Assembly: GCA_040349255.1 (NCBI GenBank)
Contig: JBEQUE010000231.1
Coordinates: 34,641 to 98,640, forward strand
From: Acidobacteriota bacterium
GTDB taxonomy: Bacteria; Acidobacteriota; Thermoanaerobaculia; Multivoradales; UBA5704
Direction of reading: 5' to 3'
Length of the DNA: 64,000 nt
In this document: positions 1-64,000 of the stretch, in pieces
How positions within the stretch are numbered: position 1 is the first letter of the stretch
How the letters are laid out: the number at the start of each line of letters is the position of its first letter
Made by a program: the position numbers and the translations under genes
The notes under the pieces: generated by a model
What the model was told of the DNA's origin: nothing
The model's database searches: none
What the model saw: the letters and a program-made list of their open reading frames with translations, nothing else

Positions 1-1
1 G

Positions 2-481
2 GAGACGGCGGCGGGCATCCCGGTGGCCGTTTTGAATCTCGAAGGCCGGGTGTTCATGAACAACCTGGACGACCCTTTCGAGAAGGCCGACCGTCTGCTC
101 GACTCGCTCGACCCGAAGATCAAGGTGATCCTGGTGGACTTCCACGCCGAGGCCACGAGCGAGAAGCAGGCGCTGGGTTTCTATCTCGACGGTCGGGTGA
201 GCGCCGTGCTCGGCACTCACACCCACGTGCCCACGGCTGACGAGCGCATCCTGCCGCAGGGCACCGCCTTCCAGACCGACGCCGGCATGACGGGCCCGTA
301 TGAGTCGATCATCGGCGTGCGGATCGACAAGGTCGTGAAGCGCTTCCGCCTCCAGACCCCCGCCCCCTTCGAGGTCGCCAAGCGCGACGTCCGCCTGGCC
401 GGCACGGTCATCGACATCGACGAGACCACGGGCAGGGCGCGGTCGATCGAGCGGTTGCTGGTCCCGGACGAAACGGCCTGA
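2..481 (+). CDS. ymdB: YmdB/TIGR00282-family metallophosphoesterase, 5'-truncated by the window edge
   Basis: Motifs VDFHAEATSEK, GTHTHV and TDAGMTGP; the frame is open from base 2. Confidence 0.9.
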   Translation, partial: ETAAGIPVAVLNLEGRVFMNNLDDPFEKADRLLDSLDPKIKVILVDFHAEATSEKQALGFYLDGRVSAVLGTHTHVPTADERILPQGTAFQTDAGMTGPYESIIGVRIDKVVKRFRLQTPAPFEVAKRDVRLAGTVIDIDETTGRARSIERLLVPDETA

Positions 482-500
482 GCCGAATCGACAATAGAGT

Positions 501-2582
501 TTGATGATGTACCCCACGAGGCTCCATTCGAGCGTCCTGCTCCTGGTGTCGGTCCTGGGCACCGCGGCTGCCAGCCATGGCGCGACCCTGGCCGAGCGCG
601 CTGCGGCGATCGACGCGCCGGTCCGCGGCGGCGAGGTCCGGCTCGCCGAGCCGCTCCGAGTCGGCCGCGCCGAGATCGTGCCCGGGGAGGGCACTCCGGT
701 GCGGGCCCTGTTCGCCGCCGGAGTCCCCTGCGGTCTCGTCCTCGACGGTCCAGCGCGGCTGCGCTATCGGGTCGAGGACCGGTTCAGCGTCCCGGTGGCC
801 GAGCGCAACGTGCACCGGTTCTGGGAGCTGAAGGCGAAATCCTCCGACGAGGGGCTCGTGATCTCCGCGGAGCTCTCCGGAGCGGTCCTCTGGGGCTGGG
901 GACTGAGCGAGGCGGCGGGTGGGACGGCAGCCTCCGGTCCGGGTCTGCCGGGCTGGGCCGCGGACCTCCTCGCCGGACGCCGCTTCAGGCCGCCCTCGCA
1001 CGACCTGCTGGAGTCCGAGGCGAACGGCGTCGCCGGCGTGCGCTATGCGCTCCTGGGCGGGGACATCGAGCTGCTCCTCGGCGTCGATCCACGCCTCGGC
1101 GAGGAGAGGCTCTACCGGCTGGCGAAGGCGACCGATCCGGGGCAGAGCTTCCGCCAGGGGATCCGGGCGACGGAGCTGGTGGCGCAGCCGATCGGGCGCG
1201 CCTGGTGGGAACGGCCGGCCGCCGACCTGATCGCCGAGCACGAGCGCATCGCGGTCGAGAACCCGCGCGGCGAGATGGTCCGGATCGTCAGCCGGTCCCG
1301 CTTGCGCGCCCGCCGGGCGGGCCTCTCTCTCTGGCGGGCGGACCTCCTCGACCGCGTCTACGACGACGACGGACGGCGCTATCCGGTCACGGTCCACAGC
1401 GTCCGGGTCGATGGCCAGGCCGCCGAGTTCCTCCATCAGGACGACGACCTGCTGGTCGCGTTCGGCCGCGGGCTGGCCGACAGGGAGACGGTCGAGGTCG
1501 AGGTCGCCTACGAAGGCGCCATGGCCCAACGGATTTCCGGCAACTCGTTCTGGGTGCTCGGGACCGAGCCCTGGTATCCGCGCCAGGGTCTCGAAGGCGA
1601 GCTGGCGACGATCGAGATCTCCGTCGACGTGCCGGACGGCCTGACTCCGGTCGCGTCGGGGGCCGAGGTCTCCCGCACCGTGGAGGGAGGCCGCAGCAAG
1701 CTCTCGACCCGGCTCGACCAGCCGATGCAGGCCGCCGTGGTGACGGCCGGCAAGTACCGCATCCTGGACAGGAAGCAGGATGGGGTGACCTGCCGGGCTG
1801 CGACCTACGCCTTCCTCAAGGAGGACGCCGCGCGCGACACGATCGAACGGTTCTTCCTCGGCCGCGGCTTCCTCGAGAAGCTCTTCGCCGAGCCCTATCC
1901 CTTCCGTGACTTCACCATCGTCGAGATCGAAGCTTGGGGCTTCGGCCAGGCGCCGCCGGGCGTCCTGTTCTACACCAAGGAGTTCTACACCGCGCCGGTG
2001 GATCGGAAGACGCGCTGGTACTTCCAGGACCTCAACGCGCGCTACTACCACGAGATCGCCCACGGCTGGTGGGGGCACGTGGCCAAGATGAGCTCTCCGG
2101 ACGAGGCCTGGCTGATCGAGGCGCTGTCCGACTACAGCGGCGCGCTGTCCGTCTGGTATCTCTTCGGCAAGGAGCGCGGGGACTACGAGCTCAACCAGAT
2201 CGTCAAGGACTGGGTCAAGGCGACCGGCGAGATCCGTCCCGGCGGGAGCCTCTATCTCACCAACCACCTCGCGCTGCATGACGAGCGGGACGAGGATGAC
2301 TTCCAGCGCCTGCGCTATGCCAAGGGACCGCTGGTGATCCACGCCCTGCGGCTGGAGCTTCAGCGCCAGAAGGGGAGCGCAGCCGAAGGCGACCGCGCCT
2401 TCACGATGCTCCTGCGCAATTATCTCAAGAACAACCGCTTCGCCCATGGCACGACCCGCGGCTTCGTCGAGGAGCTCGACAAGCTGACGGGCGGCGACTG
2501 GCAGCCCTGGTTCGAGCGCTACGTCTACGGGACCGAGATCCCGCCGCTGCCCAGACCGGAGGCGAAATCCGGACAATCGTAG
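501..2582 (+). CDS. Secreted M1-family (gluzincin) metallopeptidase
   Basis: HEIAH followed 18 residues later by E (WLIEAL), then YAKG; N-terminal signal-like stretch. The start could be 501, 504 or 507. Confidence 0.8.
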   Translation: MMMYPTRLHSSVLLLVSVLGTAAASHGATLAERAAAIDAPVRGGEVRLAEPLRVGRAEIVPGEGTPVRALFAAGVPCGLVLDGPARLRYRVEDRFSVPVAERNVHRFWELKAKSSDEGLVISAELSGAVLWGWGLSEAAGGTAASGPGLPGWAADLLAGRRFRPPSHDLLESEANGVAGVRYALLGGDIELLLGVDPRLGEERLYRLAKATDPGQSFRQGIRATELVAQPIGRAWWERPAADLIAEHERIAVENPRGEMVRIVSRSRLRARRAGLSLWRADLLDRVYDDDGRRYPVTVHSVRVDGQAAEFLHQDDDLLVAFGRGLADRETVEVEVAYEGAMAQRISGNSFWVLGTEPWYPRQGLEGELATIEISVDVPDGLTPVASGAEVSRTVEGGRSKLSTRLDQPMQAAVVTAGKYRILDRKQDGVTCRAATYAFLKEDAARDTIERFFLGRGFLEKLFAEPYPFRDFTIVEIEAWGFGQAPPGVLFYTKEFYTAPVDRKTRWYFQDLNARYYHEIAHGWWGHVAKMSSPDEAWLIEALSDYSGALSVWYLFGKERGDYELNQIVKDWVKATGEIRPGGSLYLTNHLALHDERDEDDFQRLRYAKGPLVIHALRLELQRQKGSAAEGDRAFTMLLRNYLKNNRFAHGTTRGFVEELDKLTGGDWQPWFERYVYGTEIPPLPRPEAKSGQS

Positions 2583-2596
2583 CCTGACAGGCTGGA

Positions 2597-3094
2597 TTAT
2601 CCAGCTTCCTCGCCGGCCTGCGCCAAAACCTCGCGGTAGAGGCGATCTCCAAGAAAGAAGCCGGCTTGCCGGCGAAGTGCGTTGAGACGGGATCGAACCT
2701 CCTCAATCTTCTGGAGCCTCTTGGCCTGAAGCAGGATGCCCAGGACGCCCAAAGGTTGAAGACCGAGTCGGCTCGCGGCGTGGCGACCTTCCTGCTCATC
2801 GAGCAAAACCAGGCCGGCCTTCAGCTCCAGGGCAAGGGCGAGGGTTTCTGCTTCGCCGCGATCGAGGTCACGTCGGAGGATCGTGACGAAATTCCGGTTC
2901 TCCACGCCATGGCGCTCGATCCAGGAAGCGCTTTCCACCTCCTGGCTTCCAGGGTGTCGCCGTCCGCCCTGGTTGAGCTCGGCCCAGACACCCTGTGCAA
3001 TGTGGATACGGCCGAACAGCTCCCGGAGGAGGTCAAAATGGCCGATAGCGGCAAGACTGGTTATAGGAGAGGTGTTGCTGACGACGATCGTCAT
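2597..3094 (-). CDS. DUF3368-type PIN-domain toxin
   Basis: MTIVVSNTSPI...LDRGEAETLALA...LLDEQEGR; the ATG at 3094 overlaps the upstream stop (ATGA). Confidence 0.85.
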   Translation of the reverse strand: MTIVVSNTSPITSLAAIGHFDLLRELFGRIHIAQGVWAELNQGGRRHPGSQEVESASWIERHGVENRNFVTILRRDLDRGEAETLALALELKAGLVLLDEQEGRHAASRLGLQPLGVLGILLQAKRLQKIEEVRSRLNALRRQAGFFLGDRLYREVLAQAGEEAG

Positions 3095-3348
3095 GATCCG
3101 CTCAGGAGGCGGAGAGTCTCGAGATCCTGTTGCAGATCCTTCGTCTCGAAGTGGGGCTCGATGCGCCGGAGCCCGAGGAGCTGACGGAACTCCCAGAGGG
3201 AAAGACCTGCAAGCTCGTGAGCCTTGCCCAGTGAAAGGCGACCCTGCGCATAGAGGTGGGCGGCCAGCTCGACACGTACCTGGTCGACCGTCATGCGAGC
3301 TGAGTCGAGGACGTCTTGGGGTATCTCGAGATAGGCCGGGACAGACAT
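3091..3348 (-). CDS. UPF0175-family antitoxin
   Basis: ELAAHLYAQGRLSLGKAHELAGLSLWEF; GGAGGT RBS; translationally coupled to the DUF3368 gene. Confidence 0.85.
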   Translation of the reverse strand: MSVPAYLEIPQDVLDSARMTVDQVRVELAAHLYAQGRLSLGKAHELAGLSLWEFRQLLGLRRIEPHFETKDLQQDLETLRLLSGS

Positions 3349-3366
3349 GGAACCACCTCCGATCCT

Positions 3367-4977
3367 TTACATGGTAGGTGTGGATGGCTTTCCCAGCAAG
3401 ATATACCCCTCCAGAACGTCCTGGTCCTGCGCGACCGGCACGAGCGCGAGCGGCGCCTTGAGCTTCTTCAGGTCGTCGCGCTGGGCCAGGATCCAGACCC
3501 GGCCGGGCCGGCGGGCGTACTCCTGGAGCTTCTCCTCGCTGTCGAGCTCGACGGTGTAGCGCCGGGTGTAGAAGAGGAAGGTCGAATCGATCCGGGGATA
3601 GGTGCCATAGGTATCCCCGGGCTGCAGTCGGGCGAGCAGCTCCTTCGACATCCCGCGGGCCGACTTGACCACGTCGAAGCGCGGAACCACGGTCAGGAAG
3701 GCCAGGAGCGCCACGGTTCCCATGCCGGCCGCGATTCCCGCGGCGACTTTCGGGATCCGGCCCTTGCCCGCCTGCCACGCGGCGCAGAGCGCTCCCGCCA
3801 GCAGCGGCAGGAAACACAGCGTCACGTGCCAGACGAAGCGGTCGCCTCCGAGAGGCGCCGCTTCCTCCCGGCCTCTCCCCACCACCGGCAGCGCGACCAC
3901 GATCACGAGCGCGAGCAGCGCGATCAGCCAGACCGGCCAGTCCACCCAGCGCCGGCCCCGCGGCCAGTCGACGGCGACGCGGTCCAGGAAGGCGCCGACG
4001 AGCAGCGCCATGGCCGGGTACATCGTCAGGATGTAGACCGAGCGCTTCGCCGGGGAGATGCTGAAGAAGACCACCGTCACCGCCATCCAGGCGAGCGCGA
4101 AGAGGAAGCCCTTCCGGTCCTTCCCCTCCATGCGCTTCCAGCCGAGGACGATCGCTCCAGGCAGGAAGAAGGACCACGGGAAGAACTCGGCCGGGATGAT
4201 CGTCAGGTAGTAGTACCAGGGCTGGAAGTGGTGCCACGGGTCCGCGTAGCGGGTGACGTTCTGGCGGAAGACGATCTGGTCCAGGTACTCCCGGCCGCCC
4301 GAAAGACCGGCCGGAACCAGCCAGGCGAGCACCACTGCGGCCCAGATCAGGAAGCCGAGGCCGACCCGCAGGCGCCGGGCTTCCTCCCTGTCGCGCGTGT
4401 AGGCGAGAAAGGCCAGGATCGCGAGGAGCGGCGGCAGGAATCCGGCCGGACCCTTGGCCAGCGTGGCGAGACCCGTGGACACGAAGAACAGCGGGTAGAG
4501 ACCGGGCTTGCCTTCGGTATAACCACGCACCCAGAACCACATCCCGAGCGTCACCAGGAACGTCAGGAGCATGTCGATCTGGCCGAAGCGGCCCTGCCAC
4601 AGCACCTTGAAGCAGGTGGCGGCGGCCAGCGTCGCGAGCCAGCCGGCGCGCCGGTTGAACAGGCGCTCGCCGAGCCGGAAGACCAGGATCAGCATGCCGA
4701 TCGCCGCCAGGGCCGACGGGATGCGGGCCGAGACCTCGTCGACCCCGCCGGTCAGCCAGGACGAGGCGATGATCAGCCAGAAGAGGAGCGGCGGCTTCTG
4801 GGTGTAGACCTCGCCGTTGAGCCGCGGCACGGACCAGCTCCCGGAGAGCTGCATCTCGCGGGCGACCTCGGCGTAGCGCGCCTCGTCCGGATTCCACAGG
4901 TCGCGCCAGCCCAGGCCGGGCAGGAAGAGCAGCGCTCCCAGCAGGGCGAGGAGCGCCAGATCGCGGCGGGTGGTCAC
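3367..4977 (-). CDS. ArnT-like GT83/GT39 polyprenyl-phosphate-sugar transferase
   Basis: LWNPDEARYAEVAREM, YTQKPPLLFW and LATLAKGP motifs; multi-TM; GTG start at 4977 overlaps the upstream TGA. Confidence 0.85.
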   Translation of the reverse strand: MTTRRDLALLALLGALLFLPGLGWRDLWNPDEARYAEVAREMQLSGSWSVPRLNGEVYTQKPPLLFWLIIASSWLTGGVDEVSARIPSALAAIGMLILVFRLGERLFNRRAGWLATLAAATCFKVLWQGRFGQIDMLLTFLVTLGMWFWVRGYTEGKPGLYPLFFVSTGLATLAKGPAGFLPPLLAILAFLAYTRDREEARRLRVGLGFLIWAAVVLAWLVPAGLSGGREYLDQIVFRQNVTRYADPWHHFQPWYYYLTIIPAEFFPWSFFLPGAIVLGWKRMEGKDRKGFLFALAWMAVTVVFFSISPAKRSVYILTMYPAMALLVGAFLDRVAVDWPRGRRWVDWPVWLIALLALVIVVALPVVGRGREEAAPLGGDRFVWHVTLCFLPLLAGALCAAWQAGKGRIPKVAAGIAAGMGTVALLAFLTVVPRFDVVKSARGMSKELLARLQPGDTYGTYPRIDSTFLFYTRRYTVELDSEEKLQEYARRPGRVWILAQRDDLKKLKAPLALVPVAQDQDVLEGYILLGKPSTPTM

Positions 4978-5282
4978 GGCTGGGGCTGGTCGGTGTCCAC
5001 CGGAGCGACCGGCGCGCTCTGCGCGGCCGGCCGGTAGATGAACCAGAGGTTGCGGGTGTAGATGAAGATGCCGGTGGCCTGTCCGACGATGAAGACCGGG
5101 TCGTTGCGGTGGATCGCGTAGGCGAGCAGCACCAGGCCGCCGCCGATGCTCAGGAACCAGAACGACCGCGGGATTACGCTTTCCTTCTTTCGTTCGGAGG
5201 CGAGCCACTGGACGAAGAAACGTCCGAAGAAGAGGGCCTGTCCGAAGAACCCGATGGCGAGCCAGACGGGGTTGTGTTCCAA
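4974..5282 (-). CDS. Lipid A biosynthesis N-terminal (LAB_N) small membrane protein
   Basis: GFFGQALFFGRFFVQWLASERKKESVIP..FW...DPVFIVGQ; TTG start after GAGGAG. Confidence 0.85.
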   Translation of the reverse strand: MEHNPVWLAIGFFGQALFFGRFFVQWLASERKKESVIPRSFWFLSIGGGLVLLAYAIHRNDPVFIVGQATGIFIYTRNLWFIYRPAAQSAPVAPVDTDQPQP

Positions 5283-6010
5283 ACGTCGACCTCCTCGGCC
5301 AGCCGGCGGTCCACCCAGCGCGTCTGCATCCAGCGCACGCCGAAGAGGTCCGCCAGGGCCCGGAAGATGCGGTTGCGGATGTTGTATTTGGGCTGCCCGT
5401 GTAGCCGCGGCCGGTGGTTCACCGGGACTTCGGTCACCCGCGCGCCTTCCATGCGGAGAAGGGTCGGCAGGAAGCGGTGCATCCCGTTGAACACCGGGAT
5501 CCGCCGCAGATATTCGATGCGCATCGCCCGCAGCGTGCAGCCGACGTCGGTCACCGACTCGTGGGTCACCCGGTTGCGGATGCCGTTGGCGATCTTCGAC
5601 GAGACCCGGCGCACCCAGGTGTCCCGCCGCCTGGCGCGCACGCCGCTCACCACGTCGAAGCCGTCCATCCGCTCCAGGAGGCGCGGGATGTCGGCCGGAT
5701 CGTTCTGAAGGTCCGCGTCGAGCGTCACCACGATGCCGCCGCGGGCGAAGCGCGCTCCCGCGTCGAGCGCCGCCGACTGGCCGCTGTTGCGGCGCTGGCG
5801 CACGACCCGGACGCGCGGATCCTCGCGCGCGAGCCGGGCCATGACCGCCGGGCTCGTGTCGGTGCTGCCGTCGTCCACCAGGACGACCTCGTAGGGCCGG
5901 TTGACGGTTTCCAGGGCCGCGCGGATCTCCTCCGCGAGGACCGGCAGGTTCTCTTCCTCGTTGTAGACCGGGATCACGATCGAGATCTCCGGCTCGTCGG
6001 ACGCGCGCAT
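5174..6010 (-). CDS. GT2 polyprenyl-phosphate glycosyltransferase (ArnC/GtrB-like)
   Basis: SIVIPVYNEE, VDDGSTD, TLDADLQNDP and HRFLP motifs; start set at ATG 6010. Confidence 0.9.
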   Translation of the reverse strand: MRASDEPEISIVIPVYNEEENLPVLAEEIRAALETVNRPYEVVLVDDGSTDTSPAVMARLAREDPRVRVVRQRRNSGQSAALDAGARFARGGIVVTLDADLQNDPADIPRLLERMDGFDVVSGVRARRRDTWVRRVSSKIANGIRNRVTHESVTDVGCTLRAMRIEYLRRIPVFNGMHRFLPTLLRMEGARVTEVPVNHRPRLHGQPKYNIRNRIFRALADLFGVRWMQTRWVDRRLAEEVDVWNTTPSGSPSGSSDRPSSSDVSSSSGSPPNERRKA

Positions 6011-6124
6011 GCGGGGTATCTTAATCGACTTGATCGGCCGGCCATCGACCGGCGGCATTCGGCGCGGATAAGATACTGCCGAACGAAGTGACGGGTGGTC
6101 TTCCGCCGTTCTTCCGACTCTCAC

Positions 6125-7735
6125 ATGGACATCGCGCAACCCTACGAGGCCCGTCGGCCCGACGGCGCCGCGCTCTGGATGCCTCCGCGGCCGGTCCTCC
6201 TGACGGCCGCCTGGATGCTGCTGGTCGCGGCGGCCGTCTCCCTGCGCCCGATCCTGCCGGTGGACGAGACCCGCTACGTCTCCGTCGCCTGGGAGATGTG
6301 GGTGCGCGGCGACTTCCTGGTGCCGTACCTGAACGGCCTCCCCTACAGCGACAAGCCGCCGCTCCTGTTCTGGCTCTTCCACCTGGGCTGGTGGTTCTTC
6401 GGGGTCAACGACTGGTGGCCGCGCGTGGTCCCGGCCCTGTTCGGCCTCGCCAACCTCGCCCTCACCGCGCGCCTGGCCCGGCGCCTCTGGCCGGACCGGC
6501 CGGAAGTGGCGCGCAACGCTCCCGCCATCCTCCTCGGTCTCCTGCTCTGGACGGTCTTCACCACGATGGTGATGTTCGACATGCTGGTCGCCTTCTGCGT
6601 GCTGCTCGCCCTTCTCGGCCTGGAGGAAGCGCGTCGGCGTGGAGGCGTCCGGCCCTGGCTGCAGGTGGGCGGCGCCCTCGGCCTGGGCATCCTCGCCAAG
6701 GGGCCGGTCGTCTTCCTCCTGCCTCTCCTGGTGGCCGTGCTCGCGCCCTGGTGGAGCGGCCGGAATCTGCGGCTGAGTTGGTGGGGCGGCTTGCTCGGCG
6801 CCGTGGCGCTAGCCGCGGCGATCGGTCTCGCCTGGGCCCTGCCGGCCGCGGCCAGCGGAGGCCCCGCCTACTCGGACGCGATCCTGGTCGCGCAGACCAA
6901 GGAGCGCGTGGTTCACGCCTACGTCCACAACCGGCCCTGGTGGTGGTACCTGGCCCTGCTGCCGGGCCTGCTCTATCCGTACTCGGCGTGGCCTCCGCTG
7001 TGGAAGGCCGCATTCCGGTGCCAGGCCATGGACCGCGGGATGCGCTTCTGCCTGGCCTGGCTGGTCCCGGGGTTGCTCGCCTTCTCGCTGATCAGCAGCA
7101 AGCAGCCGCACTACATGCTTCCGCTGATGCCGGCCTTCGCGCTGCTCGCCTCCCGTCTGCTCTCGGAACCGGGGGTGACCGTCCGGCGCCGGCACATGCT
7201 GCCGGTCCTGGGCAGCGCCGGCCTGCTGGGGATCGTCCTGGCGGTGGCCCCTCTCCTGAAAGGCCGGAAGATCCCAGCCTGGGCGGCGCAGCTCTCTCCG
7301 GGCACGGGCGTGGCGCTGTTCGTCCTCGCGGTCCTGGCCTGGATCTTCTTCGATCGGATGTTCGCGCGCCGGGTGGCGGGGCCGACCCTGGTCGCGGTCG
7401 CCTTGGTGATCGGCCTCGATCTGGGGTTCTCCGAGGTGGCGCGGACGGCCTACGGCCTGGAGCCGGTGGCGCGCTATCTCAAGAGCGCCGAGGACCAGGG
7501 CCGGCCCATCGCCTGGGTGGGGGATTACCACGGTCAGCTCCATTTCCTCGGCCGCCTCGAGCGCCCGTTCCAGGAGATCCCGACCGGCGCGGAGTCGCTC
7601 TGGATCCGCCAGCACCCGCGCGGCAAGGTCGTCCAGGACCTGCAGTACATCCCTCCGGACGTCGAGCGGGCCGAGTTCACCCAGCCGTATCGCGGGGATA
7701 CGCTGGCGGTGTGGGGACGGGACGGGGTCCCCTGA
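6125..7735 (+). CDS. Second ArnT-like transferase
   Basis: DETRYVSVAWEM, YSDKPPLLFW and GILAKGP motifs; multi-TM; start uncertain (6125 or 6179). Confidence 0.85.
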   Translation: MDIAQPYEARRPDGAALWMPPRPVLLTAAWMLLVAAAVSLRPILPVDETRYVSVAWEMWVRGDFLVPYLNGLPYSDKPPLLFWLFHLGWWFFGVNDWWPRVVPALFGLANLALTARLARRLWPDRPEVARNAPAILLGLLLWTVFTTMVMFDMLVAFCVLLALLGLEEARRRGGVRPWLQVGGALGLGILAKGPVVFLLPLLVAVLAPWWSGRNLRLSWWGGLLGAVALAAAIGLAWALPAAASGGPAYSDAILVAQTKERVVHAYVHNRPWWWYLALLPGLLYPYSAWPPLWKAAFRCQAMDRGMRFCLAWLVPGLLAFSLISSKQPHYMLPLMPAFALLASRLLSEPGVTVRRRHMLPVLGSAGLLGIVLAVAPLLKGRKIPAWAAQLSPGTGVALFVLAVLAWIFFDRMFARRVAGPTLVAVALVIGLDLGFSEVARTAYGLEPVARYLKSAEDQGRPIAWVGDYHGQLHFLGRLERPFQEIPTGAESLWIRQHPRGKVVQDLQYIPPDVERAEFTQPYRGDTLAVWGRDGVP

Positions 7736-7772
7736 CTGATCCGGGACCGGGAGCCGCGACGTACGTGACCTC

Positions 7773-8297
7773 ATGAGGAATCCGATCTGGCAGGGGCTCC
7801 TGCTGCTCCTTCTGGCGGGTGGACCCATGGCGGCCCAACTGTGGCCACCGGGACCGCCCGTGACCGTCGCGGCGAACGCCGGCACCTTCGAGGTCCTGGA
7901 CAGCGTGAGCGCCTACGAGATGGGCTGGGAGCTGCGCTACGCGCCGCGGCGGTTCCGGTTCCTGCCGCGCTGGGCCCCGGACCTGATGCCCACGGCCGGA
8001 GTGATGGCGACCACCCGCGGTGTGATCTACCCCTACGCCGGGTTCCGTTTCGAAATCCCGCTCGGCGACCGCTGGGTGCTCAGCCCCGGGACTGCGGCGG
8101 GCCTCTACTACCGCGACCATGGCAAGAACCTCGGCGGGGGGCTGGAGTTCCGTTCCCACATCGAGCTCTCCTTCCGGCTCCCCTGGCAGGACCGGATCGG
8201 CATCTCCTTCTACCACCTGTCGAACGCCAATCTGTTCGACTTCAACCCCGGCACGGAATCGGCCGTGGTCACGTATACGGCGAAGCTGCGGCGTTGA
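7773..8297 (+). CDS. PagL-like lipid A deacylase / acyloxyacyl hydrolase beta-barrel
   Basis: Signal peptide; EFRSHIEL and FYHLSNA...NPGTES, matching the His-x-Ser catalytic region of PagL-like barrels. Confidence 0.75.
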   Translation: MRNPIWQGLLLLLLAGGPMAAQLWPPGPPVTVAANAGTFEVLDSVSAYEMGWELRYAPRRFRFLPRWAPDLMPTAGVMATTRGVIYPYAGFRFEIPLGDRWVLSPGTAAGLYYRDHGKNLGGGLEFRSHIELSFRLPWQDRIGISFYHLSNANLFDFNPGTESAVVTYTAKLRR

Positions 8298-8811
8298 CGC
8301 CCAACTGGGCCTGGTGGTGCTGGATGTGCCGGGCGCAGAAGAGAACGGCCTTCGGGAGCGAGGCGGGGCCGAAGTAGGCATGGGTGATCCGGGCGGGCGG
8401 CTTCCGCGCGCGGGCGTTGCGGACCGCGGTCTCGAACTCCTGGGCCCGTTGCCGGAACAGCGCCGCTCCGCTCGCCGGGTCGGGAGGGGCTTCGGTGGGC
8501 CGGATCTCGGGAGGCGCCGGGACCCGGCGCGGGAAGGCGCCGCCGCGCAGCAGCCGGGGCATGAGCGTGAGCCGCAGGAAGAGCCGCTTCCAGGCGGGGA
8601 GACGGATCCGCATGCCTGCGCCGCCGCCGACCTCGGCGATCAGCACATCATAGGTGCGGATCAGGTGGCCGGTGACCAGGGCCGGCGACCACTTGCCCTC
8701 CGCACGGGGAACATGCCACGCCGAGGGCTCGACCGCCTCGGCTGCGGCCGCGAACGAGGCAACGGCGGAGCCGTGGACGGCGAAGGCTTCGGACCAGGGA
8801 TCGGAGCGCAT
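8269..8811 (-). CDS. DinB-family protein
   Basis: GKWSPALVTGHL and ARHIQHH metal-binding histidines. Confidence 0.75.
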   Translation of the reverse strand: MRSDPWSEAFAVHGSAVASFAAAAEAVEPSAWHVPRAEGKWSPALVTGHLIRTYDVLIAEVGGGAGMRIRLPAWKRLFLRLTLMPRLLRGGAFPRRVPAPPEIRPTEAPPDPASGAALFRQRAQEFETAVRNARARKPPARITHAYFGPASLPKAVLFCARHIQHHQAQLGVNAAASPYT

Positions 8812-8843
8812 CGGGTCCTATCGAGGGATGAGAAAGAGGATGG

Positions 8844-9062
8844 CTATCCCCGTTCTCGGGACTCGCGGATGGCCTCCAGGATGTCCTGCATCGTTGCCTG
8901 TGTCCTGACGGGCGCCACGTCGAAGGGCGAGGAGCTCTGCGGCCGAAGGGCGACGCTGAACTGCTCGCCATTCCGACGCCGGATGATTACCTCTTCCCGC
9001 CGGGCCTCCTCCAGCAGAGTGGCGAGGTGCTCTCGGGCCAGGGTGTATGTATATACCTTCAT
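8844..9062 (-). CDS. Phd/YefM-type antitoxin with no intact toxin next to it
   Basis: MKVYTYTLAREHLATLLEEARREEVIIRRRNG, a Phd-like N-terminus. Confidence 0.75.
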   Translation of the reverse strand: MKVYTYTLAREHLATLLEEARREEVIIRRRNGEQFSVALRPQSSSPFDVAPVRTQATMQDILEAIRESRERG

Positions 9063-9065
9063 GGT

Positions 9066-9167
9066 TCACACCAGCAGTTGAATGTTGAGCTGCTCTGCGA
9101 CTTCCCTCATCGGCTCATTCTAGGCGAGCTGGAGGCGTTCTTGTCGCCTTAGAGCGCCTATATCAAA
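9066..9167 (-). pseudogene. Probable C-terminal remnant of a PIN toxin
   Basis: Manual translation gives FDIGALRRQERLQLA*NEPMREVAEQLNIQLLV*, with an in-frame TAG at 9120-9122. It ends 4 nt before the antitoxin ATG, and the tail resembles PIN toxin C-termini. Confidence 0.4.
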
Positions 9168-9458
9168 ACGGCCCAACGGGCCTGTCGTTACGGGTGTTTG
9201 CGACGCGGTCAAGTCGCGTCCTGGCCCTGGCCGGATGCTGGTGATTGTCTGTAGTTGGTGGACCACAAGTGGACCATTCTCGCCTTCGAGGGAGAGACCC
9301 TATGAGCCCCTTCTCGCGGCGAGGATCATCAACTCAGCGAGGTTCGCCCGGCCGGCGTCCAAGAGATCGCACGCCCACTGTGCCTTGACCCATTCCTCAT
9401 GTCGCCTCAAACTGGGCGTATTGCGAGCTTCGGCCGAGATGTGCGGCCGATCGGACAA

Positions 9459-9691
9459 TCAGCGCTGCCGTCGTGCCGCCTCAACCGCGGCTCGTCCGAG
9501 CTCCGCCGGAGTGGCTTTGAACGCCGCCTCCAATCCTTTCCTGGCCGCCGATGTTTGCAGGCGCTCGAGCAGACCCTCGAACTTGGTGCTTAGCGCCTCG
9601 AGGGTCTCGGAACGCGCGCTGCTCAAGGACTCGAGCTCTTCGTAGGAAAGAGCACTGCTTTCGGCGCGTCGTGCCGGGTGATCGCGACGGC
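9459..9691 (-). pseudogene. Frameshifted Phd-type antitoxin remnant (type usually paired with a zeta/AAA toxin)
   Basis: AVAITRHDAPKAVL, a one-base frameshift near 9650, then LSYEELESLSSARSETLEALSTKFEGLLERLQTSAARKGLEAAFKATPAELGRAAVEAARRQR*. Not present in the ORF track. Confidence 0.65.
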
Positions 9692-9774
9692 GTCGGACGC
9701 GGCGCGGCAGCCGGACTGCCGACGTCTTGTAGTCAAGATTGCGGGCTCGTCGCTTCCCTACGACGGCGAGTGGC

Positions 9775-10707
9775 TCAGTGCGGTTCGTCCAGGACCGCGG
9801 CGACTGAAGTGGCGACGATGGCCTTCTCCAGCCAGCGTTCCAGCCGCTCCGGATCCTTCTGGGCCAGGATGCGCTCGCGGACGGCGTCGGGTACTTCGAT
9901 GCCGCGAACCCGAAGGACGGTCAGCACATTGAGCGCCGTCGCCTCGGTCCGTCCTTTGCTGAGCCCTTCGGTAAGCCCCTTGGTGAGCCCTTCGGTAAGC
10001 CCCTCGGTGAGCCCCTCGGCATGTCCTTGCGCGACGTACTTTTTCGCGAAATCGCTCTGGTATTCGTAGCCCTTCATCATCGTCTCCAACGCGCGGCGGG
10101 CCGCGTCGTTCAGGGAATTGTACACGAGGTCGTAGTAGAACCTGGCCCGGTCATCATCGAGTCCCTGGATTGCGGGCAGCACCGCGGCGGCGATCGTCGC
10201 TCCTTGCTCGGACTCGCCGTGCGCCAGCGCGGAGAGAACGCCAAGCTCGGGCCGGCGGGACGCTTCCTCGGTGTCTGTCACGAGCGGAATTGCGGTGCGG
10301 CGAAGAACAGGTGGGCGCAGCACGAAGCCGGGGATTCCGGTCTCGATCGGTTCCGCGCACCACCCGGCGACGATCGGGTTGGGCGCGACAACGAGGAGAG
10401 CCGCCGGGCAGTTGTGGATGGCGCGGGAAACCGTCACGTAAGCAGGCCAGCTCAGACGCTTTCTGGGGTCCGTCGCCAGTTGGACCTCGACGATGATCAC
10501 CCGAACGGAGACTTCCCCATCAAGGAGCACGACGACGGCGTCAGCGCGATATTCGGCGGGCTGGATTTCGGTCAGGTCGGACGAGGCAAGGCGGGCTTCA
10601 GTGTAGGCCGGGAGCGAGACGCCGAGCACCTCGACCAGGATCTCGGCGGCGAGCGAGGGGCGGTTCTTGAAGAGATCCACAAGAATCTCGTGGGCCATGG
10701 AGGGCAT
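9775..10707 (-). CDS. Rpn-like PD-(D/E)XK nuclease/transposase-like protein
   Basis: EYRADAV...IVEVQL nuclease-like core; YQSDFAKKY followed by (EGLT)n tail; start MPSMAHE supported by a -10-like hexamer 7 nt upstream. Confidence 0.65.
   Translation of the reverse strand: MPSMAHEILVDLFKNRPSLAAEILVEVLGVSLPAYTEARLASSDLTEIQPAEYRADAVVVLLDGEVSVRVIIVEVQLATDPRKRLSWPAYVTVSRAIHNCPAALLVVAPNPIVAGWCAEPIETGIPGFVLRPPVLRRTAIPLVTDTEEASRRPELGVLSALAHGESEQGATIAAAVLPAIQGLDDDRARFYYDLVYNSLNDAARRALETMMKGYEYQSDFAKKYVAQGHAEGLTEGLTEGLTKGLTEGLSKGRTEATALNVLTVLRVRGIEVPDAVRERILAQKDPERLERWLEKAIVATSVAAVLDEPH
9960..10019 (-). repeat. Five 12-bp coding tandem repeats (EGLT/KGLT)
   Basis: Units tgagcccttcgg, taagccccttgg, tgagcccttcgg, taagcccctcgg, tgagcccctcgg. 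Confidence 0.9.
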
Positions 10708-10798
10708 GGAGGCCATTGTCGCATGAAAACATGCCCGATAGCACGTCGAAGAGATCCGGATGACGGCGAGGAGAGACACCCCGAAGCTCGCGCCAGGT

Positions 10799-11043
10799 AA
10801 AAAGCGGCGTGTTTCAACGCGGTAGAGCCAAAGGCACCGGGCTCTGCCTCCCTCCAGGGGTTGGCGTCTGTCATTCGAGGAGGGAGGCCGAGGGGAATCT
10901 TCAGGAGGGCATCCACGCGCCCTCCCATCCGGCCTTCCCCCGGAGCCGCCCGTGCCTGAACGGCAGACACGGATTCCCGGAAGGCCGGAACCCCCAGATT
11001 GGCGGATGGCGGCGGCCTTGGACTCGGCGGCCGGCCATCCTCA
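10799..11043 (-). ncRNA. Candidate structured non-coding RNA (~245 nt), family unknown
   Basis: Six consecutive stems, including two 10-bp perfect stems (ccggccttcc/ggaaggccgg and gcctccctcc/ggagggaggc); 5' boxA-like element; 3' small hairpin plus U5. Confidence 0.45.
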
Positions 11044-11060
11044 TTGAGTTGTCAAGGAAC
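11044..11060 (-). promoter_or_regulatory. boxA-like antitermination element 2
   Basis: GTTCCTTGACAACTCAA closely resembles rRNA-leader boxA sequences. No -10 lies at 17 bp, so it is not a promoter. Confidence 0.5.
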
Positions 11061-11069
11061 CACGCCATC

Positions 11070-11104
11070 AGAACAACAGGGGCCCGCCGGGATGGCGGAC
11101 CCCT
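11070..11104 (-). terminator. Intrinsic terminator after the 119-aa gene
   Basis: AGGGGTCCGCC-ATCCC-GGCGGGCCCCT (11 bp, one G-U) followed by GTTGTTCT. Confidence 0.65.
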
Positions 11105-11115
11105 GGGTGAGACAC

Positions 11116-11475
11116 CTACTCCGGCTGCGGCAGCGGGCTGTCGTCCGTGCTGCGCGTCCGGGTGTGCAGCGGCTGGAGGCCGAACTCGGCGACCTTCTGG
11201 CTGCGGTTGCCGTAGTGCTCGCGCACCGAGGTGCGCAGCACCGTGGCGAGCTTGCGGCCCTGGGCCAGCAGGAAGTAGACCCGCTCGGTGGCCTGCTGCC
11301 GGCTCGCGGTCAGCGCGGCCTGCTCGGCCGTGAAGGCCCGGATCTGGTCCAGGAGGGTCTGGAGCCTCTGGCGGGGGAGGTCCAGTTGCGCGAGCTCGCC
11401 GCTGTTCTCCTCCAGGGCGGTCAACAGCTCCTCCCATCCGTTGACGGTCGCGCCGTACGACTTCGAGTTGGGCAT
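11116..11475 (-). CDS. Hypothetical alpha-helical protein, 119 aa
   Basis: Strong RBS AAAGGAGAAGGAC-ATG; dedicated promoter and terminator; helical sequence ending EFGLQP. Confidence 0.8.
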   Translation of the reverse strand: MPNSKSYGATVNGWEELLTALEENSGELAQLDLPRQRLQTLLDQIRAFTAEQAALTASRQQATERVYFLLAQGRKLATVLRTSVREHYGNRSQKVAEFGLQPLHTRTRSTDDSPLPQPE

Positions 11476-11509
11476 GTCCTTCTCCTTTCCTGGGGTTCCC
11501 GACCCCGAT

Positions 11510-11523
11510 TGACGGCGCCGTCA
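11510..11523. promoter_or_regulatory. Perfect 14-bp palindrome in the 5' leader
   Basis: TGACGGCGCCGTCA, 35 nt upstream of the ATG at 11475. Confidence 0.45.
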
Positions 11524-11578
11524 TCGGCGCCGGTTCCTATCAGCCGGAGGCTCGCGGGTTCCACCCATTCCCAGGAGA

Positions 11579-11591
11579 AGTTTTCAAAGAT
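11579..11591 (-). promoter_or_regulatory. boxA-like element 1
   Basis: ATCTTTGAAAACT, about 22 nt downstream of the predicted TSS. Confidence 0.5.
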
Positions 11592-11608
11592 GACCGGCTT
11601 CGCCCACT

Positions 11609-11649
11609 GACGGATCGGTAGTCTAGATCCGTCTCATTGTGGATGTCAA
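11609..11649 (-). promoter_or_regulatory. Sigma70-type promoter with overlapping inverted repeat
   Basis: TTGACA (11644-11649)-N18-TAGACT (11620-11625); the IR GACGGATC-N9-GATCCGTC (11609-11633) straddles the -10. Confidence 0.7.
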
Positions 11650-11733
11650 GACGTCTAAGCGCATTTTCCTTGGACTCGACAGCAACGCCTTCCGAGGGCC
11701 GAAAAGCTGGAAATCCCCGCCGTTCCTCGTTTT

Positions 11734-12056
11734 CAGCCTCTCGGCAAGTTCGACGGGCCTCTCCGCGGGCTTCCCGGGACTCCCGTTGGCCTTGACGAGG
11801 CTCTCGTCGAGCTTCCCGAGCCTCTCATCCAGCTCGACGAGCCTCCCGGCGGCCTCCCGGGCCTTCCATCCAGCTCGACGAGCCTCTCCGCGACCTCCGC
11901 GCGGCTCTTGTCGAGGTCGTCGAGCCTCTCATCCAGGCGGACGAGCCTCTCATCGAGGTGGACGAGCCTCTCGTCCAGATGGATGAGCCCCTCGTCGACC
12001 TCCCGAGCCTCCCGTCCAGCTTGCCGAGCCTCTCGTCGAGCTCGTCCGGAGCCTCG
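11734..12056. repeat. Degenerate 21-bp-period tandem array (~15 units)
   Basis: The gagcctctc-like core recurs at 11734, 11755, 11776, 11797, 11818, 11839, 11859, 11880, 11901, 11922, 11943, 11964, 11985, 12005 and 12026. Confidence 0.9.
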
Positions 12057-12067
12057 TCAGGCTCGCT

Positions 12068-12108
12068 CCCTCTCTCCCGGCCCGGGAGAGAGGGCTGGGG
12101 AGAGAGGG
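12068..12108. repeat. BoxC/REP-like purine-pyrimidine palindromic element
   Basis: ccctctctcccgg-c-ccgggagagaggg hairpin plus ctggggagagaggg tail. Confidence 0.6.
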
Positions 12109-12142
12109 AACGGGATCAAATCCCTGTGCTATCCTCCCGGCC

Positions 12143-12418
12143 ATGGCTGTCGATCCGGAGCTGCTCGAGATCCTTGTCTGTCCCAAGTCCAGGGGTGAGC
12201 TGGAGCTGATCGACCTCCCGCAGGAGGTCCGCTCGGCGCTGGCCGAGAAATACCGGGAGCACTTCCGCGACGAGGAGCCGGTCGTGGAGCAGGGGCTCTA
12301 CTGCGCGGCCTCCGGCCTCGTCTATCCGGTCGTCGCGGACATCCCGATCATGCTGATCGAGGACGCCCTGCCGGCCTCCGCCGTGGGACGACCGGGCGAG
12401 CCCGTCCCGGCCCCCTAG
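12143..12418 (+). CDS. Trm112-family protein with internal insertion
   Basis: LLEILVCPKSRGEL...GLYCAASGLVYPVVADIPIMLIEDA. Confidence 0.8.
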   Translation: MAVDPELLEILVCPKSRGELELIDLPQEVRSALAEKYREHFRDEEPVVEQGLYCAASGLVYPVVADIPIMLIEDALPASAVGRPGEPVPAP

Positions 12419-13671
12419 TGTCCACCGCCCCGCAGGCTCCCCAGGATCCTTCCGTCCCCCCGCTCTCCCGGATCCGGCGGGCGGGCTCCTGGCTGTTCTC
12501 CGGCCATCTCCTCGCCGTCTTCAGCATCGCGGCCTCGAACATCCTCCTCGGCCTGACCGTCCTCACCCTCCCCTGGAGCCTGCGCGGCCGGCGGGAGGAC
12601 TGGAGCCGCGCGGCGCCGCTCCTGCTGTGGACCGGCGTCTACGCTCTCTGGCTGGTGGGCTCGATCTGCGCCTCGTTCGACCCGCCGACCAGCCTCGGCG
12701 GGCTGCGCGAGCTGTTCACGCTCTCCGCCCTCCTCATGGCGCCCGGCCTGGTGCGCGGCGAGGCCGAGGTCCGCCGCCTGATCGACGGTCTCGTCGCGGC
12801 CGCCGCCCTGCTCGCCTGCGCCGGCCTCTCCCAGTACCTGGTCGGCTATGGCGACATCGACCGGCGTATCCGCGGACCCTTCTCTCACTACATGACGTTC
12901 TCCGGCTTCCTCCTGATCTGCGACATGCTGCTCCTGTCCCACCTCCTGATTTCCGGCCGCGGTGGGGGCCGCTGGGGCTGGCGCTGGGTGGCCCTGGTGC
13001 CGATCAACGTTGCCCTCCTCGCCAGCTACACCCGCAGCGCCTGGGTGGGTCTGGTGGTGGCGGTGACCGTGCTCGTCCTCATCCGCGCGCCCAGGCTCCT
13101 GCTCGCCTACTTCCCGCTCGGCGTGCTCATCGTCCTCCTCGCCCCGGTGCCGATCGTGCGGCGGATGCTCTCGATCACAGACCTGCAGGACCCGTCGAAC
13201 TACGACCGCATCTGCATGCTGGAGGCCGGGCTGACCATGGTGAAGGAACGCCCGCTTTTCGGCCTCGGCCCGGAGATGGTCGAGCGCCGGTACCCGATCT
13301 ACCGCTCGCCCAGCGCGCCGCGCTTCGAGGTCCCCCACCTCCACAACAGCTTCCTGCAGCTCGCGGCCGAGCGCGGCGTCCCGACCCTGCTCGCCTATCT
13401 CGCGATGAACGCCGCCTGCCTGCGCGCCATGCTCCGGCGCTACCGCAGGGAGGGCGGACGGCGGGGGCCGCGGGCCGATCTCTATCTCGGCGGGCTGCTC
13501 GCGCTCCTCGCCTTCAACGTGGCCGGCCTGTTCGAGAACAACTGGGGCGATACGGAGGTCCAGCGCCCGGCCCTGTTCCTGTTCGTGCTGCCGTTCTGTC
13601 TGGCGGCCGGGTCCGAGGAAGACGCCGGCGAGCCGGATGATATGCTCCCGGACCGGCCGGAGGCCGTTTGA
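12418..13671 (+). CDS. O-antigen ligase (Wzy_C) family membrane protein
   Basis: Multi-TM; SYTRSAW, RPLFGLGP and HLHNSFLQLAAERG motifs. Confidence 0.8.
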   Translation: MSTAPQAPQDPSVPPLSRIRRAGSWLFSGHLLAVFSIAASNILLGLTVLTLPWSLRGRREDWSRAAPLLLWTGVYALWLVGSICASFDPPTSLGGLRELFTLSALLMAPGLVRGEAEVRRLIDGLVAAAALLACAGLSQYLVGYGDIDRRIRGPFSHYMTFSGFLLICDMLLLSHLLISGRGGGRWGWRWVALVPINVALLASYTRSAWVGLVVAVTVLVLIRAPRLLLAYFPLGVLIVLLAPVPIVRRMLSITDLQDPSNYDRICMLEAGLTMVKERPLFGLGPEMVERRYPIYRSPSAPRFEVPHLHNSFLQLAAERGVPTLLAYLAMNAACLRAMLRRYRREGGRRGPRADLYLGGLLALLAFNVAGLFENNWGDTEVQRPALFLFVLPFCLAAGSEEDAGEPDDMLPDRPEAV

Positions 13672-13720
13672 CGGCACGTGCCTTGCACGCGCCGGGGGGA
13701 CAGAACAGGGACTTGCCGCC

Positions 13721-14452
13721 TTGCGCCTCGATCATCTCCTGGTTCAGAGAGGGCTGTTTCCGACGCGGGAGCAGGCCCGGCGCGCCGTCATGGCCGGCAT
13801 CGTCGAGCTCGACGGCCACCGGGCGGACAAGCCCGGCACGCCCGTCGGAGAGGACGCCCGCGTCTCCGTCCTCGGCCCGAAGGAGCCCTTCGTCTCCCGC
13901 GCCGGCCGCAAGCTGGCCGACGCCCTCGACCATTTCCAGGTCGATCCGGCCGGCCTCGTCTGCCTCGACGTGGGCGCCTCGACCGGCGGCTTCACCGACT
14001 GCCTGCTCCAGCGCGGCGCCGTCCGGGTCTACGCCCTCGACGTCGGCTACGGCCAGCTCGACCACAAGCTGCGCTACGACGACCGGGTGGTGGTCATGGA
14101 ACGGGTCAACGCCCGCAATCTCGGCCCCGGGGACCTGCCGGAGCCGGCGGGCCTGATCACGATCGACGTCTCCTTCATCTCGCTTTCCAAGGTGATGCCG
14201 GCGCTCGTCCCGCACCTGGCTGCGGGCGGGCGGGTGCTCGCGCTGATCAAGCCGCAGTTCGAGGCCGGCAAGGGCGCGGTCGGCAAGGGCGGCATCCTGC
14301 GCGACGAGGAGCTGCGCCTCAAGGTGATCGACGAGTGCTCCGCGGAGCTCGCCGGCCCGGGGCTGGAGCTGCTCGGCGTCCACGACTCGGCCGTGACCGG
14401 CATGGGCGGCAACCGCGAGGCGTTCGCCCTGCTCCGGAAGGAGTCTGTGTGA
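13721..14452 (+). CDS. tlyA: TlyA-family rRNA 2'-O-methyltransferase
   Basis: S4 domain (RLDHLLV); FVSRAGRKL, LDVGASTGGFTDCLLQRGA and LIKPQFE motifs; start approximate (TTG 13721). Confidence 0.92.
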   Translation: MRLDHLLVQRGLFPTREQARRAVMAGIVELDGHRADKPGTPVGEDARVSVLGPKEPFVSRAGRKLADALDHFQVDPAGLVCLDVGASTGGFTDCLLQRGAVRVYALDVGYGQLDHKLRYDDRVVVMERVNARNLGPGDLPEPAGLITIDVSFISLSKVMPALVPHLAAGGRVLALIKPQFEAGKGAVGKGGILRDEELRLKVIDECSAELAGPGLELLGVHDSAVTGMGGNREAFALLRKESV

Positions 14453-15366
14453 GCCGCCGCCGGAAGCTCCAGCGCATCGGGGTGGTGGCCAAGGCGGCGA
14501 GCCGGGAGGCCGTCCATACCGCGCACGAGCTGGCCGAGTGGCTCCGCCGCCGCGGCCTGGAGGTGGCGCTCGACGAGGCCATCCTGCGGGCCGCGGGGGT
14601 CGCCCAGGACCCGCCGTTCCGGCCGGGGGAGACCTACGACCTCGTGGTGGTCCTGGGCGGCGACGGCACCCTCCTCTCCGTGGCCCGCACCCTGGCCGGC
14701 CGCGTGCCGATCCTCGGCGTCAACCTCGGCAATCTCGGGTTCCTCACCGAGATCAGCCGCGGCGAGCTCTACCCGGCCCTGGTGCAGGTCTTCTCCGGCC
14801 GCTTCCGCACCGAGACGCGGTCGCTGTTCGACATCGACCTGAAGCGCGCCGGCGGCGAGGCCGGCGGCGGCGGCCTCCGATACCGGGTGCTCAACGACGC
14901 CGTGATCACCAAGAGCGCGCTGGCCCGGATCATCGAGCTCACCCTGCGCGTGGACGGCCACCTGGTAGCCCGCTTCCGCGCCGACGGCCTGATCATCTCG
15001 ACCCCGACCGGCTCGACGGCCTACAACCTGTCGGCCGGCGGCCCGATCCTCAGCCCGCAGCTCGGCGTCGCCGTCCTGACTCCGATCTGCCCGCACGCCC
15101 TGTCGCTGCGGCCGATCGTGGTGCCCGACTCCGGCGCCATCGAGGTGACCCTGGAGACGCCGCGCGAGGAGGTCTATCTCACGCTCGACGGCCAGGAGGG
15201 GACCTCGCTCGGCCAGGGCGATACGGTGTCGATCACCCGCAGCAAGGTCGCGGTCAAGCTGATCAAGGTGTCGGAGCGGACGTTCTACGACAACCTGCGC
15301 GGCAAGCTGCGCTGGGGCGGCCTCCACAACGGCGACGCTCCTGGAGACGGAGGCCGGGGTGAGTGA
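14449..15366 (+). CDS. nadK: NAD(+) kinase
   Basis: GGDGTLL, GVNLGNLGFL, VLNDAVI and TPTGSTAYNLSAGGP motifs; GTG start overlaps the tlyA TGA. Confidence 0.93.
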   Translation: MSRRRKLQRIGVVAKAASREAVHTAHELAEWLRRRGLEVALDEAILRAAGVAQDPPFRPGETYDLVVVLGGDGTLLSVARTLAGRVPILGVNLGNLGFLTEISRGELYPALVQVFSGRFRTETRSLFDIDLKRAGGEAGGGGLRYRVLNDAVITKSALARIIELTLRVDGHLVARFRADGLIISTPTGSTAYNLSAGGPILSPQLGVAVLTPICPHALSLRPIVVPDSGAIEVTLETPREEVYLTLDGQEGTSLGQGDTVSITRSKVAVKLIKVSERTFYDNLRGKLRWGGLHNGDAPGDGGRGE

Positions 15367-18300
15367 GCCGGACGAGCCGGAGGCTCCGGAGCGGCGCAAG
15401 GACGGGGACCGCCGGAGGCGGTCTGAAAAGCGCGGGCCCGATCAGGAGCGCCGCCGGGAGGAGCGCCGCCGGCCCGGCCGGGTGCGGCGCTGGGTGGTCC
15501 GGCCGGCGGTCTGGGGCCTCCTCTTCCTGGTCCTCCTGGCCGCCGCGGCCTGGGTCTTCCTGGAGAGCGCCTACGCCCACCGGCGCGCCGTCAGCCTGGT
15601 CATCGCCCGCGCCCAGGAGCTGCTCAACCGGAAGATCGAGGTCGGCTCGGTCGACTACAACTTCGCCCTCCTCGCCTTCGAGCTGCACGACGTGGTGGTC
15701 CACGGGCCGCGGCCGGGCGACCCGGCGTTCGCCACGGTGCCGCTGGTACGGGTGGAGTTCTCCTGGCGCGACCTCCGCCAGCGCATCCTCCGCCTGGAGC
15801 AGATCGAGATCGTCCGCCCGCGGGTCTACCTGCGGTTCAACCCGGACGGCACGAACAACCTGCCGGAGCTGCGCACGCGCAAGGGGGCGAAGCGGCGCTT
15901 CGAGGTCCAGATCGGCCGCATCCTGGTCCAGGACGGCGTGCTCGACCTGGACGAGCACCGCCTGCCCCTGAATCTCGACGCCAAGGCCGTCTGGGGCCGG
16001 GCGACCGGGTCGGCCGAGCGCGGCGGCGAGGGGCCGGGCCGCATCGACGCCATGGTCACCGCCCAGGAGGTGGTCACCACGCTGCCGCACGCGAAGCCCT
16101 ACAAGTACACCGCTTCGGCCAAGGGGAGCTTCGTGCCGGGCCGCATCCAGTTCACGGCGCTGCGCATCGCCGGCCCCGATCTCAAGGCGCAGGCCACCGG
16201 CTCCTACGAGTGGAAGGGCAAGGATCGTCGGCTCGGCCTGGAGGTCACCGCCAACGGCTGGGCCCAGCTCGCCAACCGCCTGGGCTACGCCGAGCTGCCG
16301 CTCCAGGGTCCGGTCGATTTCCGCGGCCGGATCGACCGCGCCGGCGAGACCCTGAGCTACTCGGGCACCGTGCGCTCGCCCCGCTTCACGGCTCTCGGCC
16401 GCGTCTTCCAGGACATCGAGGCCGGGCTCGTGGGCGGCCGCGACGGCCTGGAGCTGGACGTCGAGCGCTCCGTCTACGCCGGCGGCACGGTCGAAGGGCT
16501 GATCTCGGTCGATTACGGGAACAAGGCCGACACGAAGGGCGAGGGCCGGCCCGTGGACCTCGATCTGTCGCTCGGGAAGCTCGACTTCCGGAAGGTGATC
16601 GCCGATCAGTTCGGCGAGGGCCTGCCGGTGGTGAGCGACCTGTCCGGGAGGGTCAGCGGCGACCTGGTCTACCACTTCGAGGCGGGCGATCCGATCGCCG
16701 GCAGCGGCTACGCCGAGGTCCACCTGGACGCGGTCCACCGGCTGAACCGGCTGCCGATCTCGGGCGACGCCTCGGTGGCCATCGAGCACGGCGTGCTGGC
16801 GAGCGACAACATCCGCCTGACCGCCCCGGCCCAGAGCGTGCGGGGCACCAACTTCCTGTTCGACATGGAGCGCGGCGCCGGGCACTTCGACTTCCAGCTC
16901 GCCTCGCGCGACGTGGGGCCGCTCGCGCCGCTCCTGCGCGGCGAGGTCAAACCCGGCGAGGAGCCGGCTTTCTGGGTGCCCGACCAGGGGTGGGGCGAGG
17001 CGGCCGGGACGGTCGCGATCGAGAACAAGCGCTTCGACGCCTCGATCCGGCTCAACCTCAACGAGGTGGCGAGCCCGGTGGTCACGGCGGACAACGTCCA
17101 TGGGACCCTCCGCTATGTCTCGGCGAGGCCCGCCGCGGTCGAGGACCTGCGGCTCGAGGCCACGGCCGACGACGGCGCGCTGATCATCACCGGCCGCGTG
17201 CCTCTCGAAGAGGAGGGCCGGCCGGCGCCCGGACCGCTGGCGCTGTCGGTGGACGCCCACCAGTGGCCGTCGCCGGGCATCGTCGCCTTCCTGGCCCCCG
17301 CGCTCAAGGACGCCGGGATCGACGGCAGGGTCTCCGGCCGTCTCGATCTCAGCGGCACGCCGGACAACCTGACCGGCCGTACTGACATCGAGATGATGGA
17401 TCTCCGGATCGCCGGGGTCGACCTCGGCCGGCTGCAGTCCGGCATCTCCTTCCAGGGCAGCCGAGTGATGATCGACCACGCGGTCGGGCAGACGCCGGCC
17501 GGCACCGTGCTCGTCTCGGGCAGCTTCGACACCGAGTCGAAGGCGCTCGACCTGACGGTCGACGCGCCGGAGCTCTCGCTGGCCGCGCAGCCGTTCCGCG
17601 ATCTCCTGGGTGATCTCGATGTCACGGGACAGGCCGCGGTGGCGGCGACGATCGGCGGCACGCTCGACAAGCCCTCCGGCACCGCCAGCGTGCGCGGCAC
17701 CCGGCTCGCGGTGGCCGGCCGTCCGCTCGGCCAGGCCGGGGAGGCCCAGGCCGGCGCGGCCTGGGACGGCGAGACCCTCACCGCCTCCGGCTCGTTGCTC
17801 GGCCTGGCCACCTTCGAGGGCGGCGGCCGGCTCACTACGGAGAACGCCGACCTGAAGTTCGACCTGCGAAGCGACAGCCTGGGTGAGCTGGCCGGGATCG
17901 CCGCGCCGCAGCCGCTGCCCGGGCTCACCGGGTCGCTCTCCGGCTCCGTCGGCCTGGTCTCCGACTTCGGCGCCGGGACCTGGCGCGCCGAGCTGGCGCT
18001 GTCCGACCTCCGCGCCCAGTACCAGGGCCATTCCATCGCCAACCGCGAGCCCGTCGTCGTCGAGCTGACGCCGGGCCGCGTGGAGCTGCGCTCGCTCTAC
18101 CTCGGCGAGCCCGGCACCGAAAACGAGCTCTTCGCCACGGGGACCATCGGGCTGGGCGCTAAACCGGGCGATACTTCGCCGCTCGACCTGCGCGTGCAGA
18201 GCACCCTCTCCGCGGCCTGGGCCGAGCTCGCGCTGCCGCCCGGCTTCGACGTCGACGGCTCGGTGGACGTGCTCGCGGTGGTGCGCGGCACGGTCTCCGA

Positions 18301-19495
18301 CCCGCGCGTCGACGGCCAGGGGGTGATCCGCGGCGCCCGGTTCCTGGTGCCCGAGCTCTCCAACGCCTTCGAGAACGTGCAGGGCGTGGTCCTCTTCAAC
18401 CGGGATGCCGTGGTGCTCGACAACCTGCGCGCCGACCTGGGGGAGGGCACGGTGCGCGCCACTGGCAGCATCGACCTGCCGGGGCCGGACCGGCCCGACG
18501 TCACCTACCGACTCCAGGTGGCGGCCGAGGGCGTGAGCCTGCGCTACCCCGAGCCCTTCATCCTGCGCGGCGACGCCGACCTCTCGCTGGTCGCCAGCAG
18601 CCAGTCGCGGCAGATCCGCGGCGAGGTGCGGCTCGACCGGGCCTACTTCCTCCAGGACATCCAGACCGAGACCCTCCAGATCCTCCTCCAGGCCCTGCAG
18701 CGCGAGCGCCTGGAGGTGGCCGAGACCGACGAGCTCCTCGCCAACACCCAGCTCAGCGTCCGCATCCTCGGCCCGAACGCCCTGCGGGTGCGCAACAACG
18801 TGGCCGACCTGCGCGGCAAGATCGATCTCGACCTGCGGGGCACCCTGGCGGCGCCGGTCGTCTTCGGCACGGTCGAGGCCTTCCCCGGCGGCAAGCTGGT
18901 CTACTCCGACAACGACTACGAGGTCGAGCGCTTCCTGCTCACCTTCAACAACCTGAACCGGATCGACCCGACCATCGATCTGGTGGCGCGGACCGAGGTG
19001 CGGAACTACGACATCACGCTCAACCTCTCCGGCACGCTCGACCGGCTGAACACCCAGTTCACGTCCGACGAGGGGCTGGCCGACCTGGAGGTCCTCGCCC
19101 TGCTCTTCGGCGGCGAGGAGCTGAGCTCGCAGCAGGTTCTGCCGCGGGCGCCCGGCGAGCGGTCGCAGGAGCAGGACGTGGGCGCCCAGAGCTTCCTCGC
19201 CGGCCAGGCCGCCTCCCTGGTCAGCAAGCGGGTCAACACCCTGTTCGGGTTCGACCGCTTCCGCATCGACCCGCAGACCAACGAGACCGGCGGCTCCCTG
19301 GGCGGCGTCCGGCTCACCGCCGGCAAGAGGATCTCGCGCGACGTCTTCGTGACCTACTCCACGAACCCGGCGTCGTCCGAGGAGTACATCCTGCGCATCG
19401 AGTGGCAGGTGGCGCGCAACGTCGTCCTGGTCTTCACGCGCAACGGCAAGGACGACACCTACGCCGTGGACGCCGAGTGGGAGAAACGGTATTGA
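15359..19495 (+). CDS. tamB: TamB/AsmA-family translocation and assembly module protein
   Basis: 1378 aa; single N-terminal TM after a basic tail; repetitive beta structure; DUF490-like C-terminus (GKRISRDVFVTYS). Confidence 0.8.
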   Translation: MSEPDEPEAPERRKDGDRRRRSEKRGPDQERRREERRRPGRVRRWVVRPAVWGLLFLVLLAAAAWVFLESAYAHRRAVSLVIARAQELLNRKIEVGSVDYNFALLAFELHDVVVHGPRPGDPAFATVPLVRVEFSWRDLRQRILRLEQIEIVRPRVYLRFNPDGTNNLPELRTRKGAKRRFEVQIGRILVQDGVLDLDEHRLPLNLDAKAVWGRATGSAERGGEGPGRIDAMVTAQEVVTTLPHAKPYKYTASAKGSFVPGRIQFTALRIAGPDLKAQATGSYEWKGKDRRLGLEVTANGWAQLANRLGYAELPLQGPVDFRGRIDRAGETLSYSGTVRSPRFTALGRVFQDIEAGLVGGRDGLELDVERSVYAGGTVEGLISVDYGNKADTKGEGRPVDLDLSLGKLDFRKVIADQFGEGLPVVSDLSGRVSGDLVYHFEAGDPIAGSGYAEVHLDAVHRLNRLPISGDASVAIEHGVLASDNIRLTAPAQSVRGTNFLFDMERGAGHFDFQLASRDVGPLAPLLRGEVKPGEEPAFWVPDQGWGEAAGTVAIENKRFDASIRLNLNEVASPVVTADNVHGTLRYVSARPAAVEDLRLEATADDGALIITGRVPLEEEGRPAPGPLALSVDAHQWPSPGIVAFLAPALKDAGIDGRVSGRLDLSGTPDNLTGRTDIEMMDLRIAGVDLGRLQSGISFQGSRVMIDHAVGQTPAGTVLVSGSFDTESKALDLTVDAPELSLAAQPFRDLLGDLDVTGQAAVAATIGGTLDKPSGTASVRGTRLAVAGRPLGQAGEAQAGAAWDGETLTASGSLLGLATFEGGGRLTTENADLKFDLRSDSLGELAGIAAPQPLPGLTGSLSGSVGLVSDFGAGTWRAELALSDLRAQYQGHSIANREPVVVELTPGRVELRSLYLGEPGTENELFATGTIGLGAKPGDTSPLDLRVQSTLSAAWAELALPPGFDVDGSVDVLAVVRGTVSDPRVDGQGVIRGARFLVPELSNAFENVQGVVLFNRDAVVLDNLRADLGEGTVRATGSIDLPGPDRPDVTYRLQVAAEGVSLRYPEPFILRGDADLSLVASSQSRQIRGEVRLDRAYFLQDIQTETLQILLQALQRERLEVAETDELLANTQLSVRILGPNALRVRNNVADLRGKIDLDLRGTLAAPVVFGTVEAFPGGKLVYSDNDYEVERFLLTFNNLNRIDPTIDLVARTEVRNYDITLNLSGTLDRLNTQFTSDEGLADLEVLALLFGGEELSSQQVLPRAPGERSQEQDVGAQSFLAGQAASLVSKRVNTLFGFDRFRIDPQTNETGGSLGGVRLTAGKRISRDVFVTYSTNPASSEEYILRIEWQVARNVVLVFTRNGKDDTYAVDAEWEKRY

Positions 19496-22353
19496 GGCCT
19501 GCGGCGCTCATCCTCCTGGCGGCCCTGGCGGCGCTGCCCCTCCAGGCCCAGGAACCACCTGCGGCTCCCGAGGAGATTCTGCCGATCGGGCCGACCGTCA
19601 ACGCGATCGAGATCCGCAGCGAGGTCCGGCCGGACGACTCCGAGGAGCTGGAGCGCCTGCTCAGCTTCCAGGTCGGCGAGCCGCTCACCGACGAGGCGGT
19701 CGAGAGCACCCTGCGCAACCTCCAGGCGAGCGGCTACGCCTCCTCGGTCGAGGTCTACGTCCGGCCCGACGACCGGCCGGGCCAGGTCGGCAACGGGATC
19801 GTCGTCCTCGTCGTGCTGCGGCCGGTGGTGCGCGTGCGCGAGGTCCGGATCGAGGGCGACCTCGGGCTCGACCGCGCCGAGCTGCGCCGCGTCCTGCCCC
19901 AGAACGAGGCCGAGCCGCTGAGCGAGGAGAGCGTCATCAACGGCGTCTACCGGCTGCTCGACCTTTACTCCGACCGCGGCTGGCTCGGCGCCACCGTCCG
20001 CGTCCGGGTCGACACCGATCCGCAGAGCGACCTCGCCACGGTGGTCTACGACGTGCGCAGCGGCGTCCGTTCCAGGGTCGGGGAGGTGCGGTTCGACGGC
20101 GGCCTCGGACCGTTCAAGCCGGCGGACCTCGTCCGGCAGCTCGACCAGAGGCCCGGCGAGGCCTTCTCCCGGCCCGGCGCCCGCGACGACGCCGAGGACC
20201 TGGAGCGCTGGCTGGTGCGCCAGGACTACCGGACGGCCCGCGTCGGAGCCCCGGGCGAGCTGGCCGATCCGGAGACCCACACGGTCGGCCTCGTCTTCCC
20301 GGTGACCGTGGGGCCCAAGGTGGTCGTGGAGGTCCGGGGAGACGACATCGACCGGCTGCGCCGGAAGGAGCTGCTGCCGTTCCTGGGACCGGAGGGCTAC
20401 GATGAGGCCCTGGTCATCCAGGCCGTCGAACGCATCAAGCGCGCCTGGCAGGAGGACGGCCACTACCGGGTCCAGGTGAGCTACGACGAGCAGCGCACGG
20501 ACGACCTCCTGCGCGTGGTCCTGCGCATCGTGCCGGGCCCCGAGTACATCCTCCGGAGCGTCAGCTTCGCCGGCAACCAGACCTTTCCCGACGAGAAGCT
20601 CGACGAGCTGGTGAAGACCGCGCCGCGGAGCCTGCTCGCCCTCGGCAGCGGCCGGCTGGTGGACGAGGACCTCGACGGCGACGTCAAGAACCTGCGCCGC
20701 TTCTACCAGCTCCAGGGCTTCAGCCAGGTCGAGGTCGGCCCGCCGCAGGTCGAGGAGGTGGGCGGCGACCTCGAGCTGACCCTCCCGATCCGGGAAGGGC
20801 CGCGCATGCGGGTGGTGAACCTGAAGCTCCAGGGCCTCGACGACCTGGACGGCGACGCGGTGCGCGCGGCCCTCCAGCTCCAGGAGGGCGGGCCTTTCCA
20901 TCCCTATCTCCTGGAGCAGAGCCTGGAGAACCTGCGCGCCACCTTCCGCGACCAGGGCTACTCCGCGGCCCAGGTCTCGGCCGAGCAGGACTGGAACCCG
21001 GACCACACCCTGGTCGACGTGACCGTCGAGGCGCTGGCCGGCACGCAGACCGTGCTCGACCGGGTGATCGTGCGCGGCAATCGGAGGACGCTGAGCGACG
21101 TCATCCGGCGCACCATGGGAGCCGATCCGGGCGAGCCGATCAGCGAGCGCCGCGCGCTGGAGATCGAGCGCGACCTCTACCGCCTGGGGATCTTCTCCAG
21201 CGTGGACGTGGAGCTGACGCGGGCGGGCCTGGAGGAGTCGACCCGCGACCTGATCGTGCGGGTGGAGGAGGGCCGGCCGCGGCGGGTGAGCTACGGCCTG
21301 GGCTTCGAGTACTCCTCCGACGAGGCGCAGGGCCGCAAGTGGGTGCCGCGGGGAAGCCTGAGCTTCAGCCACAACAACGTGGCCGGCCGGGCCTACAGCC
21401 TGCGCAGCGACCTGCGGCTCAGCACCCAGGACCAGATCGTCCGCCTGCGCTTCGACCAGCCCTACACCGCGCACTGGGCGCTGCCGGTGACCTACTCTCT
21501 CTTCTACTTCAACGAGGACAAGGAGAGCTGGGACGTGAGCCGCTGGGGAGGCCGGATCGAGACCGCGAAGATCTACCCGGACCGCCGCGTCGGCCTCGCC
21601 CTCGACTACCGGATCGTGGACACCGATTTCGATCCGGACTTCCCGGAGCGCGGAGTGGACCGCGAGGACCGCCCGTACAAGCTGCTGGACCTGGTGCCGA
21701 GCTTCCTCTGGGACCGGCGCAACGACCCGGTGGTGGCGACGCGCGGCTGGTCCTCGCTCGCCCAGCTCCAGTACTCGATCCCGGCCCTCGGCACCGACGG
21801 CGATTTCCTGAAGCTCTTCCTCCAGCAGACCCAGTACTTCGACCTGAGGACCTACGGCACCGTGGCCATGAGCCTCCGGGCCGGCGGCATCGAGCCCTTC
21901 AGCCACCTGATCCGGGACGACCCCGAGCTGCCGGAGGCCCTGCCGAATTCGGACATCTTCATCGACGAGCGCTTCTTCGCGGGCGGCGCCACGACCCACC
22001 GCGCCTACGGCCGCGACGACCTCGGCCTCCGCGGCGAGACCCTGATCCCCAACCTGAACGACCCGGACACCTTCGCCTCGGTCGGCGGCAACGGCCTCCT
22101 GCTCTACAACCTGGAGTACCGGTTCCCGATCTTCGGCTCGCAGACCTTCGGCGGCACCGTGTTCTACGACGCCGGCAACGTCTGGGCCGACTGGCGCGAC
22201 ATCGATCCGGGCAAGGCGAAACAGGGGGCCGGCGTCGGCCTGCGCTACCTCTCGCCCATCGGCCCCCTGCGGGTGGACATCGGCTGGAAGCTCGACCGCG
22301 AACGGGGGGAGGACCCCTACGCGGTGACCGTGTCGTTCGGCAACCCGTTCTAG
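19492..22353 (+). CDS. Omp85-family (TamA/BamA-like) outer membrane protein with multiple POTRA domains
   Basis: Signal peptide; POTRA repeats; FAGGATTHRAY lid-loop; GLRYLSPIGPLRVD; terminal F; TTG start at 19492. Confidence 0.85.
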   Translation: MRPAALILLAALAALPLQAQEPPAAPEEILPIGPTVNAIEIRSEVRPDDSEELERLLSFQVGEPLTDEAVESTLRNLQASGYASSVEVYVRPDDRPGQVGNGIVVLVVLRPVVRVREVRIEGDLGLDRAELRRVLPQNEAEPLSEESVINGVYRLLDLYSDRGWLGATVRVRVDTDPQSDLATVVYDVRSGVRSRVGEVRFDGGLGPFKPADLVRQLDQRPGEAFSRPGARDDAEDLERWLVRQDYRTARVGAPGELADPETHTVGLVFPVTVGPKVVVEVRGDDIDRLRRKELLPFLGPEGYDEALVIQAVERIKRAWQEDGHYRVQVSYDEQRTDDLLRVVLRIVPGPEYILRSVSFAGNQTFPDEKLDELVKTAPRSLLALGSGRLVDEDLDGDVKNLRRFYQLQGFSQVEVGPPQVEEVGGDLELTLPIREGPRMRVVNLKLQGLDDLDGDAVRAALQLQEGGPFHPYLLEQSLENLRATFRDQGYSAAQVSAEQDWNPDHTLVDVTVEALAGTQTVLDRVIVRGNRRTLSDVIRRTMGADPGEPISERRALEIERDLYRLGIFSSVDVELTRAGLEESTRDLIVRVEEGRPRRVSYGLGFEYSSDEAQGRKWVPRGSLSFSHNNVAGRAYSLRSDLRLSTQDQIVRLRFDQPYTAHWALPVTYSLFYFNEDKESWDVSRWGGRIETAKIYPDRRVGLALDYRIVDTDFDPDFPERGVDREDRPYKLLDLVPSFLWDRRNDPVVATRGWSSLAQLQYSIPALGTDGDFLKLFLQQTQYFDLRTYGTVAMSLRAGGIEPFSHLIRDDPELPEALPNSDIFIDERFFAGGATTHRAYGRDDLGLRGETLIPNLNDPDTFASVGGNGLLLYNLEYRFPIFGSQTFGGTVFYDAGNVWADWRDIDPGKAKQGAGVGLRYLSPIGPLRVDIGWKLDRERGEDPYAVTVSFGNPF

Positions 22354-22809
22354 TCAGGAGTACGGGCACGAGTTCGGGACATAGGAGCAGTTGGCGCCGT
22401 AGTCGTCGATGAAAAACACGTCCGTGCTCGTCGAGGTCGTCGAGTCGCAGTGCGTGGTGGTCGTGACGGCGGTGACCTTCACCACCATGACCGTTTCCAG
22501 GCAGAGATAATTGTAGTGGCAGCTTCCGCCGCCGGTGTAGGAAGGCCCCTCCCAGTCCTGATACGAAAAGCTCGTCGACTCGCTGTAGGGCTCGACACAG
22601 ATCATGGGGCAGAAACCGACGCACTGGTTGTAGTCGTTCTGGCAGCGGTCGCAGTCGCCGTAATTCGCGCACCCCAGATCGTTGCTCATACAACTGCTGA
22701 GGTTGTCGGAACACTGCTGAAGACATTCGGGATCGAACTGCATTCCGGCGAAGAGCCGGGGAGCGAGGAGAAAAGCGCCGCAGAGAACCAACAGCGGGAT
22801 TCGCTTCAT
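22354..22809 (-). CDS. Small secreted cysteine-rich protein (151 aa)
   Basis: AAGGAG RBS; signal peptide [21 protein letters not shown]; 14 Cys in the mature part. Confidence 0.75.
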
Positions 22810-22925
22810 TGTGATCTCCTTGTGCGGAGCGCCGACCGGGGATGTCCGGGCGGCTCCTGTAGGTAAAGGTGCGGCGGGCGGGATCCGCGAGCCGGGCTCT
22901 CCCGGCGACGGCTCCGCGGTCCACG

Positions 22926-22955
22926 TTGACCCGGCGGGGGTCGAATGACTACACT
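22926..22955 (+). promoter_or_regulatory. Sigma70-type promoter for ribBA
   Basis: TTGACC-N18-TACACT. Confidence 0.5.
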
Positions 22956-23035
22956 CCGGCGGGAGCGCTTGCGTCCCAAGGCATTCTGTCCACCGAGCCG
23001 CCAGGCCGGCTCTGCGAGAAGGTTTTCCAGTCATC

Positions 23036-24250
23036 ATGCAAACCCAGAACGTCTTCGCCCCCATCGAGGAGGCGATCGAGCAATTCCGCCAGGGCCGGAT
23101 GGTCATCATCGTCGACGACGAGGACCGCGAGAACGAGGGCGACCTGGCCATCGCCGCCGAGAAGGTCACCCCGGCGGCGGTCAACTTCATGGCCCGGTTC
23201 GGGCGCGGCCTGATCTGCCTCGCCATGACCGAGGAGCGCTGCCGGCAGCTCGAGCTGCCGCTGATGGTCGAGGACAACACCTCGCCCTTCGGCACCGCCT
23301 TCACGGTCTCGATCGAGGCCCGCGGCAAGATCACCACCGGCATCTCCGCCGCCGACCGCGCCGCCACGATCCTGACCGCCATCGATCCCGCCACCCGGCC
23401 CGAGGACCTCCTGCGGCCCGGCCATGTCTTCCCGCTCCGCGCCAGGAAGGGCGGCGTGCTCAAGCGCTGCGGCCAGACCGAGGCCTCCGTGGACCTCGCC
23501 GCGCTCGCCGGGCTGCGGCCCGCGGGCGTCATCTGCGAGATCATGAACGACGACGGCACCATGGCCCGGGTGCCCGACCTGACCAAGTTCGCCCGCGAGC
23601 ACGGCCTCCTGATGATCACGGTCTCCGACCTGATCGGCTACCGGCTCCAGCACGAGACCCTGGTGCGCAAGGTGGCCTCGCCGCGCCTGCCCACGAGCTT
23701 CGGCGAGTTCCAGATCCACGCCTACTTCTCGGACGTCACCGGCGACGAGAACGTGGCGCTGGTCATGGGCGACATCGATCCCGAGATCCCGACGCTCGTC
23801 CGCGTTCACAGCCAGTGCCTGACCGGCGACGTGTTCGGGTCGGCCCGCTGCGACTGCGGCGTCCAGCTCGAGCGCGCCCTGGAGAAGATCGCGGAGGAGG
23901 GCAAGGGCGTCCTCCTCTACCTGCTCCAGGAGGGCCGCGGCATCGGCCTGATGAACAAGCTCCGCGCCTATGAGCTGCAGGACCAGGGGCACGACACCGT
24001 CGAGGCCAACGAGCGCCTCGGCTTCCGGCCCGACCACCGGGACTACGGCGTCGGCGCGCAGATCCTGCGCGACCTCGGCGTCCGCCAGATGCGCCTGATG
24101 ACGAACAACCCCCACAAGTACATCGCGCTGAACGGCTACGGCCTGGAGATCGTCGAGCGCGTGCCGCTGGAGATTCCGCCCACCGAGAGCAGCCGCGACT
24201 ATCTGCGGACCAAGCGCGACAAGCTCGGTCACATCCTCAAGCTGGTGTGA
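23036..24250 (+). CDS. ribBA: Bifunctional DHBP synthase / GTP cyclohydrolase II
   Basis: [39 protein letters not shown] and QEGRGIGL motifs. Confidence 0.97.
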
Positions 24251-24269
24251 GGCTGATCCCGATACGGCC

Positions 24270-25511
24270 TTGAAGATCCTCCTCGTCACCTCGCGCTACC
24301 CCTGGCCTCCGCGGCGCGGCGACCAGATGCGCGCGATCCAGATGCTCGACTTCCTGACCGCCGGGCACGAGGTGACGCTCCTCACGCCGGCGCCGGGACC
24401 CGGGCAGCCGCCTCCGCCGGGCGACACGGCGTACCGCGTCGAGCTCTATCGGCCGCAGCGGGGCCTCGCCTCGGTCTACGGCATGGGCCGGGTGGTCCTC
24501 CGGAACCTGCCGCTCCAGAGCGGCCTCTTCTACCAGCCCGACCTGGGCCGCAAGCTGCGCGAGCTGGCGCCGCAGCACGACCTCGGCATCCTGCAGCTCG
24601 TGCGCCTCGCCGTGCACCTGGAGGACTTCGGCGCCACGCCGCTCCTCGTGGACCTGATCGACAGCCTGTCGCTCAACTTCTCCCTTCGCGCCGAGGTGGA
24701 CCGGGTCTGGCTGCGGCCCCTGCTCAAGACAGAGGCGCGGCTGCTGGCCCTGGGCGAGCGCCGGCTGGCCGAGCGCGCGGCCGGGGTGATCGTGGTCTGC
24801 GAGCGCGACCGCCAGGCGCTGGTCAACCGGCTCACGCCGGAGCTGGCGGCGAGGGTCTCGGTGGTCCGCCTCGCGGTGCGCGAGCGCAAGGTCGAGCCGC
24901 CGGAGGAGCGCGAGAAGCTCTGGCGCGAGGGGGACAAGGGTCCGGTCCTGGTGATGACCGGCAACCTCGGCTACTTCGTGAACGTGGACGCGGTGACCTG
25001 GTGGCTGCGCGAGGTCTGGCCCTCGCTGCGCCGGGTGCGTCCGGACATCCGGGTGGTGGTGGCGGGGGAGCGGCCGGCGGCGGCCGTACGCCGGGAGATC
25101 GCGCGCGCCGGAGTGAAGCTGATCGAGTCGCCCCGGGACATGCGCTCGATCATCGCCCAGGCGACCCTCTCGCTGGCGCCGATGCGCTGCGGCTCGGGCG
25201 TGCCGATCAAGGTGCTGGAGGCTTGGTCGGTGGGCGTGCCGGTCGTGGCGACTCCCTGGGCCGTGGCCGGCACCTCGGGCCGACAGGGCGAGGACTTCCG
25301 GCTGGTCGGAACGCATCCGATCGAGTGGGTGCACGCCATCGAGGAGCTGCTGGGCGACCCGGTGGCCCGCCAGCGCCTCGCGGAGAGCGGCCGTCGCCGG
25401 TTGGAGGCCGACTATTCGCGCGAGACGGTGCGCCGGCAGCTCCTGACGGCCGTCGAATCGATCGTCCCCGCTCCCGCGAAGGTCGTAGAGACGGCCCAGT
25501 CCGTCCTCTGA
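24270..25511 (+). CDS. GT4 glycosyltransferase
   Basis: SRYPWPPRRGD N-terminus and GSGVPIKVLEAW; paralogous to the 39268 gene. Confidence 0.85.
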   Translation: MKILLVTSRYPWPPRRGDQMRAIQMLDFLTAGHEVTLLTPAPGPGQPPPPGDTAYRVELYRPQRGLASVYGMGRVVLRNLPLQSGLFYQPDLGRKLRELAPQHDLGILQLVRLAVHLEDFGATPLLVDLIDSLSLNFSLRAEVDRVWLRPLLKTEARLLALGERRLAERAAGVIVVCERDRQALVNRLTPELAARVSVVRLAVRERKVEPPEEREKLWREGDKGPVLVMTGNLGYFVNVDAVTWWLREVWPSLRRVRPDIRVVVAGERPAAAVRREIARAGVKLIESPRDMRSIIAQATLSLAPMRCGSGVPIKVLEAWSVGVPVVATPWAVAGTSGRQGEDFRLVGTHPIEWVHAIEELLGDPVARQRLAESGRRRLEADYSRETVRRQLLTAVESIVPAPAKVVETAQSVL

Positions 25512-25636
25512 AACCTCGCCGAGTTCCGAAACCCCGGGCCGTCTCCCGCCTCAGTCACCTCGGACTTCCCTTCTTGCTTTTTACCGCAAAGTGCTTTACC
25601 GTCGCTTTGGATGACCTCCGCGAAAGGAGCCGAGCC

Positions 25637-25915
25637 GTGCTGAAGCGTCCCAGCGCGTTCCTCCCCGTCCTGATGTCCCTCGGTGCCCTGGCCGTCGTGC
25701 TGGCCTATCTCGCCTTGAACGGACCCGCCCCGCAGGCGGACGAGGGCGCGGCGGCCCACCTCTGGCAGCTCCTGATGGCTGCGCAGGCCCCGATCGTCCT
25801 GTTCTTCGCGGTCAAATGGCTGCCGCGGTCGCCGAGACAGGCCATGTCCATCCTGGGCCTGCAGGTCGCCGCCGCCCTGGTCGCGATGGCGCCGGTGTTC
25901 CTGCTCCACTGGTAG
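25637..25915 (+). CDS. Small hypothetical membrane protein (92 aa)
   Basis: AAAGGAG RBS then GTG; three hydrophobic segments; DEGAAAHLWQLLM. Confidence 0.7.
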   Translation: MLKRPSAFLPVLMSLGALAVVLAYLALNGPAPQADEGAAAHLWQLLMAAQAPIVLFFAVKWLPRSPRQAMSILGLQVAAALVAMAPVFLLHW

Positions 25916-25928
25916 GGCGGCCCCGGCC

Positions 25929-26414
25929 TCATTTGGGCGGAGACGGCGGCGGAGGAAGCGGAGTCCTCGAATAAAGCCCGATCGGGTGGCCGGCCGGATC
26001 GGCGACCAGGGCGATCGCCCCGATGCCGTCCGGCAGATTGAAGGGGAATCCCGGCACGACGGTTCCCCCGAGCTCACTCGTCTTCCTGCAACTTGCCTGG
26101 ATATCCGTCACCTGAACATAGACCACGCCGTTGAACGGACTGATCTTGCCTTCCGCACCACGCAGAGTCCCGATGGAGGTGCCGCCCGACACGATCTCGA
26201 CCGCCTGATCCGTGCCCTGCACCGGAGCGAACTGCCAGCCGAAGAGCTGGCCGTAAAACTCCTTGGACCGCGCCAGGTCGGTCGTCGTGATGTCGAACCA
26301 GGCGATGCGCCCCGGTCCAACATCCGCAGGGGGAGTCTTGTGGGTCTCTGCCCGGAGCTGTCCGGCTGCGAGGGTCATGGTCATCGCCATCATCGCCAAG
26401 ATCGCGTTCCGCAT
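25929..26414 (-). CDS. VOC/glyoxalase-family protein with signal-like N-terminus
   Basis: IAWFDITTTDLARSKEFYGQLFGW...ADPAGHPIGL. Confidence 0.85.
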   Translation of the reverse strand: MRNAILAMMAMTMTLAAGQLRAETHKTPPADVGPGRIAWFDITTTDLARSKEFYGQLFGWQFAPVQGTDQAVEIVSGGTSIGTLRGAEGKISPFNGVVYVQVTDIQASCRKTSELGGTVVPGFPFNLPDGIGAIALVADPAGHPIGLYSRTPLPPPPSPPK

Positions 26415-26581
26415 CGCTGCTCTCCCGTTGGTTAGTGAGGATCGGGAGCAAGCTACCACGTAGCCTCAAGCCGGACAACCGAGGATCTGAATTTACACCT
26501 TGAAGAGAGGAGTCTTTTGAATGTAGTGTCAGTCGTCTGCTCTCCAGACAACTCCGTTCGAGGCTACAATGCCATTTCGTA

Positions 26582-26610
26582 TTGACGACGTATATACCCT
26601 ATTGTACTCT
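26582..26610 (+). promoter_or_regulatory. BrnTA promoter, probably leaderless
   Basis: TTGACG-N17-TACTCT, 5 nt before the ATG; GTATATAC palindrome in the spacer. Confidence 0.65.
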
Positions 26611-26615
26611 CTCCC

Positions 26616-26921
26616 ATGGATGTCGTCCATCGACTGAACGACATCGCATTCGTATGGGACGCCGAAAAGGCAAGAGCCAATCTCCGGAAGCATGGGGTAG
26701 CTCTGGAAGTGGCCTGCGAGGTCTTTTTCGACCCGTTTGTCTGCCTCCTCCGGGCGGACGTCATCGGTGGCGAGGAGCGCGAACTGGTGGTTGGGATGAC
26801 TCGGGGGTGGCAGACCTTGGCCGTGGTCTACACATTCCGTACGGACCGCATCCGTCTCATCTCCTCCAGGCCAGCTACCTCGCAAGAGAGAAGAGCTTAT
26901 GAAGATGGATCAACTCCGTGA
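26616..26921 (+). CDS. BrnT (DUF497) family toxin
   Basis: FVWDAEKARANLRKHGV...EER...RIRLISSRPAT..ER. Confidence 0.9.
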   Translation: MDVVHRLNDIAFVWDAEKARANLRKHGVALEVACEVFFDPFVCLLRADVIGGEERELVVGMTRGWQTLAVVYTFRTDRIRLISSRPATSQERRAYEDGSTP

Positions 26922-27186
26922 GCGACTCCGTAAGGACCGTCCGATGACCACGATCAGCATCCGGATGCCGGAGGATGTTGTAGAGGAACTGAAGCGAATC
27001 GCGCCCCTCCTCGGCTTTTCGGGGTATCAGCCCCTGATCCGGACCTACATCGGGCAGGGCATGCGGCAGGATGTAGAAAAACTCTCCCGGATTCCTGGGA
27101 TCGAGCGGATCATCGAGAGTCTGCGCCGACAGGGAGTGGCGGAGGAGGTGATCAACTCCGCCGTCGCCGAGTTGCACTCGGCCTGA
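26899..27186 (+). CDS. BrnA/CopG-like antitoxin
   Basis: MTTISIRMPEDVVEELK RHH-like segment; overlaps the toxin 3' end. Confidence 0.8.
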   Translation: MKMDQLRERLRKDRPMTTISIRMPEDVVEELKRIAPLLGFSGYQPLIRTYIGQGMRQDVEKLSRIPGIERIIESLRRQGVAEEVINSAVAELHSA

Positions 27187-27188
27187 TC

Positions 27189-27806
27189 TTAGCCCCTCCG
27201 GGCCCTCTCCGCCCGCCGCCGCGACTTCTCGATCGTTCCGCAGGTCTCCATCTCGCACCACCGGCGCAGTCCGTTCCGGCTGCGGTCCACGTACATCCAG
27301 CCGCAATCCAGCGCACCACAGACGCGGATGCGCCGGGCCTCCTCCGACTTCAGCAGGTTTGCCGCCGACCAGACGACCGGCCAGAGGACCGATTCCAGGA
27401 TCTCCTCCACGCCGTGCCACTCCCATTCAGCCACGGCCTGTCCCTTGCGCAAGGGAGAGACGCGCAGGTGCCGCAGGGCTTCGCTGAGCAACTCGTTGAG
27501 CTCGTCCCAGGCCGGGTCCGATCTCTTGCCGCGGGCGACCGACATATAGAGCCGCTGCAGGACATCCCGCAGACGTAAGGCAGCTTCGTAGGCCTTCTGC
27601 GCTTCGGCCGGCTTTGCCGTGGCCGTCCGCCTCAAGGCCTGGGCGTTGGCCTTGGAGATCACGCCGGCGCCCTCGGCCCAGCGGGTCAGGCGGACGTAAT
27701 CGGTGAGGCGCTCCTTGATCGGCCCCTGGGTGGTCCAGTCGACCGTGTTCACGAGGTCCAGGCTGGGGTCGCCTCCGACGTACTTGAGCGGCAGCTCGTC
27801 TTCCAC
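27189..27806 (-). CDS. ABATE/CGNR zinc-finger domain protein
   Basis: LDLVNT; C-terminal CGALDCGW.YVDRSRNGLRRWCEMETCG. Confidence 0.88.
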   Translation of the reverse strand: MEDELPLKYVGGDPSLDLVNTVDWTTQGPIKERLTDYVRLTRWAEGAGVISKANAQALRRTATAKPAEAQKAYEAALRLRDVLQRLYMSVARGKRSDPAWDELNELLSEALRHLRVSPLRKGQAVAEWEWHGVEEILESVLWPVVWSAANLLKSEEARRIRVCGALDCGWMYVDRSRNGLRRWCEMETCGTIEKSRRRAERARRG

Positions 27807-27835
27807 CTCTCCATTCTAGCACCAGTATTCGGGGC

Positions 27836-27872
27836 TTGACAGGTGCAGGCAGGAGGCATAGCCTGCACCTGT
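27836..27872 (+). promoter_or_regulatory. Promoter overlaid by a perfect 12-bp inverted repeat (candidate operator)
   Basis: TTGACA-N17-TAGCCT; arms ACAGGTGCAGGC (27839-27850) and GCCTGCACCTGT (27861-27872). Confidence 0.7.
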
Positions 27873-27905
27873 AAGAGCGCCGATACTGGTGCAGGAGGGC
27901 GGATC

Positions 27906-28211
27906 ATGATTGCGCGCACATGGCGGGGAGCGACGAGGGCGGAGGACGCGGACGTCTACCTCGAATATCTGGAGAAGACCGGGTTTTCCGAATACCGCGC
28001 GACGCCGGGAAACCGCGGCGTGCTGGGCCTCCGGCGCGTGGCCGACGGCCGGGCGGAGTTCCTGCTCGTGACGCTCTGGGAGTCCGAGGAGGCGATCCGG
28101 AAGTTCGCGGGCGAGGACATCGAACGCGCCGTGTTCTATCCGGAGGATGACCGCTTCCTGATCGAGAAGGGCGAGCGCGTCGAGCACTTCGAGGTCGTGG
28201 CATGGCCGTGA
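27906..28211 (+). CDS. Antibiotic biosynthesis monooxygenase (ABM)-like protein
   Basis: MIARTWRG...EFLLVTLWESEEAIRKFAG...AVFYPED. Confidence 0.8.
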   Translation: MIARTWRGATRAEDADVYLEYLEKTGFSEYRATPGNRGVLGLRRVADGRAEFLLVTLWESEEAIRKFAGEDIERAVFYPEDDRFLIEKGERVEHFEVVAWP

Positions 28212-29077
28212 GCCGCGTCCGGCTCGTCGCGGCGTTCGCGGCGATCTACGTGTTCTGGGGCGGGACGTTCCTCGCCATCCGCTATGCCGTCGCGGACGTG
28301 CCGCCCCTGCTCATGATGGCGATCCGCTGCAGCGGTGGCGCGGTCATCCTCTTCGGCTGGCTTGCGGTGCGCGGACAGCTCGAGAGGGCGACGCTCGCGC
28401 AGTGGAAGGTGGCCGGGATGGCCGGAACGCTGCTGTTCCTGGGTTGCCATGGCATCCTCGCCTGGGCCGAGCAGAGCGTCAGCTCGGGCCGGGCGGCGCT
28501 CCTGATGACCTCCATCTCCGTTTTCCTGGTCCTGCTGAGCGCCGCCCGCGAGCGGCGGCTCCCCTCGCGGCGCGTGCTCCTCGGGATCGGCCTGGGGGTG
28601 GCGGGGATCGCCGTGCTGACCTACGGAAAGCAGGGCTCGGCTCCGCTCGGCGCTCAACTGCTCCTCGTCCTGAGCGACCTCTTCTGGGCCGCGGGCTCGC
28701 TGATCGGGCGGCACGGCGCGCGTCCGAAGTCGGCGATCCAGTCGACGGCGATGCAACTCGCCTGCGGCGCGGCGGTGCTGCTCGCGGCGAGCCTCGTCGC
28801 CGGAGAGCCGGCCGGCTGGTCTCCGGACCAGGTGACGCTGCGCGGCTGGCTTTCGATCGCGTTTCTGATCGTCTGCGGCACCGTCCTCGCCTTCGCGGCG
28901 TACACCTGGCTGCTCCAGGTCAGCACGCCGGCCGCGGTCGGCACCTACTCGTTCGTCAACCCGTTGATCGCGCTCGGCCTGGCCTGGGCCGTGGGAGACG
29001 AGCCGGCGGACGTCCGCGTGCTCTTCGCGGCGGCGCTCGTGCTCGGCGCGATCTTCCTGAGTGGAGAGAAAGAATGA
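28202..29077 (+). CDS. EamA/DMT-family transporter
   Basis: IYVFWGGTF and YSFVNPLIA motifs; about 10 TM segments. Confidence 0.88.
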   Translation: MAVSRVRLVAAFAAIYVFWGGTFLAIRYAVADVPPLLMMAIRCSGGAVILFGWLAVRGQLERATLAQWKVAGMAGTLLFLGCHGILAWAEQSVSSGRAALLMTSISVFLVLLSAARERRLPSRRVLLGIGLGVAGIAVLTYGKQGSAPLGAQLLLVLSDLFWAAGSLIGRHGARPKSAIQSTAMQLACGAAVLLAASLVAGEPAGWSPDQVTLRGWLSIAFLIVCGTVLAFAAYTWLLQVSTPAAVGTYSFVNPLIALGLAWAVGDEPADVRVLFAAALVLGAIFLSGEKE

Positions 29078-30471
29078 ACACGACGGTACCCGCGGATCTC
29101 GCCGATCTCGAAACGTTTTTCACCACGAATGCCGATCGCTTCCGCTCCGAGCTGTTCGAGCTGCTGCGGATCCCCAGCGTGAGCACCCGCGCCGAGCATC
29201 GGCCGGATATGCAGCGGGCCGCGGATTGGGTGGCGGCCTCCTTGCGCTCGGCCGGCCTCGGCGCCGAGGTCCATCCGACCGACGGCCACCCGATCGTCCT
29301 CGGCGAATGGCGCGGGGCTCCCGCGGGCTCTCCGACGGTTCTGATCTATGGTCATTACGACGTCCAACCGGCCGATCCTTTCGATCTCTGGACCTCTCCG
29401 CCGTTTGAGCCCGCGGTGCGCGACGGCCGCCTGTACGCCCGCGGCGCCACGGACGACAAGGGCCAGCTCTTCCTCCACATCAAGGCCCTGGAGGCGCATC
29501 TCCGGAGCCGCGGCGCGCTGCCGGTCAACGTGGTGGTCCTGGTCGAAGGCGAGGAGGAGGGTGGCGGCGAGAACCTGGCGCCGTTCATCGAGCGCAACGC
29601 GGACCGGCTGCGCTGCGATGCCGTGGTGATCTCCGACTCCGCGATGTTCGCGCCCGGGCTTCCGTCCATCCTCTGCGCGCTGCGCGGCATGGCCTATTTC
29701 CAGATCGACGTGCGCGGCCCGGAAGGCGACCTCCACTCCGGCAGCTACGGCGGCGCGGTGGTGAACCCGGCCATGGCGCTCGCCCGGATCCTCGCCACCC
29801 TCCATGACGACCAGGGCCGCGTCGCGGTCCCGGGCTTCTACGACCGGGTGCGCGAGTGGCCCGCCGAGCTTCGCCGGCAGGTGGAGGGGCTGCCGTTCGA
29901 GGATGCCGGGTTCCGCGAGGAGGCGCGGGTGACGGCCCTGGGCGGCGAGGCGGGGTTCTCGACCCTGGAGCGGCTCTGGATGCGGCCGACCTGCGAGGTG
30001 AACGGGCTCTTGAGCGGTTACACGGGCGAGGGGACCAAGACGGTGCTGCCGGCGAAGGCCATGGCGAAGGTGAGCTGCCGGTTGGTGCCCGACCAGGATC
30101 CGTTCGAGATCGAGCGCCGGTTCCGGGCTCACGTCGAAAGCGTGACTCCGCCCGGGGTGGCCGTGGAGGTGGCGCTGCTCCACGGCTCTCCCGCCTGGCG
30201 AGCCGACCTCGATCACCCGATCTTCGACGCCGCGAACCGGGCGCTCGAGGCGACCTTCGGCCGGGCCGCGGTGGTCACCGGCGACGGAGGCTCGCTGCCG
30301 GTGGTGAGCGACTTCGAGCGCATCCTGAAGGCGCCGGTGCTCCTGATGGGCTTCGGTCTGCCGGGAGAGAACGCCCACGCGCCGGACGAATGGCTCAGCC
30401 TGGAGAGCTTCGACAAGGGGCTCCGGACGCTGGCCATGCTCTGGGAGGAATTCGGGCGCCAATCTTGCTAG
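29074..30471 (+). CDS. M20-family dipeptidase
   Basis: YGHYDVQP, RGATDDKGQ, EGEEE and ENAHAPDE motifs. Confidence 0.92.
   Translation: MNTTVPADLADLETFFTTNADRFRSELFELLRIPSVSTRAEHRPDMQRAADWVAASLRSAGLGAEVHPTDGHPIVLGEWRGAPAGSPTVLIYGHYDVQPADPFDLWTSPPFEPAVRDGRLYARGATDDKGQLFLHIKALEAHLRSRGALPVNVVVLVEGEEEGGGENLAPFIERNADRLRCDAVVISDSAMFAPGLPSILCALRGMAYFQIDVRGPEGDLHSGSYGGAVVNPAMALARILATLHDDQGRVAVPGFYDRVREWPAELRRQVEGLPFEDAGFREEARVTALGGEAGFSTLERLWMRPTCEVNGLLSGYTGEGTKTVLPAKAMAKVSCRLVPDQDPFEIERRFRAHVESVTPPGVAVEVALLHGSPAWRADLDHPIFDAANRALEATFGRAAVVTGDGGSLPVVSDFERILKAPVLLMGFGLPGENAHAPDEWLSLESFDKGLRTLAMLWEEFGRQSC
30454..30469 (+). promoter_or_regulatory. Sigma54-type (-24/-12) promoter upstream of asnB-1
   Basis: GGGCGC-CAATC-TTGCT (GG-N10-GC) inside the 3' end of the peptidase gene. 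Confidence 0.5.
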
Positions 30472-30522
30472 CCGTCTCCGCAGGGCTGAAGTCCGCCCAA
30501 ACCGCAAGGAGAAACAACTGGC

Positions 30523-32382
30523 ATGTGCGGCATCGCGGGGATCTACCGTTTCCGGTCGGCGCGCCCGGTGGAGCCGGAGGAGGTCCGGACCATGGGCGCC
30601 TGCCTGGCCCACCGGGGGCCGGACGACGAGGGCTACCTCACCGACGGGCCGCTCGGGCTCGCCCACAAGCGGCTGACCATCCTCGACACCTCCTCGCGCG
30701 GGCGCCAGCCCCTGTTCAGCGAGGACGGGCAGTCGTGCATCGTCTTCAACGGCGAGGTCTACAACTTCGTCGAGCTGCGCGCCGAGCTGGAGGCCCGGGG
30801 CGAGACGTTCCGGACGACCACAGACACGGAGGTCATCCTCCGGCTCTGGGAGCGGACCGGCGAGGCTTGCCTCGACCGGCTGAACGGCATGTTCGCGTTC
30901 GCCATCTGGGACAGGCGCCGCCAGGCGCTGTTCATCGCCCGCGACCGCCTCGGCATCAAGCCGCTCTACTGGACGCTGGACGCGGACGGCCTGCGCTTCG
31001 CCTCCGAGATCAAGGCGCTCCTCGCCACTTCCGACCGCAGGCCGGGCGTCAACCTCGACATGCTCGACGCCTACATGAGCGTCGGCTACGTGCCGACCGA
31101 GCGCACGCTGTTCCAGGGCGTCGAGAAGCTCCAGCCCGGCTGGTGCATGACGGTCGACCGGGACGGTCCGCGCCTGCGCCAGTACTGGGACCTGCGGCCC
31201 GAGCCCGAGGACCTCTCCGAGGAGGAGTGCGTCCGGGAGACGCTCGAGCTGCTGCGCGACTCGGTCCGCATCCAGCTCAGGAGCGACGTGCCGCTCGGCG
31301 TCTTCCTCTCGGGCGGCGTCGATTCGAGCGCCGTGGTGGCCCTGATGCACGAGATGGGCGTGCGCGACATCCGCACCTTCACGGTGGCCTACGACTTCGG
31401 GCCGGAGTACGACGAGACGCGCTACGCCCGGAAGGTGGCGGAGCAGTTCAACACGCGGCACCGCGAGGTGTTCGTCACGCCGCGGGAGTTCCAGGAGTTC
31501 ATCCCGTCGCTCGTCTGGCACATGGACGAGCCGGTGACCGAGTCGGCGGCGATCTCGCTCTACTTCGTGTCGAAGATGGCGCGCGAGGACGTGACCGTCG
31601 TGCTCTCCGGCGAGGGCTCGGACGAGGTATTCGGCGGCTATCCGATCTACAGCTACATGCGGACGCTGGAGCGCTACCGCAGGCTGCCGGCGGCGCTGCG
31701 CCGGAACCTGATCAATCCCGCGCTCGACCGGCTCGGTGGCAAGTGGAACAAGTACACGCGGCTCTCCGACCTGCCCCTCCATGAGCGCTACCTGGGCGTT
31801 TCGTTCTACGAGACGCCCGTCAAGGAGGCGCTCTACCGGCCGGAGATCCGAAACCTTTTCAACGGCCACGGCATGCCGGGCTTGATTCAGCCTTTTTACG
31901 AAAAAGCGAAGGGGCTCGACGCGCTCCACCAGATGATGTATCTGGACGTGAAGAGCTGGCTGCCGGACGACCTCCTGATCAAGGCCGACAAGATGACGAT
32001 GGCGAGCTCGGTCGAGCTGCGCGTGCCGTTCCTGGACCACCGGGTGGTCGAGCTGGGGGGCCGTATCCCGTCGCGCCACCGGATCCGGGGCTGGACCACG
32101 AAATACATTCTCAAAAAAGCCATGGAGCCCTATCTGCCGCGCGAAATCCTGCATCGTGGCAAGATGGGTTTTCCCACGCCGCTGGCCCACATGTTCCAGG
32201 GCGAGATGCGCCCGTATGTGGCCGAGGTACTCGGCAGCGACCGCTCGCTCGGCCGCGGCTATTTCAAGCCGGAGTCCGTGCGCGGCCTGGTCGACGAGCA
32301 CATGGACGGCCGGCGGGACCACCACCGGGTGCTCTGGCAGCTCCTCGTGCTGGAGGAGTGGCACCGGTCGTTTGTGGACTGA
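30523..32382 (+). CDS. asnB: Asparagine synthase-like amidotransferase 1
   Basis: N-terminal MCGIAG; HRGPD, RDRLGIKPL, LSGGVDSS and SGEGSDE motifs. Confidence 0.9.
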   Translation: MCGIAGIYRFRSARPVEPEEVRTMGACLAHRGPDDEGYLTDGPLGLAHKRLTILDTSSRGRQPLFSEDGQSCIVFNGEVYNFVELRAELEARGETFRTTTDTEVILRLWERTGEACLDRLNGMFAFAIWDRRRQALFIARDRLGIKPLYWTLDADGLRFASEIKALLATSDRRPGVNLDMLDAYMSVGYVPTERTLFQGVEKLQPGWCMTVDRDGPRLRQYWDLRPEPEDLSEEECVRETLELLRDSVRIQLRSDVPLGVFLSGGVDSSAVVALMHEMGVRDIRTFTVAYDFGPEYDETRYARKVAEQFNTRHREVFVTPREFQEFIPSLVWHMDEPVTESAAISLYFVSKMAREDVTVVLSGEGSDEVFGGYPIYSYMRTLERYRRLPAALRRNLINPALDRLGGKWNKYTRLSDLPLHERYLGVSFYETPVKEALYRPEIRNLFNGHGMPGLIQPFYEKAKGLDALHQMMYLDVKSWLPDDLLIKADKMTMASSVELRVPFLDHRVVELGGRIPSRHRIRGWTTKYILKKAMEPYLPREILHRGKMGFPTPLAHMFQGEMRPYVAEVLGSDRSLGRGYFKPESVRGLVDEHMDGRRDHHRVLWQLLVLEEWHRSFVD

Positions 32383-32428
32383 GCGGGAGGCCGGGAGCGG
32401 CCCTTACGGGCGCCGCTCCCTTGGAGCA

Positions 32429-33568
32429 TCAAGCGCTGGCCGGGTGCTGCGCGAACGCCGCCGAGTGTGCGGCCGTCCGGGTGACGGACTCGGCGGCGAG
32501 CTCGGGTGTGACCGCCTTCCGCCCCAGCACCGCCAGCATGTGCCGGGCTTCATTGGCCAGAGTCACATCCCTGAGGTCCTCGAAACCTTCGCTGCGGAAC
32601 AGCTCCATGATTTCCGGGACGGTGTGGCGGTACTGATATTTCGGGCTGTAGTTGTCGAACATCTGCACCGCGCGCTCCCGGGCCGTGGCCTGCGGCGGCG
32701 CGGGCTCGCCGCGGAGACGGTGCATCAGGCGCGACATCGCGGCGTGGGCCGGCGACGCGAGGTAGCACAGGCGGTAGAGCAGGCCCATGGGCATGCGGGT
32801 GGTTACCGCGCGCAGGCTGACGTTGATCAGATGGATCCAGGCGGGGCGCATGCGATAAAGCTGGATGTAGAGCTTGCCGCCCGGTTTCACCGCCTTGCTG
32901 ATCGATCGGAACGCGCGATAGGTGCTCGGCGTGTGATGCAGAACGCCCGAGGAGTGCACCATGTCGAAGCTGCGCGCCAGGAGCGGCAGCTCCAGGACGT
33001 TGCCTTGTAAATAGTGGACGCGATGAGCGACGGAAGTCCCGCTTTCGAACAACCGCCGCCTTGCGCCCTCGACGCTGCGGCTGAAATCCATGGCCACGAC
33101 CTCGCAGCCGTACTCCGCGAACGAGCGCGTCAGCTCGCCGTTGCCGCAGCCGCCGTCGAGCACCGTGGCGCCGGCCAGCTCCTCCGGCGTGGTGTCCAGG
33201 TTGTAGAGGAACTCGCGCTTTCTCAGATCGTGGTCGTCCTTGAACCAGGTGGCGTCACCCTCCTGGAACATCTGCCACTGGAGACGGAAGCTGCGGGGGC
33301 TGCGGCGGTCGGCGACCGGCGAGGCCGGTACCGCGACCGGCGCCTTCCCGCCGCCCAGGCCGTGGCGATCATAGAACTCCGCATACTCCTCCCGCGCCGT
33401 GCGGATCATCCTCGGGATGCCGTCCACGACGGGAAAGTCCAGGCCGCAGGTACAGGCGATCAGGCCTTCCAGGATCTCTTTTTCGACCGGCTCCTCCTGG
33501 AACACTTGAAGCGTGGGCCGCTCTCCACAATTGGGGCAGACGATCCAGTCGAGCAGGCGCTTTTTCAT
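32429..33568 (-). CDS. Class I SAM methyltransferase with N-terminal Trm112-like Zn-ribbon
   Basis: IVCPNC...ACTCGLDFPVVDGIPRM; VLDGGCGNG; start ATG 33568. Confidence 0.85.
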   Translation of the reverse strand: MKKRLLDWIVCPNCGERPTLQVFQEEPVEKEILEGLIACTCGLDFPVVDGIPRMIRTAREEYAEFYDRHGLGGGKAPVAVPASPVADRRSPRSFRLQWQMFQEGDATWFKDDHDLRKREFLYNLDTTPEELAGATVLDGGCGNGELTRSFAEYGCEVVAMDFSRSVEGARRRLFESGTSVAHRVHYLQGNVLELPLLARSFDMVHSSGVLHHTPSTYRAFRSISKAVKPGGKLYIQLYRMRPAWIHLINVSLRAVTTRMPMGLLYRLCYLASPAHAAMSRLMHRLRGEPAPPQATARERAVQMFDNYSPKYQYRHTVPEIMELFRSEGFEDLRDVTLANEARHMLAVLGRKAVTPELAAESVTRTAAHSAAFAQHPASA

Positions 33569-33581
33569 GCGCCGACGCTGA

Positions 33582-33597
33582 TGCAACGACCGGGCCA
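33582..33597 (-). promoter_or_regulatory. Sigma54-type promoter for the methyltransferase
   Basis: TGGCCC-GGTCG-TTGCA. Confidence 0.65.
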
Positions 33598-33611
33598 GAG
33601 TCGTCCCGTCC

Positions 33612-33627
33612 CGGAACGCTTCTTGCA
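33612..33627 (+). promoter_or_regulatory. Sigma54-type promoter for wza
   Basis: CGGAACG-CTTC-TTGCA. Confidence 0.65.
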
Positions 33628-33633
33628 CCTCGT

Positions 33634-33664
33634 GGCATCGGTTGGTCCGAACGCAACCGATGCC
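33634..33664 (+). other. Perfect 11-bp hairpin at the wza transcript 5' end
   Basis: GGCATCGGTTG-N9-CAACCGATGCC. Confidence 0.6.
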
Positions 33665-33679
33665 CCTGGGGAGAAGGCA

Positions 33680-34267
33680 ATGAAGCTTCCGGTCTGGAAA
33701 TGGGTCGTGATCATGGCGCTCGTCGCGAGCGTCAGCCCCTCGTTCGCGCAGGTCGTCCGCAGCGAGGAGGATCCGCCGGACGCATACGCCATCGGCGTCG
33801 GCGACGTGATCGACATCTCGGTCTGGAAGAACGCGGAGCTGAGCGTCACCGTGCCGGTGCGGCCCGACGGCCGGGTCTCGGTCCCTCTCCTCGGAGACGT
33901 CCAGGCGGCCGGCATGACCCCGCGCGCGCTCACCGAGGACCTCGGCCGCAGGTTCCGGGAGTTCGTCACCGCCCCGAGCGTGTCGGTGGTGATCAAGGAG
34001 ATCCACTCCCGCAAGGTGTTCGTGACCGGCGAGGTGGCCACGCCGGGAGCCTACGACCTCCAGCCGCGGACCAAGCTGATGCAGGTCCTCGCCATGGCCG
34101 GAGGGTTGACCCCCTACGCCAGGCGCAAGGTGGTCGTGCTGCGCGACGCCCGGGACGAGGCGAAGAGCGATACGCGCTTCGAGTACGACCTCGACGCCAT
34201 CGTCTCCGGCAAGAAGCCGGAGTTCAACATCGTCCTCGAGCCCGGCGACACCCTGATCTTTCCCTGA
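33680..34267 (+). CDS. Polysaccharide export protein (Wza/Poly_export-SLBB)
   Basis: YAIGVGDVIDISVWK, VRPDGRVSVPLLGDV and VFVTGEV..PG motifs; signal peptide. Confidence 0.9.
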   Translation: MKLPVWKWVVIMALVASVSPSFAQVVRSEEDPPDAYAIGVGDVIDISVWKNAELSVTVPVRPDGRVSVPLLGDVQAAGMTPRALTEDLGRRFREFVTAPSVSVVIKEIHSRKVFVTGEVATPGAYDLQPRTKLMQVLAMAGGLTPYARRKVVVLRDARDEAKSDTRFEYDLDAIVSGKKPEFNIVLEPGDTLIFP

Positions 34268-34287
34268 GGGCTCCAGCGCGCATTTAC

Positions 34288-34303
34288 TGGCACTTGTCTT
34301 GCA
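34288..34303 (+). promoter_or_regulatory. Sigma54 promoter of the main EPS operon
   Basis: TGGCAC-TTGTC-TTGCA, a full match to the -24/-12 consensus. Confidence 0.85.
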
Positions 34304-34409
34304 TTTGGGGCGGGTGATTGTTGTTTCGAATCTCTGATTTTTGGCGGTGCTGTTGAATGTCGGAGTTGCTTCCAGCCAGCTTGTGTCTACACCGAGGAGA
34401 GGAGAAGCG

Positions 34410-35696
34410 ATGACGGATCGTTCACAGCCCCGCCGGGCCGCGCTCGTCTGCGTGGCGCTCGGGCTGTCCGCGTCTCCTCTCCTGGCCGGTGAATTCCGGG
34501 TCGTCCTGGGCGCGCAGACCGGAGTGCGCAGTGACGGCAACTACGATCAGGTCGAGAACCTGGAGCGTTCGCGGGCCCAGGAGGGCGAGGTGCTGGCGCG
34601 CAGCGCGTTCGACCTCCGGCTCTCCTACGAGTTGCCGCGGATGCGGCTCGCCCTGGATTACAGCCCGTCCTACGAGTGGGTGCTCGACGACGCGGACGTC
34701 AACGGCACGACCCACCGGCTGGAGCTGGGGCTCTCGGGCAACCTGACCCGCCGCCTGAAGGCGACCGTGCGGGAGCGGCTCGCGTCGAGCTCCACTCTCG
34801 ATCTCTACTCCCCCTTCACCGAGGCCGAGACGATCGCGGTCACCCGGCGCGGCGACCAGCTCAGCCACGCGCTCGACGTGGCGCTCGACCAGGAGCTCAC
34901 CCGGCGGACCGCGTTCCTCCTGGGCGTTTCGCACACCCTGCGGACGTTCGAGGAGGAGGACCTGGCCGACAGCGAGACGCTGAGCGCCCGGATCGGCGTC
35001 GGCTTCCGGGTCGCTCCGGAACGGAAGGTGGAGGTGCTGGCCACGGACGGGACCTACGACTTCGGCGACGGAAGCACCGAGCTTCGCCAGCTCGGGCGCA
35101 ACGGCGAGGCGGACGTGAGGACGCTGAGCCTCGGCTGGTCGCAGAAGTTCCTCCGGGATGGGAGCTTCCGCGTCGAGGCCGGCGCGTACTCGGTGGACTC
35201 GACCCGCGTCGGCGGGCTCGCGGAGCGGCGGGTGGAGGAGAGCGACGCCGGCTGGCGCGGCAGCCTGGGCCTCTCCCGCCAGCTCGAATCGTTCGGCTGG
35301 AGCCTCGGCTACCGGCACGACATCTCCGCCGGCGCCGGCTTCGGCCGCGCCGTGCGGGTGGACAACGCGTTCGCCGGCGTCTCGACCCGCGCCGGCCGCA
35401 GCCTGACCCTGGGGCTGGACGCCAACGCCTCGCGCCACGAGGACCTCTCGGAGGAGTCGGCGCGCCTGGTGGAGACGGCGGCCGGCACGGCCCGGTTCCA
35501 GTGGAGCTTCAGCCGCGCGGCGGCTCTGAACGGCGGTATCTCCTACATCCGGCAGGACTCGCAGGTCGAGCCCTTCGAAGATCTTTCCTACTCGCGCTAC
35601 TTCCTCGGCCTGGCACTGCAGCTCTATCGCTCCGGCGAGGAGCCGCGAAGTCCGGCCGATGCAGGAGGGACCGATGACGAACCTGACGCTCAGTGA
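34410..35696 (+). CDS. EPS-associated outer-membrane beta-barrel protein
   Basis: Signal peptide; alternating beta-strand pattern; position between wza and the chain-length gene. Confidence 0.65.
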   Translation: MTDRSQPRRAALVCVALGLSASPLLAGEFRVVLGAQTGVRSDGNYDQVENLERSRAQEGEVLARSAFDLRLSYELPRMRLALDYSPSYEWVLDDADVNGTTHRLELGLSGNLTRRLKATVRERLASSSTLDLYSPFTEAETIAVTRRGDQLSHALDVALDQELTRRTAFLLGVSHTLRTFEEEDLADSETLSARIGVGFRVAPERKVEVLATDGTYDFGDGSTELRQLGRNGEADVRTLSLGWSQKFLRDGSFRVEAGAYSVDSTRVGGLAERRVEESDAGWRGSLGLSRQLESFGWSLGYRHDISAGAGFGRAVRVDNAFAGVSTRAGRSLTLGLDANASRHEDLSEESARLVETAAGTARFQWSFSRAAALNGGISYIRQDSQVEPFEDLSYSRYFLGLALQLYRSGEEPRSPADAGGTDDEPDAQ

Positions 35697-37122
35697 CCTG
35701 GCGAAGTCCGTCCTGCGGCGGCCGGCCTGGCTCGCGGTGCCGATCGCGCTCGGGCTCGCTTTGGCCTGGGGCGCCGTCCAGGTGCTGACGCCCGTCTATC
35801 GCGCCAGCACGCTCGTGATGGTCGAGAAGCAGAAGGTGCCCGCCGACTACGTGAAGCCGACCGTGACCATGGGCATGGAGGAGCGGCTGAGCACGATCGA
35901 GCAGCAGATCACGAACCGCTCGAACCTGGAGCGGATCGTCCAGGAGATGAACCTCTATCCCCTGCTGCGCGCTCAGGAGCCGCCCGAGAAGGTCGTCGAG
36001 GTGGCGCGCCGCAACCTGACGGTGGCGAAGAAGGGCGACAGCGTGTTCACGATCTATTTCAAGGACCCGGACCCGGTCAAGGCCGCCGGCACGGCGAACC
36101 GGGTGGCCGAGCTGTTCATCCAGGAGAACCTCAAGCTCCGGGAAGACCAGGCGCAGGGAACCTCCACCTTCCTGGAGTCCGAGCTCGCGCAGACCAAGGC
36201 CCAGCTCGAGCAGCAGGAGGCCCGGATCGCGGCCTTCAAGCAGCTCCACATGGGGGAGCTGCCCGAGCAGCGCGACACCAACCTCCAGGCGGCCGGCCAG
36301 CTCCAGGACAAGCTGGCGATCAACATGGAGGCGCTCGACAAGGCGGAGACGCGGAAGATCTTCCTCCAGCGCCAGATCTCCGAGCTCAGCCAGATGACGG
36401 CGCCCACTCCTGCCGCGCCCTCGGCCCCGGCGGGCCCGAGCCGCCTGGAGCAGCTCCAGGCCCAGCTCGTCGAGCTGCGCTCGCGCTATACCGACCGCCA
36501 CCCGGACGTCGTCCGCCTGGAGTCGGAGATCGAGCAGCTCAAAAAGATCGAGAACGGCCAGATCCAGGTGACCAGCGTGCCGCCTGCTCCTGCAGCTCCG
36601 AAGATCGATCCGGCTCTCCGCGCGCAGCTCGACGCCGTGGACGTGGAGATCCGCGGTCTACAGGGCGAGCGCGCGCGGATCCTCTCGGACAGCGCGCAGT
36701 ACCAGGCCCGCCTGGAGAGCGTGCCGCGCGTCGAGCAGGAGCTGCTGTCGCTGACCCGCGACTACGACAACATCCAGAAGTCCTACGACTCGCTGCTCGC
36801 CAAGCGGATCGACGCGAGCCTGGCCCAGAACCTGGAGAAGAGCCGCCAGAGCGAGCAGTTCACGATCCTCGAGAAGGCGATCCCGCCGGCCGACCCCTAC
36901 TGGCCGAACCCGGTCCTGCTGCTCGCCATCGGCCTCGCGGGCGGCGCGCTGGCGGGCGTGATCGCGGCCTTCCTGCGCGACCGGACGGATTCGACCTTCT
37001 CGGAGAGCGACGCGCTCCAGCACGCCTTCCCGGGCGTCGCGGTGCTCGCCGCGATCCCGCAACTGAGCCCGACCGGCGAGAGCGACCGCGCCGCGGCCTA
37101 CGGCCGTTTCAGGAGGAATTGA
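35674..37122 (+). CDS. Wzz/GumC-type polysaccharide co-polymerase
   Basis: Two TMs flanking a long coiled coil; PVYRAST and YTDRHPDV motifs; AGGAGG RBS. Confidence 0.88.
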   Translation: MTNLTLSDLAKSVLRRPAWLAVPIALGLALAWGAVQVLTPVYRASTLVMVEKQKVPADYVKPTVTMGMEERLSTIEQQITNRSNLERIVQEMNLYPLLRAQEPPEKVVEVARRNLTVAKKGDSVFTIYFKDPDPVKAAGTANRVAELFIQENLKLREDQAQGTSTFLESELAQTKAQLEQQEARIAAFKQLHMGELPEQRDTNLQAAGQLQDKLAINMEALDKAETRKIFLQRQISELSQMTAPTPAAPSAPAGPSRLEQLQAQLVELRSRYTDRHPDVVRLESEIEQLKKIENGQIQVTSVPPAPAAPKIDPALRAQLDAVDVEIRGLQGERARILSDSAQYQARLESVPRVEQELLSLTRDYDNIQKSYDSLLAKRIDASLAQNLEKSRQSEQFTILEKAIPPADPYWPNPVLLLAIGLAGGALAGVIAAFLRDRTDSTFSESDALQHAFPGVAVLAAIPQLSPTGESDRAAAYGRFRRN

Positions 37123-37126
37123 CGCC

Positions 37127-37864
37127 ATGGATCTGCCGCTGCGCAGCGACCGCCTCGCGAGGCCCGAACGGGAGCCCATCGCGCGGGCTCCCGTGCGCCT
37201 GAAGCGCGACGCCCCGCTGTTCCTCCACCTCGATCCGCCGTCGTTCGCGGCCGAGCAGTACCGCACGCTCGCGGTGCACGTCGAGGAACGGCTCAACCCG
37301 ATCGGCACCTGGGGCTATGTGCTCGCCGTCACCAGCCCGGAGGAGAACGCCGGCAAGACGCTGACCAGCCTGAACCTGGCGCTCACCCTCACGCGCGGCG
37401 AGGAGCGCAAGGTGCTGCTCATCGAGGCGGACCTCTGGCGGCCCCAGCTCCACACCTACCTGGAAGGCGAGCCGGAAGGGGTCCAGGGCCTGCGCCAGGT
37501 GCTGGAGCGCGAGGCTTCGCTCCACGACATGGCGGTGCCGGTGGCCGGGACGAGCCTCCACCTGCTGTTCTCCGGCTCGCGCGACACCGCGGGCGACCTG
37601 ATCTCGGGCCGCCGCATGTCCGAGGTGCTGACCGAGGCGCGCTCGGCCTACGAGATCGTGGTCATCGACTCGCCGCCCATGGCCTTCCTGGCCAGCGCCC
37701 GCTCGCTCGCCGCCCGTTCGGACGGCGCGGTGGTGGTCGTGCGCGCCGGCCAGACGCCGCGCCGGGCGGTCGAGAAGACGCTCTCGACGCTCGGCCCGGA
37801 GAAGACGATCGGCCTCGTGCTGAACGGCGTCCGTTCGAAGAGAGGCTACCGGCAGTACTACTGA
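37127..37864 (+). CDS. CpsD/CapB-family BY-kinase
   Basis: AEQYRTL; Walker A (ENAGKT), A' (EADLWRP) and B (VIDSPP); C-terminal Tyr cluster YRQYY. Confidence 0.88.
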   Translation: MDLPLRSDRLARPEREPIARAPVRLKRDAPLFLHLDPPSFAAEQYRTLAVHVEERLNPIGTWGYVLAVTSPEENAGKTLTSLNLALTLTRGEERKVLLIEADLWRPQLHTYLEGEPEGVQGLRQVLEREASLHDMAVPVAGTSLHLLFSGSRDTAGDLISGRRMSEVLTEARSAYEIVVIDSPPMAFLASARSLAARSDGAVVVVRAGQTPRRAVEKTLSTLGPEKTIGLVLNGVRSKRGYRQYY

Positions 37865-37879
37865 GATGCGCCGACGATC

Positions 37880-39271
37880 ATGATCCGCCTCTTCAGCCGC
37901 TACTGGTCGGTCCCCGCCGCGCTCTCGCTGAGCCTGGAAGGGATCCTCCTCTACCTGGCCGTGCCGTTCGCGAATGTCCTCCGGCTGGGCGTCGGTCCGG
38001 GCGCGCCGCCGCCCCGGCCGGTGGTGGTGATGGAGGCGGTGGCGTTCATGGTCGTCGGGCTGCTGAGCCTCTACATCAACGGCCTCTACGACTTCGGCGA
38101 GCGGCGCACGGTGCGGCAGATCACCATCGCCCTGCTGCGCGCGTTCACGCTCGGCGCGCTGGCGCTCGCCGCGGTCTACTTCCTGCTCCCGACGTTCGTC
38201 CTGGGCCGCGGCGTGTTCGCGCTCGCCTTCGTCTTCGCGGTGGCGGCGGTCATCGCCTGGCGCGTGATCCTGCGCTGGATGCTCAACACCGAGAAGTTCG
38301 CCGAGCGGGTGCTCATCGTGGGCACGGACGAGAAGGCGATCGACATCGCGCGCGAGACGCTCAGCCGCAAGCACCTGGGCTTCCGCGTGGTCGGCTTCCT
38401 CGACGACGATCCGCGGATCCAGGGCGTGAGCCTGATCAACCCGCGGGTGATCGGCACCACCGGCCAGGCCTGCCAGCTCGCGCGGCAGCACGGCGTGACC
38501 CGGGTCGTGGTGGCGGCCCTGGACTACCGCGGCCGGGTGAGCATGGACTCGCTCCTGGAGTGCAAGACCTCGGGCATCCGCGTGCAGGAAGGGTCGAGCT
38601 ACTACGAGCAGCTCACCGGCAAGATCATGGTCGAGGGGCTGCGCAAGTCGTGGCTGATCTTCTCGGACGGCTTCGTGGTCTCGCGCGGCGTGCTGTTCAC
38701 CAAGCGCCTGCTGGACATCGTCGCGGCCTCGATCGGGCTGGTGCTCGGCCTGCCGCTCATGGCGCTCGTGGCGCTCGCGGTGAGGCTCGACTCGCCGGGC
38801 CCGGTGCTCTTCCGCCAGGAGCGCGTCGGCCGCGGCCACCGGCCGTTCACGCTCGCCAAGTTCCGCTCCATGCGCACCGACGCGGAGAAGGACGGCCCGC
38901 AATGGGCCAGCGAGGAGGACCCGCGGATCACCCGGGTCGGCCGTTTCATCCGCAAGACGCGCCTCGACGAGCTGCCGCAGCTCTGGAACGTGCTCGCCGG
39001 CGACATGAGCCTGGTCGGCCCGCGGCCCGAGCGCGAGCTCTTCGTGCAGCAGCTCCTGGAGACCAGCGCGTTCTACGAGCAGCGCCTGGTGGTCCGGCCC
39101 GGCCTGACCGGATGGGCGCAGATCAAGGCGCCCTACGCCTCGTCGTTCGAGGAGTCGATCGAGAAGCTCAAGTACGACCTCTATTACATCAAGAACATGT
39201 CGCTGTTCCTGGACATCTCGATCCTGCTCTCCACGGCGCGGATCGTTCTCCTGGGAAGAGGTGCAAGATGA
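37880..39271 (+). CDS. Priming sugar-phosphate transferase (TIGR03013-like)
   Basis: KRLLDI, KFRSM, RLDELPQLWNVLAGDMSLVGPRPER and PGLTGWAQ motifs. Confidence 0.93.
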   Translation: MIRLFSRYWSVPAALSLSLEGILLYLAVPFANVLRLGVGPGAPPPRPVVVMEAVAFMVVGLLSLYINGLYDFGERRTVRQITIALLRAFTLGALALAAVYFLLPTFVLGRGVFALAFVFAVAAVIAWRVILRWMLNTEKFAERVLIVGTDEKAIDIARETLSRKHLGFRVVGFLDDDPRIQGVSLINPRVIGTTGQACQLARQHGVTRVVVAALDYRGRVSMDSLLECKTSGIRVQEGSSYYEQLTGKIMVEGLRKSWLIFSDGFVVSRGVLFTKRLLDIVAASIGLVLGLPLMALVALAVRLDSPGPVLFRQERVGRGHRPFTLAKFRSMRTDAEKDGPQWASEEDPRITRVGRFIRKTRLDELPQLWNVLAGDMSLVGPRPERELFVQQLLETSAFYEQRLVVRPGLTGWAQIKAPYASSFEESIEKLKYDLYYIKNMSLFLDISILLSTARIVLLGRGAR

Positions 39272-40578
39272 CCGTCCTGTCCGCAGAGCCCCTCGCCGAC
39301 CTCCGGTTTCACGGCCAGACGCGGCTGACGTCTCCCATGGCGCCGCCGAGGCCGAAGATGAAGATCCTCTTTCTCTGCCATCGCGTGCCGTACCCGCCGG
39401 ACAAGGGCGACAAGATCCGGGCCTTCCACGAGATCCAGGCCCTGGGCCGGCGGCACCGCGTGCACCTCCTGACGCTGGCCGACGAGGAGCTTCCCGATCT
39501 CCGGCGCCTGGAAGAGGTGTGCGAGCGGGTGGAGGTCTTTCCTCTCCGGCGTTCGGCGGCCTACGCCCGCGCCGCCCTCGGGCTGGTCCGGCCGCAGCCG
39601 CTGACGCTCTCGTTCTTCGACTCGGTCGAGCTGCGCAACCGGGCCGAGGAGCTGGCGCGGAGCGAGCGCTTCGACCTTGTGGTGGCCTACAGCTCCGCGA
39701 TGGCGCCGTACGCCGAGCCGTTCCGCGGCGTACCGGCTGTGCTCGACATGGTGGACGTGGACTCGGCCAAGTGGTCGCAGTACTCGCGCTTCGCGTCGTT
39801 CGCGCTGCGGCCGGTCTACGCGCTGGAGTCGCGGCGGCTGCAGGCCTACGAGGCGTCGCTCGCGGACCGCTTCGAGCGCATCGTGCTCGCCACCGGCAAC
39901 GAGACCCGGCTGCTCAAGGGCTTCGCGCCGGAGGCCAGGGCGGCGACGATCCCGAACGGCGTCGATCTCGACTTCTTCCAGCCCATGGACCTGCCGAAGA
40001 CGCCGCACCCGGCGCTCGTCTTCACCGGCCAGATGGACTACTTCGCCAACATCGACGGGGTGGTCCACTTCTCGCGCAACGTGCTGCCGCGCCTGCGCCG
40101 GCGCTTCCCGGACCTGGAGCTCCTGGTCGTGGGCCGCTCGCCGGCGCCGGCAGTGCGCGCGCTGAGCGAGGTCCCCGGCGTCTACGTGACCGGCGCGGTG
40201 GGCGACGTGCGGCCGTTCCTGGAGCGCGCCTGGGCCTTCGTGGCGCCGCTGCGGATCGCGCAGGGAGTGCAGAACAAGGTGCTGGAGGCGATGGCCATGA
40301 ACCTGCCGGTGGTCTGTACGGACAGGGTCCTCGCGGGCCTCTCCGAAGGCGGTTTCCGGCACGGCAGGGACCTGCTTGCCGCGGCCGACGACGAGGGCCT
40401 GGAGGCCTGCGTGGCGAGCGTGCTGGAGGACGCCGGGATGCGCGCCGGCCTCGCCGACTGCGCGCGGCAGCGGCTCTCGGCCGCCTACGGGTGGGCGTCG
40501 AACATGGACCGTTTCGAGGAGCTGCTCGCCTCCGCCGCACGCCGTCCGATGGGCCGGGGAACCGCTTTCCATGCGTGA
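39268..40578 (+). CDS. GT4 sugar transferase (TIGR03087-like)
   Basis: CHRVPYPPDKGDKIR and AQGVQNKVLEAMA; start 39268 or 39358. Confidence 0.88.
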   Translation: MTVLSAEPLADLRFHGQTRLTSPMAPPRPKMKILFLCHRVPYPPDKGDKIRAFHEIQALGRRHRVHLLTLADEELPDLRRLEEVCERVEVFPLRRSAAYARAALGLVRPQPLTLSFFDSVELRNRAEELARSERFDLVVAYSSAMAPYAEPFRGVPAVLDMVDVDSAKWSQYSRFASFALRPVYALESRRLQAYEASLADRFERIVLATGNETRLLKGFAPEARAATIPNGVDLDFFQPMDLPKTPHPALVFTGQMDYFANIDGVVHFSRNVLPRLRRRFPDLELLVVGRSPAPAVRALSEVPGVYVTGAVGDVRPFLERAWAFVAPLRIAQGVQNKVLEAMAMNLPVVCTDRVLAGLSEGGFRHGRDLLAAADDEGLEACVASVLEDAGMRAGLADCARQRLSAAYGWASNMDRFEELLASAARRPMGRGTAFHA

Positions 40579-41872
40579 CCTGGTGGTGCTGGCGGTCGTC
40601 TTCGCCTCGCTGCCGGTCATCCTGTTCCGGCCGTTCTACGGGCTGGTGACGTACTCCTGGCTGGCCTACATGCGGCCGCAGGACATGACCTGGGGGATGA
40701 GCCGCACGCTGCCGCTCTCGCAGTGGGTGGCGCTCGCCATGCTGCTCGGCCTCGTGGTCAGCCTCGGGCGCGAGCGCCTGGCCACCCTCAAGCTCCAGAC
40801 GGTGCTGATGATCCTGCTCGCGCTCTGGATCAGCGTCACGGTCCTCACCGCCGCGCTGCCCGAGATGTCGAAGGACGTCTACGGGCACTACTGGAAAGGC
40901 ATCCTGATCGCCGTCCTCACCACGGGGCTGGTGCGCGACCGCGAGCGCTTCCGGACCCTGGTGATCGTCATCGCCTTCTCGCTCGGCTTCCTGGGCGCCA
41001 AGCGCGGCCTGGTCGGCCTGCTGCACGGCGGCGCGCAGTACAACGACGGTCCGGGCGGCTTCATGAAGGACAACAACAGCTTCGCCCTGATGCTCAACAT
41101 GGCCCTGCCGCTCCTGGTGGGTATCGCGGTCACCGATCCGCGGCGCTGGGTGCGGATCACGGCCGGCGCGATGGCGGCGCTCACCGTGCCGACGATCCTC
41201 TTCACGTTCTCGCGCGGCGGCCTGCTCACCCTCGGCCTCGTCGGCGGCCTGCTGGTCTGGCGCTCGCGGCACCGCTGGCTCCTGGCCGGCGCGATGGCCC
41301 TCGCGCTCACCGGCTTCGCGGCTCTCCTGTCCGGCGCGATGACCGAGAAGTATCTGCAGCGGGCCGGGACGATCGGCGAATACCAGCAGGACGCCTCGGC
41401 CCTGGGCCGGATCAACGCCTGGAAGACCTCCTGGTACGTCTTCCTCGACTACCCGGTGCTCGGCGTGGGGCCGAACAACCTGGCCGCGGTGTTCGAGCGC
41501 TACTCGCCGGAGCCCGGCCGCTTCCATGTGGCGCACAACGCCTACTTCCAGCTCCTGGCCGAGAGCGGCCTGCCGGCGCTGCTGCTCTTCCTCGGCGCCA
41601 TCGGCGCCGCGCTCTGGCGCCTGCAGCGCCTGCGAGGCCGGACGGAGGCACCGTGGATCGAGACCCAGGCGCGCATGCTCCAGATCTCGATCCTGGGTTA
41701 TCTCGTCGGCAGCCTGTTCCTCAACATGGCCTACAACGAGGTGATCTATCACCTCGTCGGACTGACCGTCTGCCTGGAGGTGGTGGCCGAGGCGGTGGTC
41801 CCGGAGACGAAGTCCGTCGAAGAGGTCCCCTGGTGGAAGCGGCCGACGGCTCCTGTCATGGGGAGGGCCTAG
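40571..41872 (+). CDS. O-glycosylation ligase / Wzy polymerase (TIGR03097-like)
   Basis: Multi-TM; DNNSFA, TFSRGG and HVAHNAYFQLLAESG motifs. Confidence 0.82.
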   Translation: MRDLVVLAVVFASLPVILFRPFYGLVTYSWLAYMRPQDMTWGMSRTLPLSQWVALAMLLGLVVSLGRERLATLKLQTVLMILLALWISVTVLTAALPEMSKDVYGHYWKGILIAVLTTGLVRDRERFRTLVIVIAFSLGFLGAKRGLVGLLHGGAQYNDGPGGFMKDNNSFALMLNMALPLLVGIAVTDPRRWVRITAGAMAALTVPTILFTFSRGGLLTLGLVGGLLVWRSRHRWLLAGAMALALTGFAALLSGAMTEKYLQRAGTIGEYQQDASALGRINAWKTSWYVFLDYPVLGVGPNNLAAVFERYSPEPGRFHVAHNAYFQLLAESGLPALLLFLGAIGAALWRLQRLRGRTEAPWIETQARMLQISILGYLVGSLFLNMAYNEVIYHLVGLTVCLEVVAEAVVPETKSVEEVPWWKRPTAPVMGRA

Positions 41873-41874
41873 CC

Positions 41875-43797
41875 ATGTGCGGGATCGCGGGTCTCTTCCT
41901 CTATTCCGAAGGCGGGTTCGCCCGCCGCGAGACGCTGGAGCAGCTCATCCGGCCGCTCCGCCACCGCGGGCCGGACGACGAGGGCTATCTCCTGTCGGGT
42001 CCGCTCGGCCTGGCGCACGCGCGGCTGAGCATTCTCGACCTCGACGGCGGCCACCAGCCGATCTTCAACGAGGACCGCTCGCTCGCGGTGGTCTGCAACG
42101 GCGAGATCTACAACCACCGCGAGCTGCGCCGCGGCCTGGAGAGGCGAGGCCACCACTTCGCCACCGGTTCGGACACCGAGGTGATCGTCCATCTCTACGA
42201 GGAGCTGGGCGCCGGCTGCGTCGAAAAGCTCGCCGGCATGTTCGCGCTCGCCGTGGCCGACTTCCGGCAGCGGAAGCTGCTCCTGGCGCGCGATCGCGTG
42301 GGAAAGAAACCGCTCTACCTGGCCGACGACGGCCGCCGCCTCGGCTTCGCCTCGGAGCTCAAGTCGCTCGCCAACGCCGGGCTCGCAGGGCCGGAGATCG
42401 ATCCCGAGGCGCTCGACCTCTATCTTTCGTTCGGCTACGTGCCCACGCCCTGGACGATCTTCCGCGGCGCCCGCAAGCTGCCGGCCGGCCATCTCGCCAT
42501 GGTCACCGAGGCCGGCCTGCGCGTCGAGCGCTACTGGGATGTCGAGATGCGGCCGGTCGAGGTGGACGAGGAGCGGCTCGTCGAGGACCTGGAGGCGCTG
42601 CTGTCCGACGCCGTGCAGGCGCGGCTGGAGAGCGACGTCCCGCTCGGCGCGTTCCTCTCGGGAGGCCTCGACTCGGGCACGATCGTCTCGTTCATGGCCT
42701 CCGCCATGGACCGGCCGGTGATGACGCACACCGTGGGATTTTCCGACCGCGGGACCGACGAGCGCGAGGACGCCGCGGCCGTGGCGCGTGCGCTCGGCAC
42801 GGACCACAGGGCCACCGAGGTGCGGCCCGATCTCGCCGACGTGCTGCCGCGCATCGCCTGGCACCTGGACGAGCCGTTCGCCGACCCGTCTTCCGTGCCC
42901 ACCTGGTATGTCTCGCGCGAGACCCGGCGGCGCGTGACCGTGGCCCTCTCCGGCGACGGCGGCGACGAGCTGTTCGCGGGCTATGGAAACCGATATGGAC
43001 GATCGCTGATCGAGGATCGGGTGCGCGGTCTGATCCCGGGGCCGGTGCGCAGGGGGCTCCTGCCTCCGCTCGCCCGGACCTGGCCGCGCTCGGCCCGCCT
43101 GCCGCGTCCTCTGCGGATCGGCGGGTTCCTCGGCAACGTTTCCGTGGACCGCGACCGGGCCTATTTCCACGACCGCTCGCACATCCCGCCGCATCTCCAG
43201 GAGCGGCTTTTCGGAGAGGGTCTGCGCGAGCGCCGCCGGCGTTTCGACCCGTTCGTGGCGCTGGAGCCGCACCTCGCCCGCGCGCCGCAGGAGCCGCTGG
43301 CCCGCGCGCTCTATCTCGATCTCAAGACCTGGCTCGCCGACGACGGCCTGGTCAAGGTGGACCGGATGAGCATGGCGCACGCGCTGGAGGTGCGCTGCCC
43401 GCTGCTCGACCACCGCGTGGTGGAGCTGGCCGCCCGCGTGCCGTCGCGGCTCAAGATGGACGGCGGGCGCACCAAGATCCTGCTACGCCGCGTGGCGGAG
43501 CGGCGGCTGCCGAGGGAGATCCTCTCCAGGCCGAAGCGCGGCTTTGCGCCGCCGGTGTCGCGCTGGCTGCGCGAGGACCTGCGCGAGCTGTCGCACGACC
43601 TGCTGCTCGGGCCGGACGCGCTGGCCGGCGGCCTGTTCGAGCGCCGCGAGGTGGCGTCTCTGCTCGGCGATCACGAAGCGGGCCGGCTCGACGCCGGCTG
43701 GGCGATCTGGACGCTGCTGATGCTGGAGGTCTGGGGACGCGAGGTGAACCGGAGCGCCGGCGAGGAGTTGGAGGTGGCGAGTGCCGTCGGCGTCTGA
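41875..43797 (+). CDS. asnB: Asparagine synthase-like amidotransferase 2
   Basis: MCGIAG, HRGPD, LSGGLDSG and SGDGGDE motifs. Confidence 0.9.
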   Translation: MCGIAGLFLYSEGGFARRETLEQLIRPLRHRGPDDEGYLLSGPLGLAHARLSILDLDGGHQPIFNEDRSLAVVCNGEIYNHRELRRGLERRGHHFATGSDTEVIVHLYEELGAGCVEKLAGMFALAVADFRQRKLLLARDRVGKKPLYLADDGRRLGFASELKSLANAGLAGPEIDPEALDLYLSFGYVPTPWTIFRGARKLPAGHLAMVTEAGLRVERYWDVEMRPVEVDEERLVEDLEALLSDAVQARLESDVPLGAFLSGGLDSGTIVSFMASAMDRPVMTHTVGFSDRGTDEREDAAAVARALGTDHRATEVRPDLADVLPRIAWHLDEPFADPSSVPTWYVSRETRRRVTVALSGDGGDELFAGYGNRYGRSLIEDRVRGLIPGPVRRGLLPPLARTWPRSARLPRPLRIGGFLGNVSVDRDRAYFHDRSHIPPHLQERLFGEGLRERRRRFDPFVALEPHLARAPQEPLARALYLDLKTWLADDGLVKVDRMSMAHALEVRCPLLDHRVVELAARVPSRLKMDGGRTKILLRRVAERRLPREILSRPKRGFAPPVSRWLREDLRELSHDLLLGPDALAGGLFERREVASLLGDHEAGRLDAGWAIWTLLMLEVWGREVNRSAGEELEVASAVGV

Positions 43798-46198
43798 CGG
43801 GCGGCCGGTCCGCCTTCTGATTTTCTCGACGGTGTTCCCGAACGCCGCCCAGCCGCACCACGGGATCTTCGTGCGCGAGCGGATGCGCGGCCTGCCGGAG
43901 GACGTCGAGGTCCGCGTCGTGGCGCCCGCGCCATGGTTCCCGTTCGTCTCCGGCCTGCGTCCGGGCTTCCGCCCTGACGTCCCGAAGGAGGAGGTTCAGG
44001 ACGGCATCCGCGTCCTTCATCCCCGCTTCCTTTCCATTCCCGGCTTCGGCAAGAGCCTGGACGGTCTCTTTCTCTTCCTGGGCTCGCTGCCGGCGCTGAT
44101 CCGCCTGCGCCGGGATTTCCGGTTCGATGCGATCGACGCGCATTTCGTCTACCCGGAGGGGCTGGCAGCGGTCCTGCTCGGAAAGGTTTTCAAGAGGCCG
44201 GTACTGATCACGCTGCGCGGCATGCTGCCGCTCCTGGCGCCTTACCGACTGCGCCGGCCGCAGCTCCGTTTCGCCCTGCGCGGCGCGGCGCGGATCGTCG
44301 CGGTCTCCGGCTCGCTCAAGGAGGACGCGGTGCGGCTCGGCGTGGATCCCGGCCGTGTGCGGGTGATCGAGAACGGGATCGATCCCGAGCTGTTCCGCCC
44401 GCTCGATCGCAACGAGGCGCGCCGCTCGCTGGGCCTGCCGGAGGACGGTCCGCTCCTGGTCTCGGTCGGTACGCTCTCGCCGAGAAAGGGTTTCCATCTG
44501 GTGATGGAGGCCATGGCCAAGCTCCGTCCGGACGTGCGTTTCGCGGTCGTCGGCGGCGACGGCGCGGAAGGAGCCATGGAGGCGGAGCTGCGTGCGCTCG
44601 CGGCCCGGCTCGGTCTTCAGGACCGCGTGAACTTCGCGGGGCCGCGGGGCCGCGGCGAGCTGGCCGCCTGGTACAGCGCCGCCGACGTCTTCGTGCTGGC
44701 GAGCGGCCACGAAGGCTGCCCGAACGTGGTTCTTGAGGCCCTGGCCTGCGGCACGCCGGTGGTGGCGACGCCGGTCGGCAACGTGGCCGAGCTGGTGACG
44801 CCGGACGTGGGCATCGTGGCCGAACGAAAGGTTTCCGAGTTGGCGGGAGCGATCGGGCAGGCGCTCTCCCGCGGCTGGAATCGCGAGGCGATCCGGGCGC
44901 GCATCGAGCCGCGGACCTGGAAGGCTGTGGGGCGGGAGGTGATGGAGGAGGTCCGGGCGGTGAGGGGCTCGAGGATCCTCTACCACCACCGCACCCGCGC
45001 CGGCGACGCCCAGGGCATCCACATCGCGGAGATGCAGCGCGCCTTCCGCGACCGCGGCCACGAGGTGACCGAGGTGGCGCTGGTCGAGGCCGGCGCCGAG
45101 GCGCGGGCGGACGAGAAGGGCGGCTCCGCGCGCGGGCTGGCCGGCTTCGCGTCGCGCCTGGCCGGGGCGTTGCCGCTGCCCGCGAAGGAGATCCTGGAGC
45201 TCGGCTACAACCTCGTGGCCTATCGCCGGCTGTCCAAGGCCATCCGCCGGCTCCGTCCCGACTTCCTCTACGAGCGTTACTCCGCCAACACCTTCGCCGG
45301 CCTCGCCGCGGCGCGCCGCCACGGCGTGCCGTTCGTGCTGGAGGTCAACTCGCCGCTCGCGCTCGAAAAGACCGAGCACGACGGACTTTTTTTCAAGCGC
45401 CTCACCCGGTTCGTGGAGCGCCGGCTGTGCAGCGGAGCCGACGTCACGATCGCGGTGACGCGCGTTCTGGCCGGCATCCTGGAGGACGAAGGGGTGCCGC
45501 CGGGCAAGGTCGTGGTCATGCCGAACGGCGTGCGCCGCGAGTTCGGGGCCGGCGCGGACCGGGAGGGATTCCGCCGCAGGCTGGGCATTCCGCCGGACGC
45601 CGTGGTCGCCGGCTTCGTCGGCTGGTTCCGCGCCTGGCACGGCCTGGAGCGCCTGCTGGAAGCCGCGGCCAGCCCCGAGTGGCGAGCAGCCAGCGTCCAT
45701 CTCGTCCTCGCCGGAGACGGCCCGGCCATGCCGACCTTGCGGACGATGCGTGCCGAGCTGGGACTGGAGGACCGGGTCCACCTCTGCGGCGCGGTGCCGC
45801 GGGGCGAGGTGGAGTCGGCGCTGGCGGCGTTCGACGTCGCGGTCCAGCCGGCGGTCACGTCGTACGCGTGTCCGATGAAGGTCATCGAATACATGGCGGC
45901 CGGCCTGGCGATCGTCGCTCCCGGCTCGGACAACGTGCGCGAGCTGCTCGACGATGGAGAGACCGCCCTGCTCTGCCCGGGCGGGGCCAATCCGTCCCGG
46001 GAGGATCTGAGAGACGGCGTGCTCCGGCTGGCCCGCGATCCGGAGCTGCGCCGGCGACTCGGCGCGGCGGCCCGGCGGGCGCTCCTGGAGCGCGGCTATC
46101 TGTGGGAGGAGAACGCGCGCCGCGTCGAGGAGCTGGTGGCACGGATCAAGCAAAGACAGGGGGCCGTGGTCCCTCTTGGAGAGGTGGAATCTTGCTGA
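43781..46198 (+). CDS. Fused tandem GT4-GT4 glycosyltransferase (805 aa)
   Basis: Two complete GT4 units (EGCPNVVLEALA; ACPMKVIEYMAAG) in one frame; internal GGAGGAGG plus GTG at 44960. Confidence 0.8.
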   Translation: MPSASDGRPVRLLIFSTVFPNAAQPHHGIFVRERMRGLPEDVEVRVVAPAPWFPFVSGLRPGFRPDVPKEEVQDGIRVLHPRFLSIPGFGKSLDGLFLFLGSLPALIRLRRDFRFDAIDAHFVYPEGLAAVLLGKVFKRPVLITLRGMLPLLAPYRLRRPQLRFALRGAARIVAVSGSLKEDAVRLGVDPGRVRVIENGIDPELFRPLDRNEARRSLGLPEDGPLLVSVGTLSPRKGFHLVMEAMAKLRPDVRFAVVGGDGAEGAMEAELRALAARLGLQDRVNFAGPRGRGELAAWYSAADVFVLASGHEGCPNVVLEALACGTPVVATPVGNVAELVTPDVGIVAERKVSELAGAIGQALSRGWNREAIRARIEPRTWKAVGREVMEEVRAVRGSRILYHHRTRAGDAQGIHIAEMQRAFRDRGHEVTEVALVEAGAEARADEKGGSARGLAGFASRLAGALPLPAKEILELGYNLVAYRRLSKAIRRLRPDFLYERYSANTFAGLAAARRHGVPFVLEVNSPLALEKTEHDGLFFKRLTRFVERRLCSGADVTIAVTRVLAGILEDEGVPPGKVVVMPNGVRREFGAGADREGFRRRLGIPPDAVVAGFVGWFRAWHGLERLLEAAASPEWRAASVHLVLAGDGPAMPTLRTMRAELGLEDRVHLCGAVPRGEVESALAAFDVAVQPAVTSYACPMKVIEYMAAGLAIVAPGSDNVRELLDDGETALLCPGGANPSREDLRDGVLRLARDPELRRRLGAAARRALLERGYLWEENARRVEELVARIKQRQGAVVPLGEVESC

Positions 46199-47022
46199 AC
46201 GCGTTTTCGGTCGACGTCGAGGATTACTTCCAGGTAGGCGCTTTCGAGCAGGCCTGTCCGCGCGACCGCTGGAGCCAGTACGAGCCCCGGGTGGAGCGCA
46301 ACACGCGCCGGCTCCTCGATCTGTGCGCGAAGCATGGAGTGAAAGGAACCTTTTTCACGCTCGGCTGGGTCGCCGAGCGCTGGCCCGGGCTGGTGCGGGA
46401 CATCCGCGCGGCCGGCCACGAGCTGGGCACCCACGGCCAGGACCATCGCCGGGTCACCACCCTGACGCCGGCGGAGTTCCGCGAGGACATCCGCCGCTCT
46501 AAAAACACCATCGAGGACGCCTCCGGCGCCGAGGTCATCGGCTACCGCGCGCCGAGCTACTCGATCGTGCGCGAGACCCTGTGGGCCATGGACATCCTGC
46601 TCGAAGAGGGCTTTCGCTACGATTCGAGCGTCTTCCCGATCCATCACGACCACTACGGCATCCCGGACTTCCCGCGCTTCCCGCGGCCGGTGCAGGGCTC
46701 GAACGGCTCGGCGCTCCAGGAGTTCCCGATCTCCACGGTGCGCTTCGCGGGCCTGAACCTGCCGTTCGTCGGAGGCGGCTACCTGCGGCACTTCCCTCTG
46801 TCGTTCATCCGCTGGGGCATGAAGCGCCTGAACGCTTTCGAACGGCGGCCGGCGATCGTCTACATCCATCCCTGGGAGATCGATCCGGAGCAGCCGCGGC
46901 AGCCGGTGCGCTGGCTCACCCGCATCCGCCACTATCGCAACCTGGAGCGGACCGAGGACCGGCTGAAGAGGCTGTTCTCCGAGTACGCCTTCACCTCGTG
47001 CCGCGAGGTCCTGGGCCTGTGA
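46192..47022 (+). CDS. Polysaccharide deacetylase with DUF3473 (TIGR03006-like)
   Basis: FSVDVEDYFQV, HELGTHGQDH, GYRAPSYS and YIHPWEID motifs; TTG start. Confidence 0.9.
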   Translation: MLNAFSVDVEDYFQVGAFEQACPRDRWSQYEPRVERNTRRLLDLCAKHGVKGTFFTLGWVAERWPGLVRDIRAAGHELGTHGQDHRRVTTLTPAEFREDIRRSKNTIEDASGAEVIGYRAPSYSIVRETLWAMDILLEEGFRYDSSVFPIHHDHYGIPDFPRFPRPVQGSNGSALQEFPISTVRFAGLNLPFVGGGYLRHFPLSFIRWGMKRLNAFERRPAIVYIHPWEIDPEQPRQPVRWLTRIRHYRNLERTEDRLKRLFSEYAFTSCREVLGL

Positions 47023-48095
47023 GCGCGGAGCCCCTGGTCCGGACCGTCCTGGCCGCGCCGCGGCCGCTCGTGGTGGAGACCCTGGAACCGGCCTTCGAGG
47101 CGAAGTGGGACCGGTACGTCCGCCAGACCCCCGGCTCCACCTTCTTCCACCAGCTCGGCTGGCGCTGGCTGGTCGAGCGGGTCTTCGGGCACCGCGCCCA
47201 CTACCTCCTGGCCCGACAGGGCGAGGAGATCGCCGGCGTGCTGCCGATGTTCGAGCTGAAAAGCCGGCTCTTCGGCCACTCGCTGGTCTCGATCCCGTTC
47301 GCGATCGGCGGCGGCATTGTCGCCGACGACGAGGACGCCGAGCGGCTCCTGCTCGACGAAGCGCGCAGGCTCGCCGAGGAGCGCGGCGTCGACTACCTGG
47401 AGCTGCGGTCGGAAAAGCCTGTTGCGGACGACCTGCCGACCAAGGACCTCTACGTCACCTTCCGCGCCGATCTGGCGGAAGGCGAGGACGCGCTCCTCCG
47501 GCGGATGGACCGCAAACGCCGGCAGATGATGACCTATGTTTCGAAAGCCGGCTTCGAGCACCGGACCGCGGGCATCGAGGAGCTGCCGCTGTTCTACGAC
47601 CTCTTCTGCCAGAGCATGCGGCACCACGGCACGCCGGTCTATCCGCGCCTCTTCCTGCGCGAGATCCTGGACCGCCATCCCGCCGATACAAACCTTTTCT
47701 TCGTTCATCACGAAGGCCGGCCCGTGGCGGGCGTGCTCAACCTGATGTGGCAGGGCGTGATCATGCCGTTCTACGCCGGCGCGGACCGCAGCGTCCGGCC
47801 GCGCGGCGTGGACGACTACCTCTACCTTTCGATCCTGCGCTGGGGCCGGGAGCACGGCTTCCACACCTTCGACTTCGGCCGCAGCAAGCGCGGCACGGGC
47901 GCGCACGCGTTCAAGGCCCGCTGGGGCATGGAAGAGATCCCGCTCGCCTACCAGTACCACCTGGTCAAGGCGCGCGAGCTGCCGAACGTCAGCCCGGCGA
48001 ATCCGAAATACCAGGCCCTGATCCGGGTGTGGCAGAAGCTGCCGCTGCCAGTCACCCGCCTCGTCGGCCCCAGGATCATCGGGCGGATCCCATGA
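47019..48095 (+). CDS. FemAB-like GNAT protein (TIGR03019-like)
   Basis: STFFHQLGW, SLVSIPFA..GG and FDFGRSKRGTG motifs. Confidence 0.85.
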   Translation: MSAEPLVRTVLAAPRPLVVETLEPAFEAKWDRYVRQTPGSTFFHQLGWRWLVERVFGHRAHYLLARQGEEIAGVLPMFELKSRLFGHSLVSIPFAIGGGIVADDEDAERLLLDEARRLAEERGVDYLELRSEKPVADDLPTKDLYVTFRADLAEGEDALLRRMDRKRRQMMTYVSKAGFEHRTAGIEELPLFYDLFCQSMRHHGTPVYPRLFLREILDRHPADTNLFFVHHEGRPVAGVLNLMWQGVIMPFYAGADRSVRPRGVDDYLYLSILRWGREHGFHTFDFGRSKRGTGAHAFKARWGMEEIPLAYQYHLVKARELPNVSPANPKYQALIRVWQKLPLPVTRLVGPRIIGRIP

Positions 48096-49060
48096 ACCTT
48101 TCCATCGTGATCCCCCTCTACAACGAGGAGGAGAGCGTGGACGCCCTCCATGCCGAGGTCACGGCCGCGGCCGGGCGCCTGGACCGCGAGTACGAGCTGA
48201 TCCTGGTGGACGACGGGAGCCGCGATCGCACGGCCGAAAAGCTGCGCGCGATCTGCGCCCGCGATCCGCGCGTGAAGGTCGTCCGCTTCCGGCGCAACTA
48301 CGGGCAGAGCGCGGCGCTCCAGGCCGGGTTTGATCAGGCGCGCGGGCAGGTCGTGATCACGCTCGACGGCGACCTCCAGAACGATCCGAACGATTTCGGC
48401 CTGCTGCTGCGGCACATCGACGAAGGGTACGACGTCGTGTGCGGCTGGCGCCGGAACCGGCAGGACAGGATGATCAGCCGCCGGCTGCCGTCGATGGCCG
48501 CGAACTGGCTGATCGGCCGGCTGACCGGAACGCCGATCCATGACAACGGCTGCACGCTCAAGGCGTACCGGCTCGAAGTGGTGCGCAAGGCGAGCCTCTA
48601 CGCCGAGATGCACCGCTTTCTCGCGCCCATGATGTCGCTGTGCGGCTCGCGCACCCGGGAGGTCGTGGTCCACCACCGGGCGCGGCGGTTCGGCGTCAGC
48701 AAGTATGGCCTCTCGCGCATCTGGAAGGTTTTCCTCGACCTGCTCACGATCAAGATGCTGCTCGGCTTCACCACGCGGCCGGCGAGATGGTTCGCGCTTC
48801 TGAGCCTTCCTTTTCTTGCGGGCACGCTGCTCGCATTCGCCACCAGCGTGTACATCCATTTCGCCTGGACGCCCCGGAACGGGTATCCGCTGGTCTTTCC
48901 CTCGGCGACCCTCCTCTTCGCCTTCGCCTTCGCGCACCTGATCGTGCTCGGTTTCCTGGCCGAGCTGATCGTCAAGGTGGGCGATTTCAAGGAGTCCGAG
49001 GCCGTTCTCGCCACGGTCGAAACCGGAGGTCCTCATGCGGATCGCCAGACTGCGCGGTGA
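48092..49060 (+). CDS. GT2 polyprenyl-phosphate glycosyltransferase
   Basis: IVIPLYNEE, VDDGSRD, TLDGDLQNDP and HRF motifs; two C-terminal TMs. Confidence 0.9.
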   Translation: MNLSIVIPLYNEEESVDALHAEVTAAAGRLDREYELILVDDGSRDRTAEKLRAICARDPRVKVVRFRRNYGQSAALQAGFDQARGQVVITLDGDLQNDPNDFGLLLRHIDEGYDVVCGWRRNRQDRMISRRLPSMAANWLIGRLTGTPIHDNGCTLKAYRLEVVRKASLYAEMHRFLAPMMSLCGSRTREVVVHHRARRFGVSKYGLSRIWKVFLDLLTIKMLLGFTTRPARWFALLSLPFLAGTLLAFATSVYIHFAWTPRNGYPLVFPSATLLFAFAFAHLIVLGFLAELIVKVGDFKESEAVLATVETGGPHADRQTAR

Positions 49061-50075
49061 GCCCGAGGTCTCCGTCGTGATTCCCGTCGTGGAGCGGTAC
49101 GGCGATCTGCGCCAGCTTTACGAAGAGTTCGCGGCCGAGCTCGAGAGGCTGGGCAGGCCGGCCGAGTTCCTGTTCGTCGTGGACGACAGCCAGCGCGGGG
49201 CGCTTCCGGTGCTCCGAGCGCTGCAGGAGGAGTCCGCGGGCGAGATCCTGATCGTGACGATGGGCGGAGCGTTCGGCGAGTCGGCGGCCCTCACCCTGGG
49301 GATGGAGAAGGCGCGCGGCGAGACGATCCTCACGCTCGCCTCGTACTTCCAGGTCGATCCGCGCGGCCTGGCCGGCGCCTTCGACGCGCTCGAACGGCTC
49401 GACGGCGGCGCGGACCTCGTGGTCGGCCGGCGGCATCCGCGCATCGACTCGACGTTCAACCGCCTCCAGTCGCGGCTCTTCCATTCGGTCGTGAGCCGCC
49501 TGACCGGCACCCGCTTCCACGACATCAGTTGCGGCTTCAAGCTGATGCGGCGGCGGGTGGCGCGCGAGCTCAATCTCTACGGCGGCCTGCACCGTTTCGT
49601 TCCGCTTCTCGCGCTGAGCCGCGGCTTCACGGTCAAGGAAATTCCGCTCCGGCAGCGCGACGAGGACCGGGGCACCCGGTATCACGGCACCGGCGCCTAC
49701 CTGGGACGGATGCTCGACATCCTCACCGTTTTCTTCCTGACCCGCTTCACGCGCACGCCGCTGCGCTTCTTCGGCCTGCTGGGAACGGCGCTGTTCTTCC
49801 TCGGTTTCGGGATCGATCTGATCGCGGTGGTCCAGCGCGCGGTGGCCGATCAGGGGCTGGCGGACCGGCCGATCCTGCTCCTCGGAGTCCTGCTGATGGT
49901 GCTCGGCGTGCAGACGCTCTCGCTCGGCCTGATCGGCGAGATCATCATCTTCACGCACGCCCGCAACATCCGGGAGTACCGGGTCGCCGAGGTCATCCGC
50001 GGCGCCGGCGGACACCGACCGCGAGAGGTGCCGCAGCCGGAAGCGGAAAGCAAGAAGGCCGCGACGGCGTCCTGA
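49035..50075 (+). CDS. GT2 paralog with degenerate catalytic motifs
   Basis: Same architecture as the neighbouring GT2, but the DxD position reads ASY (TLASYFQVDP). Confidence 0.8.
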   Translation: MRIARLRGEPEVSVVIPVVERYGDLRQLYEEFAAELERLGRPAEFLFVVDDSQRGALPVLRALQEESAGEILIVTMGGAFGESAALTLGMEKARGETILTLASYFQVDPRGLAGAFDALERLDGGADLVVGRRHPRIDSTFNRLQSRLFHSVVSRLTGTRFHDISCGFKLMRRRVARELNLYGGLHRFVPLLALSRGFTVKEIPLRQRDEDRGTRYHGTGAYLGRMLDILTVFFLTRFTRTPLRFFGLLGTALFFLGFGIDLIAVVQRAVADQGLADRPILLLGVLLMVLGVQTLSLGLIGEIIIFTHARNIREYRVAEVIRGAGGHRPREVPQPEAESKKAATAS

Positions 50076-50090
50076 GAGGAATCGATCACG

Positions 50091-52058
<1,968 letters not shown>

Positions 52059-52069
52059 GCGGGAGCGGT

Positions 52070-52951
52070 ATGAAGCGCGCGAAGACGATCCTGCGGGTGG
52101 CCGTTTCCGCCGCGCTCGTCGCCTGGGTGCTGCACCGCGCTCCGCTCGGCGAGGTGAAGGACGCCTTCCGCTCCGCGGACCTCCGTTTCGTCCTGCTCGC
52201 CCTGGCCCTCGTCCCGCTCGGCTATTGGGCGAGCGTCTCGCGCTGGAAGCTGCTGATCCGCAGCCAGGGCGGCGACGCGCCGTTCGGTTTCCTCGTCCGC
52301 TCGTTCCTGGTCGGGGTGTTCTTCAACAACCTCCTGCCTTCGACGATCGGCGGCGACGCGGTGCGGGCGATCGACACCGCGCGCTCGGGAGTGGGGCGGG
52401 CAACGGCGGTGGCGGTCGTCGTCGTGGACCGCTTCGTGGGCCTCCTGGCCCTGATGCTCTTCGCGAGCGTCGGCCTCCTGTTCTCCGGCCGCCTGACCGA
52501 CCGCGTGCCCGCTCTCTACGGCTGGTTGGCGGGCGGCGCGGCTGTCCTCGTCGTCATAGCCGCGATCCTCTTCCTGCCCTCGCGGCTCAGCCTTTCCTTC
52601 CAGGGCAAGGGGCTCCTGCTGGCGAAGGCATTCGCGTACTCGCTGGCGCTCCAGACGCTCGTCGTCCTGAACGGCTGGCTGCTGGCGAAGGCGCTCCACG
52701 TGCCGATCGCGCTGCCGGACTTCTTCGTGATCGTCCCGCTCGCCGTCTTCGTCATGATGGTGCCGATCTCGATCAACGCCATCGGAGTCCGAGAGAACGT
52801 GTGGGCCTTCTTCTTCGCGGCCTTCGGAGTGGCAGCCTCGAAGGCGGTCGCGCTGGCCTGGCTCGACTACGGTCTCGTTCTCCTGCAGGCCTTGGTTGGA
52901 GGGGTCTGCTATCTGTTGCCCGAAGAGCGCGCGCTGGGGGTGACGCCATGA
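52070..52951 (+). CDS. UPF0104 / lysylphosphatidylglycerol-synthase-TM (flippase-like) membrane protein
   Basis: FFNNLLPSTIGGDAVR and PISINAIGVRE motifs. Confidence 0.8.
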   Translation: MKRAKTILRVAVSAALVAWVLHRAPLGEVKDAFRSADLRFVLLALALVPLGYWASVSRWKLLIRSQGGDAPFGFLVRSFLVGVFFNNLLPSTIGGDAVRAIDTARSGVGRATAVAVVVVDRFVGLLALMLFASVGLLFSGRLTDRVPALYGWLAGGAAVLVVIAAILFLPSRLSLSFQGKGLLLAKAFAYSLALQTLVVLNGWLLAKALHVPIALPDFFVIVPLAVFVMMVPISINAIGVRENVWAFFFAAFGVAASKAVALAWLDYGLVLLQALVGGVCYLLPEERALGVTP

Positions 52952-54156
52952 AGATCCTCCTCCTCGCGCCGCACCCGTTCTTCCAGCAACGCGGCACGCC
53001 GATCGCGGAGCGCAGGCTCCTGGAGGTGCTGGCCGGCCACGGGCACGAGATCGACGTCCTCACCTTTCCGGAAGGCGAGGACGTCCGGATCCCCGGCTGC
53101 CGGCTCTACCGCATCCCGGCGCTCCCGTTCACGCAAGGCGTCCGGCCGGGCTTCTCGCTCAGGAAGCTGGCGAGCGACGCGGTGCTCCTCCTGGCCTGCC
53201 TGCGCCGGGTGCGCGGCGGCCGGTACGACCTGATTCACGCGGTCGAGGAGTCGGCCTTCATCGCGCTCGCCGCGCGCTGGCTCTTCGGCGTGCCGTACGT
53301 CTACGACATGGACTCCGGGCTGGCCCGGCAGATGATCGACAGGTTCCCGTTCCTGCGCCGCGCGCGCCGCCTCCTGGAAGGATTCGAAAAGGCCGCCGTG
53401 CGCGGCAGCGTCGGGACCCTGGCGGTCTGCTGTTCGCTGGAGGACCAGGCCCGCGCCTGGCATCCGGACGGTCTCGTGGCCTGCGTCGAGGACGCCAGCC
53501 TGCTGACCGGCCAGGAAGCCGAGGCCGACGATCTGCCGGACGGAGACGGCCCGATCGCCATGTACGTCGGCAACCTCGAGCGCTACCAGGGCATCGACCT
53601 CCTCCTGGAGGCGTTCCGCCACACCGTGGCCGAGCTGCCCGGGGCGAGGCTGGTGGTGATCGGAGGAGACGGCGAATCGATCGCCCGCTACCGGCGCCGC
53701 TGCGAGGAGAGGAAGATGACCGGGAGCGTTTTTTTCCTGGGGCCGCGGCCGGTCGAGCGCCTGGGTGCTTACTTGAAGGGCGCCACGGTGCTGGTATCGC
53801 CGCGAATTCAAGGCGAAAATACGCCCATGAAGGTCTACTCCTACCTGGACTCGGGCCGGCCGGTGCTCGCCACGCGGCTGCCCACCCACACCCAGGTGCT
53901 GACCGACGACGTCGCCCGGCTGGCCGAGCCCGAGCCGGAGCCGCTGGGGCGGGCGCTGGCCGGGCTGCTGCGCGACCGCGGGCTGCGGGAGAGGCTGGCC
54001 GCGGCGGCGCGCGACCTCGCGCAGAGGGAGCTCACGCCGCAGGCCTTCGAGAGGAAGCTGCTTCGTTTCTACGATGCGATCGGGGAGAGGATCCGAGAGG
54101 AGAGACGGGATGGACAGACCGCGGGATTCCAGGCTGGACATCAAGGCCATCGCTGA
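52948..54156 (+). CDS. GT4 glycosyltransferase
   Basis: APHPFFQQRGTPI, YVGNLERYQGIDLL and NTPMKVYSYL motifs. Confidence 0.88.
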   Translation: MKILLLAPHPFFQQRGTPIAERRLLEVLAGHGHEIDVLTFPEGEDVRIPGCRLYRIPALPFTQGVRPGFSLRKLASDAVLLLACLRRVRGGRYDLIHAVEESAFIALAARWLFGVPYVYDMDSGLARQMIDRFPFLRRARRLLEGFEKAAVRGSVGTLAVCCSLEDQARAWHPDGLVACVEDASLLTGQEAEADDLPDGDGPIAMYVGNLERYQGIDLLLEAFRHTVAELPGARLVVIGGDGESIARYRRRCEERKMTGSVFFLGPRPVERLGAYLKGATVLVSPRIQGENTPMKVYSYLDSGRPVLATRLPTHTQVLTDDVARLAEPEPEPLGRALAGLLRDRGLRERLAAAARDLAQRELTPQAFERKLLRFYDAIGERIREERRDGQTAGFQAGHQGHR

Positions 54157-56011
54157 CGCGATCGGCGCGGGGCGCGCGAACCCGGGCGCGGCGCTCGCTG
54201 CGCTCGCAGGGATGGACCCGGAAAAGCTCTGCGCCAACGACTACAGCCTGCTCTCCCGGGCGCTGCAGGCGCGGCCCGGCGAGCCGGATGTGAAAGTGGC
54301 CTGCCTCGGCAACTTCACGCTCGACCTGCTGCCGCGCTACATCGACGTGAGCTGCGCCCGGGAAGGCCTGCGGTCATCCTGCTACGTCGGGAAATTCGGC
54401 CAGTACGTCCAGGAAGTGCTCGACGACGCCTCGCCGCTCGTCGAATTCCAGCCGGACTTCGTCGTCCTGGCCCTCTCGCTGCGCCTGCTCCAGCCGGACC
54501 GCATGGCCGCCTTGAGCTCGCTGTCCGCCGAAGAGCGCCGGGCCTTCCGGGAAGAAGTCGTCGCGCACCTGGAATCCTGGGCGGAGAGCGCCGTGAGGCG
54601 GCTGCCGGCGACCGTGCTGATCGGCAACTTCCCGGCGCCCGCCTGGCCGCTCGCCGGCGTGGCCGACGCGAAGGACGACTACGGCGAGGCCGAGCTCTAC
54701 CTGGAGCTGAACCTGGAGCTGCTGCGGCGCTTCAAGGGCAACCCGCGCGTGCGGCTGTTCGACCTGGAGCGCCTCGCCTCGCGCTACGGCAAGGACCGCA
54801 TCCTCGATCCCAAGATGTACTACCTGGCCAAGATGGAGTGGAGCCCGGGCTTCCTGCCGCTGGTGGCGGGCGAGCTGGTGCGCCACGTGAAGGCCGTGCG
54901 CGGGCTCGGCAGGAAGTGCCTGGTCCTCGACCTCGACGGCACGCTCTGGGGCGGCGTCTGCGGCGAGGAAGGTCCGGACGGCGTCAAGTGCGGCCCCGGG
55001 GACCCGGAGTCGGAGGCCTTCCTGGAATTCCAGCACCGGCTCAAGGCGCTCCGCGACCGCGGCATCCTGCTCGCGATCTGCAGCAAGAACAACCGGGCGG
55101 ACGTGGCGGAGGTCTTCGAGAGCCGCCCGGAGATGCCGCTGCGGCTGACCGACTTCGCGGCCGAGGAGATCGGCTGGGAGCCCAAGCACGAGGGGCTGCG
55201 CAAGATCGCGGCGGCGCTCAACCTCGGCGCCGACAGCCTGGTCTTCCTGGACGACAACCCGGCCGAGGTGAGCCTGGTGCAGCAGATGATGCCCGAGGTC
55301 AAGGCCGTGCTCCTGCCGCCGGACCCGGCCGACTTCGCGGCCCTGCTGGAGCGCATGGACGACTTCGAGAAGCCCCGCATCCTGGAGGAGGATCGCCGCA
55401 AGACCGACCACTACCGGGAGAACCGGCAGCGCCAGGAGCTGCAGGCGGCCACGGGCGACCTTCTCCAATACCTCGCGAGCCTGCGCACCGAGCTGGAGAT
55501 CCGGCTGGCGCGCCAGGAAGACCTGGAGCGGGTCCACCAGCTCTTCACGAAAACCAATCAATTCAACCTGACCACGGAGCGCTACTCGCAGGCCGAGGTC
55601 GAGCGCTTCGCCACCTCGCCGGCCTGCGAGCTGTGGGTGGCGCGGGCGCGGGACCGCTTCGGGGACCTGGGCACGATCGGCGTGGTGCTGCTCAAGAAAG
55701 TCGGGCGGATGGCGACGATCGACAGCTTCCTGATGAGCTGCCGCGCGATGGGCCGCGGGATCGAGACCGCGATCCTGAACCACATCAAGCACCGGCTGAT
55801 GGAGGACAGGAGCGGCCTGGAGCTGCGCGGGCGCTACCTGCCGACGCCGAAGAACACTCCGGTGGAAACGTTCTACGAGCAGCAGGGCTTCCGGCTCCTC
55901 GAAAGCTCGCCGTCCGGAGAGAAGCTCTACGGGCTGAGGCGGGACGAGGTGCGGCTCGGGCGCTGCGACTGGATCCGGGTGGTGCACGATGAGCTGGTCG
56001 GAAGTCGATAG
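54110..56011 (+). CDS. FkbH-like HAD-IIIC glyceryl transferase/phosphatase
   Basis: LVLDLDGTLWGG, CSKNN, FLDDNP, KTNQFNLTT and FLMSCRAMGR motifs. Confidence 0.9.
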   Translation: MDRPRDSRLDIKAIADAIGAGRANPGAALAALAGMDPEKLCANDYSLLSRALQARPGEPDVKVACLGNFTLDLLPRYIDVSCAREGLRSSCYVGKFGQYVQEVLDDASPLVEFQPDFVVLALSLRLLQPDRMAALSSLSAEERRAFREEVVAHLESWAESAVRRLPATVLIGNFPAPAWPLAGVADAKDDYGEAELYLELNLELLRRFKGNPRVRLFDLERLASRYGKDRILDPKMYYLAKMEWSPGFLPLVAGELVRHVKAVRGLGRKCLVLDLDGTLWGGVCGEEGPDGVKCGPGDPESEAFLEFQHRLKALRDRGILLAICSKNNRADVAEVFESRPEMPLRLTDFAAEEIGWEPKHEGLRKIAAALNLGADSLVFLDDNPAEVSLVQQMMPEVKAVLLPPDPADFAALLERMDDFEKPRILEEDRRKTDHYRENRQRQELQAATGDLLQYLASLRTELEIRLARQEDLERVHQLFTKTNQFNLTTERYSQAEVERFATSPACELWVARARDRFGDLGTIGVVLLKKVGRMATIDSFLMSCRAMGRGIETAILNHIKHRLMEDRSGLELRGRYLPTPKNTPVETFYEQQGFRLLESSPSGEKLYGLRRDEVRLGRCDWIRVVHDELVGSR

Positions 56012-56237
56012 CCGGGTGAGAGACGTGATGGCCGCGGTGCTCGACGTCCCGGCCGGCGGGATCGGGAACGGCTTTCGAAAGGACGACGCGCCGGCCTGGG
56101 ACTCGATGAACCACCTGAGGCTGGTCTCGGCGCTCGAAGAGGCCTTCGGGATCAAATTCACGATGAAAGAGGTGGGGGAGATGGAGAGCTTCGACGACGT
56201 CCGCCGCAAGGTCGCGGAGCACCTCCAGGCGGCATGA
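55989..56237 (+). CDS. Acyl carrier protein
   Basis: WDSMNHLRLVSALEEAFGI (phosphopantetheine Ser). Confidence 0.9.
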   Translation: MSWSEVDSRVRDVMAAVLDVPAGGIGNGFRKDDAPAWDSMNHLRLVSALEEAFGIKFTMKEVGEMESFDDVRRKVAEHLQAA

Positions 56238-56764
56238 AGCCGGGGACCCTCCTCCGGCGCTTCCTGACGCCCGGCTTCGTAGTGACCCTCCGGGGTTATT
56301 TGAAGTACGGTTGCCTGATCAGCCCGAAGGCGGAGGTGGAGATCACCGCGCACCTGTCGATCGGCCGCGACACGGTGATCGGCTCCTTCACGAAGATCAA
56401 GGCCACGGACGGGCCGCTGACCATCGGCCGGCACGTGGAGATCGCGACCGGCTGCGTGATCACCTCGCACGCCTCGGGCGTCGCGATCGGGAACGACTGC
56501 CTGATCGGCCCGAACGTCTCGATCCTCGGCAACAACTATCGTTATGACCGCCTGGACATCCCGATCCGCCTCCAGGAGAAGGTCTCGCCGAAGGGCATCC
56601 GGATCGGCGACGACGTCTGGATCGGAGCCGGCTGCGTGCTGCTCGACGGAGCCGACGTCGGCCCGGGCTCGATCCTGACGCCGAATTCCGTGGTCTCGTC
56701 CCGGATCGCGGAGAACTCGATCGTGCAGGGTAATCCGGGCAAGGTGATCTTCACGCGGCGGTAG
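56234..56764 (+). CDS. Hexapeptide-repeat (LbH) acyltransferase
   Basis: IGNDCLIGPNV and IRIGDDVWIGAG motifs. Confidence 0.88.
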   Translation: MKPGTLLRRFLTPGFVVTLRGYLKYGCLISPKAEVEITAHLSIGRDTVIGSFTKIKATDGPLTIGRHVEIATGCVITSHASGVAIGNDCLIGPNVSILGNNYRYDRLDIPIRLQEKVSPKGIRIGDDVWIGAGCVLLDGADVGPGSILTPNSVVSSRIAENSIVQGNPGKVIFTRR

Positions 56765-56775
56765 CCTCGAATTCA

Positions 56776-56804
56776 TTGCAGTAACTTGCCATTTCGGGTA
56801 AGTT
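56776..56804 (+). promoter_or_regulatory. abiE promoter with inverted repeat (candidate AbiEi operator)
   Basis: TTGCAG-N17-TAAGTT; arms AACTTGCC (56783-56790) and GGTAAGTT (56797-56804); 6 nt to the ATG. Confidence 0.6.
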
Positions 56805-56810
56805 GTCGCC

Positions 56811-57452
56811 ATGGTTTTCGGGGAGCTGCTGGAGATCGTCGGGGAAGAGCCGGTCTTCGAGACCGGGCTCCTGCTGGCCGGCGCGGTCGATCCCCAGGAT
56901 GTCCGGCGCCAGCTTTCCCGGTGGACCGGCGCCGGGCGCCTCTACCAGCTCCGCCGCGGCCTCTATGCCCTGGCTCCGCCGTTCCGGAAGGGGAAGCCCC
57001 ACCCCTTCCTGGTGGCGAACCGCCTGGTCCTCGGCTCCTATGTGAGCCTGCAATCGGCCCTGGCCTACTACGGGCTGATTCCGGAGGCCGTGCCGGTGAC
57101 CACCAGCGTCACCCCCGATCGACCGGGTCGGTGGGACACGCCGCTCGGAACCTATGAGTTCCGTCATCTGCAGGCCGACCTCCTGACCGGCTACCGATGG
57201 CTGGAGATGACGGACGGGCAGTTCGCGTACGTGGCGAGCCCCGGGAAGGCCCTGCTCGACCTGATCCATCTGGAGCCGGAGGCGGACTCGTCCCGATACC
57301 TGGAAGGGCTGCGCCTTCAGCACCTGGAGATGCTCGACAGGGACGAGCTTCGGCACATGGCCGCGCTCGCGGGGAAGCCCAAGCTGAAACGGGCCGCAGA
57401 GCGGATCGTCGAGCTCGCGGAGCGGGAGTCCGAGGAGTACGAGACCCTGTGA
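56811..57452 (+). CDS. AbiEi-like type IV antitoxin / regulator
   Basis: wHTH-like LYQLRRGLY; SYVSLQSALAYYGLIPE; ASPGKALLD. Confidence 0.85.
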   Translation: MVFGELLEIVGEEPVFETGLLLAGAVDPQDVRRQLSRWTGAGRLYQLRRGLYALAPPFRKGKPHPFLVANRLVLGSYVSLQSALAYYGLIPEAVPVTTSVTPDRPGRWDTPLGTYEFRHLQADLLTGYRWLEMTDGQFAYVASPGKALLDLIHLEPEADSSRYLEGLRLQHLEMLDRDELRHMAALAGKPKLKRAAERIVELAERESEEYETL

Positions 57453-58255
57453 AGGAGAGATTGAAGGAACTCGTCCGCGCCAGCCCGGATGCGACGGAAG
57501 CCCGCAACCGGATCCGCGAATATCTCCAGGCGGAGATCCTGGCCTCGCTCCAACGCTCGGGCGCGATGGTTCCGCTCGCCTTCCAGGGCGGGACGGCCTT
57601 GCGCTTCCTGTATTCGATCCGGCGGTTCTCCGAGGATCTCGACTTTGCCCTGGAGAGGCCCGAGGGCGGATACGACTTCCGGAAACTCGTGAAGGCCGCT
57701 CAAGCCGACCTGGCCCGGAAGGGGCACGCAGTCGAGGCGCGGGTCGGCGATCAGAGGACCGTCCACAACGCGTTTCTACGGTTCCCGGGCCTCCTGTCCG
57801 AGCTGGGCCTGTCGCCGCACGCCAACGAGATCTTCTCGATCAAGCTGGAGGTGGACACCCGTCCGCCTGCCGGAGCGGGCCTCCTGACGACGCTCGTCCG
57901 CAGACATCAGACCCTGCGTCTTCAACACCACGATCCGGCTTCCCTGCTGGCGGGAAAGCTCCACGCCATCCTGCAGCGCCCCTATCCGAAAGGGAGGGAC
58001 ATCTACGACCTGATCTGGTACCTGAGCGATCCGGGCTGGCCCTCGCCGAACCTCATCCTGCTCAACAACGCCCTGGCGCAGACCGGCTGGAACCGCGGGA
58101 TTCTTGCCCCGGACGACTGGCGAAGCGCGGTGAGCGATCGTCTCAAGGACCTGGACTGGCCGAGGATCGTGGCCGACGTCCGGCCTTTTCTGGAATCTCC
58201 CGCCGATACTGCTCTTTTGAGTCGCGAAAGCCTCGACCTTCTGCTGAAGCGCTGA
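57449..58255 (+). CDS. AbiEii/AbiGii nucleotidyltransferase toxin
   Basis: FQGGTALR...RRFSEDLDF, KLHA and GRDIYD motifs; GTG start overlaps the upstream TGA. Confidence 0.9.
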   Translation: MKERLKELVRASPDATEARNRIREYLQAEILASLQRSGAMVPLAFQGGTALRFLYSIRRFSEDLDFALERPEGGYDFRKLVKAAQADLARKGHAVEARVGDQRTVHNAFLRFPGLLSELGLSPHANEIFSIKLEVDTRPPAGAGLLTTLVRRHQTLRLQHHDPASLLAGKLHAILQRPYPKGRDIYDLIWYLSDPGWPSPNLILLNNALAQTGWNRGILAPDDWRSAVSDRLKDLDWPRIVADVRPFLESPADTALLSRESLDLLLKR

Positions 58256-58316
58256 GCCTCGCGCACATCCAGGCACAAGGCAGGTCTCCCGTTCCGGGCC
58301 ATGCGATAATCCGCCG

Positions 58317-58817
58317 ATGGCTCTGGCTGGCTCCACGACGCAGACCCGCGAGCAGGTCTTCCCCGTGCTTCTTCGCGCCTGTGAAGAGGTCTACGGCGGG
58401 CGGCTGATCGCGGTGGTGATCTTCGGCTCGAGCGGCCGCGGAACGGCCAGGCCCGATTCCGACGTCGACCTTCTCCTCATCGCCAGCTCTCTGCCCCACG
58501 GACGCATGCACCGGGTCGAGGAGTTCGAGGAGGTCGAGAGGCGCCTTGGCGAGCTTCTACCGCCGGAGCTTGGATCCGTTCCTCCTCTTTCACCCGTCCT
58601 TAAGACGCCTGAGGAGGTCGGCCATGGTAGCCCCCTCTTCCTGGATATGACCGAAGATGCCCGGATTCTTTTCGATCGGGAGTGTTTCTTCTCCCGGGAG
58701 CTCGACAGGCTCCGGACGCGCCTTGCGGAGCTCGGCGCTCGACGGATCTGGCTCGGCAACGCCTGGTATTGGGACCTCAAGCCCGACTACCGTCCCGGCG
58801 AGGTCTTCGAGCTGTGA
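58317..58817 (+). CDS. Minimal nucleotidyltransferase (MNT)
   Basis: FGSSGRGTARPDSDVDL. Confidence 0.88.
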   Translation: MALAGSTTQTREQVFPVLLRACEEVYGGRLIAVVIFGSSGRGTARPDSDVDLLLIASSLPHGRMHRVEEFEEVERRLGELLPPELGSVPPLSPVLKTPEEVGHGSPLFLDMTEDARILFDRECFFSRELDRLRTRLAELGARRIWLGNAWYWDLKPDYRPGEVFEL

Positions 58818-59236
58818 CCAACCTCTCGCTGGCGCAGAGCTATCTTCTCAAGGCGAGATCACGCCTGAAGATTCTCCAGGTTCTGCTCGACGAAGAAGCG
58901 TTCTCCGATGTAGTCCGGGAGGCCCAGGAGATCGTAGAGCTTTCTCTCAAGGGCATGCTGCGGCAGGTGGGAGTCGAACCTCCCAAGTGGCATGACGTAG
59001 GCGGCTTTCTGTTGGAGTTCGATGACCGCTTCCCGGCCGTGACACGAGACCGGCTGGAGCAACTGGCCCAGATCTCCGCCCGTCTGCGCAAGGAGCGCGA
59101 GTTCTCGTTCTATGGCGATATCGACTTCATCCCGACTGAGCAATATTCGCGCGAGGACGCTCATCGGGCGATTGCCGAGGCTCAGATGACCGTTGAGGCG
59201 GCCGCCGGGATCATCCCTGCGCTCTCAGCCGAGTAG
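58814..59236 (+). CDS. HEPN-domain protein
   Basis: AQEIVELSLKG, PPKWHDV and REFSFYGD; coupled to the MNT gene. Confidence 0.85.
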   Translation: MTNLSLAQSYLLKARSRLKILQVLLDEEAFSDVVREAQEIVELSLKGMLRQVGVEPPKWHDVGGFLLEFDDRFPAVTRDRLEQLAQISARLRKEREFSFYGDIDFIPTEQYSREDAHRAIAEAQMTVEAAAGIIPALSAE

Positions 59237-59280
59237 GGACTGGAGCAGATCAGCGTCTCGTGCGACGGATCGGACAGGGA

Positions 59281-59746
59281 TCGTCGCGATCCCCGTTGCT
59301 TGCGTCGCGAACAGAGCTCGCTTCGCGACTTGTCCAGGATGATCCGTCGCGAAGATGGTCCATTCGGGGTCCATCTCCAGAGGGAAGCTCTCCCCCTCGA
59401 TTGAAACGTCGCGATCTCGCGCTTTCCTGGCTTCGCCAGGGATATTGCGTCGCGAAGTTGTCTTGTAGCGTCGCGAAGTGGCGCTTTGTCGTCGCGAAGT
59501 CTGGATAGGTCGTCGCGATCTTGGCTTGATCCGTTGCGATCTGTTGACGCTTCGCGACGAATAGATTTGAGTTGTCGAGATTTATGGGTATCATGTCGAC
59601 GAACGAGCAGGGATCGCGACGTTCCCTGTCGGATGGATCTGTATGGTGGCGTTTGGCGTCGCGAATCAGAGTGGATTCAAGACGGAATCGGATTCGACTG
59701 GAGTAAGATAGTCGCGAAGCGTCGCGAAGTAGGGTGGGTTCGCGAC
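59281..59746. repeat. Array of 15 TCGCGA palindromes, partly at 21-bp spacing
   Basis: Exact TCGCGA at 59284, 59305, 59323, 59347, 59409, 59450, 59471, 59492, 59513, 59552, 59614, 59659, 59712, 59722 and 59740; variant TTGCGA at 59534. Confidence 0.9.
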
Positions 59747-59760
59747 GGAGGAGGGATCCA

Positions 59761-60249
59761 TTGAGCGCGAAGCTTTCGGTCGAAGAGATCCTGACGCACC
59801 TGGAGAGGCAGATGGCCTTCCACAAGCAGAAGGAAGAGCACCACGCCGCGCAGGAGGTGTTCCATCGCGAGCAGAAGGCGCTCCATGCGACGGAGCACGA
59901 GGCCATTGTCCGGCATTATGAGGCGTTCAAGGCCACGTCCGGCACGGCGGTCGAGATCGCGGTGCGCACCGGCATGTCCGGGAAGGCGTCGGTCCGGGAC
60001 CTGCCGCCGGGCCAGCCGGTGGTGCGGAGCCGCCTCGTGGCCCTGCTGATCGAGGAGATCCCGGCCGGCCAGCTCTTCCAGGCCTCCACCCTGACGGCCG
60101 AGATGAACCGCCGCTTCCGGGAGGCCCTGCGCAAGCCCGCCGACACCCTCCTCGTCTCCGCCGCCCTCCGGCGCCTGGCCGCCAACGGCGTCATCCGCCT
60201 CGTCGAGAAGGGCAGCGCGCACCGGGAGGCGCGCTACACCAGGGCGTGA
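59761..60249 (+). CDS. Hypothetical protein: His-rich coiled coil plus probable winged-helix C-terminus
   Basis: GGAGGAGG RBS then TTG; high-GC coding style; VSAALRRLAANGVIRLVEKG resembles a wHTH recognition helix and wing. Confidence 0.7.
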   Translation: MSAKLSVEEILTHLERQMAFHKQKEEHHAAQEVFHREQKALHATEHEAIVRHYEAFKATSGTAVEIAVRTGMSGKASVRDLPPGQPVVRSRLVALLIEEIPAGQLFQASTLTAEMNRRFREALRKPADTLLVSAALRRLAANGVIRLVEKGSAHREARYTRA

Positions 60250-60253
60250 CCCG

Positions 60254-61846
60254 CTATCCAGTTGCGTGGATGGGCAGCTTGGCCCGGCGGTTGATCTCCT
60301 CGTCGCTGGGGCTGAGCGCGAGGCTCTGCGGCAGCGGCACGAGGTCGCAGCCGAACCGGTCGCGCCGCAGGTGGGCGTAATCCGCGGCCTTGTCGAGGAG
60401 GACCCGGCCGGTGCCGCCGCTCATCGGGTGCTCGCCCTGCGCCACGGAGGCCCGCTGCAGCGACGCATACCCGATGACCGAGAGCAGCGCGGCGGAGGTG
60501 CGGAAGTCCCAGCGGCCGAAGGTCCAGCGCAGGATCTTTGCGGCCATGTCGCGGCCGGAGTAGAACCCGCGGTAGCAGCGCAGGAGCAGCTCTCTCCACT
60601 GGTCCGGCTCGAGCCGGGGGTGGTTCCAGGTCACGCAGGTGCCGTCGAACCGGTCGAGATTGCGCTCGAAGATCAGGCCCTGCTCCAGGAAATCCTGGTA
60701 CTGGTCGGTGCCGGGGATCGGGGTCAGGATGTAGAACGACGCCACGTCCGGCGCCAGCTCGCGCAGTTGGCGCAGATGATCGAGCACCCCGTCCTCGGTG
60801 TCCTGGGGAAAGCCGAGGATGTTCGAGAAGTGGGTCGTGATGCGGTGCTTCCGGCAGAGCTCGACGATGCGGCCGTAGGTCTCGGGATGGTTCTGGAACT
60901 TGTGCGCGTCGCGCAGCACCTCGCGCCGGAACGACTCGACCCCGACGAACATCTGGAAGCAGCCGGCGCGCGCGAGGAGCTCGACGAGATCCTCCTGGCG
61001 CGCGATCTGGGTGTCGCACTGGACGAACAGCGGCAGCCGGATGCGCTCGTCGATCATGGCTTCGAGGAGCTGGCGTACCTCGGGATACTTGTTGAAGTTG
61101 TCGGCCGTGAACATGATGATGCGCACGCCCGCGGCCTTGGCGGCCTTGAGGCTCGCGATCGTGGTGGCGACCGGCTGGCTCCGCACCTGCCGGCCGGCGA
61201 TCTTGATGACCGAGCAGAAGTTGCAGGTGTAGGGGCAGCCGCGAGCCGGATAGACGCCGAGCATCCGCACGGAGTACCGCCTTAGGTCACGCGCTGACGG
61301 AGGCTTGAGCGGCGGCGGATCGAGATGCGCCTGCCATCGGGCGTCCTGGCCGTAGACCGGCCGGAGCTCGCCCGCGAGCGCATCGCGCAGGATGGCTGGC
61401 CAGACGCTCTCGGCCTCGGACAGCGAGAAGCTCACGCCGCGTCCGTGAAGCTCCGAGGTGTCGCAGGTCATCGGGTGGGGCCCGCCGATCACGGCGTTCT
61501 CGACGCCGCGGGAGCGCGCGAAGGCAGCCAGGTCGAGAGCGCGCTGGAACTGGTGGCTCTGGACCCCGGCGAGCGCGAGGAGCGTGCGGCGGTGCGGATC
61601 GCGGGCGAGGAGGTCCAGATAGTCGAGGTCGGCGTGGACGTACTCGTCCACCGTGACCACCTCGCACCGCGCGCCGTCCACCGTTTCCGGCGTGAGGCTC
61701 GCCAGGTAGGACACCGTGGAGTTCGGCATGAAGCCGCGCCGGAAGCGCTGGACGTGGCCGTCGGCGTCGTACTTGCCCGGCTTGAGGACGACGACGCGCA
61801 GGGAGGAGGATCCCGAGACGGTGAGGCCAGCTCCGGAAGCGTTCAT
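60254..61846 (-). CDS. Radical SAM protein with B12-binding-like N-terminal region
   Basis: RGCPYTCNFC (CxxxCxxC), VIGGPH, FTADNF and FVGVES; AAAGGAGG RBS. Confidence 0.85.
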   Translation of the reverse strand: MNASGAGLTVSGSSSLRVVVLKPGKYDADGHVQRFRRGFMPNSTVSYLASLTPETVDGARCEVVTVDEYVHADLDYLDLLARDPHRRTLLALAGVQSHQFQRALDLAAFARSRGVENAVIGGPHPMTCDTSELHGRGVSFSLSEAESVWPAILRDALAGELRPVYGQDARWQAHLDPPPLKPPSARDLRRYSVRMLGVYPARGCPYTCNFCSVIKIAGRQVRSQPVATTIASLKAAKAAGVRIIMFTADNFNKYPEVRQLLEAMIDERIRLPLFVQCDTQIARQEDLVELLARAGCFQMFVGVESFRREVLRDAHKFQNHPETYGRIVELCRKHRITTHFSNILGFPQDTEDGVLDHLRQLRELAPDVASFYILTPIPGTDQYQDFLEQGLIFERNLDRFDGTCVTWNHPRLEPDQWRELLLRCYRGFYSGRDMAAKILRWTFGRWDFRTSAALLSVIGYASLQRASVAQGEHPMSGGTGRVLLDKAADYAHLRRDRFGCDLVPLPQSLALSPSDEEINRRAKLPIHATG

Positions 61847-61915
61847 CCAGCGCCTCCTTTCTTTTTGCGACTGCTACATCTTACATCACCTCGAGGTCCG
61901 CGGTCCCCTGGCGGG

Positions 61916-62665
61916 CTACGGCGCCGGCTCCAGGCTGATCGTGTAGGAGCCCGACGCGTTGCGGGGACCTTCGACGCGGACGAAGTACCTTCCTGCGGAG
62001 AGGGCCTCCGAGATCGCGAATCCTCCGGCGCCCGGATCGTCCGCGGCGAGGAGCGTTCCCGCCGCGTCGAAGAGCTTTCCGGACAGCGTGACGCCGCCGG
62101 AGCCCTGGATGTCCACGGATCCTCCTGAGGCCAGGGAGAACGCGAAGACGTCCCGGTCGCCGGGGGTCAGCGCGCCCGGCAGGCTTGCGCCGGAGGCGAG
62201 CTCCGTGGCGCAGGCGAAGCTGTCGCCATGGTCGTCGGCGTGCGGACTGAGATGGCAGAGGTCGGTCATCCGAAGATGGACGGTCAAGGAACCGGAGCCT
62301 TCCGACGGAGCCAGGCGCAGGCAATAGACCGCCGACGGGACCACCGGAGTGTGGATCGCGGCTCCGGGCTCGGCAGGAGCGCTGTTCACCATCTGAAGTC
62401 CCGAGTTGCCCGCGGTCTGGAGCGAGACCTCGGCTTCCATGCCCTCGACGTCGAGGGTGAGCAGTCCGGCCCGCTGGGCGCGGATCTTGAGGATGTCGCT
62501 GTCCCATTCGGGGACCGTGCCCGAGGCCGTCACCGAGGAGGAGGGCGACAGCTCGAGCACATCATCGGGCGACTGAAGAGCTGTCTCACAGGGATCCTGC
62601 GCGTAGATCGAAGAGGAGGTGAGCAGTCCTGCAACCAGAGCGATGGACAGGCGCTTCGTGGGCAT
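61916..62665 (-). CDS. Secreted protein with two PPC (pre-peptidase C-terminal)-like domains and no catalytic domain
   Basis: Signal peptide; DDHGDSFACAT.L, GDRDVFAF and GRYFVRV...GSYTISL. Confidence 0.65.
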   Translation of the reverse strand: MPTKRLSIALVAGLLTSSSIYAQDPCETALQSPDDVLELSPSSSVTASGTVPEWDSDILKIRAQRAGLLTLDVEGMEAEVSLQTAGNSGLQMVNSAPAEPGAAIHTPVVPSAVYCLRLAPSEGSGSLTVHLRMTDLCHLSPHADDHGDSFACATELASGASLPGALTPGDRDVFAFSLASGGSVDIQGSGGVTLSGKLFDAAGTLLAADDPGAGGFAISEALSAGRYFVRVEGPRNASGSYTISLEPAP

Positions 62666-62868
62666 GGGACCTCCCTTGCGGACCTTCCAGGGACCGCGGT
62701 CAGTTGGTTTGGGGTTGCTTTCGGACCTGAGAAGACACGCCAGGTGCGAAAGTGTTTAGACCGCGGCGTCTCCTGGAGGTGGATCGCGGAAAGGATGGTC
62801 CTTTTGGACCGCGGCTCTCGCGTTCTCTCGTAGGGGCAGTGCCTGCTCCCTGTTGAGAGAGGTGACAA

Positions 62869-63879
62869 ATGCGCGTCGTGAAGGATCAGAGCGAAGGGCC
62901 GGAGGAGATGTCCTGGGCGTTCAAGGGATCTTCAGAGATGGTCAGGAATCTCCTCAAGGAGGCGTTCCAGGCGGCCAAGGGCGGAGACAAGCCCATCCTG
63001 ATCACCGGGCCGGTGGGATCGGGCAAGAGCCATCTCGCCCGCTACATCCACCATCACTCGCCGCGGTCCCAGGGTCCTCTGGTGTTCGTGGATTGCGGCG
63101 GCCTGCCGGACCTGGACAACACCCTTTTCGGCCATCGGGCCGGATCGTTTACCGGAGCCGTCCGCGACCTCGGAGGGCGTCTGAAGGCGGCGGACACCGG
63201 CGTCCTCGTGCTCGACGACTTCGATCGCCTCAATCTTCATCACCAGGGCCAGTTGCACCGGGTCCTGGTGGATGGCGGGTACTATCAGGTCGGCGCGGAC
63301 CGCGAGTCCCGGGTCAGCGTGCGATTCATCGCCACCACGAACCGGGATCCGAAAAGGGAGATCGAAGCGGGACGCCTCAAGGAGGACTTCGTCTCCCGCC
63401 TGAGCTATTTCGAGCTGCACGTCCCGTCCCTCCACCATCGCCCCGGCGACCTTCCCGAGCTTTGCGAGGAGCTGCTGCAACGCAACCTCGAAGATCTCCG
63501 CGCCAAGGGATTCCGGAGCGATGCGCCGCTCGTCTTCGACGAGGACTGCTGGCCCGCTCTTCAGGCGCGGACCTTCGACGACAACGTGCGCGGCCTCGAC
63601 AAGCTGATCGTGCGTCTGATCGCGCATGTCGACGAGCGGCCGGTGATCACGCCGGAGGACATCGAGGCGGTCTCGCCGGCCGTCCGCCAATCCCAGGGAT
63701 ACTGGTTCGATCAACCGGCGCCGCTGCGCCTGGTGAGGGAGGAAGCGGAGAAGCGCTACATCCTGGATGTCTGCCGCCTGACGGACTGGAACCTCCGCCG
63801 GGCGTCCCGGATCCTGGGGATCAGCCCGAAGTCTCTCTATCAGAAGCTGCGGCAGTACGGGATCGCCCGCCCGGTCTGA
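62869..63879 (+). CDS. Divergent sigma54-interaction (bEBP-like) AAA+ protein with Fis-type HTH and no sensory domain
   Basis: ITGPVGSGKS, LFGHRAGSFTGA, IATTNRD and C-terminal ASRILGISPKSLYQKL. Confidence 0.85.
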   Translation: MRVVKDQSEGPEEMSWAFKGSSEMVRNLLKEAFQAAKGGDKPILITGPVGSGKSHLARYIHHHSPRSQGPLVFVDCGGLPDLDNTLFGHRAGSFTGAVRDLGGRLKAADTGVLVLDDFDRLNLHHQGQLHRVLVDGGYYQVGADRESRVSVRFIATTNRDPKREIEAGRLKEDFVSRLSYFELHVPSLHHRPGDLPELCEELLQRNLEDLRAKGFRSDAPLVFDEDCWPALQARTFDDNVRGLDKLIVRLIAHVDERPVITPEDIEAVSPAVRQSQGYWFDQPAPLRLVREEAEKRYILDVCRLTDWNLRRASRILGISPKSLYQKLRQYGIARPV

Positions 63880-63880
63880 A

Positions 63881-63927
63881 GCGTTACCCGGAGGAAACAC
63901 CCGGCGCGCGGAGGTAACGCGCGCCGG
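63881..63927. other. Overlapping inverted repeats downstream of the activator gene
   Basis: GCGTTACC-N24-GGTAACGC and CCGGCGCGC-N9-GCGCGCCGG. Confidence 0.4.
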
Positions 63928-64000
63928 CCCGCCCGGCGCTCTTCCCGTTTCATCCAAGTGCAGGAAAAACAAAGGTTTGGCGCTCCCGGCGCGGCCCGGC

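Follow-up and report, generated by a model that had tools for sequence, protein, structure and literature searches.

The stretch between 11062 and 10835 on the minus strand of the window (the whole 64,000-nucleotide piece of DNA analysed here) is, judged by comparison with its relatives, one copy of a family of folded non-coding RNAs that exists in multiple copies and had not been catalogued before. Thermoanaerobaculia/Holophagales MAGs and soil metagenomes yielded around 100 related copies, and homology among these begins exactly at a boxA-like motif and extends to ~10835. Our preferred reading, to which we would give a probability of roughly 55%, is that the window holds a type-A copy of a non-coding RNA family with an rrn-type boxA and that it acts as a Nus-loaded untranslated RNA.

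Architecture of the window copy

The element, all parts of which are given here on the minus strand, opens with the boxA-like motif GTTCCTTGACAACTCAA (11044–11060), which was read directly from the sequence and found again in a motif scan; its 11-nt core, GTTCCTTGACA, occupies 11060–11050. Allowing up to three mismatches, a scan of the window found the 17-mer once where 0.05 occurrences would be expected, and NTCNTTGANAA is found only twice across the full 64 kb. A repeat search showed the element to be single-copy within the window.

Next comes hairpin P1 (11004–11040), in which GGAUGG-C-CGGC-C-GCC and GGC-C-GCCG-CCAUCC flank the loop GAGUCCAA (11025–11018) and whose outer stem is ggatggc/gccatcc (11040–11004). 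A junction helix (10892–10995), formed by GGGG(G) at 10995–10991 with CCCC at 10895–10892, encloses P2 and P3. P2 (10929–10988) joins CCGGCCUUCC (10988–10979) to GGAAGGCCGG (10938–10929); its outer stem is ccggccttcc/ggaaggccgg, and its interior holds a conserved GGGAAUCCGUGU and an inner hairpin of variable length, here CCGUG (10972–10968) with CACGG (10954–10950). P3 (GGAGGGC/GCCCUCC) lies at 10904–10925 and P4, in which GCCUCCCUCC faces GGAGGGAGGC (gcctccctcc/ggagggaggc), at 10846–10888. A conserved 3' tail, GAGCCCGG(U)GCC (10833–10844), can pair with GGCUCCGGG (10947–10939) in what would be a long-range or pseudoknot-like closing helix, with a U·U mismatch in the window copy.

Every stem listed in the first-pass annotation, along with the boxA-like motif and the U5, is present on the minus strand between 11060 and 10799. 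The 3' end of the window copy (10799–10845) is made up of the hairpins AGAGCC/GGCUCU (10845–10824) and GCGU/ACGC (10820–10807) followed by T5 (10803–10799); these may possibly act as a weak local terminator, although there is only a weak 4-bp stem ahead of the U5 and a terminator scan of the window did not report them. Whilst these last two stems and the U5 do exist as described, their conservation does not hold up: 10845–10799 has no counterpart among the relatives in alignment A4, and the conserved unit is therefore ~225 nt (11062–10835), not 245–260 nt, a correction to the ~245 nt originally proposed. Given its non-conserved 3' end and the U·U mismatch of its closing helix, the window copy could be partly decayed.

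The first-pass annotation had also pointed to a comparison of folding energy with shuffled sequences. The minus strand does fold better than its shuffles, but only modestly so (z = -2.17), and folding of the plus strand is no worse (z = -3.74). Single-sequence folding is thus unconvincing on its own, and it is the comparative evidence that is decisive.

Comparative evidence for a folded, non-coding RNA

The family has an invariant core consisting of boxA (G-Y-T-C-N-T-T-G-A-M-A), a gap of 4–8 nt and hairpin P1 with an invariant 8-nt loop, G-N-GUCCAA, although the loop also formed part of the search pattern. That P1 pattern gave 135 matches: 102 are P1-bearing elements, 98 of them with boxA at a fixed distance, and the remaining 33 look like chance matches in coding sequence. 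The domain 3' of P1 is subtype-specific. In type A, to which the window copy belongs and which comprises 37 distinct copies, it takes the form of a three-way junction (P2, P3) and then hairpin P4.

The type-A helices are 85.6% paired, compared with 41–55% in slid controls, and the alignment contains double changes at 13 pairs, amounting to 50 cells against 24.6 in shuffles, a figure matched in none of 500 shuffles. The homologue collection proposed at the outset thus brought in ~100 copies, and the type-A copies among them show covariation. On the boxA-sense strand of type A there are 188 G·U cells and 61 A·C cells; this ~3:1 excess, together with compensatory changes in one orientation, points to selection on one transcribed strand. 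RNAalifold independently finds P1, the junction helix, P2 and P3, and the junction helix is likewise present in the single-sequence MFE structure.

Individual helices differ in how they vary. P1 is 95.6% paired, with column pair 36–49 being U-A in 28 copies and G-C in nine, and the outer-stem A-U of the window is replaced by C-G in most relatives. The junction helix is 95.7% paired. In P2 (91.6% paired), column pair 99–163 is C-G in 23 copies and U-A in 12, column pair 96–166 is U-G in 18, C-G in 11 and U-A in seven, and the inner hairpin differs in length and sequence by clade with pairing always kept. P3 is 88.8% paired, with double changes at two pairs. P4, whose counterpart in the other clade is CACCUCGC/GCGAGGUG, has double changes at six pairs yet only 64.9% of its cells pair, because the MAFFT register differs between clades. 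The closing helix of the tail with 10947–10939 is 95.8% paired, nearly invariant and has zero double changes.

No reading frame is conserved: the sense frames are stop-free in 2, 3 and 12 of the 37 copies, and the distances between invariant anchors fall into all three classes modulo 3. A protein-coding reading was rejected on these grounds.

Searches of Rfam 15 at both gathering and permissive thresholds produced no match in the window, with nothing beyond sub-threshold chance matches at 10600–11250, the families covered including 6S, Acido-1 and HEARO, and a tRNA/tmRNA search was empty at the site. This agrees with the initial view that the RNA bears no hallmark of tRNA, tmRNA, RNase P, SRP or a riboswitch and, taken with the lack of a conserved frame and with the covariation and G·U bias on the boxA-sense strand, upholds its description as an untranslated structured RNA of no listed family. 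A match to tfoR (E = 1e-4, 27.5 bits against a cutoff of 70) was rejected, as it sits outside the element on the terminator of the neighbouring gene ORF119 (see below). When 20 related loci were searched, Acido-Lenti-1 (RF01687) alone was reported, in three loci and away from the element. Literature searches turned up no earlier description, and on these comparisons the family is new and absent from Rfam 15.

The boxA-like motif

Nowhere is the family more strongly conserved than in the boxA-like motif, where conservation spans at least 16 nt. Among 79 distinct cores, G1, T3, T6, T7, G8, A9, A11 and A12 occur in 79/79 and C4 in 78/79, with positions 2, 5 and 10 variable; T3, T7, G8, A9 and A11 were partly imposed by the regular expression used for selection, whereas G1, C4, T6 and A12 were not. 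The published boxA consensus of gamma-proteobacteria, GYTCTTTAANA, has two degenerate positions, and in E. coli mutation of C4 or T6 abolishes boxA function (PMC5725501). Both degenerate positions are among the three that vary in the family, and C4 and T6 are conserved. The window core fits 9 of the 11 positions of this gamma-proteobacterial consensus, which may not be that of the host. Position 8 is always G in the family, against A in the consensus. From this resemblance we infer that the motif could bind NusB/NusE and support antitermination.

RNAs of 150–250 nt hardly need protection from Rho, and for this reason the boxA may serve another purpose. Taken further, the 5' motif might resemble boxA by coincidence, being instead an A/U-rich single-stranded seed, a protein-binding site or a -35-like element, with the RNA acting in trans as an sRNA made of a constant handle and a variable body. 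The motif does hold TTGACA/TTGAAA, the family RNAs are short enough to do without anti-Rho protection and their 3' domains vary as in a modular sRNA, but conservation covers more than such a hexamer, and its pattern of invariant and degenerate positions follows the boxA consensus (PMC5725501). Use as a -35 box was rejected, since no -10 follows the motif at 16–18 nt and the real promoters of the relatives lie 40–80 nt farther upstream. Overall, we regard a coincidental boxA as distinctly unlikely.

Promoters, ends and genomic context of the relatives

Strict sigma-70-like promoters were found in 8/88 relatives and looser TTGACA-N17/18-YAnnCT promoters in more, those of several relatives standing 40–80 nt upstream of boxA and directed into the element. 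Terminator-like ends are present in 49/93 copies, compared with 22/93 in antisense. Close relatives have U-rich tracts after the tail, such as CCCGGAGUUUUGUUU, and a GU-rich motif, [CG]GUGU[GAC], is found farther downstream in 60/96 copies.

No promoter belonging to the window copy itself was found in the sequence or by a promoter scan at the locus. This lack, the mismatch in the closing helix, the private 3' end and the rrn-like boxA would all suit a non-functional relic, such as a duplicated rRNA-operon leader in decay, or a window copy that is a pseudo-copy. Against this, ~100 copies in many genomes and metagenomes keep the structure with compensatory changes, and rRNA genes are absent from all fetched family loci, making such an origin highly improbable.

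Family members sit in unrelated genomic contexts and the element is multi-copy per genome. Arrays of 20–21-bp period, their sequence differing by locus, lie upstream of 29/74 family members, and in six loci (L086, L097, L082, L077, L067 and L161) divergent pairs of elements 440–1000 bp apart flank such tandem arrays. Neither the multi-copy nature nor the arrays had been noticed in the first-pass annotation. In loci L122 and L146 the element is bordered by a tRNA 3' fragment, and flanking gene order differs between the window and locus L001.

Could the element then function as DNA, marking the end of a small module that moves or replicates, or serving as its inverted repeat, with hairpins that form in single-stranded DNA or are incidental? 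Its copy number, the divergent pairs around iteron-like arrays, the adjoining tRNA fragments, the unlike flanking gene order and the good folding of the plus strand could all be read that way. The compensatory changes and the G·U excess, however, favour one orientation, and the promoters point into the element. Near the copies there is no conserved gene for a transposase, an integrase or replication, blastn against plasmid and phage records gave no match, and four pattern matches in viral contigs were rejected as chance matches in coding sequence without boxA. We therefore consider a DNA-level role very unlikely and continue to treat the element as an RNA.

In only 32/55 copies does the first downstream gene run in the same direction as the element, so that the RNA is not simply a leader; in the other 23/55 that gene is convergent, and several copies abut a convergent gene at its 3' end. 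Many copies have co-directional antitoxin-like or accessory ORFs within 60–200 nt, and no downstream gene family is conserved among the copies.

Neighbouring genes in the window

Downstream of the element and co-directional with it lies a gene for an Rpn/YhgA-like 'predicted transposase' with GLTE repeats (9775–10716, minus strand), which starts ~85–120 nt beyond the element. This nuclease-like gene has more than 1463 homologues, some of them JGI-named 'predicted transposase YdaD', and no Pfam domain. The position between two genes assigned to the RNA at the start is correct for the window as far as the nuclease-like gene goes, but the association does not extend to other loci: that family is the first downstream gene in 0/54 other copies scored. 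A 5' UTR of the nuclease-like gene was rejected for this reason, and we regard the gene as a neighbour, not part of the element. The wider neighbourhood contains glycosyltransferase, O-antigen-ligase-like and asparagine-synthase-like genes.

Upstream, ORF119 (11116–11475, minus strand) encodes a conserved helical protein of 119 aa. It had been taken for an orphan, yet at least 79 homologous clusters exist (alignment A1), and at some loci, accounting for ~44% of copies, it is found physically linked to the RNA; it is absent from 30/54 copies. Nothing significant was found in Pfam, PHROGs, NCBIfam or PADLOC (one weak PADLOC match, E = 0.0038), and an exact-sequence lookup returned nothing. The AF2 model has three long helices (pLDDT 78.7) and no arginine-rich motif; against the PDB it gave nothing significant, matches at E >= 2.6 being helical-bundle noise, and weak DGR Avd-like matches within that noise were not credited.

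Directly past the ORF119 stop stands a terminator-like hairpin, CAGGGGUCCGCC-AUCCC-GGCGGGCCCCUG, followed by UUGUUCUGAU (11067–11105, minus strand), and the boxA of the window copy begins 16 nt beyond it. The same arrangement of hairpin and U-run after ORF119 occurs in loci L001, L003, L006 and L008. On the same strand, ORF119 is preceded (within 11476–11649) by a predicted promoter, TTGACA (11649–11644) and TAGACT (11625–11620) with an 18-nt spacer, and by a leader of ~145 nt that holds a second boxA-like site, CATCTTTGAAAACTT (11580–11591), and a helix sequestering the SD sequence AGGAGAAG. Promoter and leader are conserved in the same four loci, the boxA-like site in close relatives only. 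Farther upstream of the promoter is a 21-nt tandem array of ~12–14 units (11750–12044, minus-strand consensus GACGAGAGGCUCGUCnAnCUN), which reads as heptad-like LDERLxx in all three frames, with frame breaks.

This layout raises the alternative of a cis-acting, nut-like processive antitermination cassette, in which a polymerase made termination-resistant at the promoter, boxA and P1 goes on to express accessory genes lying downstream (toxin-antitoxin pairs, nuclease-like genes), the terminator that it overrides is formed by the structured domain with the U-tract and ORF119 is perhaps lambda N-like. The order of boxA and then hairpin resembles lambda boxA-boxB, in the ORF119 unit a terminator lies between two boxA-like sites, the nuclease-like gene is suitably placed on the same strand, and so are the antitoxin-like and accessory ORFs of many copies. 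A cassette of this kind sits poorly, however, with the convergent first genes in 23/55 copies, with copies that abut the 3' end of a convergent gene and with the lack of conserved downstream gene families. P1, at 37 nt with an 8-nt loop, is unlike boxB, and ORF119 is modelled as a folded three-helix bundle without an arginine-rich N terminus and is missing from more than half of the copies scored. We hold this alternative to be unlikely.

A proposed mechanism

Loading of an untranslated RNA with Nus factors is the most likely mechanism, as suggested by the sequence comparisons above. Each family member would consist, in order, of an rrn-type boxA, P1 with its G-N-GUCCAA loop, a subtype-specific multi-helix domain, a closing helix and a U-rich tract, and would act as RNA in the boxA-sense orientation. 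As the boxA leaves RNA polymerase it would be bound by NusB-NusE(S10), nucleating a Nus-modified elongation complex much as in rRNA leaders and some CRISPR leaders. Such a complex may shield the untranslated, C-rich transcript from Rho and aid formation of its long-range helices, leaving P1 and the variable domain as the functional body, most likely a protein-binding or scaffold RNA. Many relatives would be independent small-RNA genes, transcribed from a TTGACA-N17/18 promoter 40–80 nt upstream. Transcription of the window copy, by contrast, would start at the ORF119 promoter and read through into the element, with the second boxA-like site lying in the ORF119 leader.

A broader proposal can be made tentatively, and we give it well short of even odds. 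The whole might be a module in which a locus-specific, iteron-like 20–21-bp array is followed by a promoter, a Nus-loading handle (boxA and P1) and an interchangeable RNA domain, often in divergent pairs and sometimes with ORF119. Elements of this kind, regulatory or semi-autonomous and dependent on Nus factors, could form a new class of RNA; they might, for instance, recruit or titrate the antitermination machinery and be switched by an array-binding factor.

Nus complexes that depend on boxA are textbook machinery of rRNA and lambdoid phages, with a few mRNAs and CRISPR leaders added only in recent years. If our reading is true, this would be the first dedicated RNA class outside rRNA and CRISPR to be built around boxA, carried by soil Acidobacteriota, an abundant yet poorly studied phylum. 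The family offers a testable handle on the roles of Nus factors beyond ribosome synthesis, on the escape of untranslated RNAs from Rho in high-GC bacteria and on the purpose of the conspicuous 20–21-bp tandem arrays, and alignments A3 and A4 are a ready seed for a new RNA family.

Comparison with known systems

In lambda nut sites, boxB is a hairpin of ~15 nt with a GNRA-like pentaloop, bound by the arginine-rich N protein encoded nearby. The family shares with these the order of boxA, short spacer and hairpin and, in the unit of ORF119 and RNA, a small protein gene with terminators. P1 is much larger than boxB, however, and its loop unrelated, ORF119 is often absent, and neither viral contigs nor phage records hold a genuine family copy.

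Other RNA-based processive antiterminators, including EAR (eps-associated RNA), resemble the window copy in that a structured RNA lies in a polysaccharide-biosynthesis neighbourhood and could modify elongating polymerase. In contrast to EAR, to which Rfam searches showed no match in sequence or structure, the family occurs in contexts unrelated to one another. Acido-Lenti-1 (RF01687) is also an orphan RNA motif of Acidobacteriota, with a different sequence and at different positions and strands.

Nus-factor targets outside rRNA, with boxA in CRISPR-array leaders and the suhB 5' UTR, come from work of the Wade laboratory (PMC5725501) and, reportedly, from Stringer et al. in 2020. As in our family, boxA is there found outside rRNA on RNA that is non-translated or poorly translated, and the suhB 5' UTR resembles the ORF119 leader in having a boxA-like site beside a sequestered ribosome-binding site. 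The family differs from them in lacking CRISPR repeats and cas genes and in that the RNA body itself is conserved and structured.

The leader of rRNA operons (boxB-boxA-boxC; NusB/NusE/NusA/NusG/SuhB) likewise has a boxA-like motif of 11–13 nt on the sense strand, in a transcript that is untranslated and highly structured. The [CG]GUGU[GAC] motif of the family presumably recalls boxC, although it lies ~100 nt downstream rather than ~10 nt. The invariant and degenerate positions of the family boxA run parallel to those of the leader consensus GYTCTTTAANA (PMC5725501). Unlike the rRNA leader, the family has G at position 8 and no rRNA gene after boxA, which is followed instead by a conserved hairpin of 37 nt whose 8-nt loop is fixed, and its elements are short, multi-copy and often preceded by 20–21-bp arrays.

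A boxA-led structured RNA candidate and its setting

The 17-mer GTTCCTTGACAACTCAA, which resembles the boxA signal that loads NusB–NusE anti-termination factors in rRNA operons, lies at 11060-11044 on the minus strand and occurs once in the window, 0.05 occurrences being expected even with three mismatches allowed. In our reading of 10500-11400 it is followed on the same strand by a 37-nt hairpin, P1 (11040-11004), by P2 (CCGGCCUUCC/GGAAGGCCGG with a nested CCGUG/CACGG hairpin, 10988-10929), P3 (GGAGGGC/GCCCUCC, 10925-10904) and P4 (GCCUCCCUCC/GGAGGGAGGC, 10888-10846), and by the stems AGAGCC/GGCUCU and GCGU/ACGC and a U5 tract (10803-10799). The motif, the stems and the U5 listed in the first-pass annotation are therefore all present. 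That the site belongs to no known RNA family also held: Rfam, run over the whole window, gave no match at gathering thresholds and only sub-threshold chance matches around the element at E ≤ 10, and ARAGORN found neither tRNA nor tmRNA at the element. Comparison of folding energy with shuffled sequences was less clear-cut. The minus strand has an MFE of −129.4 kcal/mol (z = −2.17), but 4 of 200 shuffles fold equally well and the plus strand folds better (z = −3.74); taken by itself, this thermodynamic support is weak.

The window has a G+C content of ~70%. The same-strand neighbourhood begins upstream with a 21-nt tandem array (11750-12044), followed by a sigma-70-like promoter (TTGACA 11649-11644, 18-nt spacer, TAGACT 11625-11620), a leader of ~145 nt (promoter plus leader, 11476-11649), the 119 amino acid ORF119 (11475-11116) and a terminator-like hairpin with U-rich tail (11105-11067), 16 nt before boxA. 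Downstream lies a co-directional gene of 313-334 amino acids (10716/10779-9775) with an Rpn/YhgA-like look and GLTE repeats, in which a Pfam search found no domain; some homologues carry the JGI name "predicted transposase YdaD". The placement between an orphan and a nuclease-like gene, as first described, is correct, but ORF119 is no orphan, having homologues in MAGs and soil metagenomes. Within the nuclease-like gene, a 12/24-nt tandem repeat (9956-10019) encodes (E)GLT(E/K)GLT repeats whose copy number is apparently variable among >1400 homologues of 290-330 amino acids.

Elsewhere in the window, a 72 amino acid ORF on the minus strand (8844-9062, MKVYTYTLAREHLATLLEEARREEVIIRRRNGEQF…) has, by eye, the look of a Phd/YefM-type antitoxin and is without a match in PHROGs, NCBIfam and PADLOC. 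ARAGORN reports an unusually long tRNA-Pro (CGG) of 93 nt at 45757-45849, and three paralogous, apparently asparagine-synthase-like stretches with 60-80% identity (30609-31640, 41961-42983 and 50168-51223) sit inside a polysaccharide-biosynthesis-type region.

ORF119 and its leader

The sequence NTCNTTGANAA occurs twice in all 64 kb, both times on the minus strand and 520 nt apart: once as the flagged boxA and once in the ORF119 leader (11580-11591). This second boxA-like site, CATCTTTGAAAACTT, is followed by CUUCUCCU, which is predicted to pair with the ORF119 Shine–Dalgarno/ribosome-binding site AGGAGAAG; by analogy, the leader may place translation under suhB-type, Nus-dependent control. 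Part of the leader, UCCUGGGAAUGGGUG...GAGCCUCCGG, is similar to the RNA's P2 region.

Family searches with ORF119 returned nothing significant (the sole match, in PADLOC, was weak; E = 0.0038). Its predicted structure comprises three long helices (pLDDT 78.7), with no significant structural neighbour. Where copies of the element have enough flank, an ORF119-family gene is upstream on the same strand in 16/54, divergent in 8/54 and absent in 30/54, and the distance from ORF119 stop to element ranges from 45 to >600 nt. One locus, L129 (about 470-640), is a natural variant without ORF119; here the gene's promoter and leader boxA are fused to the RNA, ~60 nt ahead of its boxA.

Relatives and distribution

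The two flanking proteins have homologues in Thermoanaerobaculia/Acidobacteriota MAGs and in soil metagenomes. We fetched 54 genomic loci around ORF119 homologues and searched them by blastn with the intergenic region, which showed that eight loci (L001-L003 and L005-L009) carry a conserved element downstream of ORF119, and that L034, L035 and L046 have it at other places. The boxA motif marks the exact start of homology, which stops close to GAGCCCGGAG (window ~10835); the genes beyond differ between loci. The last two stems and U5, assigned to the RNA in the first-pass annotation, fall beyond this stretch, and nothing in the relatives corresponds to them.

A metagenome scan with a degenerate P1-apex pattern yielded at least 120 loci. 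Across all fetched loci the pattern matches 135 times; the P1 outer stem is found in 102 of these, 98 of them with boxA at a fixed distance, whilst the other 33 have the look of coding sequence that fits the pattern by chance, many of them being rich in alanine codons. A few further copies came from an nhmmer profile of the core. A viral origin was considered and rejected, since the only four matches in IMG/VR fell by chance in coding sequence and lacked boxA; plasmid and phage records gave no blastn match. A single MAG carries at least five copies (L001, L002, L003, L034 and L035). The element is thus multi-copy and confined, among the sampled sources, to Acidobacteriota-type MAGs and soils. 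It has no Rfam entry, and literature searches found no prior description of it.

Conserved core, structure and strand

The 79 distinct cores of our core alignment share the motif G-Y-T-C-N-T-T-G-A-M-A-A-Y-T at their start. The selection regex imposed T3, T7, G8, A9 and A11, but positions left free are also essentially invariant (G1 79/79, C4 78/79, T6 79/79, A12 78/79). Departures from the motif are few: three near-miss variants, and four copies lacking boxA. P1 starts 4-8 nt after boxA; its G-N-GUCCAA loop and inner stem were imposed by the search pattern, and the positions left free covary.

Several subtypes can be distinguished by the sequence beyond P1. For the window's own, type A (37 distinct copies including the window's), we tested a structure derived from the window sequence: P1, a junction helix, P2 with its inner hairpin, P3, P4 and a long-range helix GGCUCCGGG/CCCGGAGCC. 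Pairing is seen in 85.6% of cells, compared with 41-55% after the 3′ partners are shifted by 1-3 columns. Double changes affect 13 pairs and 50 cells, against 24.6 ± 3.5 in shuffles (0/500 reaching 50), bearing out the covariation expected among homologues. Examples are column pairs 36-49 in P1 (U-A in 28 copies, G-C in 9) and 99-163 (C-G 23, U-A 12) and 96-166 (U-G 18, C-G 11, U-A 7) in P2. An independent RNAalifold run recovered P1, the junction helix, P2, its inner GGA/UCC and CC/GG pairs, and P3. The P2 inner hairpin differs entirely in length and sequence between clades, yet pairing is always kept; P4 in the other clade is CACCUCGC/GCGAGGUG in place of GCCUCCCUCC/GGAGGGAGGC, pair counting here being hindered by alignment register. 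The long-range helix, 95.8% paired with a U·U mismatch in the window copy, is unproven because it is invariant.

In the boxA-sense orientation G·U cells outnumber A·C cells by 188 to 61, and this is therefore the strand under selection. A protein-coding reading fails: no reading frame stays open throughout the family, and the spacing of invariant anchors takes every value modulo 3. The element is conserved, strand-specific, non-coding and structured, as the proposal of an untranslated, structured RNA had it.

Promoters, ends and neighbouring genes

A second motif, [CG]GUGU[GAC], is found across subtypes in 60/96 copies, 59-77 nt after the P1 start (background 0.13 per scanned window). Many copies appear to have their own promoter 40-80 nt upstream of boxA (TTGACA, 17-18 nt, TATCAT/TATCCT/CATCCT), with a conserved start block CGCATATCGAGGAGG in one subgroup. 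Strict criteria recovered 8/88 copies versus 6/87 reverse-complement controls, so it is the aligned blocks that carry the promoter case. Ends resembling terminators (a closing helix, then a U-rich tract) are present in 49/93 copies versus 22/93 antisense, typically ~125-160 nt after boxA in short subtypes.

A main rival explanation is a nut-like cis antitermination cassette serving downstream accessory genes, such as the co-directional gene in the window. Of 55 first downstream genes, 32 are co-directional and 23 convergent, and no downstream gene family is conserved across loci; this is how a self-contained RNA gene would behave, not the leader of one particular gene.

The window copy has no promoter of its own, a mismatch in the closing helix and a private 3′ end, and for these reasons may be a less typical or partly decayed family member. 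That the element is a relic is a further main rival, to be set against the covariation in type A.

Arrays, divergent pairs and rearrangements

Tandem arrays with a period of 20-21 bp (or multiples: 40-42, 63, 83) lie within 700 nt upstream of 29/74 copies, versus 1/74 in the downstream control (window, L005-L009, L034, L062, L064, L067, L082, L083, L086, L100, L101, L143, L160, L161 and L169). Unit sequence is locus-specific, with a short palindrome in most units, and the arrays look like iterons or operator arrays. LDERLxx heptads can be read from the window array, but in all three frames and with breaks; those of other loci are A/T-rich and clearly non-coding. Six loci carry two divergent RNA copies 440-1000 bp apart, with array and promoters between, forming a symmetric module of about 1 kb (L086 3673/4222, L097, L082 3742/4187, L077 1435/1875, L067 3749/4345 and L161). 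Such an arrangement would suit a third main rival, a mobile or replicative module acting at the DNA level; the G·U excess on one strand points to the RNA.

Several rearrangements were also observed. In L122 and L146 the RNA is abutted on its 3′ side by a tRNA 3′ half (…GGTTCAATCCCGATCGTCGGCTCCA) without a full tRNA gene, the sort of vestige that genomic islands leave where they integrate. Window 8000-13500 and L001 share O-antigen-ligase-like and DinB-like flanking genes, their order permuted around the array–ORF119–RNA unit, and L001 has two copies of a 99-nt piece of the ligase-like gene (2872-2970 and 7586-7675). Acido-Lenti-1 RNA (RF01687) scores above gathering at L143 2288-2332 (−), L166 172-218 (−) and L156 2075-2122 (+), away from the element.

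Comparison with known boxA systems

In our assessment this is a new RNA family, in which a known signal, boxA, appears in a new setting; the family is large, and the boxA link is striking and testable. BoxA would recruit NusB–NusE, giving a transcription complex that resists Rho or is competent for folding; the functional body would consist of P1 and the variable domain, and the window copy would be transcribed by read-through from the ORF119 promoter. The remaining main rival is a boxA look-alike with another role, a question on which comparison with rRNA boxA bears. G at position 8 is usual in Gram-positive-type rRNA boxA (GTTCTTTGAAAAC). The gamma-proteobacterial consensus is GYTCTTTAANA, in which C4T/T6C abolishes function (PMC5725501). 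Its degenerate positions 2 and 10 are also variable in this family. In contrast to it, position 5 of the family is A, T or C and position 8 is always G.

Follow-up and report, generated by a model that had tools for sequence, protein, structure and literature searches.

The cassette described here lies on the minus strand of a 64-kb stretch of DNA (the window, analysed at its full length), and all of its elements share that strand. Every element listed in the initial annotation was found, namely the promoter, the inverted repeat over the -10, the boxA-like motifs, the leader, the RBS, the ORF and the terminator, and the 138-nt leader contained the palindrome, hairpin and strong RBS that had been ascribed to it. 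By its sequence, the cassette is organized as a monocistronic unit made up of a near-consensus sigma70 promoter, a 5'UTR of ~138 nt, a gene for a predicted three-helix protein of 119 aa and an intrinsic terminator. The features, in the order in which the minus strand is read, were as follows.

11750..12044, minus strand, non-coding tandem array with a 21-nt period, ~12-14 units with the core GACGAG-AGG-CTCGTC, just upstream of the promoter
11620..11649, minus strand, sigma70-type promoter TTGACA-N18-TAGACT, 10/12 matches
11609-11616 and 11626-11633, no strand, perfect 8-bp inverted repeat GACGGATC-N9-GATCCGTC spanning the -10
11579..11592, minus strand, boxA#1 CAUCUUUGAAAACU (core match TCTTTGAAAACT, 11579-11590), in the 5'UTR ~23 nt past the predicted start
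11573..11580, minus strand, anti-Shine-Dalgarno sequence (anti-SD) CUUCUCCU, directly 3' of boxA#1 and complementary to the RBS (AGGAGAAG)
11513..11532, minus strand, leader hairpin HP1, CGGCGCCG-AUGA-CGGCGCCG
11510-11523, perfect 14-bp palindrome TGACGGCGCCGTCA, overlapping HP1
11492-11506, minus strand, hairpin HP2 GGGGUCGGGAACCCC, abutting the RBS on its 5' side
11479-11487, minus strand, strong RBS AAGGAGAAG
11116..11475, minus strand, ORF of 119 aa with acidic N-terminal helices, a basic C-terminal helix, the conserved motif HYGNRSQKVAEFGLQP and then a Pro-rich tail
11067..11105, minus strand, intrinsic terminator T1 with a 12-bp stem (11077-11105), 10 G-C pairs and the U-poor tail UUGUUCU
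11047..11061, minus strand, boxA#2 GGUUCCUUGACAACU (core match TCCTTGACAACT, 11047-11058), 16 nt past the terminator stem
10835..11040, minus strand, structured non-coding RNA with the P1 hairpin, a multi-stem domain and a conserved 3' box GAGCCCGG
11004-11040, minus strand, P1 hairpin of the structured RNA, loop GAGUCCAAG

The 119-aa protein had been called an orphan, which was wrong: sequence comparison placed it in a large unannotated protein family with 79 close homologues and 1,140 sequence clusters at E <= 1e-3. The named members all came from Acidobacteriota (Thermoanaerobaculia or 'Holophagales' MAGs), and each MAG carried at least eight paralogues. For the protein, Pfam, NCBIfam and PHROGs gave nothing significant, nor did the sequences of solved structures, searched with the single sequence and with two profiles, or Foldseek against PDB and BFVD; PADLOC gave only an insignificant match (E 0.0038). 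Longer family members were rejected as informative fusions and proved to be miscalled starts or chimeras. The AlphaFold model was helical, as the initial annotation had it, and consisted of a three-helix bundle plus a short helix (pLDDT 81). Acidic residues occupied the N-terminal third and basic residues the C-terminal half, a charge distribution that, with the conserved Tyr, Arg, Lys and Phe, suggests that the protein is probably RNA-binding. The cassette is one copy of a small gene not described before, repeated many times in soil Acidobacteria and equipped with a strong promoter, a folded leader and a terminator; around it are boxA, a signal usually confined to rRNA operons, a repeat array and a structured ncRNA.

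Within 10-13 kb, the promoter was the sole sigma70-like site (shuffle mean 0.1). An identical promoter was present at equal distance in the related loci L003-L011, and in the wider family 27 of 55 loci had, 90-300 nt ahead of the ATG, a promoter with at least 9/12 matches. The inverted repeat over the -10 had been presented as an operator, which was an interpretation rather than an observation, and the repeat is not kept as an operator in relatives: it was absent from L003 and L008-L011, and L004 had another inverted repeat (7/8) in the equivalent place.

HP1, rather than the overlapping 14-bp palindrome, was the conserved feature of the leader. A strict pattern recovered it in at least 29 of 55 family loci and inspection in ~40; in the HP1 alignment 95.7% of cells were paired, three pairs showed compensatory changes and G-U wobbles fell on the mRNA strand. 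By this alignment the hairpin is conserved, with covariation, among paralogues of only ~40% protein identity. A hairpin of other sequence stood in the place of HP2 in most paralogues. The idea that HP1 or HP2 mimics the local array unit in an autoregulatory fashion was rejected, no similarity being seen on inspection. The anti-SD paired with the RBS in the minimum-energy fold of the window leader and in those of 7/8 related leaders, and CTTCTCC was invariant among the eight leaders possessing an anti-SD; because anti-SD and SD are both nearly invariant, however, this pairing is without covariation support. The fold energy of the leader was unexceptional (z = -1.4). BoxA#1 was kept in 8/9 of the closest cassettes and deleted in L007, where boxA#1 and the anti-SD were both missing and everything else, including the downstream RNA, was kept. 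Pairing between cognate 5'UTRs and 3' boxA modules was also considered and rejected, since cognate pairs were no better than non-cognate ones.

A terminator followed the ORF in every paralogue inspected, and those of L006-L010, with 7 U, look efficient. In the nine closest cassettes the order of ORF, terminator, boxA#2 and a structured RNA of ~225 nt was invariable, the RNA being opened by boxA#2 and a hairpin in the consensus fold of the nine-locus alignment. In this alignment 98.9% of cells were paired, as against 40-60% in slid controls, and six pairs had compensatory changes, the covariation deriving essentially from two clades. U-G wobbles in the RNA led us to assign it to the ORF strand. 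Between the ORF and the RNA no sigma70-like promoter was detected at the nine loci even at 8/12 matches, so read-through is the only visible route to making the RNA; TTGACAACT was rejected as a -35 for it, there being no -10 at the proper distance. At the gathering threshold Rfam had 0 matches in the window and, in 18 related loci, matched no part of the cassette; the best sub-threshold match, tfoR (27.5 vs 70 bits), covered the terminator alone, and the cassette had no other Rfam match at E <= 10.

The boxA pattern TCYTTGAMAACT had just two matches in the 64 kb, where 0 were expected, and both were in the cassette, on the sense strand and outside coding sequence, with boxA#1 in the predicted 5'UTR and boxA#2 beyond the stop codon and terminator. 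Their cores departed from the consensus at positions 1-2 (boxA#1, CATCTTTGAAAA) and at position 5 (boxA#2, GTTCCTTGACAA); L004 and L010 had a perfect GTTCTTTGAAA at the position homologous to boxA#2, and position 5 was variable (T, A, C or G) among RNA-linked copies. The family-level boxA, GCTCTTTGACAA, matched the rRNA-operon boxA consensus. In environmental bacteria a motif identical to the family consensus GCTCTTTGACAACTGAA was found 46-252 nt upstream of 16S and 69-355 nt upstream of 23S, and of 120 randomly drawn metagenomic occurrences of the exact family-consensus 15-mer CTCTTTGACAACTGA, 22 were located ahead of 16S or within the 16S-23S spacer. The sole difference between the family boxA and the published consensus GYTCTTTAANA (PMC5725501) was position 8. 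Conservation around boxA reached ~22 nt (GCTCTTTGACAACTGAAGCACC).

A downstream boxA was present within 700 nt at 34 of 61 family genes (within 250 nt at 28); the leader copy, boxA#1, was restricted to one subfamily. About 27 of the 61 genes had no boxA nearby, and the protein therefore does not need boxA. Most paralogues had boxA after the ORF, followed merely by a short hairpin or terminator. At L015, L018 and L028 it stood 20-28 nt past the stop codon; the L028 copy was placed in the 3'UTR because it precedes the only terminator found by the scan there, and those of L015 and L018 were placed between stop codon and terminator by spacing. The boxA-like motifs are real and conserved.

TRF resolved the window array into 12.1 copies with a period of 21, and a period of 42 as well, in agreement with self-BLAST. 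Across the family, arrays consisted of 8-25 copies of 21/42-nt units and were upstream or downstream of the gene. The array and the downstream RNA both recurred in relatives, although the array changed its position: upstream in the window, it had its homologue in L003-L011 downstream, between the ORF terminator and boxA#2. In several loci the array preceded boxA. The recurring parts of the family loci were non-coding (the 5'UTR hairpin, boxA with a hairpin after the ORF, and the 21/42-nt periodic arrays), and all-against-all ORF clustering of 61 loci found no conserved neighbouring gene. The idea of a unit of protein and ncRNA was supported in part, by the conserved boxA motifs, by the constant order in the nine closest cassettes and by the lack of a visible promoter for the RNA; the nuclease that had been added to it found no support, the downstream 334-aa ORF having no match to any nuclease family and not being kept beside homologous cassettes. 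No phage genes surrounded the family loci inspected, the family being chromosomal and multi-copy, and there was no rRNA gene within the window or in the fetched genome loci. The L001 and L002 cassettes were situated in variable regions with many TA genes (MazE, PIN, HicB, PemK), and cassette placement relative to Trm112, Wzy and TlyA differed between the window and L001.

We tentatively read the cassette as a single copy of an autonomous, lineage-specific small-gene unit, present many times over in Thermoanaerobaculia-type Acidobacteria, that would produce a leader-controlled, probably RNA-binding small protein, with a transcription unit extending via boxA into ncRNA, and we are close to evenly divided over this reading as a whole. 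The leader would act as a translational switch in which the anti-SD sequesters the RBS; HP1 would probably be a feedback site for the protein itself or for a shared factor, and NusB-S10 bound at boxA#1 could modulate the switch, as at suhB. Some polymerases would pass the U-poor terminator T1, after which boxA#2 would load Nus factors and allow the untranslated structured RNA (in relatives, also the array) to be transcribed without Rho termination. The outcome would be a protein-plus-ncRNA module, the RNA being bound by the basic C-terminal half of the protein. In E. coli, Nus complexes of the rrn type are much more effective against termination by Rho than against intrinsic termination. Simple antitermination does not explain why boxA should stand, as in most paralogues, between the ORF and a closely following short hairpin or terminator, and an anti-Rho role explains neither that layout nor the one in which the array precedes boxA.

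Several known systems share parts of this design. Like the boxA of rRNA operons, to which the Nus complex (NusB-S10, NusA, NusG, SuhB) belongs and with whose 16S/23S-leader motif the family consensus is identical, the cassette boxA is sense-oriented in untranslated RNA and precedes a structured ncRNA; unlike it, the motif is outside an rRNA operon and tied to a small protein gene, is mostly found past the ORF with just a short hairpin or terminator behind it, and in the window deviates at 1-2 positions. In the pL-nutL-N-tL1 region of phage lambda a strong promoter is followed by a long structured leader with boxA, a basic protein of ~110 aa and a terminator. The cassette repeats this order of promoter, leader boxA, small protein and terminator, and boxA#2 with P1 forms a nut-like boxA-spacer-hairpin; here, however, the boxA-hairpin unit comes after the gene, and the family lacks the phage setting. 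BoxA#1 is upstream of T1, with no conserved adjacent hairpin identified, and boxA#2 with P1 is downstream of T1. Lambda N, a small and intrinsically disordered protein, binds the boxB hairpin through an arginine-rich motif at its N terminus, whereas the cassette protein is predicted to be folded and has no such N-terminal motif. CsrB/RsmZ sponge RNAs carry repeated GGA motifs in hairpin loops for a protein of the CsrA fold. The array resembles them as a potential ncRNA of many short hairpins presenting a purine motif (AGG triloops in the window), but its AGG loops lack GGA, its unit motifs vary among paralogues, the protein is helical and the RNA is encoded beside the protein gene. BoxA upstream of CRISPR arrays was reportedly described by Stringer et al. 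in 2020; common to both is a boxA with a long, repetitive, untranslated transcript otherwise exposed to Rho, but in the contiguous cases here boxA is at the 3' end of the array, and there are no spacers or cas genes. The use of boxA for long arrays is discussed in PMC7862264. Many boxA sites are upstream of non-rRNA genes and can repress translation and trigger Rho termination (Baniulyte et al. 2017, PMC5725501). As at suhB, boxA#1 is in the 5'UTR of a protein-coding gene, but it is 104-115 nt from the ATG (104 nt in the window) rather than within 50 nt, directly abuts an anti-SD, precedes a gene whose product is no known Nus factor and belongs to one subfamily only.

Other explanations of the same features have to be weighed against this module. 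An unlikely one, though of some weight, is that the cassette works at the level of DNA, with a small DNA-binding protein for which the 21-bp phased arrays are cooperative sites (centromere, iterons or decoy operators) and with boxA-plus-hairpin elements that merely terminate or insulate flanking transcripts. The period stays strictly at 21/42 bp, 21 bp being two helical turns, while the unit sequence differs among paralogue groups; each unit contains a short palindrome (GACGAG-AGG-CTCGTC in the window, TTCAAGCTTGAA in L021, CATTCCC..GGGAATG in L016); arrays on either side of the gene are what one would expect of DNA sites; and no strand bias is seen in arrays beside (downstream of) paralogues without boxA. 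In many family members the conserved motif is followed by an RGR/RGRP stretch, which points the same way, but the stretch has been lost from the window protein, which has no recognisable DNA-binding fold, and there is no partner NTPase or other conserved gene. At boxA-bearing loci the array-boxA-hairpin order is polar and the array is G-rich on the boxA strand in 13/14 cases, and in L016 and L024 array, boxA and terminator lie downstream of a divergent consensus promoter directed into them, both of which speak for a transcript; arrays also have a positive fold-energy strand preference, but this is confounded by G content and is absent from arrays without boxA. The most widely conserved elements, HP1 in particular, are moreover RNA hairpins with G-U wobbles and not DNA palindromes. 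It is improbable, in our estimation, that boxA and its hairpin serve as a mimic or decoy with no action on the polymerase transcribing them, the abundant mRNA 3'UTRs or 3'-derived small RNAs titrating NusB-S10 and so tuning rRNA antitermination, or the family protein itself binding the boxA-plus-hairpin modules in competition with Nus factors. The 3'UTR position of boxA in L028 (and, by spacing, L015 and L018), with a terminator 10-15 nt further on, is the architecture of a small RNA made of a 5' seed plus terminator, each genome has its eight or more copies strongly promoted, and the motif, conserved over its ~22 nt, is specifically linked to the family. Against it stand the many family genes that lack boxA and the variability of position 5 in RNA-linked copies, and we know of no precedent for a trans-acting boxA decoy.

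The adjacency of a protein gene, a terminator and a tandem array also recalls type III toxin-antitoxin systems (ToxIN, CptIN, TenpIN), which consist of a promoter, 1.9-5.6 repeats of 31-62 nt, a terminator and a ToxN, CptN or TenpN toxin gene (PMC3401426). A defence pair of this kind, in which small protein and adjacent repeat RNA neutralise each other and the terminator sets their ratio, would fit the paralogue-specific repeats, the TA-rich variable regions of L001 and L002 and the differing placement of the cassette between the window and L001. We nevertheless think it quite improbable: the order is reversed or variable (promoter, gene, terminator and, in some loci, array, or else the array upstream of the promoter), and the repeat units, 8-25 of them, measure 21/42 nt. 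The all-helical 119-aa chain is unrelated in fold to the ToxN, CptN and TenpN endoribonucleases, and neither PADLOC nor Pfam nor Foldseek matched it significantly to such toxins. A toxin gene with a consensus promoter and strong RBS, its RNA partner lying behind a terminator, would yield an excess of toxin. Least credible, to the point of near dismissal, is an ordinary conserved hypothetical gene whose boxA words are fortuitous TTGACA sequences and whose array is a decayed heptad-repeat coding sequence. The boxA motif does contain TTGACA, and the L009 array is open in one frame, translating to DERLxRF heptads. Array substitutions, however, were equal over codon positions, and indels of 1, 5, 8 and 23 nt shifted the frame, so that the array was rejected as coding sequence; nor is any -10 properly spaced from the TTGACA. 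This explanation is already contradicted by these substitutions, by the motif counts (34/61 loci, and two in the window against none expected) and by identity with the rRNA-operon boxA.

BoxA has so far been regarded as a signal of rRNA operons and lambdoid phages and, lately, of CRISPR leaders and a small number of 5'UTRs. The present analysis links it systematically to a small-protein family that is large, unannotated and multi-copy and belongs to an abundant yet poorly studied soil phylum; with it come a 5'UTR hairpin, hairpin arrays and a structured RNA, none of them in Rfam or Pfam. The cassette, its boxA-plus-hairpin modules, the arrays and the structured RNA may be a candidate new ribonucleoprotein system of Thermoanaerobaculia, combining a diversified family of small RNA-binding proteins, cognate repeat or structured ncRNAs and a borrowed rRNA antitermination signal, a proposal that we consider possible but rather doubtful; boxA would then have been borrowed either to make long untranslated transcripts or to titrate NusB-S10. 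Even if the links are not functional, a clean, conserved cis-regulatory leader worthy of RNA family databases is left. Should they be functional, a protein family and no fewer than two RNA motifs would be newly defined, Nus factors would have a novel use in 3'UTRs and ncRNAs, and there would be a testable way into gene regulation in Acidobacteria; were the ribonucleoprotein proposal true, these bacteria would possess a multi-copy accessory module linked to the control of the ribosome-synthesis machinery.

Every element that the initial annotation had listed was located on the minus strand, and its description of the features was accurate except in calling the encoded protein an orphan. The elements in the window are:

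12044-11750, minus strand: 21-nt periodic array (TRF)
11649-11620, minus strand: promoter, TTGACA-N18-TAGACT
spanning the -10: perfect 8-bp inverted repeat
11590-11579, minus strand: boxA-like word TCTTTGAAAACT in the leader (boxA#1)
leader, overlapping HP1, minus strand: 14-bp palindrome TGACGGCGCCGTCA
leader, minus strand: first hairpin, HP1, CGGCGCCG-AUGA-CGGCGCCG
adjoining the RBS AAGGAGAAG, minus strand: second leader hairpin, HP2, GGGG/CCCC
11475-11116, minus strand: ORF of 119 aa
11105-11077, minus strand: terminator T1, 12-bp stem
11058-11047, minus strand, 16 nt past the terminator: boxA-like word TCCTTGACAACT (boxA#2)

The cassette promoter was the sole sigma70-like site in 10-13 kb (0.1 expected); among the family loci, 27 of 55 had a promoter that matched at 9 or more of 12 positions and lay 90-300 nt upstream of the ATG, and a canonical intrinsic terminator followed the ORF in all loci inspected. 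The small-protein gene is probably highly expressed. The inverted repeat over the -10, taken earlier for an operator, was not conserved among relatives. Between the Trm112 start and the array stands a long, almost perfect inverted repeat or hairpin (CTCCCTCTCTCCCGGCCCGGGAGAGAGGGAG, window 12060-12116), for which Rfam gave only sub-threshold, miRNA-like matches.

The 119-aa protein has relatives in abundance: an initial search returned 79 homologues with 42-88% identity, nearly all of 116-122 aa, and when 1.84 billion cluster representatives were searched with a profile, 1,140 clusters scored E<=1e-3, of which 555 reached E<=1e-10, with lengths of 100-170 aa for nearly all of the 150 clusters listed. 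Named sources were all Acidobacteriota (Thermoanaerobaculia or "Holophagales" MAGs), and individual MAGs held at least eight paralogues. Conservation was strongest at the C-terminus, in HYGxRSEKLxEFGxQPFRGR(K/R), after which comes a Pro-rich tail, and AlphaFold predicted a short helix besides three long ones (pLDDT 81). No significant match was obtained in Pfam, NCBIfam, PHROGs, PADLOC or the sequences of solved structures, nor with Foldseek against PDB and BFVD. Clustering of all ORFs in 61 loci revealed no conserved neighbour; the family gene is autonomous, and in the cassette it is a monocistronic small-protein gene.

The 5'UTR of the family gene holds conserved predicted RNA structure. A strict pattern recovered HP1 in at least 29 of the 55 loci, and inspection by eye in approximately 40; 95.7% of cells were paired, covariation exceeded all 500 shuffles, and there were compensatory changes as well as frequent U-G wobbles on the mRNA strand. 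In most loci an HP2-type hairpin of varying sequence adjoined the RBS. Among the nine closest cassettes, all but L007 have boxA#1 in the leader, followed directly 3' by CUUCUCC(U), and for the window and seven of eight relatives the minimum-energy fold pairs this segment with GGAGAAG, the RBS; in L007 a 45-nt deletion removes both boxA#1 and the adjacent CUUCUCC(U). The leader would govern translation through sequestration of the RBS by an anti-SD segment adjoining boxA#1, and HP1 would be the most likely feedback site, since among the RNA elements it is the one whose presence across the family follows that of the conserved protein motif. Binding of Nus factors at boxA#1 could tune this control in the manner described for suhB (PMC5725501).

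When a metagenome collection was scanned for exact CTCTTTGACAACTGA, 120 loci were returned; in 22 the motif stood at the canonical distance from rRNA landmarks, either 46-252 nt ahead of the 5' end of 16S or, in the spacer, 69-355 nt ahead of the 5' end of 23S, and one more had a family ORF 179 nt upstream. The family boxA departs from the published gamma-proteobacterial consensus GYTCTTTAANA (PMC5725501) at position 8 alone (A to G), as in the matched metagenomic rRNA operons. On this geometry and near-consensus match, the family motif is therefore, at the level of sequence, a bona fide boxA; both window copies are slightly off-consensus. The extended consensus was GCTCTTTGACAACTGAAGCACC, with a G+C-rich hairpin 10-15 nt later, often with a U-run. 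A same-strand boxA lay within 700 nt downstream of 34 of 61 family genes (within 250 nt for 28), and 23 genes had a further, divergent copy upstream. The link of rRNA-type boxA to this family is specific. In L028 the boxA stands between the stop codon and the sole terminator detected by the scan, and L015 and L018 share its spacing of 27-28 nt past the stop codon. In L007-L011 a second, divergent boxA TGTTCTTTGACAATCGATG with a GGGGACGGG...CCCGTCCCC hairpin was observed ~300 nt upstream of the ORF (minus strand, L008:3640-3720, L009:600-690, L010:3650-3730, L011:3620-3700), with no counterpart seen in the window. Several GC-rich metagenomic loci without rRNA landmarks (L070, L073, L136, L139, L157) also showed boxA and then a family-like G+C-rich hairpin; L073 has a family ORF, and the L157 hairpin is identical in sequence to that of L073. 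The genome scan may understate how widespread the boxA and hairpin module is.

Past the terminator, the closest subfamily carries a promoter-less, predicted structured RNA. In the window, L003-L005 and L007-L011, boxA#2 leads into hairpin P1, whose loop is GAGUCCAAG, then a domain of several stems, then the conserved box GAGCCCGG, ~225-250 nt in total. Between the final 250 nt of the ORF and boxA#2, none of the nine loci had a sigma70-like promoter even at a threshold of 8 of 12 matches, and no Rfam family matched. The RNAalifold consensus fold contained 42 pairs with 98.9% of cells paired versus 40-60% in slid controls, and many U-G pairs would become C-A if read on the opposite strand. Both-side changes occurred at six pairs, although covariation came from essentially two clades and therefore represents few events. 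The boxA+P1 unit (loop GUGUCCAAGG) also heads different, shorter structured RNAs near distant paralogues in varied orientations (L036:3187-3250, L037:3551-3630, L057:3660-3722, L053:6765-6830); that of L036 has its own promoter, TTGACA-N17-TACAGT, ~60 nt upstream. Of the protein, ncRNA and nuclease unit proposed earlier, the pairing of protein and ncRNA is supported for the closest subfamily. The nuclease gained no support: the 334-aa ORF downstream of this RNA (window 9775-10779, minus strand), which contains an (E/K)GLT repeat, had no nuclease-family match in Pfam, NCBIfam or PADLOC and was not found beside homologous cassettes.

Periodic arrays of 21/42 nt are found beside most family genes, and in about 35 loci one directly adjoins the gene on its upstream or its downstream side (window 11750-12044, minus strand; L043:4582-4912, 42 nt x 8, 86% identity; L052:4506-4906; L016:3150-3650; L021:3235-3740), with units that are particular to each paralogue group and hold short palindromes; the arrays evolve as complete 21-nt units are gained or lost. 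In the window and L003-L004 the main array precedes the promoter, in L007-L011 the array lies between terminator and boxA#2, and L003-L005 retain a short downstream remnant. The arrays are non-coding: substitutions in the orthologous L007/L008/L009 arrays were even over codon positions (13/14/14 and 14/12/17), and indels either comprised a complete 21-nt unit or shifted the frame (1, 5, 8, 23 nt). Where an array adjoins a boxA, the strand that reads from array to boxA was G-rich in 13 of 14 cases, and in 13 of 14 it folded better than its complement, by a mean of 19 kcal/mol, a difference confounded by G content. In L016 and L024 a divergent promoter of consensus type (TTGACA-16-TATAGT or TATAAT) leads into array, then boxA, then terminator. 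Arrays beside paralogues without boxA showed no strand bias; array polarity is confined to loci with boxA. Across the family as a whole the arrays may therefore act as RNA or as DNA.

The cassette lies between TlyA and Wzy, with TA genes around it, in L001, versus upstream of Trm112 in the window, and is therefore placed in variable regions. L001 is a 1.24-Mb Holophagales-labelled MAG contig with MazE, PIN, HicB and PemK genes around the cassette, and window 12143-14452 is syntenic with L001:1-9986 (Trm112, a Wzy_C/O-antigen-ligase-like gene, TlyA, NAD kinase). The differing position within this block suggests that the cassette relocates. Rfam matches near related loci, to the D1-D4 domain of a group II intron and a pair of tRNAs in L012 (6579-6795 and 3193-3435) and to DUF3800-VI RNA in L043 (2402-2457), did not overlap the cassette.

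We propose that polymerases passing the U-poor terminator T1 would pick up Nus factors at boxA#2 and make the untranslated RNA without Rho termination, and that the protein may bind RNA through its basic C-terminal half. Nus-dependent read-through past T1, as the initial annotation had suggested, is plausible, and it would leave unexplained the boxA at the mRNA 3' end or after the array in most paralogues. To the proposal as a whole (leader switch, Nus loading at boxA#2, RNA-binding protein) we give tentative assent, at a little short of an even chance. It is unlikely that the protein binds DNA, with the arrays as phased sites, and somewhat less likely again that boxA serves as a decoy or competitor. 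A type III-like TA pair is improbable, as the cassette departs from the published description of such pairs (PMC3401426). An ordinary gene beside chance motifs is the least credible reading, and very improbable; the degenerate word TCYTTGAMAACT had two sites in 64 kb, both of them the cassette boxA-like words, and none in 100 shuffles.

The component kinds (promoter, leader, boxA, terminator) are already known, and a categorically new RNP system is doubtful. Within the libraries searched, the protein family, the HP1 leader motif and the downstream RNA are undescribed, as is the systematic link of boxA and 21-nt arrays to a multi-copy small-protein family. The cassette is a boxA-associated, putatively leader-regulated transcription unit.

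Follow-up and report, generated by a model that had tools for sequence, protein, structure and literature searches.

A predicted FkbH-ACP-hexapeptide acyltransferase module at the end of an XrtA-type exopolysaccharide operon in a Thermoanaerobaculia genome

Several described systems resemble parts of the locus analysed here. LpxA and LpxD are left-handed beta-helix (LbH) enzymes that depend on acyl-ACP, the trimer moving an acyl group from the ACP to the O or N of a UDP-sugar. AntD, the D-anthrose N-acyltransferase of Bacillus cereus (PDB 3vbi), puts a short hydroxyacyl group on an NDP-4-amino sugar, using acyl-CoA. In trans-AT PKS, DH-KR-FkbH-ACP units form lactyl starter modules. Bacterial surface sugars can carry glyceroyl and similar short hydroxyacyl groups, as in Pse5Am7Gra of Tannerella forsythia and in the di-O-methylglyceroyl form of pseudaminic acid of Campylobacter jejuni. 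The genes and chemistry behind glyceroyl-decorated bacterial sugars were called unknown (PMC5378307). An fkbH-domain gene, cj1302, lies in the flagellin glycosylation locus of C. jejuni, which has 2,3-di-O-methylglyceroyl forms among its sugars. For the long FkbH Tmn16, which works with a discrete ACP, glyceryl loading from D-1,3-bisphosphoglycerate was shown in vitro, according to PMC3625739. In such tetronate systems (Tmn16/ChlD1/AbyA2 with the ACPs Tmn7a/ChlD2/AbyA3), a three-domain FkbH of about 620-630 aa is paired with a stand-alone ACP of about 80 aa (PMC3625739), and a FabH-like enzyme condenses glyceryl-ACP with a polyketide. The FkbG-K and OzmB/D/E/F/G systems have the same HAD and Cys transferase core and a dedicated ACP, as described in PMC9057759, but their FkbH is short (about 360-400 aa), lacks FkbH_N, and is accompanied by two dehydrogenases and often a methyltransferase. 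In Dlt-type and FkbH/ACP/MBOAT systems, a surface polymer receives small acyl groups from a dedicated carrier protein, with transmembrane transfer via an MBOAT and a DltD-like protein.

The window, the whole stretch of 64,000 nucleotides that we analysed, contains a block of five consecutive genes on the + strand, which was backed by codon-position GC (GC3 0.9-0.99). The block starts with a flippase-like membrane protein of the UPF0104/LPG_synthase_TM family (52070-52951; PF03706 143 bits, TIGR00374 55.5 bits) and a GT4 glycosyltransferase (52948-54156; PF00534, PF13692, PF13439), which are followed by a long-form FkbH (54110-56011), an 82-aa ACP (55989-56237) and a 176-aa LbH, or hexapeptide, acyltransferase (56234-56764; PF00132 62 bits). 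Successive genes overlap by 4, 47, 23 and 4 nt, and in one relative (L001) the gene lengths and overlaps were called identical to those of this block. The translational overlap of FkbH, ACP and LbH genes downstream of UPF0104 and GT4, claimed in the preliminary description, was thus borne out by the coordinates and codon-position GC; the module lies within the range 52070-56764 given there, but that range takes in UPF0104 and GT4, and the triad proper spans 54110-56764. Like the tetronate systems, the triad combines a three-domain FkbH with a stand-alone ACP, and the HAD motifs and Cys are conserved. Unlike them, it has no PKS or FabH-like gene, and an LbH gene follows in a polysaccharide operon. 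It also has none of the dehydrogenases or methyltransferases of the FkbG-K and Ozm systems.

In this Thermoanaerobaculia genome, the block closes an EPS operon of the XrtA/PEP-CTERM type. Four XrtA-system families were matched above their cut-offs, namely the sugar transferase TIGR03013 (474 vs 393 bits), the O-ligase-like TIGR03097 (316 vs 188), the deacetylase TIGR03006 (388 vs 276) and the FemAB-like TIGR03019 (374 vs 260), while the best score for the exosortase XrtA model TIGR03109 was just 25 bits (cut-off 208), from a different contig of the 94% complete assembly. Downstream of LbH are AbiEi/AbiEii genes and a nucleotidyltransferase/HEPN pair, all toxin-antitoxin genes, and a simple scan found no terminator-like hairpin 3' of LbH. 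The genes after LbH vary among relatives, which makes LbH the last conserved gene of the operon and agrees with the earlier view that the module closes it. The absence of a PKS or MBOAT was likewise confirmed, with no family match among the roughly 40 larger window genes that were scanned, a set smaller than all ORFs. The family scan of window genes also found no off-loading enzyme, dehydratase or FabH-like gene in the operon.

The window FkbH matched TIGR01686 with 302 bits (cut-off 146.65) over profile positions 3-321 of 323, and consists of FkbH_N (PF21211), a HAD-IIIC phosphatase domain and a C-terminal GNAT-like transferase domain with the thioester Cys. At 633 aa it is close to the tetronate-type long FkbH AbyA2 of 622 aa (PMC3625739), and PDB 3slr (BF1531) matches its N-terminal and HAD parts (E 2.8e-54). 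HAD motifs I-IV (DxDxT, S/T, K, DD) are all present, and D274, D276, T278, S325, K359, D381 and D382, together with T482-N483-Q484 and S543-C544-R545, are invariant in 30 diverse homologues; for the HAD motif residues this set includes the genome's own classical FkbH paralogue. We take C544 to be the glyceryl thioester site, an assignment that leans on the motif and on the OzmB mechanism as reviewed in PMC9057759. Based on these sequence features, the window FkbH is predicted to be a glyceryl loader drawing on 1,3-bisphosphoglycerate.

The neighbouring ACP scored 33.7 bits with NF006031 and 20.8 bits with PF00550, the latter exactly equal to the cut-off. Its phosphopantetheine serine is S39 within a WDSM motif (W37-D38-S39), and among 26 cassette ACPs located beside FkbH or LbH genes, W37 and S39 never vary and D38 is retained in at least 90%. 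We surveyed 75 diverse FkbH loci spanning many bacterial and archaeal phyla, where genes in the high-GC relative loci were located by homology matches on all six frames. In 63 of them, an ACP follows FkbH at a distance of at most 700 nt, and in 10 more it lies elsewhere in the locus, showing that FkbH-ACP adjacency is near universal. The gene that comes next is variable: in 54 loci, the first gene after FkbH-ACP was most commonly MaoC (12), followed by LbH (5), GNAT (4-5), VOC (3), CE4 (2), MBOAT (1) and an AAC(3)-like gene (1). This fits a common donor module combined with exchangeable tailoring or transfer enzymes.

For the LbH protein, an AF2 model (pLDDT 91.3) showed a regular run of short strands and two N-terminal helices. 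The best structural match was AntD (Z 22.4, rmsd 2.4 A, 157 of 176 residues, N-terminal helix included), at 19-20% identity; as many LbH structures lie within 1-2 Z units of it, we treat the match as a likeness that does not assign a family. The model scored Z 20-22 against many LbH structures, and a structure search intended to tell CoA users from ACP users was uninformative, with all LbH structures within about 2 Z units. Every solved LbH relative located by sequence or fold is an acyl-CoA user, which counts against a carrier-bound donor. The preliminary description had stated that LbH enzymes normally use acyl-CoA, which overlooks LpxA and LpxD. These two offer a precedent, but the window LbH is not a member of their group: it differs in size, acyl chain and catalytic His, and the LpxD models matched it weakly, over partial stretches only (42.5 vs 207 and 38.5 vs 242.5 bits).

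One alternative that we consider unlikely is that the LbH protein, as a usual sugar O- or N-acetyltransferase, draws on acetyl-CoA and only happens to lie next to an ACP. The glyceryl-ACP would then serve another enzyme, such as the FemAB-like GNAT, the GT4 or an unlinked transferase. In its favour, the families and PDB entries that match LbH best are acetyl-CoA enzymes (WbbJ, WcaF, maltose and galactoside acetyltransferases and Vat), but none of the NCBIfam equivalog cut-offs was reached (WbbJ 53.7 vs 243 bits, WcaF-family 50.6 vs 192 bits). In sequence alignments, the catalytic His of MAT, GAT and Vat (N-H-x-x-D or t-H-P, in the loop before the last coils) is missing in LbH, which counts against the proposed glyceryl transfer by this enzyme; the His of 3hjj and Vat aligns with Y102, and with Y104 in the NeuO alignment. 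An N-Y-x-[YF] motif is conserved over about 90 family members, L009 and L123 being the only ones to have His. A His-versus-Tyr signature dividing ACP-linked from unlinked LbH genes was dropped, the Tyr being family-wide.

The same alternative also draws on the presence of a FemAB-like GNAT gene in the operon (47019-48095, + strand). That gene belongs to TIGR03019, a core family defined by the XrtA system and not by FkbH, and in the locus comparison it was absent from the genes that co-travel with the cassette. The FemAB-like enzyme as the main user of glyceryl-ACP was dropped on these grounds, and its role as an alternative user, which the preliminary description had allowed, is unlikely. Most triads elsewhere lack another acyltransferase nearby, and in the minimal triads L008, L020 and L021 the LbH is the sole candidate transferase.

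A further argument against a chance neighbour came from a reverse test seeded from LbH. Among 38 relatives with at least 185 bits and at least 300 nt of upstream sequence, an ACP was directly upstream in 30 and on the same strand in the locus in 35, even where the loader is not FkbH. At 100-185 bits, an ACP was directly upstream in only 7 of 33 relatives and on the same strand in the locus in 11 of 33. In the LbH tree, the window protein is included in a clade marked 98 (starred) with 18 rows, all of which are ACP-adjacent, and one well-supported subclade of 21 rows has an ACP nearby in none. The ACP label required 10 changes on the tree compared with a shuffled mean of 25, and none of 500 shuffles was as low; related rows share labels, so this indicates clustering and not independent events. 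LbH orthologues (>100 bits) turned up solely next to the FkbH genes with the highest similarity to that of the window (L006-L009, L020, L021 and L026), whose hosts are Acidobacteriota, Alpha- and Gammaproteobacteria, Spirochaetales and Cyanobacteria. The pattern is broken by ACP-LbH pairs without FkbH within 5 kb (L088, L089, L103 and L162) and by one locus with FkbH and no ACP-LbH (L005). At L109, the ACP-LbH pair is located together with an AMP-binding enzyme, with no FkbH in the 10.5 kb of sequence covered; the ACP-LbH pair is thus the constant part and the loader the variable part. The co-occurrence analysis suggested in the preliminary description therefore ties this LbH clade to ACP and FkbH to ACP, and its proposal that glyceryl-ACP is the LbH donor for sugar acylation is supported by this linkage and by the intact FkbH residues.

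Modelling the LbH trimer in complex with the ACP lends this partnership weak support. The score was 0.42, with the best of three controls at 0.00. Among solved complexes, 58 of 80 attained this mark, as did 2 of 110 mismatched pairs; at scores of at most 0.60, just 7 of the 80 solved complexes did so, and both passing mismatches fell in this range. The prediction runs shared at least 90% of contacts, and partner pLDDT was at least 82.

From these sequence comparisons, we predict that LbH is a glyceryl-ACP:sugar acyltransferase and that the triad acts as a thiotemplate-style tailoring module, in which FkbH-loaded glyceryl-ACP feeds LbH and a sugar of the exopolysaccharide is acylated, a reading to which we assign a probability of roughly 55%. 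Judging from family chemistry and the intact catalytic residues, the long-form FkbH would take 1,3-bisphosphoglycerate from glycolysis and form phosphoglyceryl-S-Cys544, the HAD domain (D274/D276) would strip the phosphate, and the D-glyceryl group would be handed to the dedicated ACP, whose S39 bears the phosphopantetheine arm. Gene linkage suggests that the small cytoplasmic LbH trimer would then draw the glyceryl group from the ACP instead of from acyl-CoA and place it, on the cytoplasmic side, on a hydroxyl or amino group of a sugar. The acceptor could be a nucleotide sugar or an undecaprenyl-PP-linked repeat unit, and the sugar is probably the residue handled by the co-travelling GT4. The decorated unit would then pass to the operon's own Wzy/Wzz/Wza-type machinery for polymerisation and export. 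In contrast to the transmembrane transfer of the Dlt and MBOAT systems, the soluble LbH would do its work on the cytoplasmic side, ahead of export.

A tight ACP-LbH linkage would be equally expected if the loaded ACP were the substrate of LbH, which might acetylate a hydroxyl of glyceryl-S-ACP from acetyl-CoA, as happens before elimination in tetronate pathways, leaving off-loading to another enzyme. Tetronate pathways do acetylate after glyceryl-ACP use (Mad17/Agg4), but Agg4-type enzymes are not LbH proteins, the operon has no off-loading enzyme, dehydratase or FabH-like gene, and the minimal triads offer no transferase other than LbH. We therefore regard this role as improbable, and prefer LbH as the transferase that uses glyceryl-ACP.

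The acyl group itself was addressed through the sister loci L007 and L026, which have a MaoC-SDR fusion between ACP and LbH, an LbH 60-61% identical to that of the window, and a GT4 next. These sister cassettes probably make lactyl rather than glyceryl, as the MaoC-SDR would reduce glyceryl to lactyl. They share LbH and GT4 with the window cassette, which differs in having no MaoC-SDR beside FkbH-ACP in the operon. A genome search with the sister fusion gave no MaoC-domain match; what matched were generic SDR parts (query residues 274-538), all of them on contigs other than the window's. As the genome lacks a MaoC-SDR partner, the acyl group in the window's cassette probably stays glyceryl (2,3-dihydroxypropanoyl). 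It could be argued that the unit is not glycerate, either through loading of another phosphorylated acid by this FkbH clade or through conversion of glyceryl-ACP by unlinked enzymes to lactyl, pyruvyl or hydroxymalonyl. The sister loci and the frequency of MaoC after FkbH-ACP point that way, as does a second FkbH cassette of the genome, with 3HCDH, ACP, acyl-CoA dehydrogenase and FkbH. The FkbK-type 3-hydroxyacyl-CoA dehydrogenase and FkbI-type acyl-CoA dehydrogenase are absent from the window operon and present only at that second locus, but it is on another contig and has its own ACP. Given also the canonical FkbH residues and the lack of a MaoC-domain match, a group other than glyceryl seems hardly probable.

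Orthologues of the GT4 co-travel with the FkbH-ACP-LbH cassette across phyla, at 160-640 bits compared with 20-50 for generic GT4 (L005-L007, L013, L020, L021, L026, L085, L092, L096, L101, L109, L119, L131/132 and L147), and the GT4 may add the sugar that gets acylated. UPF0104 orthologues adjoin the cassette in L005, L013, L085, L092, L096, L117 and L119, so that UPF0104 co-travels with it in Thermoanaerobaculia and some other loci. The co-occurrence of UPF0104 in several lineages, including the permuted locus L119, and its match to the flippase-like TM domain of MprF would be expected if the five-gene block made an acylated glycolipid or lipid-linked primer, with UPF0104 as an MprF-like flippase, and not a polymer decoration. 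UPF0104 is missing from most cross-phylum triads (L006-L008, L020 and L026), and the block sits inside a complete EPS operon of Wzy type and runs in the same direction; we rate a glycolipid product as the least probable of the alternatives and favour decoration of the exopolysaccharide. In the class, only 2 of 121 sampled genomes, the window's own included, had an LbH match at E <= 1e-30, which indicates that the cassette is sporadic among the class genomes searched. Three same-family genomes lack the FemAB-like, UPF0104 and long-FkbH genes of the window locus.

More broadly, and still tentatively, the LbH family might be a general carrier-protein-dependent sugar acyltransferase that works without acyl-CoA or the usual His, accepts short hydroxyacyl groups from a dedicated ACP with an exchangeable loader, and together with GT4 would form a mobile 'thiotemplated glycan tailoring' module. 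Such a module might be the genetic basis so far missing for the glyceroyl and lactyl groups on surface sugars of bacteria and archaea. FkbH would load glyceryl onto the ACP, FkbH with MaoC-SDR would provide lactyl, and an adenylating enzyme would provide other acids. If the predictions hold, a three-gene soluble module would be the genetic basis for glyceroyl decoration, a second class of acyl-ACP-dependent LbH enzymes would stand beside LpxA and LpxD, thousands of 'HAD-IIIC phosphatase / acyltransferase' genes in bacterial and archaeal polysaccharide loci could be better annotated, and an anionic-neutral, hydrophilic decoration would be predicted on the biofilm polysaccharide of the host, whose lineage is uncultured. 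The new elements here are the near-universality of FkbH-ACP, the tie of the LbH clade to ACP, the MaoC-SDR sisters, the His-to-Tyr change, the likeness to AntD and the co-travelling GT4. In literature searches that covered few subscription journals, no study linked FkbH with polysaccharide, capsule or O-antigen, and those on glyceroyl transferases from 2018 on returned no enzyme. Within this literature, no biochemical study of sugar glyceroylation was found either, in line with the preliminary description of the route as uncharacterised.

The same operon also contains the XrtA-system CE4 polysaccharide deacetylase (46192-47022, + strand; TIGR03006), which, speculatively, could provide a free amine for N-acylation. 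In four archaeal loci of the Nitrososphaeria type, deacetylase homologues (113-141 bits) are neighbours of FkbH-ACP and of an LbH gene.

The window is about 70% G+C, and codon-position GC delineated an unbroken series of plus-strand genes from ~33.7 kb to 56.8 kb. The last five genes of this series encode a UPF0104/LPG_synthase_TM protein (52070-52951), a GT4 glycosyltransferase (52948-54156), an FkbH-like protein of 633 aa (54110-56011), an ACP of 82 aa (55989-56237) and a hexapeptide-repeat (LbH) acyltransferase of 176 aa (56234-56764). Successive genes overlap by 4, 47, 23 and 4 nt, in keeping with the preliminary description, which had reported overlapping FkbH, ACP and LbH genes after UPF0104 and GT4, and identical gene lengths and overlaps were obtained on the independently called contig of a relative (L001). 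The same description had assigned the whole of 52070-56764 to the acyltransferase module; the genes in it are real, but the span is wider than the FkbH-ACP-LbH triad. Its placement of the triad at the end of the EPS operon held, since the genes 3' of LbH vary between relatives and the triad is thus the end of a conserved operon. In the window, LbH is followed directly by AbiEi/AbiEii and then a nucleotidyltransferase/HEPN pair (together 56811-59236, plus strand). The 46 nt that separate LbH from AbiEi contain an inverted repeat, and no terminator hairpin was seen after the LbH gene. PKS and MBOAT were likewise absent, as claimed, among the ~40 larger window genes scanned, a subset of the ORFs.

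The operon encodes export and assembly proteins (Wza, a Wzz/GNVR protein, a tyrosine-kinase-like P-loop protein and a Wzy_C/DUF5935 protein), a priming sugar transferase, several GT4 and GT2 enzymes, a CE4 deacetylase with DUF3473 and a FemAB-like GNAT. Four of the operon's proteins match families of the XrtA/PEP-CTERM system above their curated cut-offs (TIGR03013, TIGR03097, TIGR03006 and TIGR03019). Exosortase XrtA (TIGR03109) went undetected in G000, the 94%-complete assembly that includes the window, the best match being one of 25 bits on another contig. A 400-aa protein between Wza and the chain-length determinant (34494-35696, plus strand) had no Pfam or NCBIfam match. Two AsnB-type amidotransferases lie inside the operon (41893-43797 and 50091-52058) and a third just upstream (30523-32382); the nearest XrtA-system family is TIGR03108, against which they scored 545-618 bits, all under the cut-off of 817. 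Three such genes in or beside one EPS locus suggest a polymer with several amidated carboxyl groups.

The FkbH protein scored 302 bits against TIGR01686 (cut-off 146.65), contains the FkbH_N domain, and is matched over its N-terminal and HAD parts by the unpublished structure 3slr (Bacteroides fragilis BF1531). Across 30 homologues with 27-66% identity to it, the genome's classical paralogue included, the HAD residues D274, D276, T278, S325, K359, D381 and D382 were invariant, as were the T482-N483-Q484 motif and S543-C544-R545; the family as a whole comprised 14,510 representatives at E <= 0.001. The tetronate type, AbyA2/AbyA3, is likewise a long FkbH (~620 aa) paired with a separate ACP of ~78 aa, and for this type Tmn16 was reported to load glyceryl from D-1,3-bisphosphoglycerate onto discrete ACPs in vitro (PMC3625739). 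The mechanism reviewed for OzmB starts from 1,3-bisphosphoglycerate and yields glyceryl-ACP by way of phosphoglyceryl-S-enzyme and glyceryl-S-enzyme intermediates (PMC9057759). The cassette would be a new use of known loading chemistry. The genome also encodes a second, short FkbH of 401 aa without the FkbH_N domain (G000:C253:46859-47782, minus strand; locus L004:8665-12176), whose set of 3-hydroxyacyl-CoA dehydrogenase, ACP, acyl-CoA dehydrogenase and FkbH is of the classical hydroxymalonyl-ACP type. Its neighbours include a GH1-like protein, a PALP enzyme and an aminotransferase, and no PKS occurred within the 19 kb examined.

The co-occurrence analysis proposed in the preliminary description was run from both FkbH and LbH. 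We surveyed 80 FkbH loci from species-representative genomes of many bacterial phyla and of archaea, including Nitrososphaeria, Asgard archaea and DPANN. Enough DNA was available at 75 loci: in 63 of these an ACP gene followed FkbH within 700 nt, and in 10 further cases it lay elsewhere in the locus; the W-(D)-S motif of the cassette ACPs is invariant. The commonest gene after FkbH-ACP was MaoC (12 of 54 loci), and the others included LbH (5), GNAT (4-5), VOC (3), CE4 (2), MBOAT (1) and an AAC(3)-like gene (1). A recurring protein of ~370-410 aa was found right after FkbH-ACP in many Acidobacteriaceae-type loci, and also in one Myxococcaceae locus (L073) and one Lysobacteraceae locus (L076); the loci are L038, L040, L050, L056, L058, L065-L069, L073, L076, L079 and L083. 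No Pfam family was matched in the three copies scanned (L038, L065 and L073), and a faint GDSL-like hint appeared in the L073 copy alone. This protein is possibly an enzyme, as yet undescribed, that partners glyceryl-ACP.

Orthologue-level matches to LbH (>100 bits) were confined to loci whose FkbH is most similar to that of the window, where they lie beside it, in Acidobacteriota, Thioalkalispiraceae, Geminicoccaceae, Falsiroseomonas, Azospirillum, Spirochaetales and Calothrix. For the reverse test, metagenome contigs were searched from LbH, and relatives with at least 300 nt upstream were counted. Among those scoring at least 185 bits (~52% identity or more), ACP was immediately upstream in 30 of 38 and in the locus in 35 of 38, against 7 and 11 of 33 at 100-185 bits. 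In the LbH tree, where related rows share labels and clustering rather than independent events is therefore shown, the window's LbH was one of 18 rows forming a starred clade in which every member is ACP-adjacent. The lone starred clade without ACP nearby comprised 21 rows (L124, L127, L130, L134-L138, L140-L145, L147, L149, L151, L153, L154, L159 and L164), and the rest of the tree was mostly ACP-linked. Members of this 21-row clade often have an SDR ~300 nt downstream, and sometimes UPF0104 upstream on the other strand.

One locus (L109:4750-8140) carries ACP, an LbH 58% identical to that of the window, a sulfotransferase, an AMP-binding enzyme and then an orthologue of the window's GT4, and has no FkbH in its 10.5 kb. 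The AMP-binding enzyme is predicted to be a different loader for the same ACP-LbH pair. The pair would be constant and the loader exchangeable, as expected if LbH accepts acyl groups from the carrier. Complex prediction for an LbH trimer with ACP, calibrated on 80 solved complexes and 110 mismatched pairs, gave a score of 0.42, against 0.00 for the best of three controls, with at least 90% contact agreement between runs and a partner pLDDT of at least 82. In the calibration, 58 of the 80 solved complexes passed, as did 2 of the 110 mismatched pairs; at scores of 0.60 or under, only 7 of the 80 solved complexes passed, and both passing mismatches fell in this range. The modelling weakly supports a complex of the LbH trimer with ACP.

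These comparisons support the claim that glyceryl-ACP is used by LbH to glyceroylate a sugar, at the level of prediction. As for the acyl group, two sister loci (L007 and L026) have a MaoC-dehydratase/SDR fusion between ACP and an LbH 60-61% identical to that of the window. In some PKS loading modules, a MaoC/SDR gene set converts glyceryl to lactyl on the carrier. The window's operon has no MaoC-SDR gene, and a genome-wide search with the fusion gave matches confined to generic SDR parts; glyceryl is therefore the most probable acyl group here.

LbH fell short of the named equivalogs; for WbbJ it scored 53.7 bits, where the cut-off is 243. In HMMER alignments, the catalytic His of maltose acetyltransferase and Vat corresponds to Y102 of LbH, and that of NeuO to Y104. 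The N-Y-x-[YF] motif is kept throughout the LbH family, and His occurs only in L009 and L123. The AlphaFold model of LbH (pLDDT 91.3) has two N-terminal helices followed by the beta-helix, and its best structural match, with the longest coverage, was AntD (Z 22.4, rmsd 2.4 A, 157 residues), with many other LbH structures within 2 Z units. AntD N-acylates an NDP-4-amino sugar with a short hydroxyacyl group. CE4 homologues and an LbH gene adjoin FkbH-ACP in four loci of ammonia-oxidising archaea (Nitrosopumilales and relatives), and a CE4 deacetylase is also found in the window's operon. The archaeal CE4 and distant LbH genes lie side by side on the opposite strand, upstream of FkbH-ACP (~4.4-5.9 kb in L015, L023 and L029; ~2.0-3.5 kb in L025), and directly abut FkbH in three of the four loci; the archaeal CE4 matches the window's XrtA-type deacetylase at 113-141 bits. 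This arrangement hints at a swap of N-acetyl for N-glyceroyl. Given the CE4 gene in the operon, the archaeal loci and the AntD match, N-glyceroylation of a de-acetylated or amino sugar is as plausible as O-acylation.

Sugars bearing glyceroyl groups are known, with a genetic basis that has been called a major challenge (PMC5378307). In C. jejuni, the flagellin glycosylation locus holds an fkbH-domain gene, cj1302 (PMC7099621), and the nonulosonic acids include 2,3-di-O-methylglyceroyl forms (PMC3068675). A literature search, with most subscription journals outside its coverage, found no paper testing glycan acylation by FkbH, ACP or LbH.

Orthologues of the window's GT4 were present in the same locus as the cassette in many cases across phyla, L109 included (160-640 bits, against 20-50 for generic GT4), and GT4, travelling with the cassette, would handle the sugar that is acylated. 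UPF0104 accompanies the cassette less often. By the names of close LbH homologues, the organism belongs to Thermoanaerobaculia (Acidobacteriota). The distribution of the cassette is sporadic: of 121 genomes sampled from the class, only the window's own and one other had LbH at E <= 1e-30, and three genomes of the same family have neither the long FkbH nor UPF0104 nor the FemAB-like gene. In metagenomes, by contrast, LbH shares 70-90% identity with hundreds of proteins. In a Thermoanaerobaculia MAG (L005), an FkbH with 67% identity precedes a long inverted repeat (L005:7900-8230, arms ~150 nt) and unrelated genes rather than ACP-LbH, and four loci (L088, L089, L103 and L162) have ACP-LbH with no FkbH within 5 kb. 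Rearrangements seem to have broken up the cassette in some relatives (L005, L088 and L089). The LbH proteins of L088 and L089 are 77-78% identical to that of the window, and their neighbours are RHS-repeat and ribonucleotide reductase genes.
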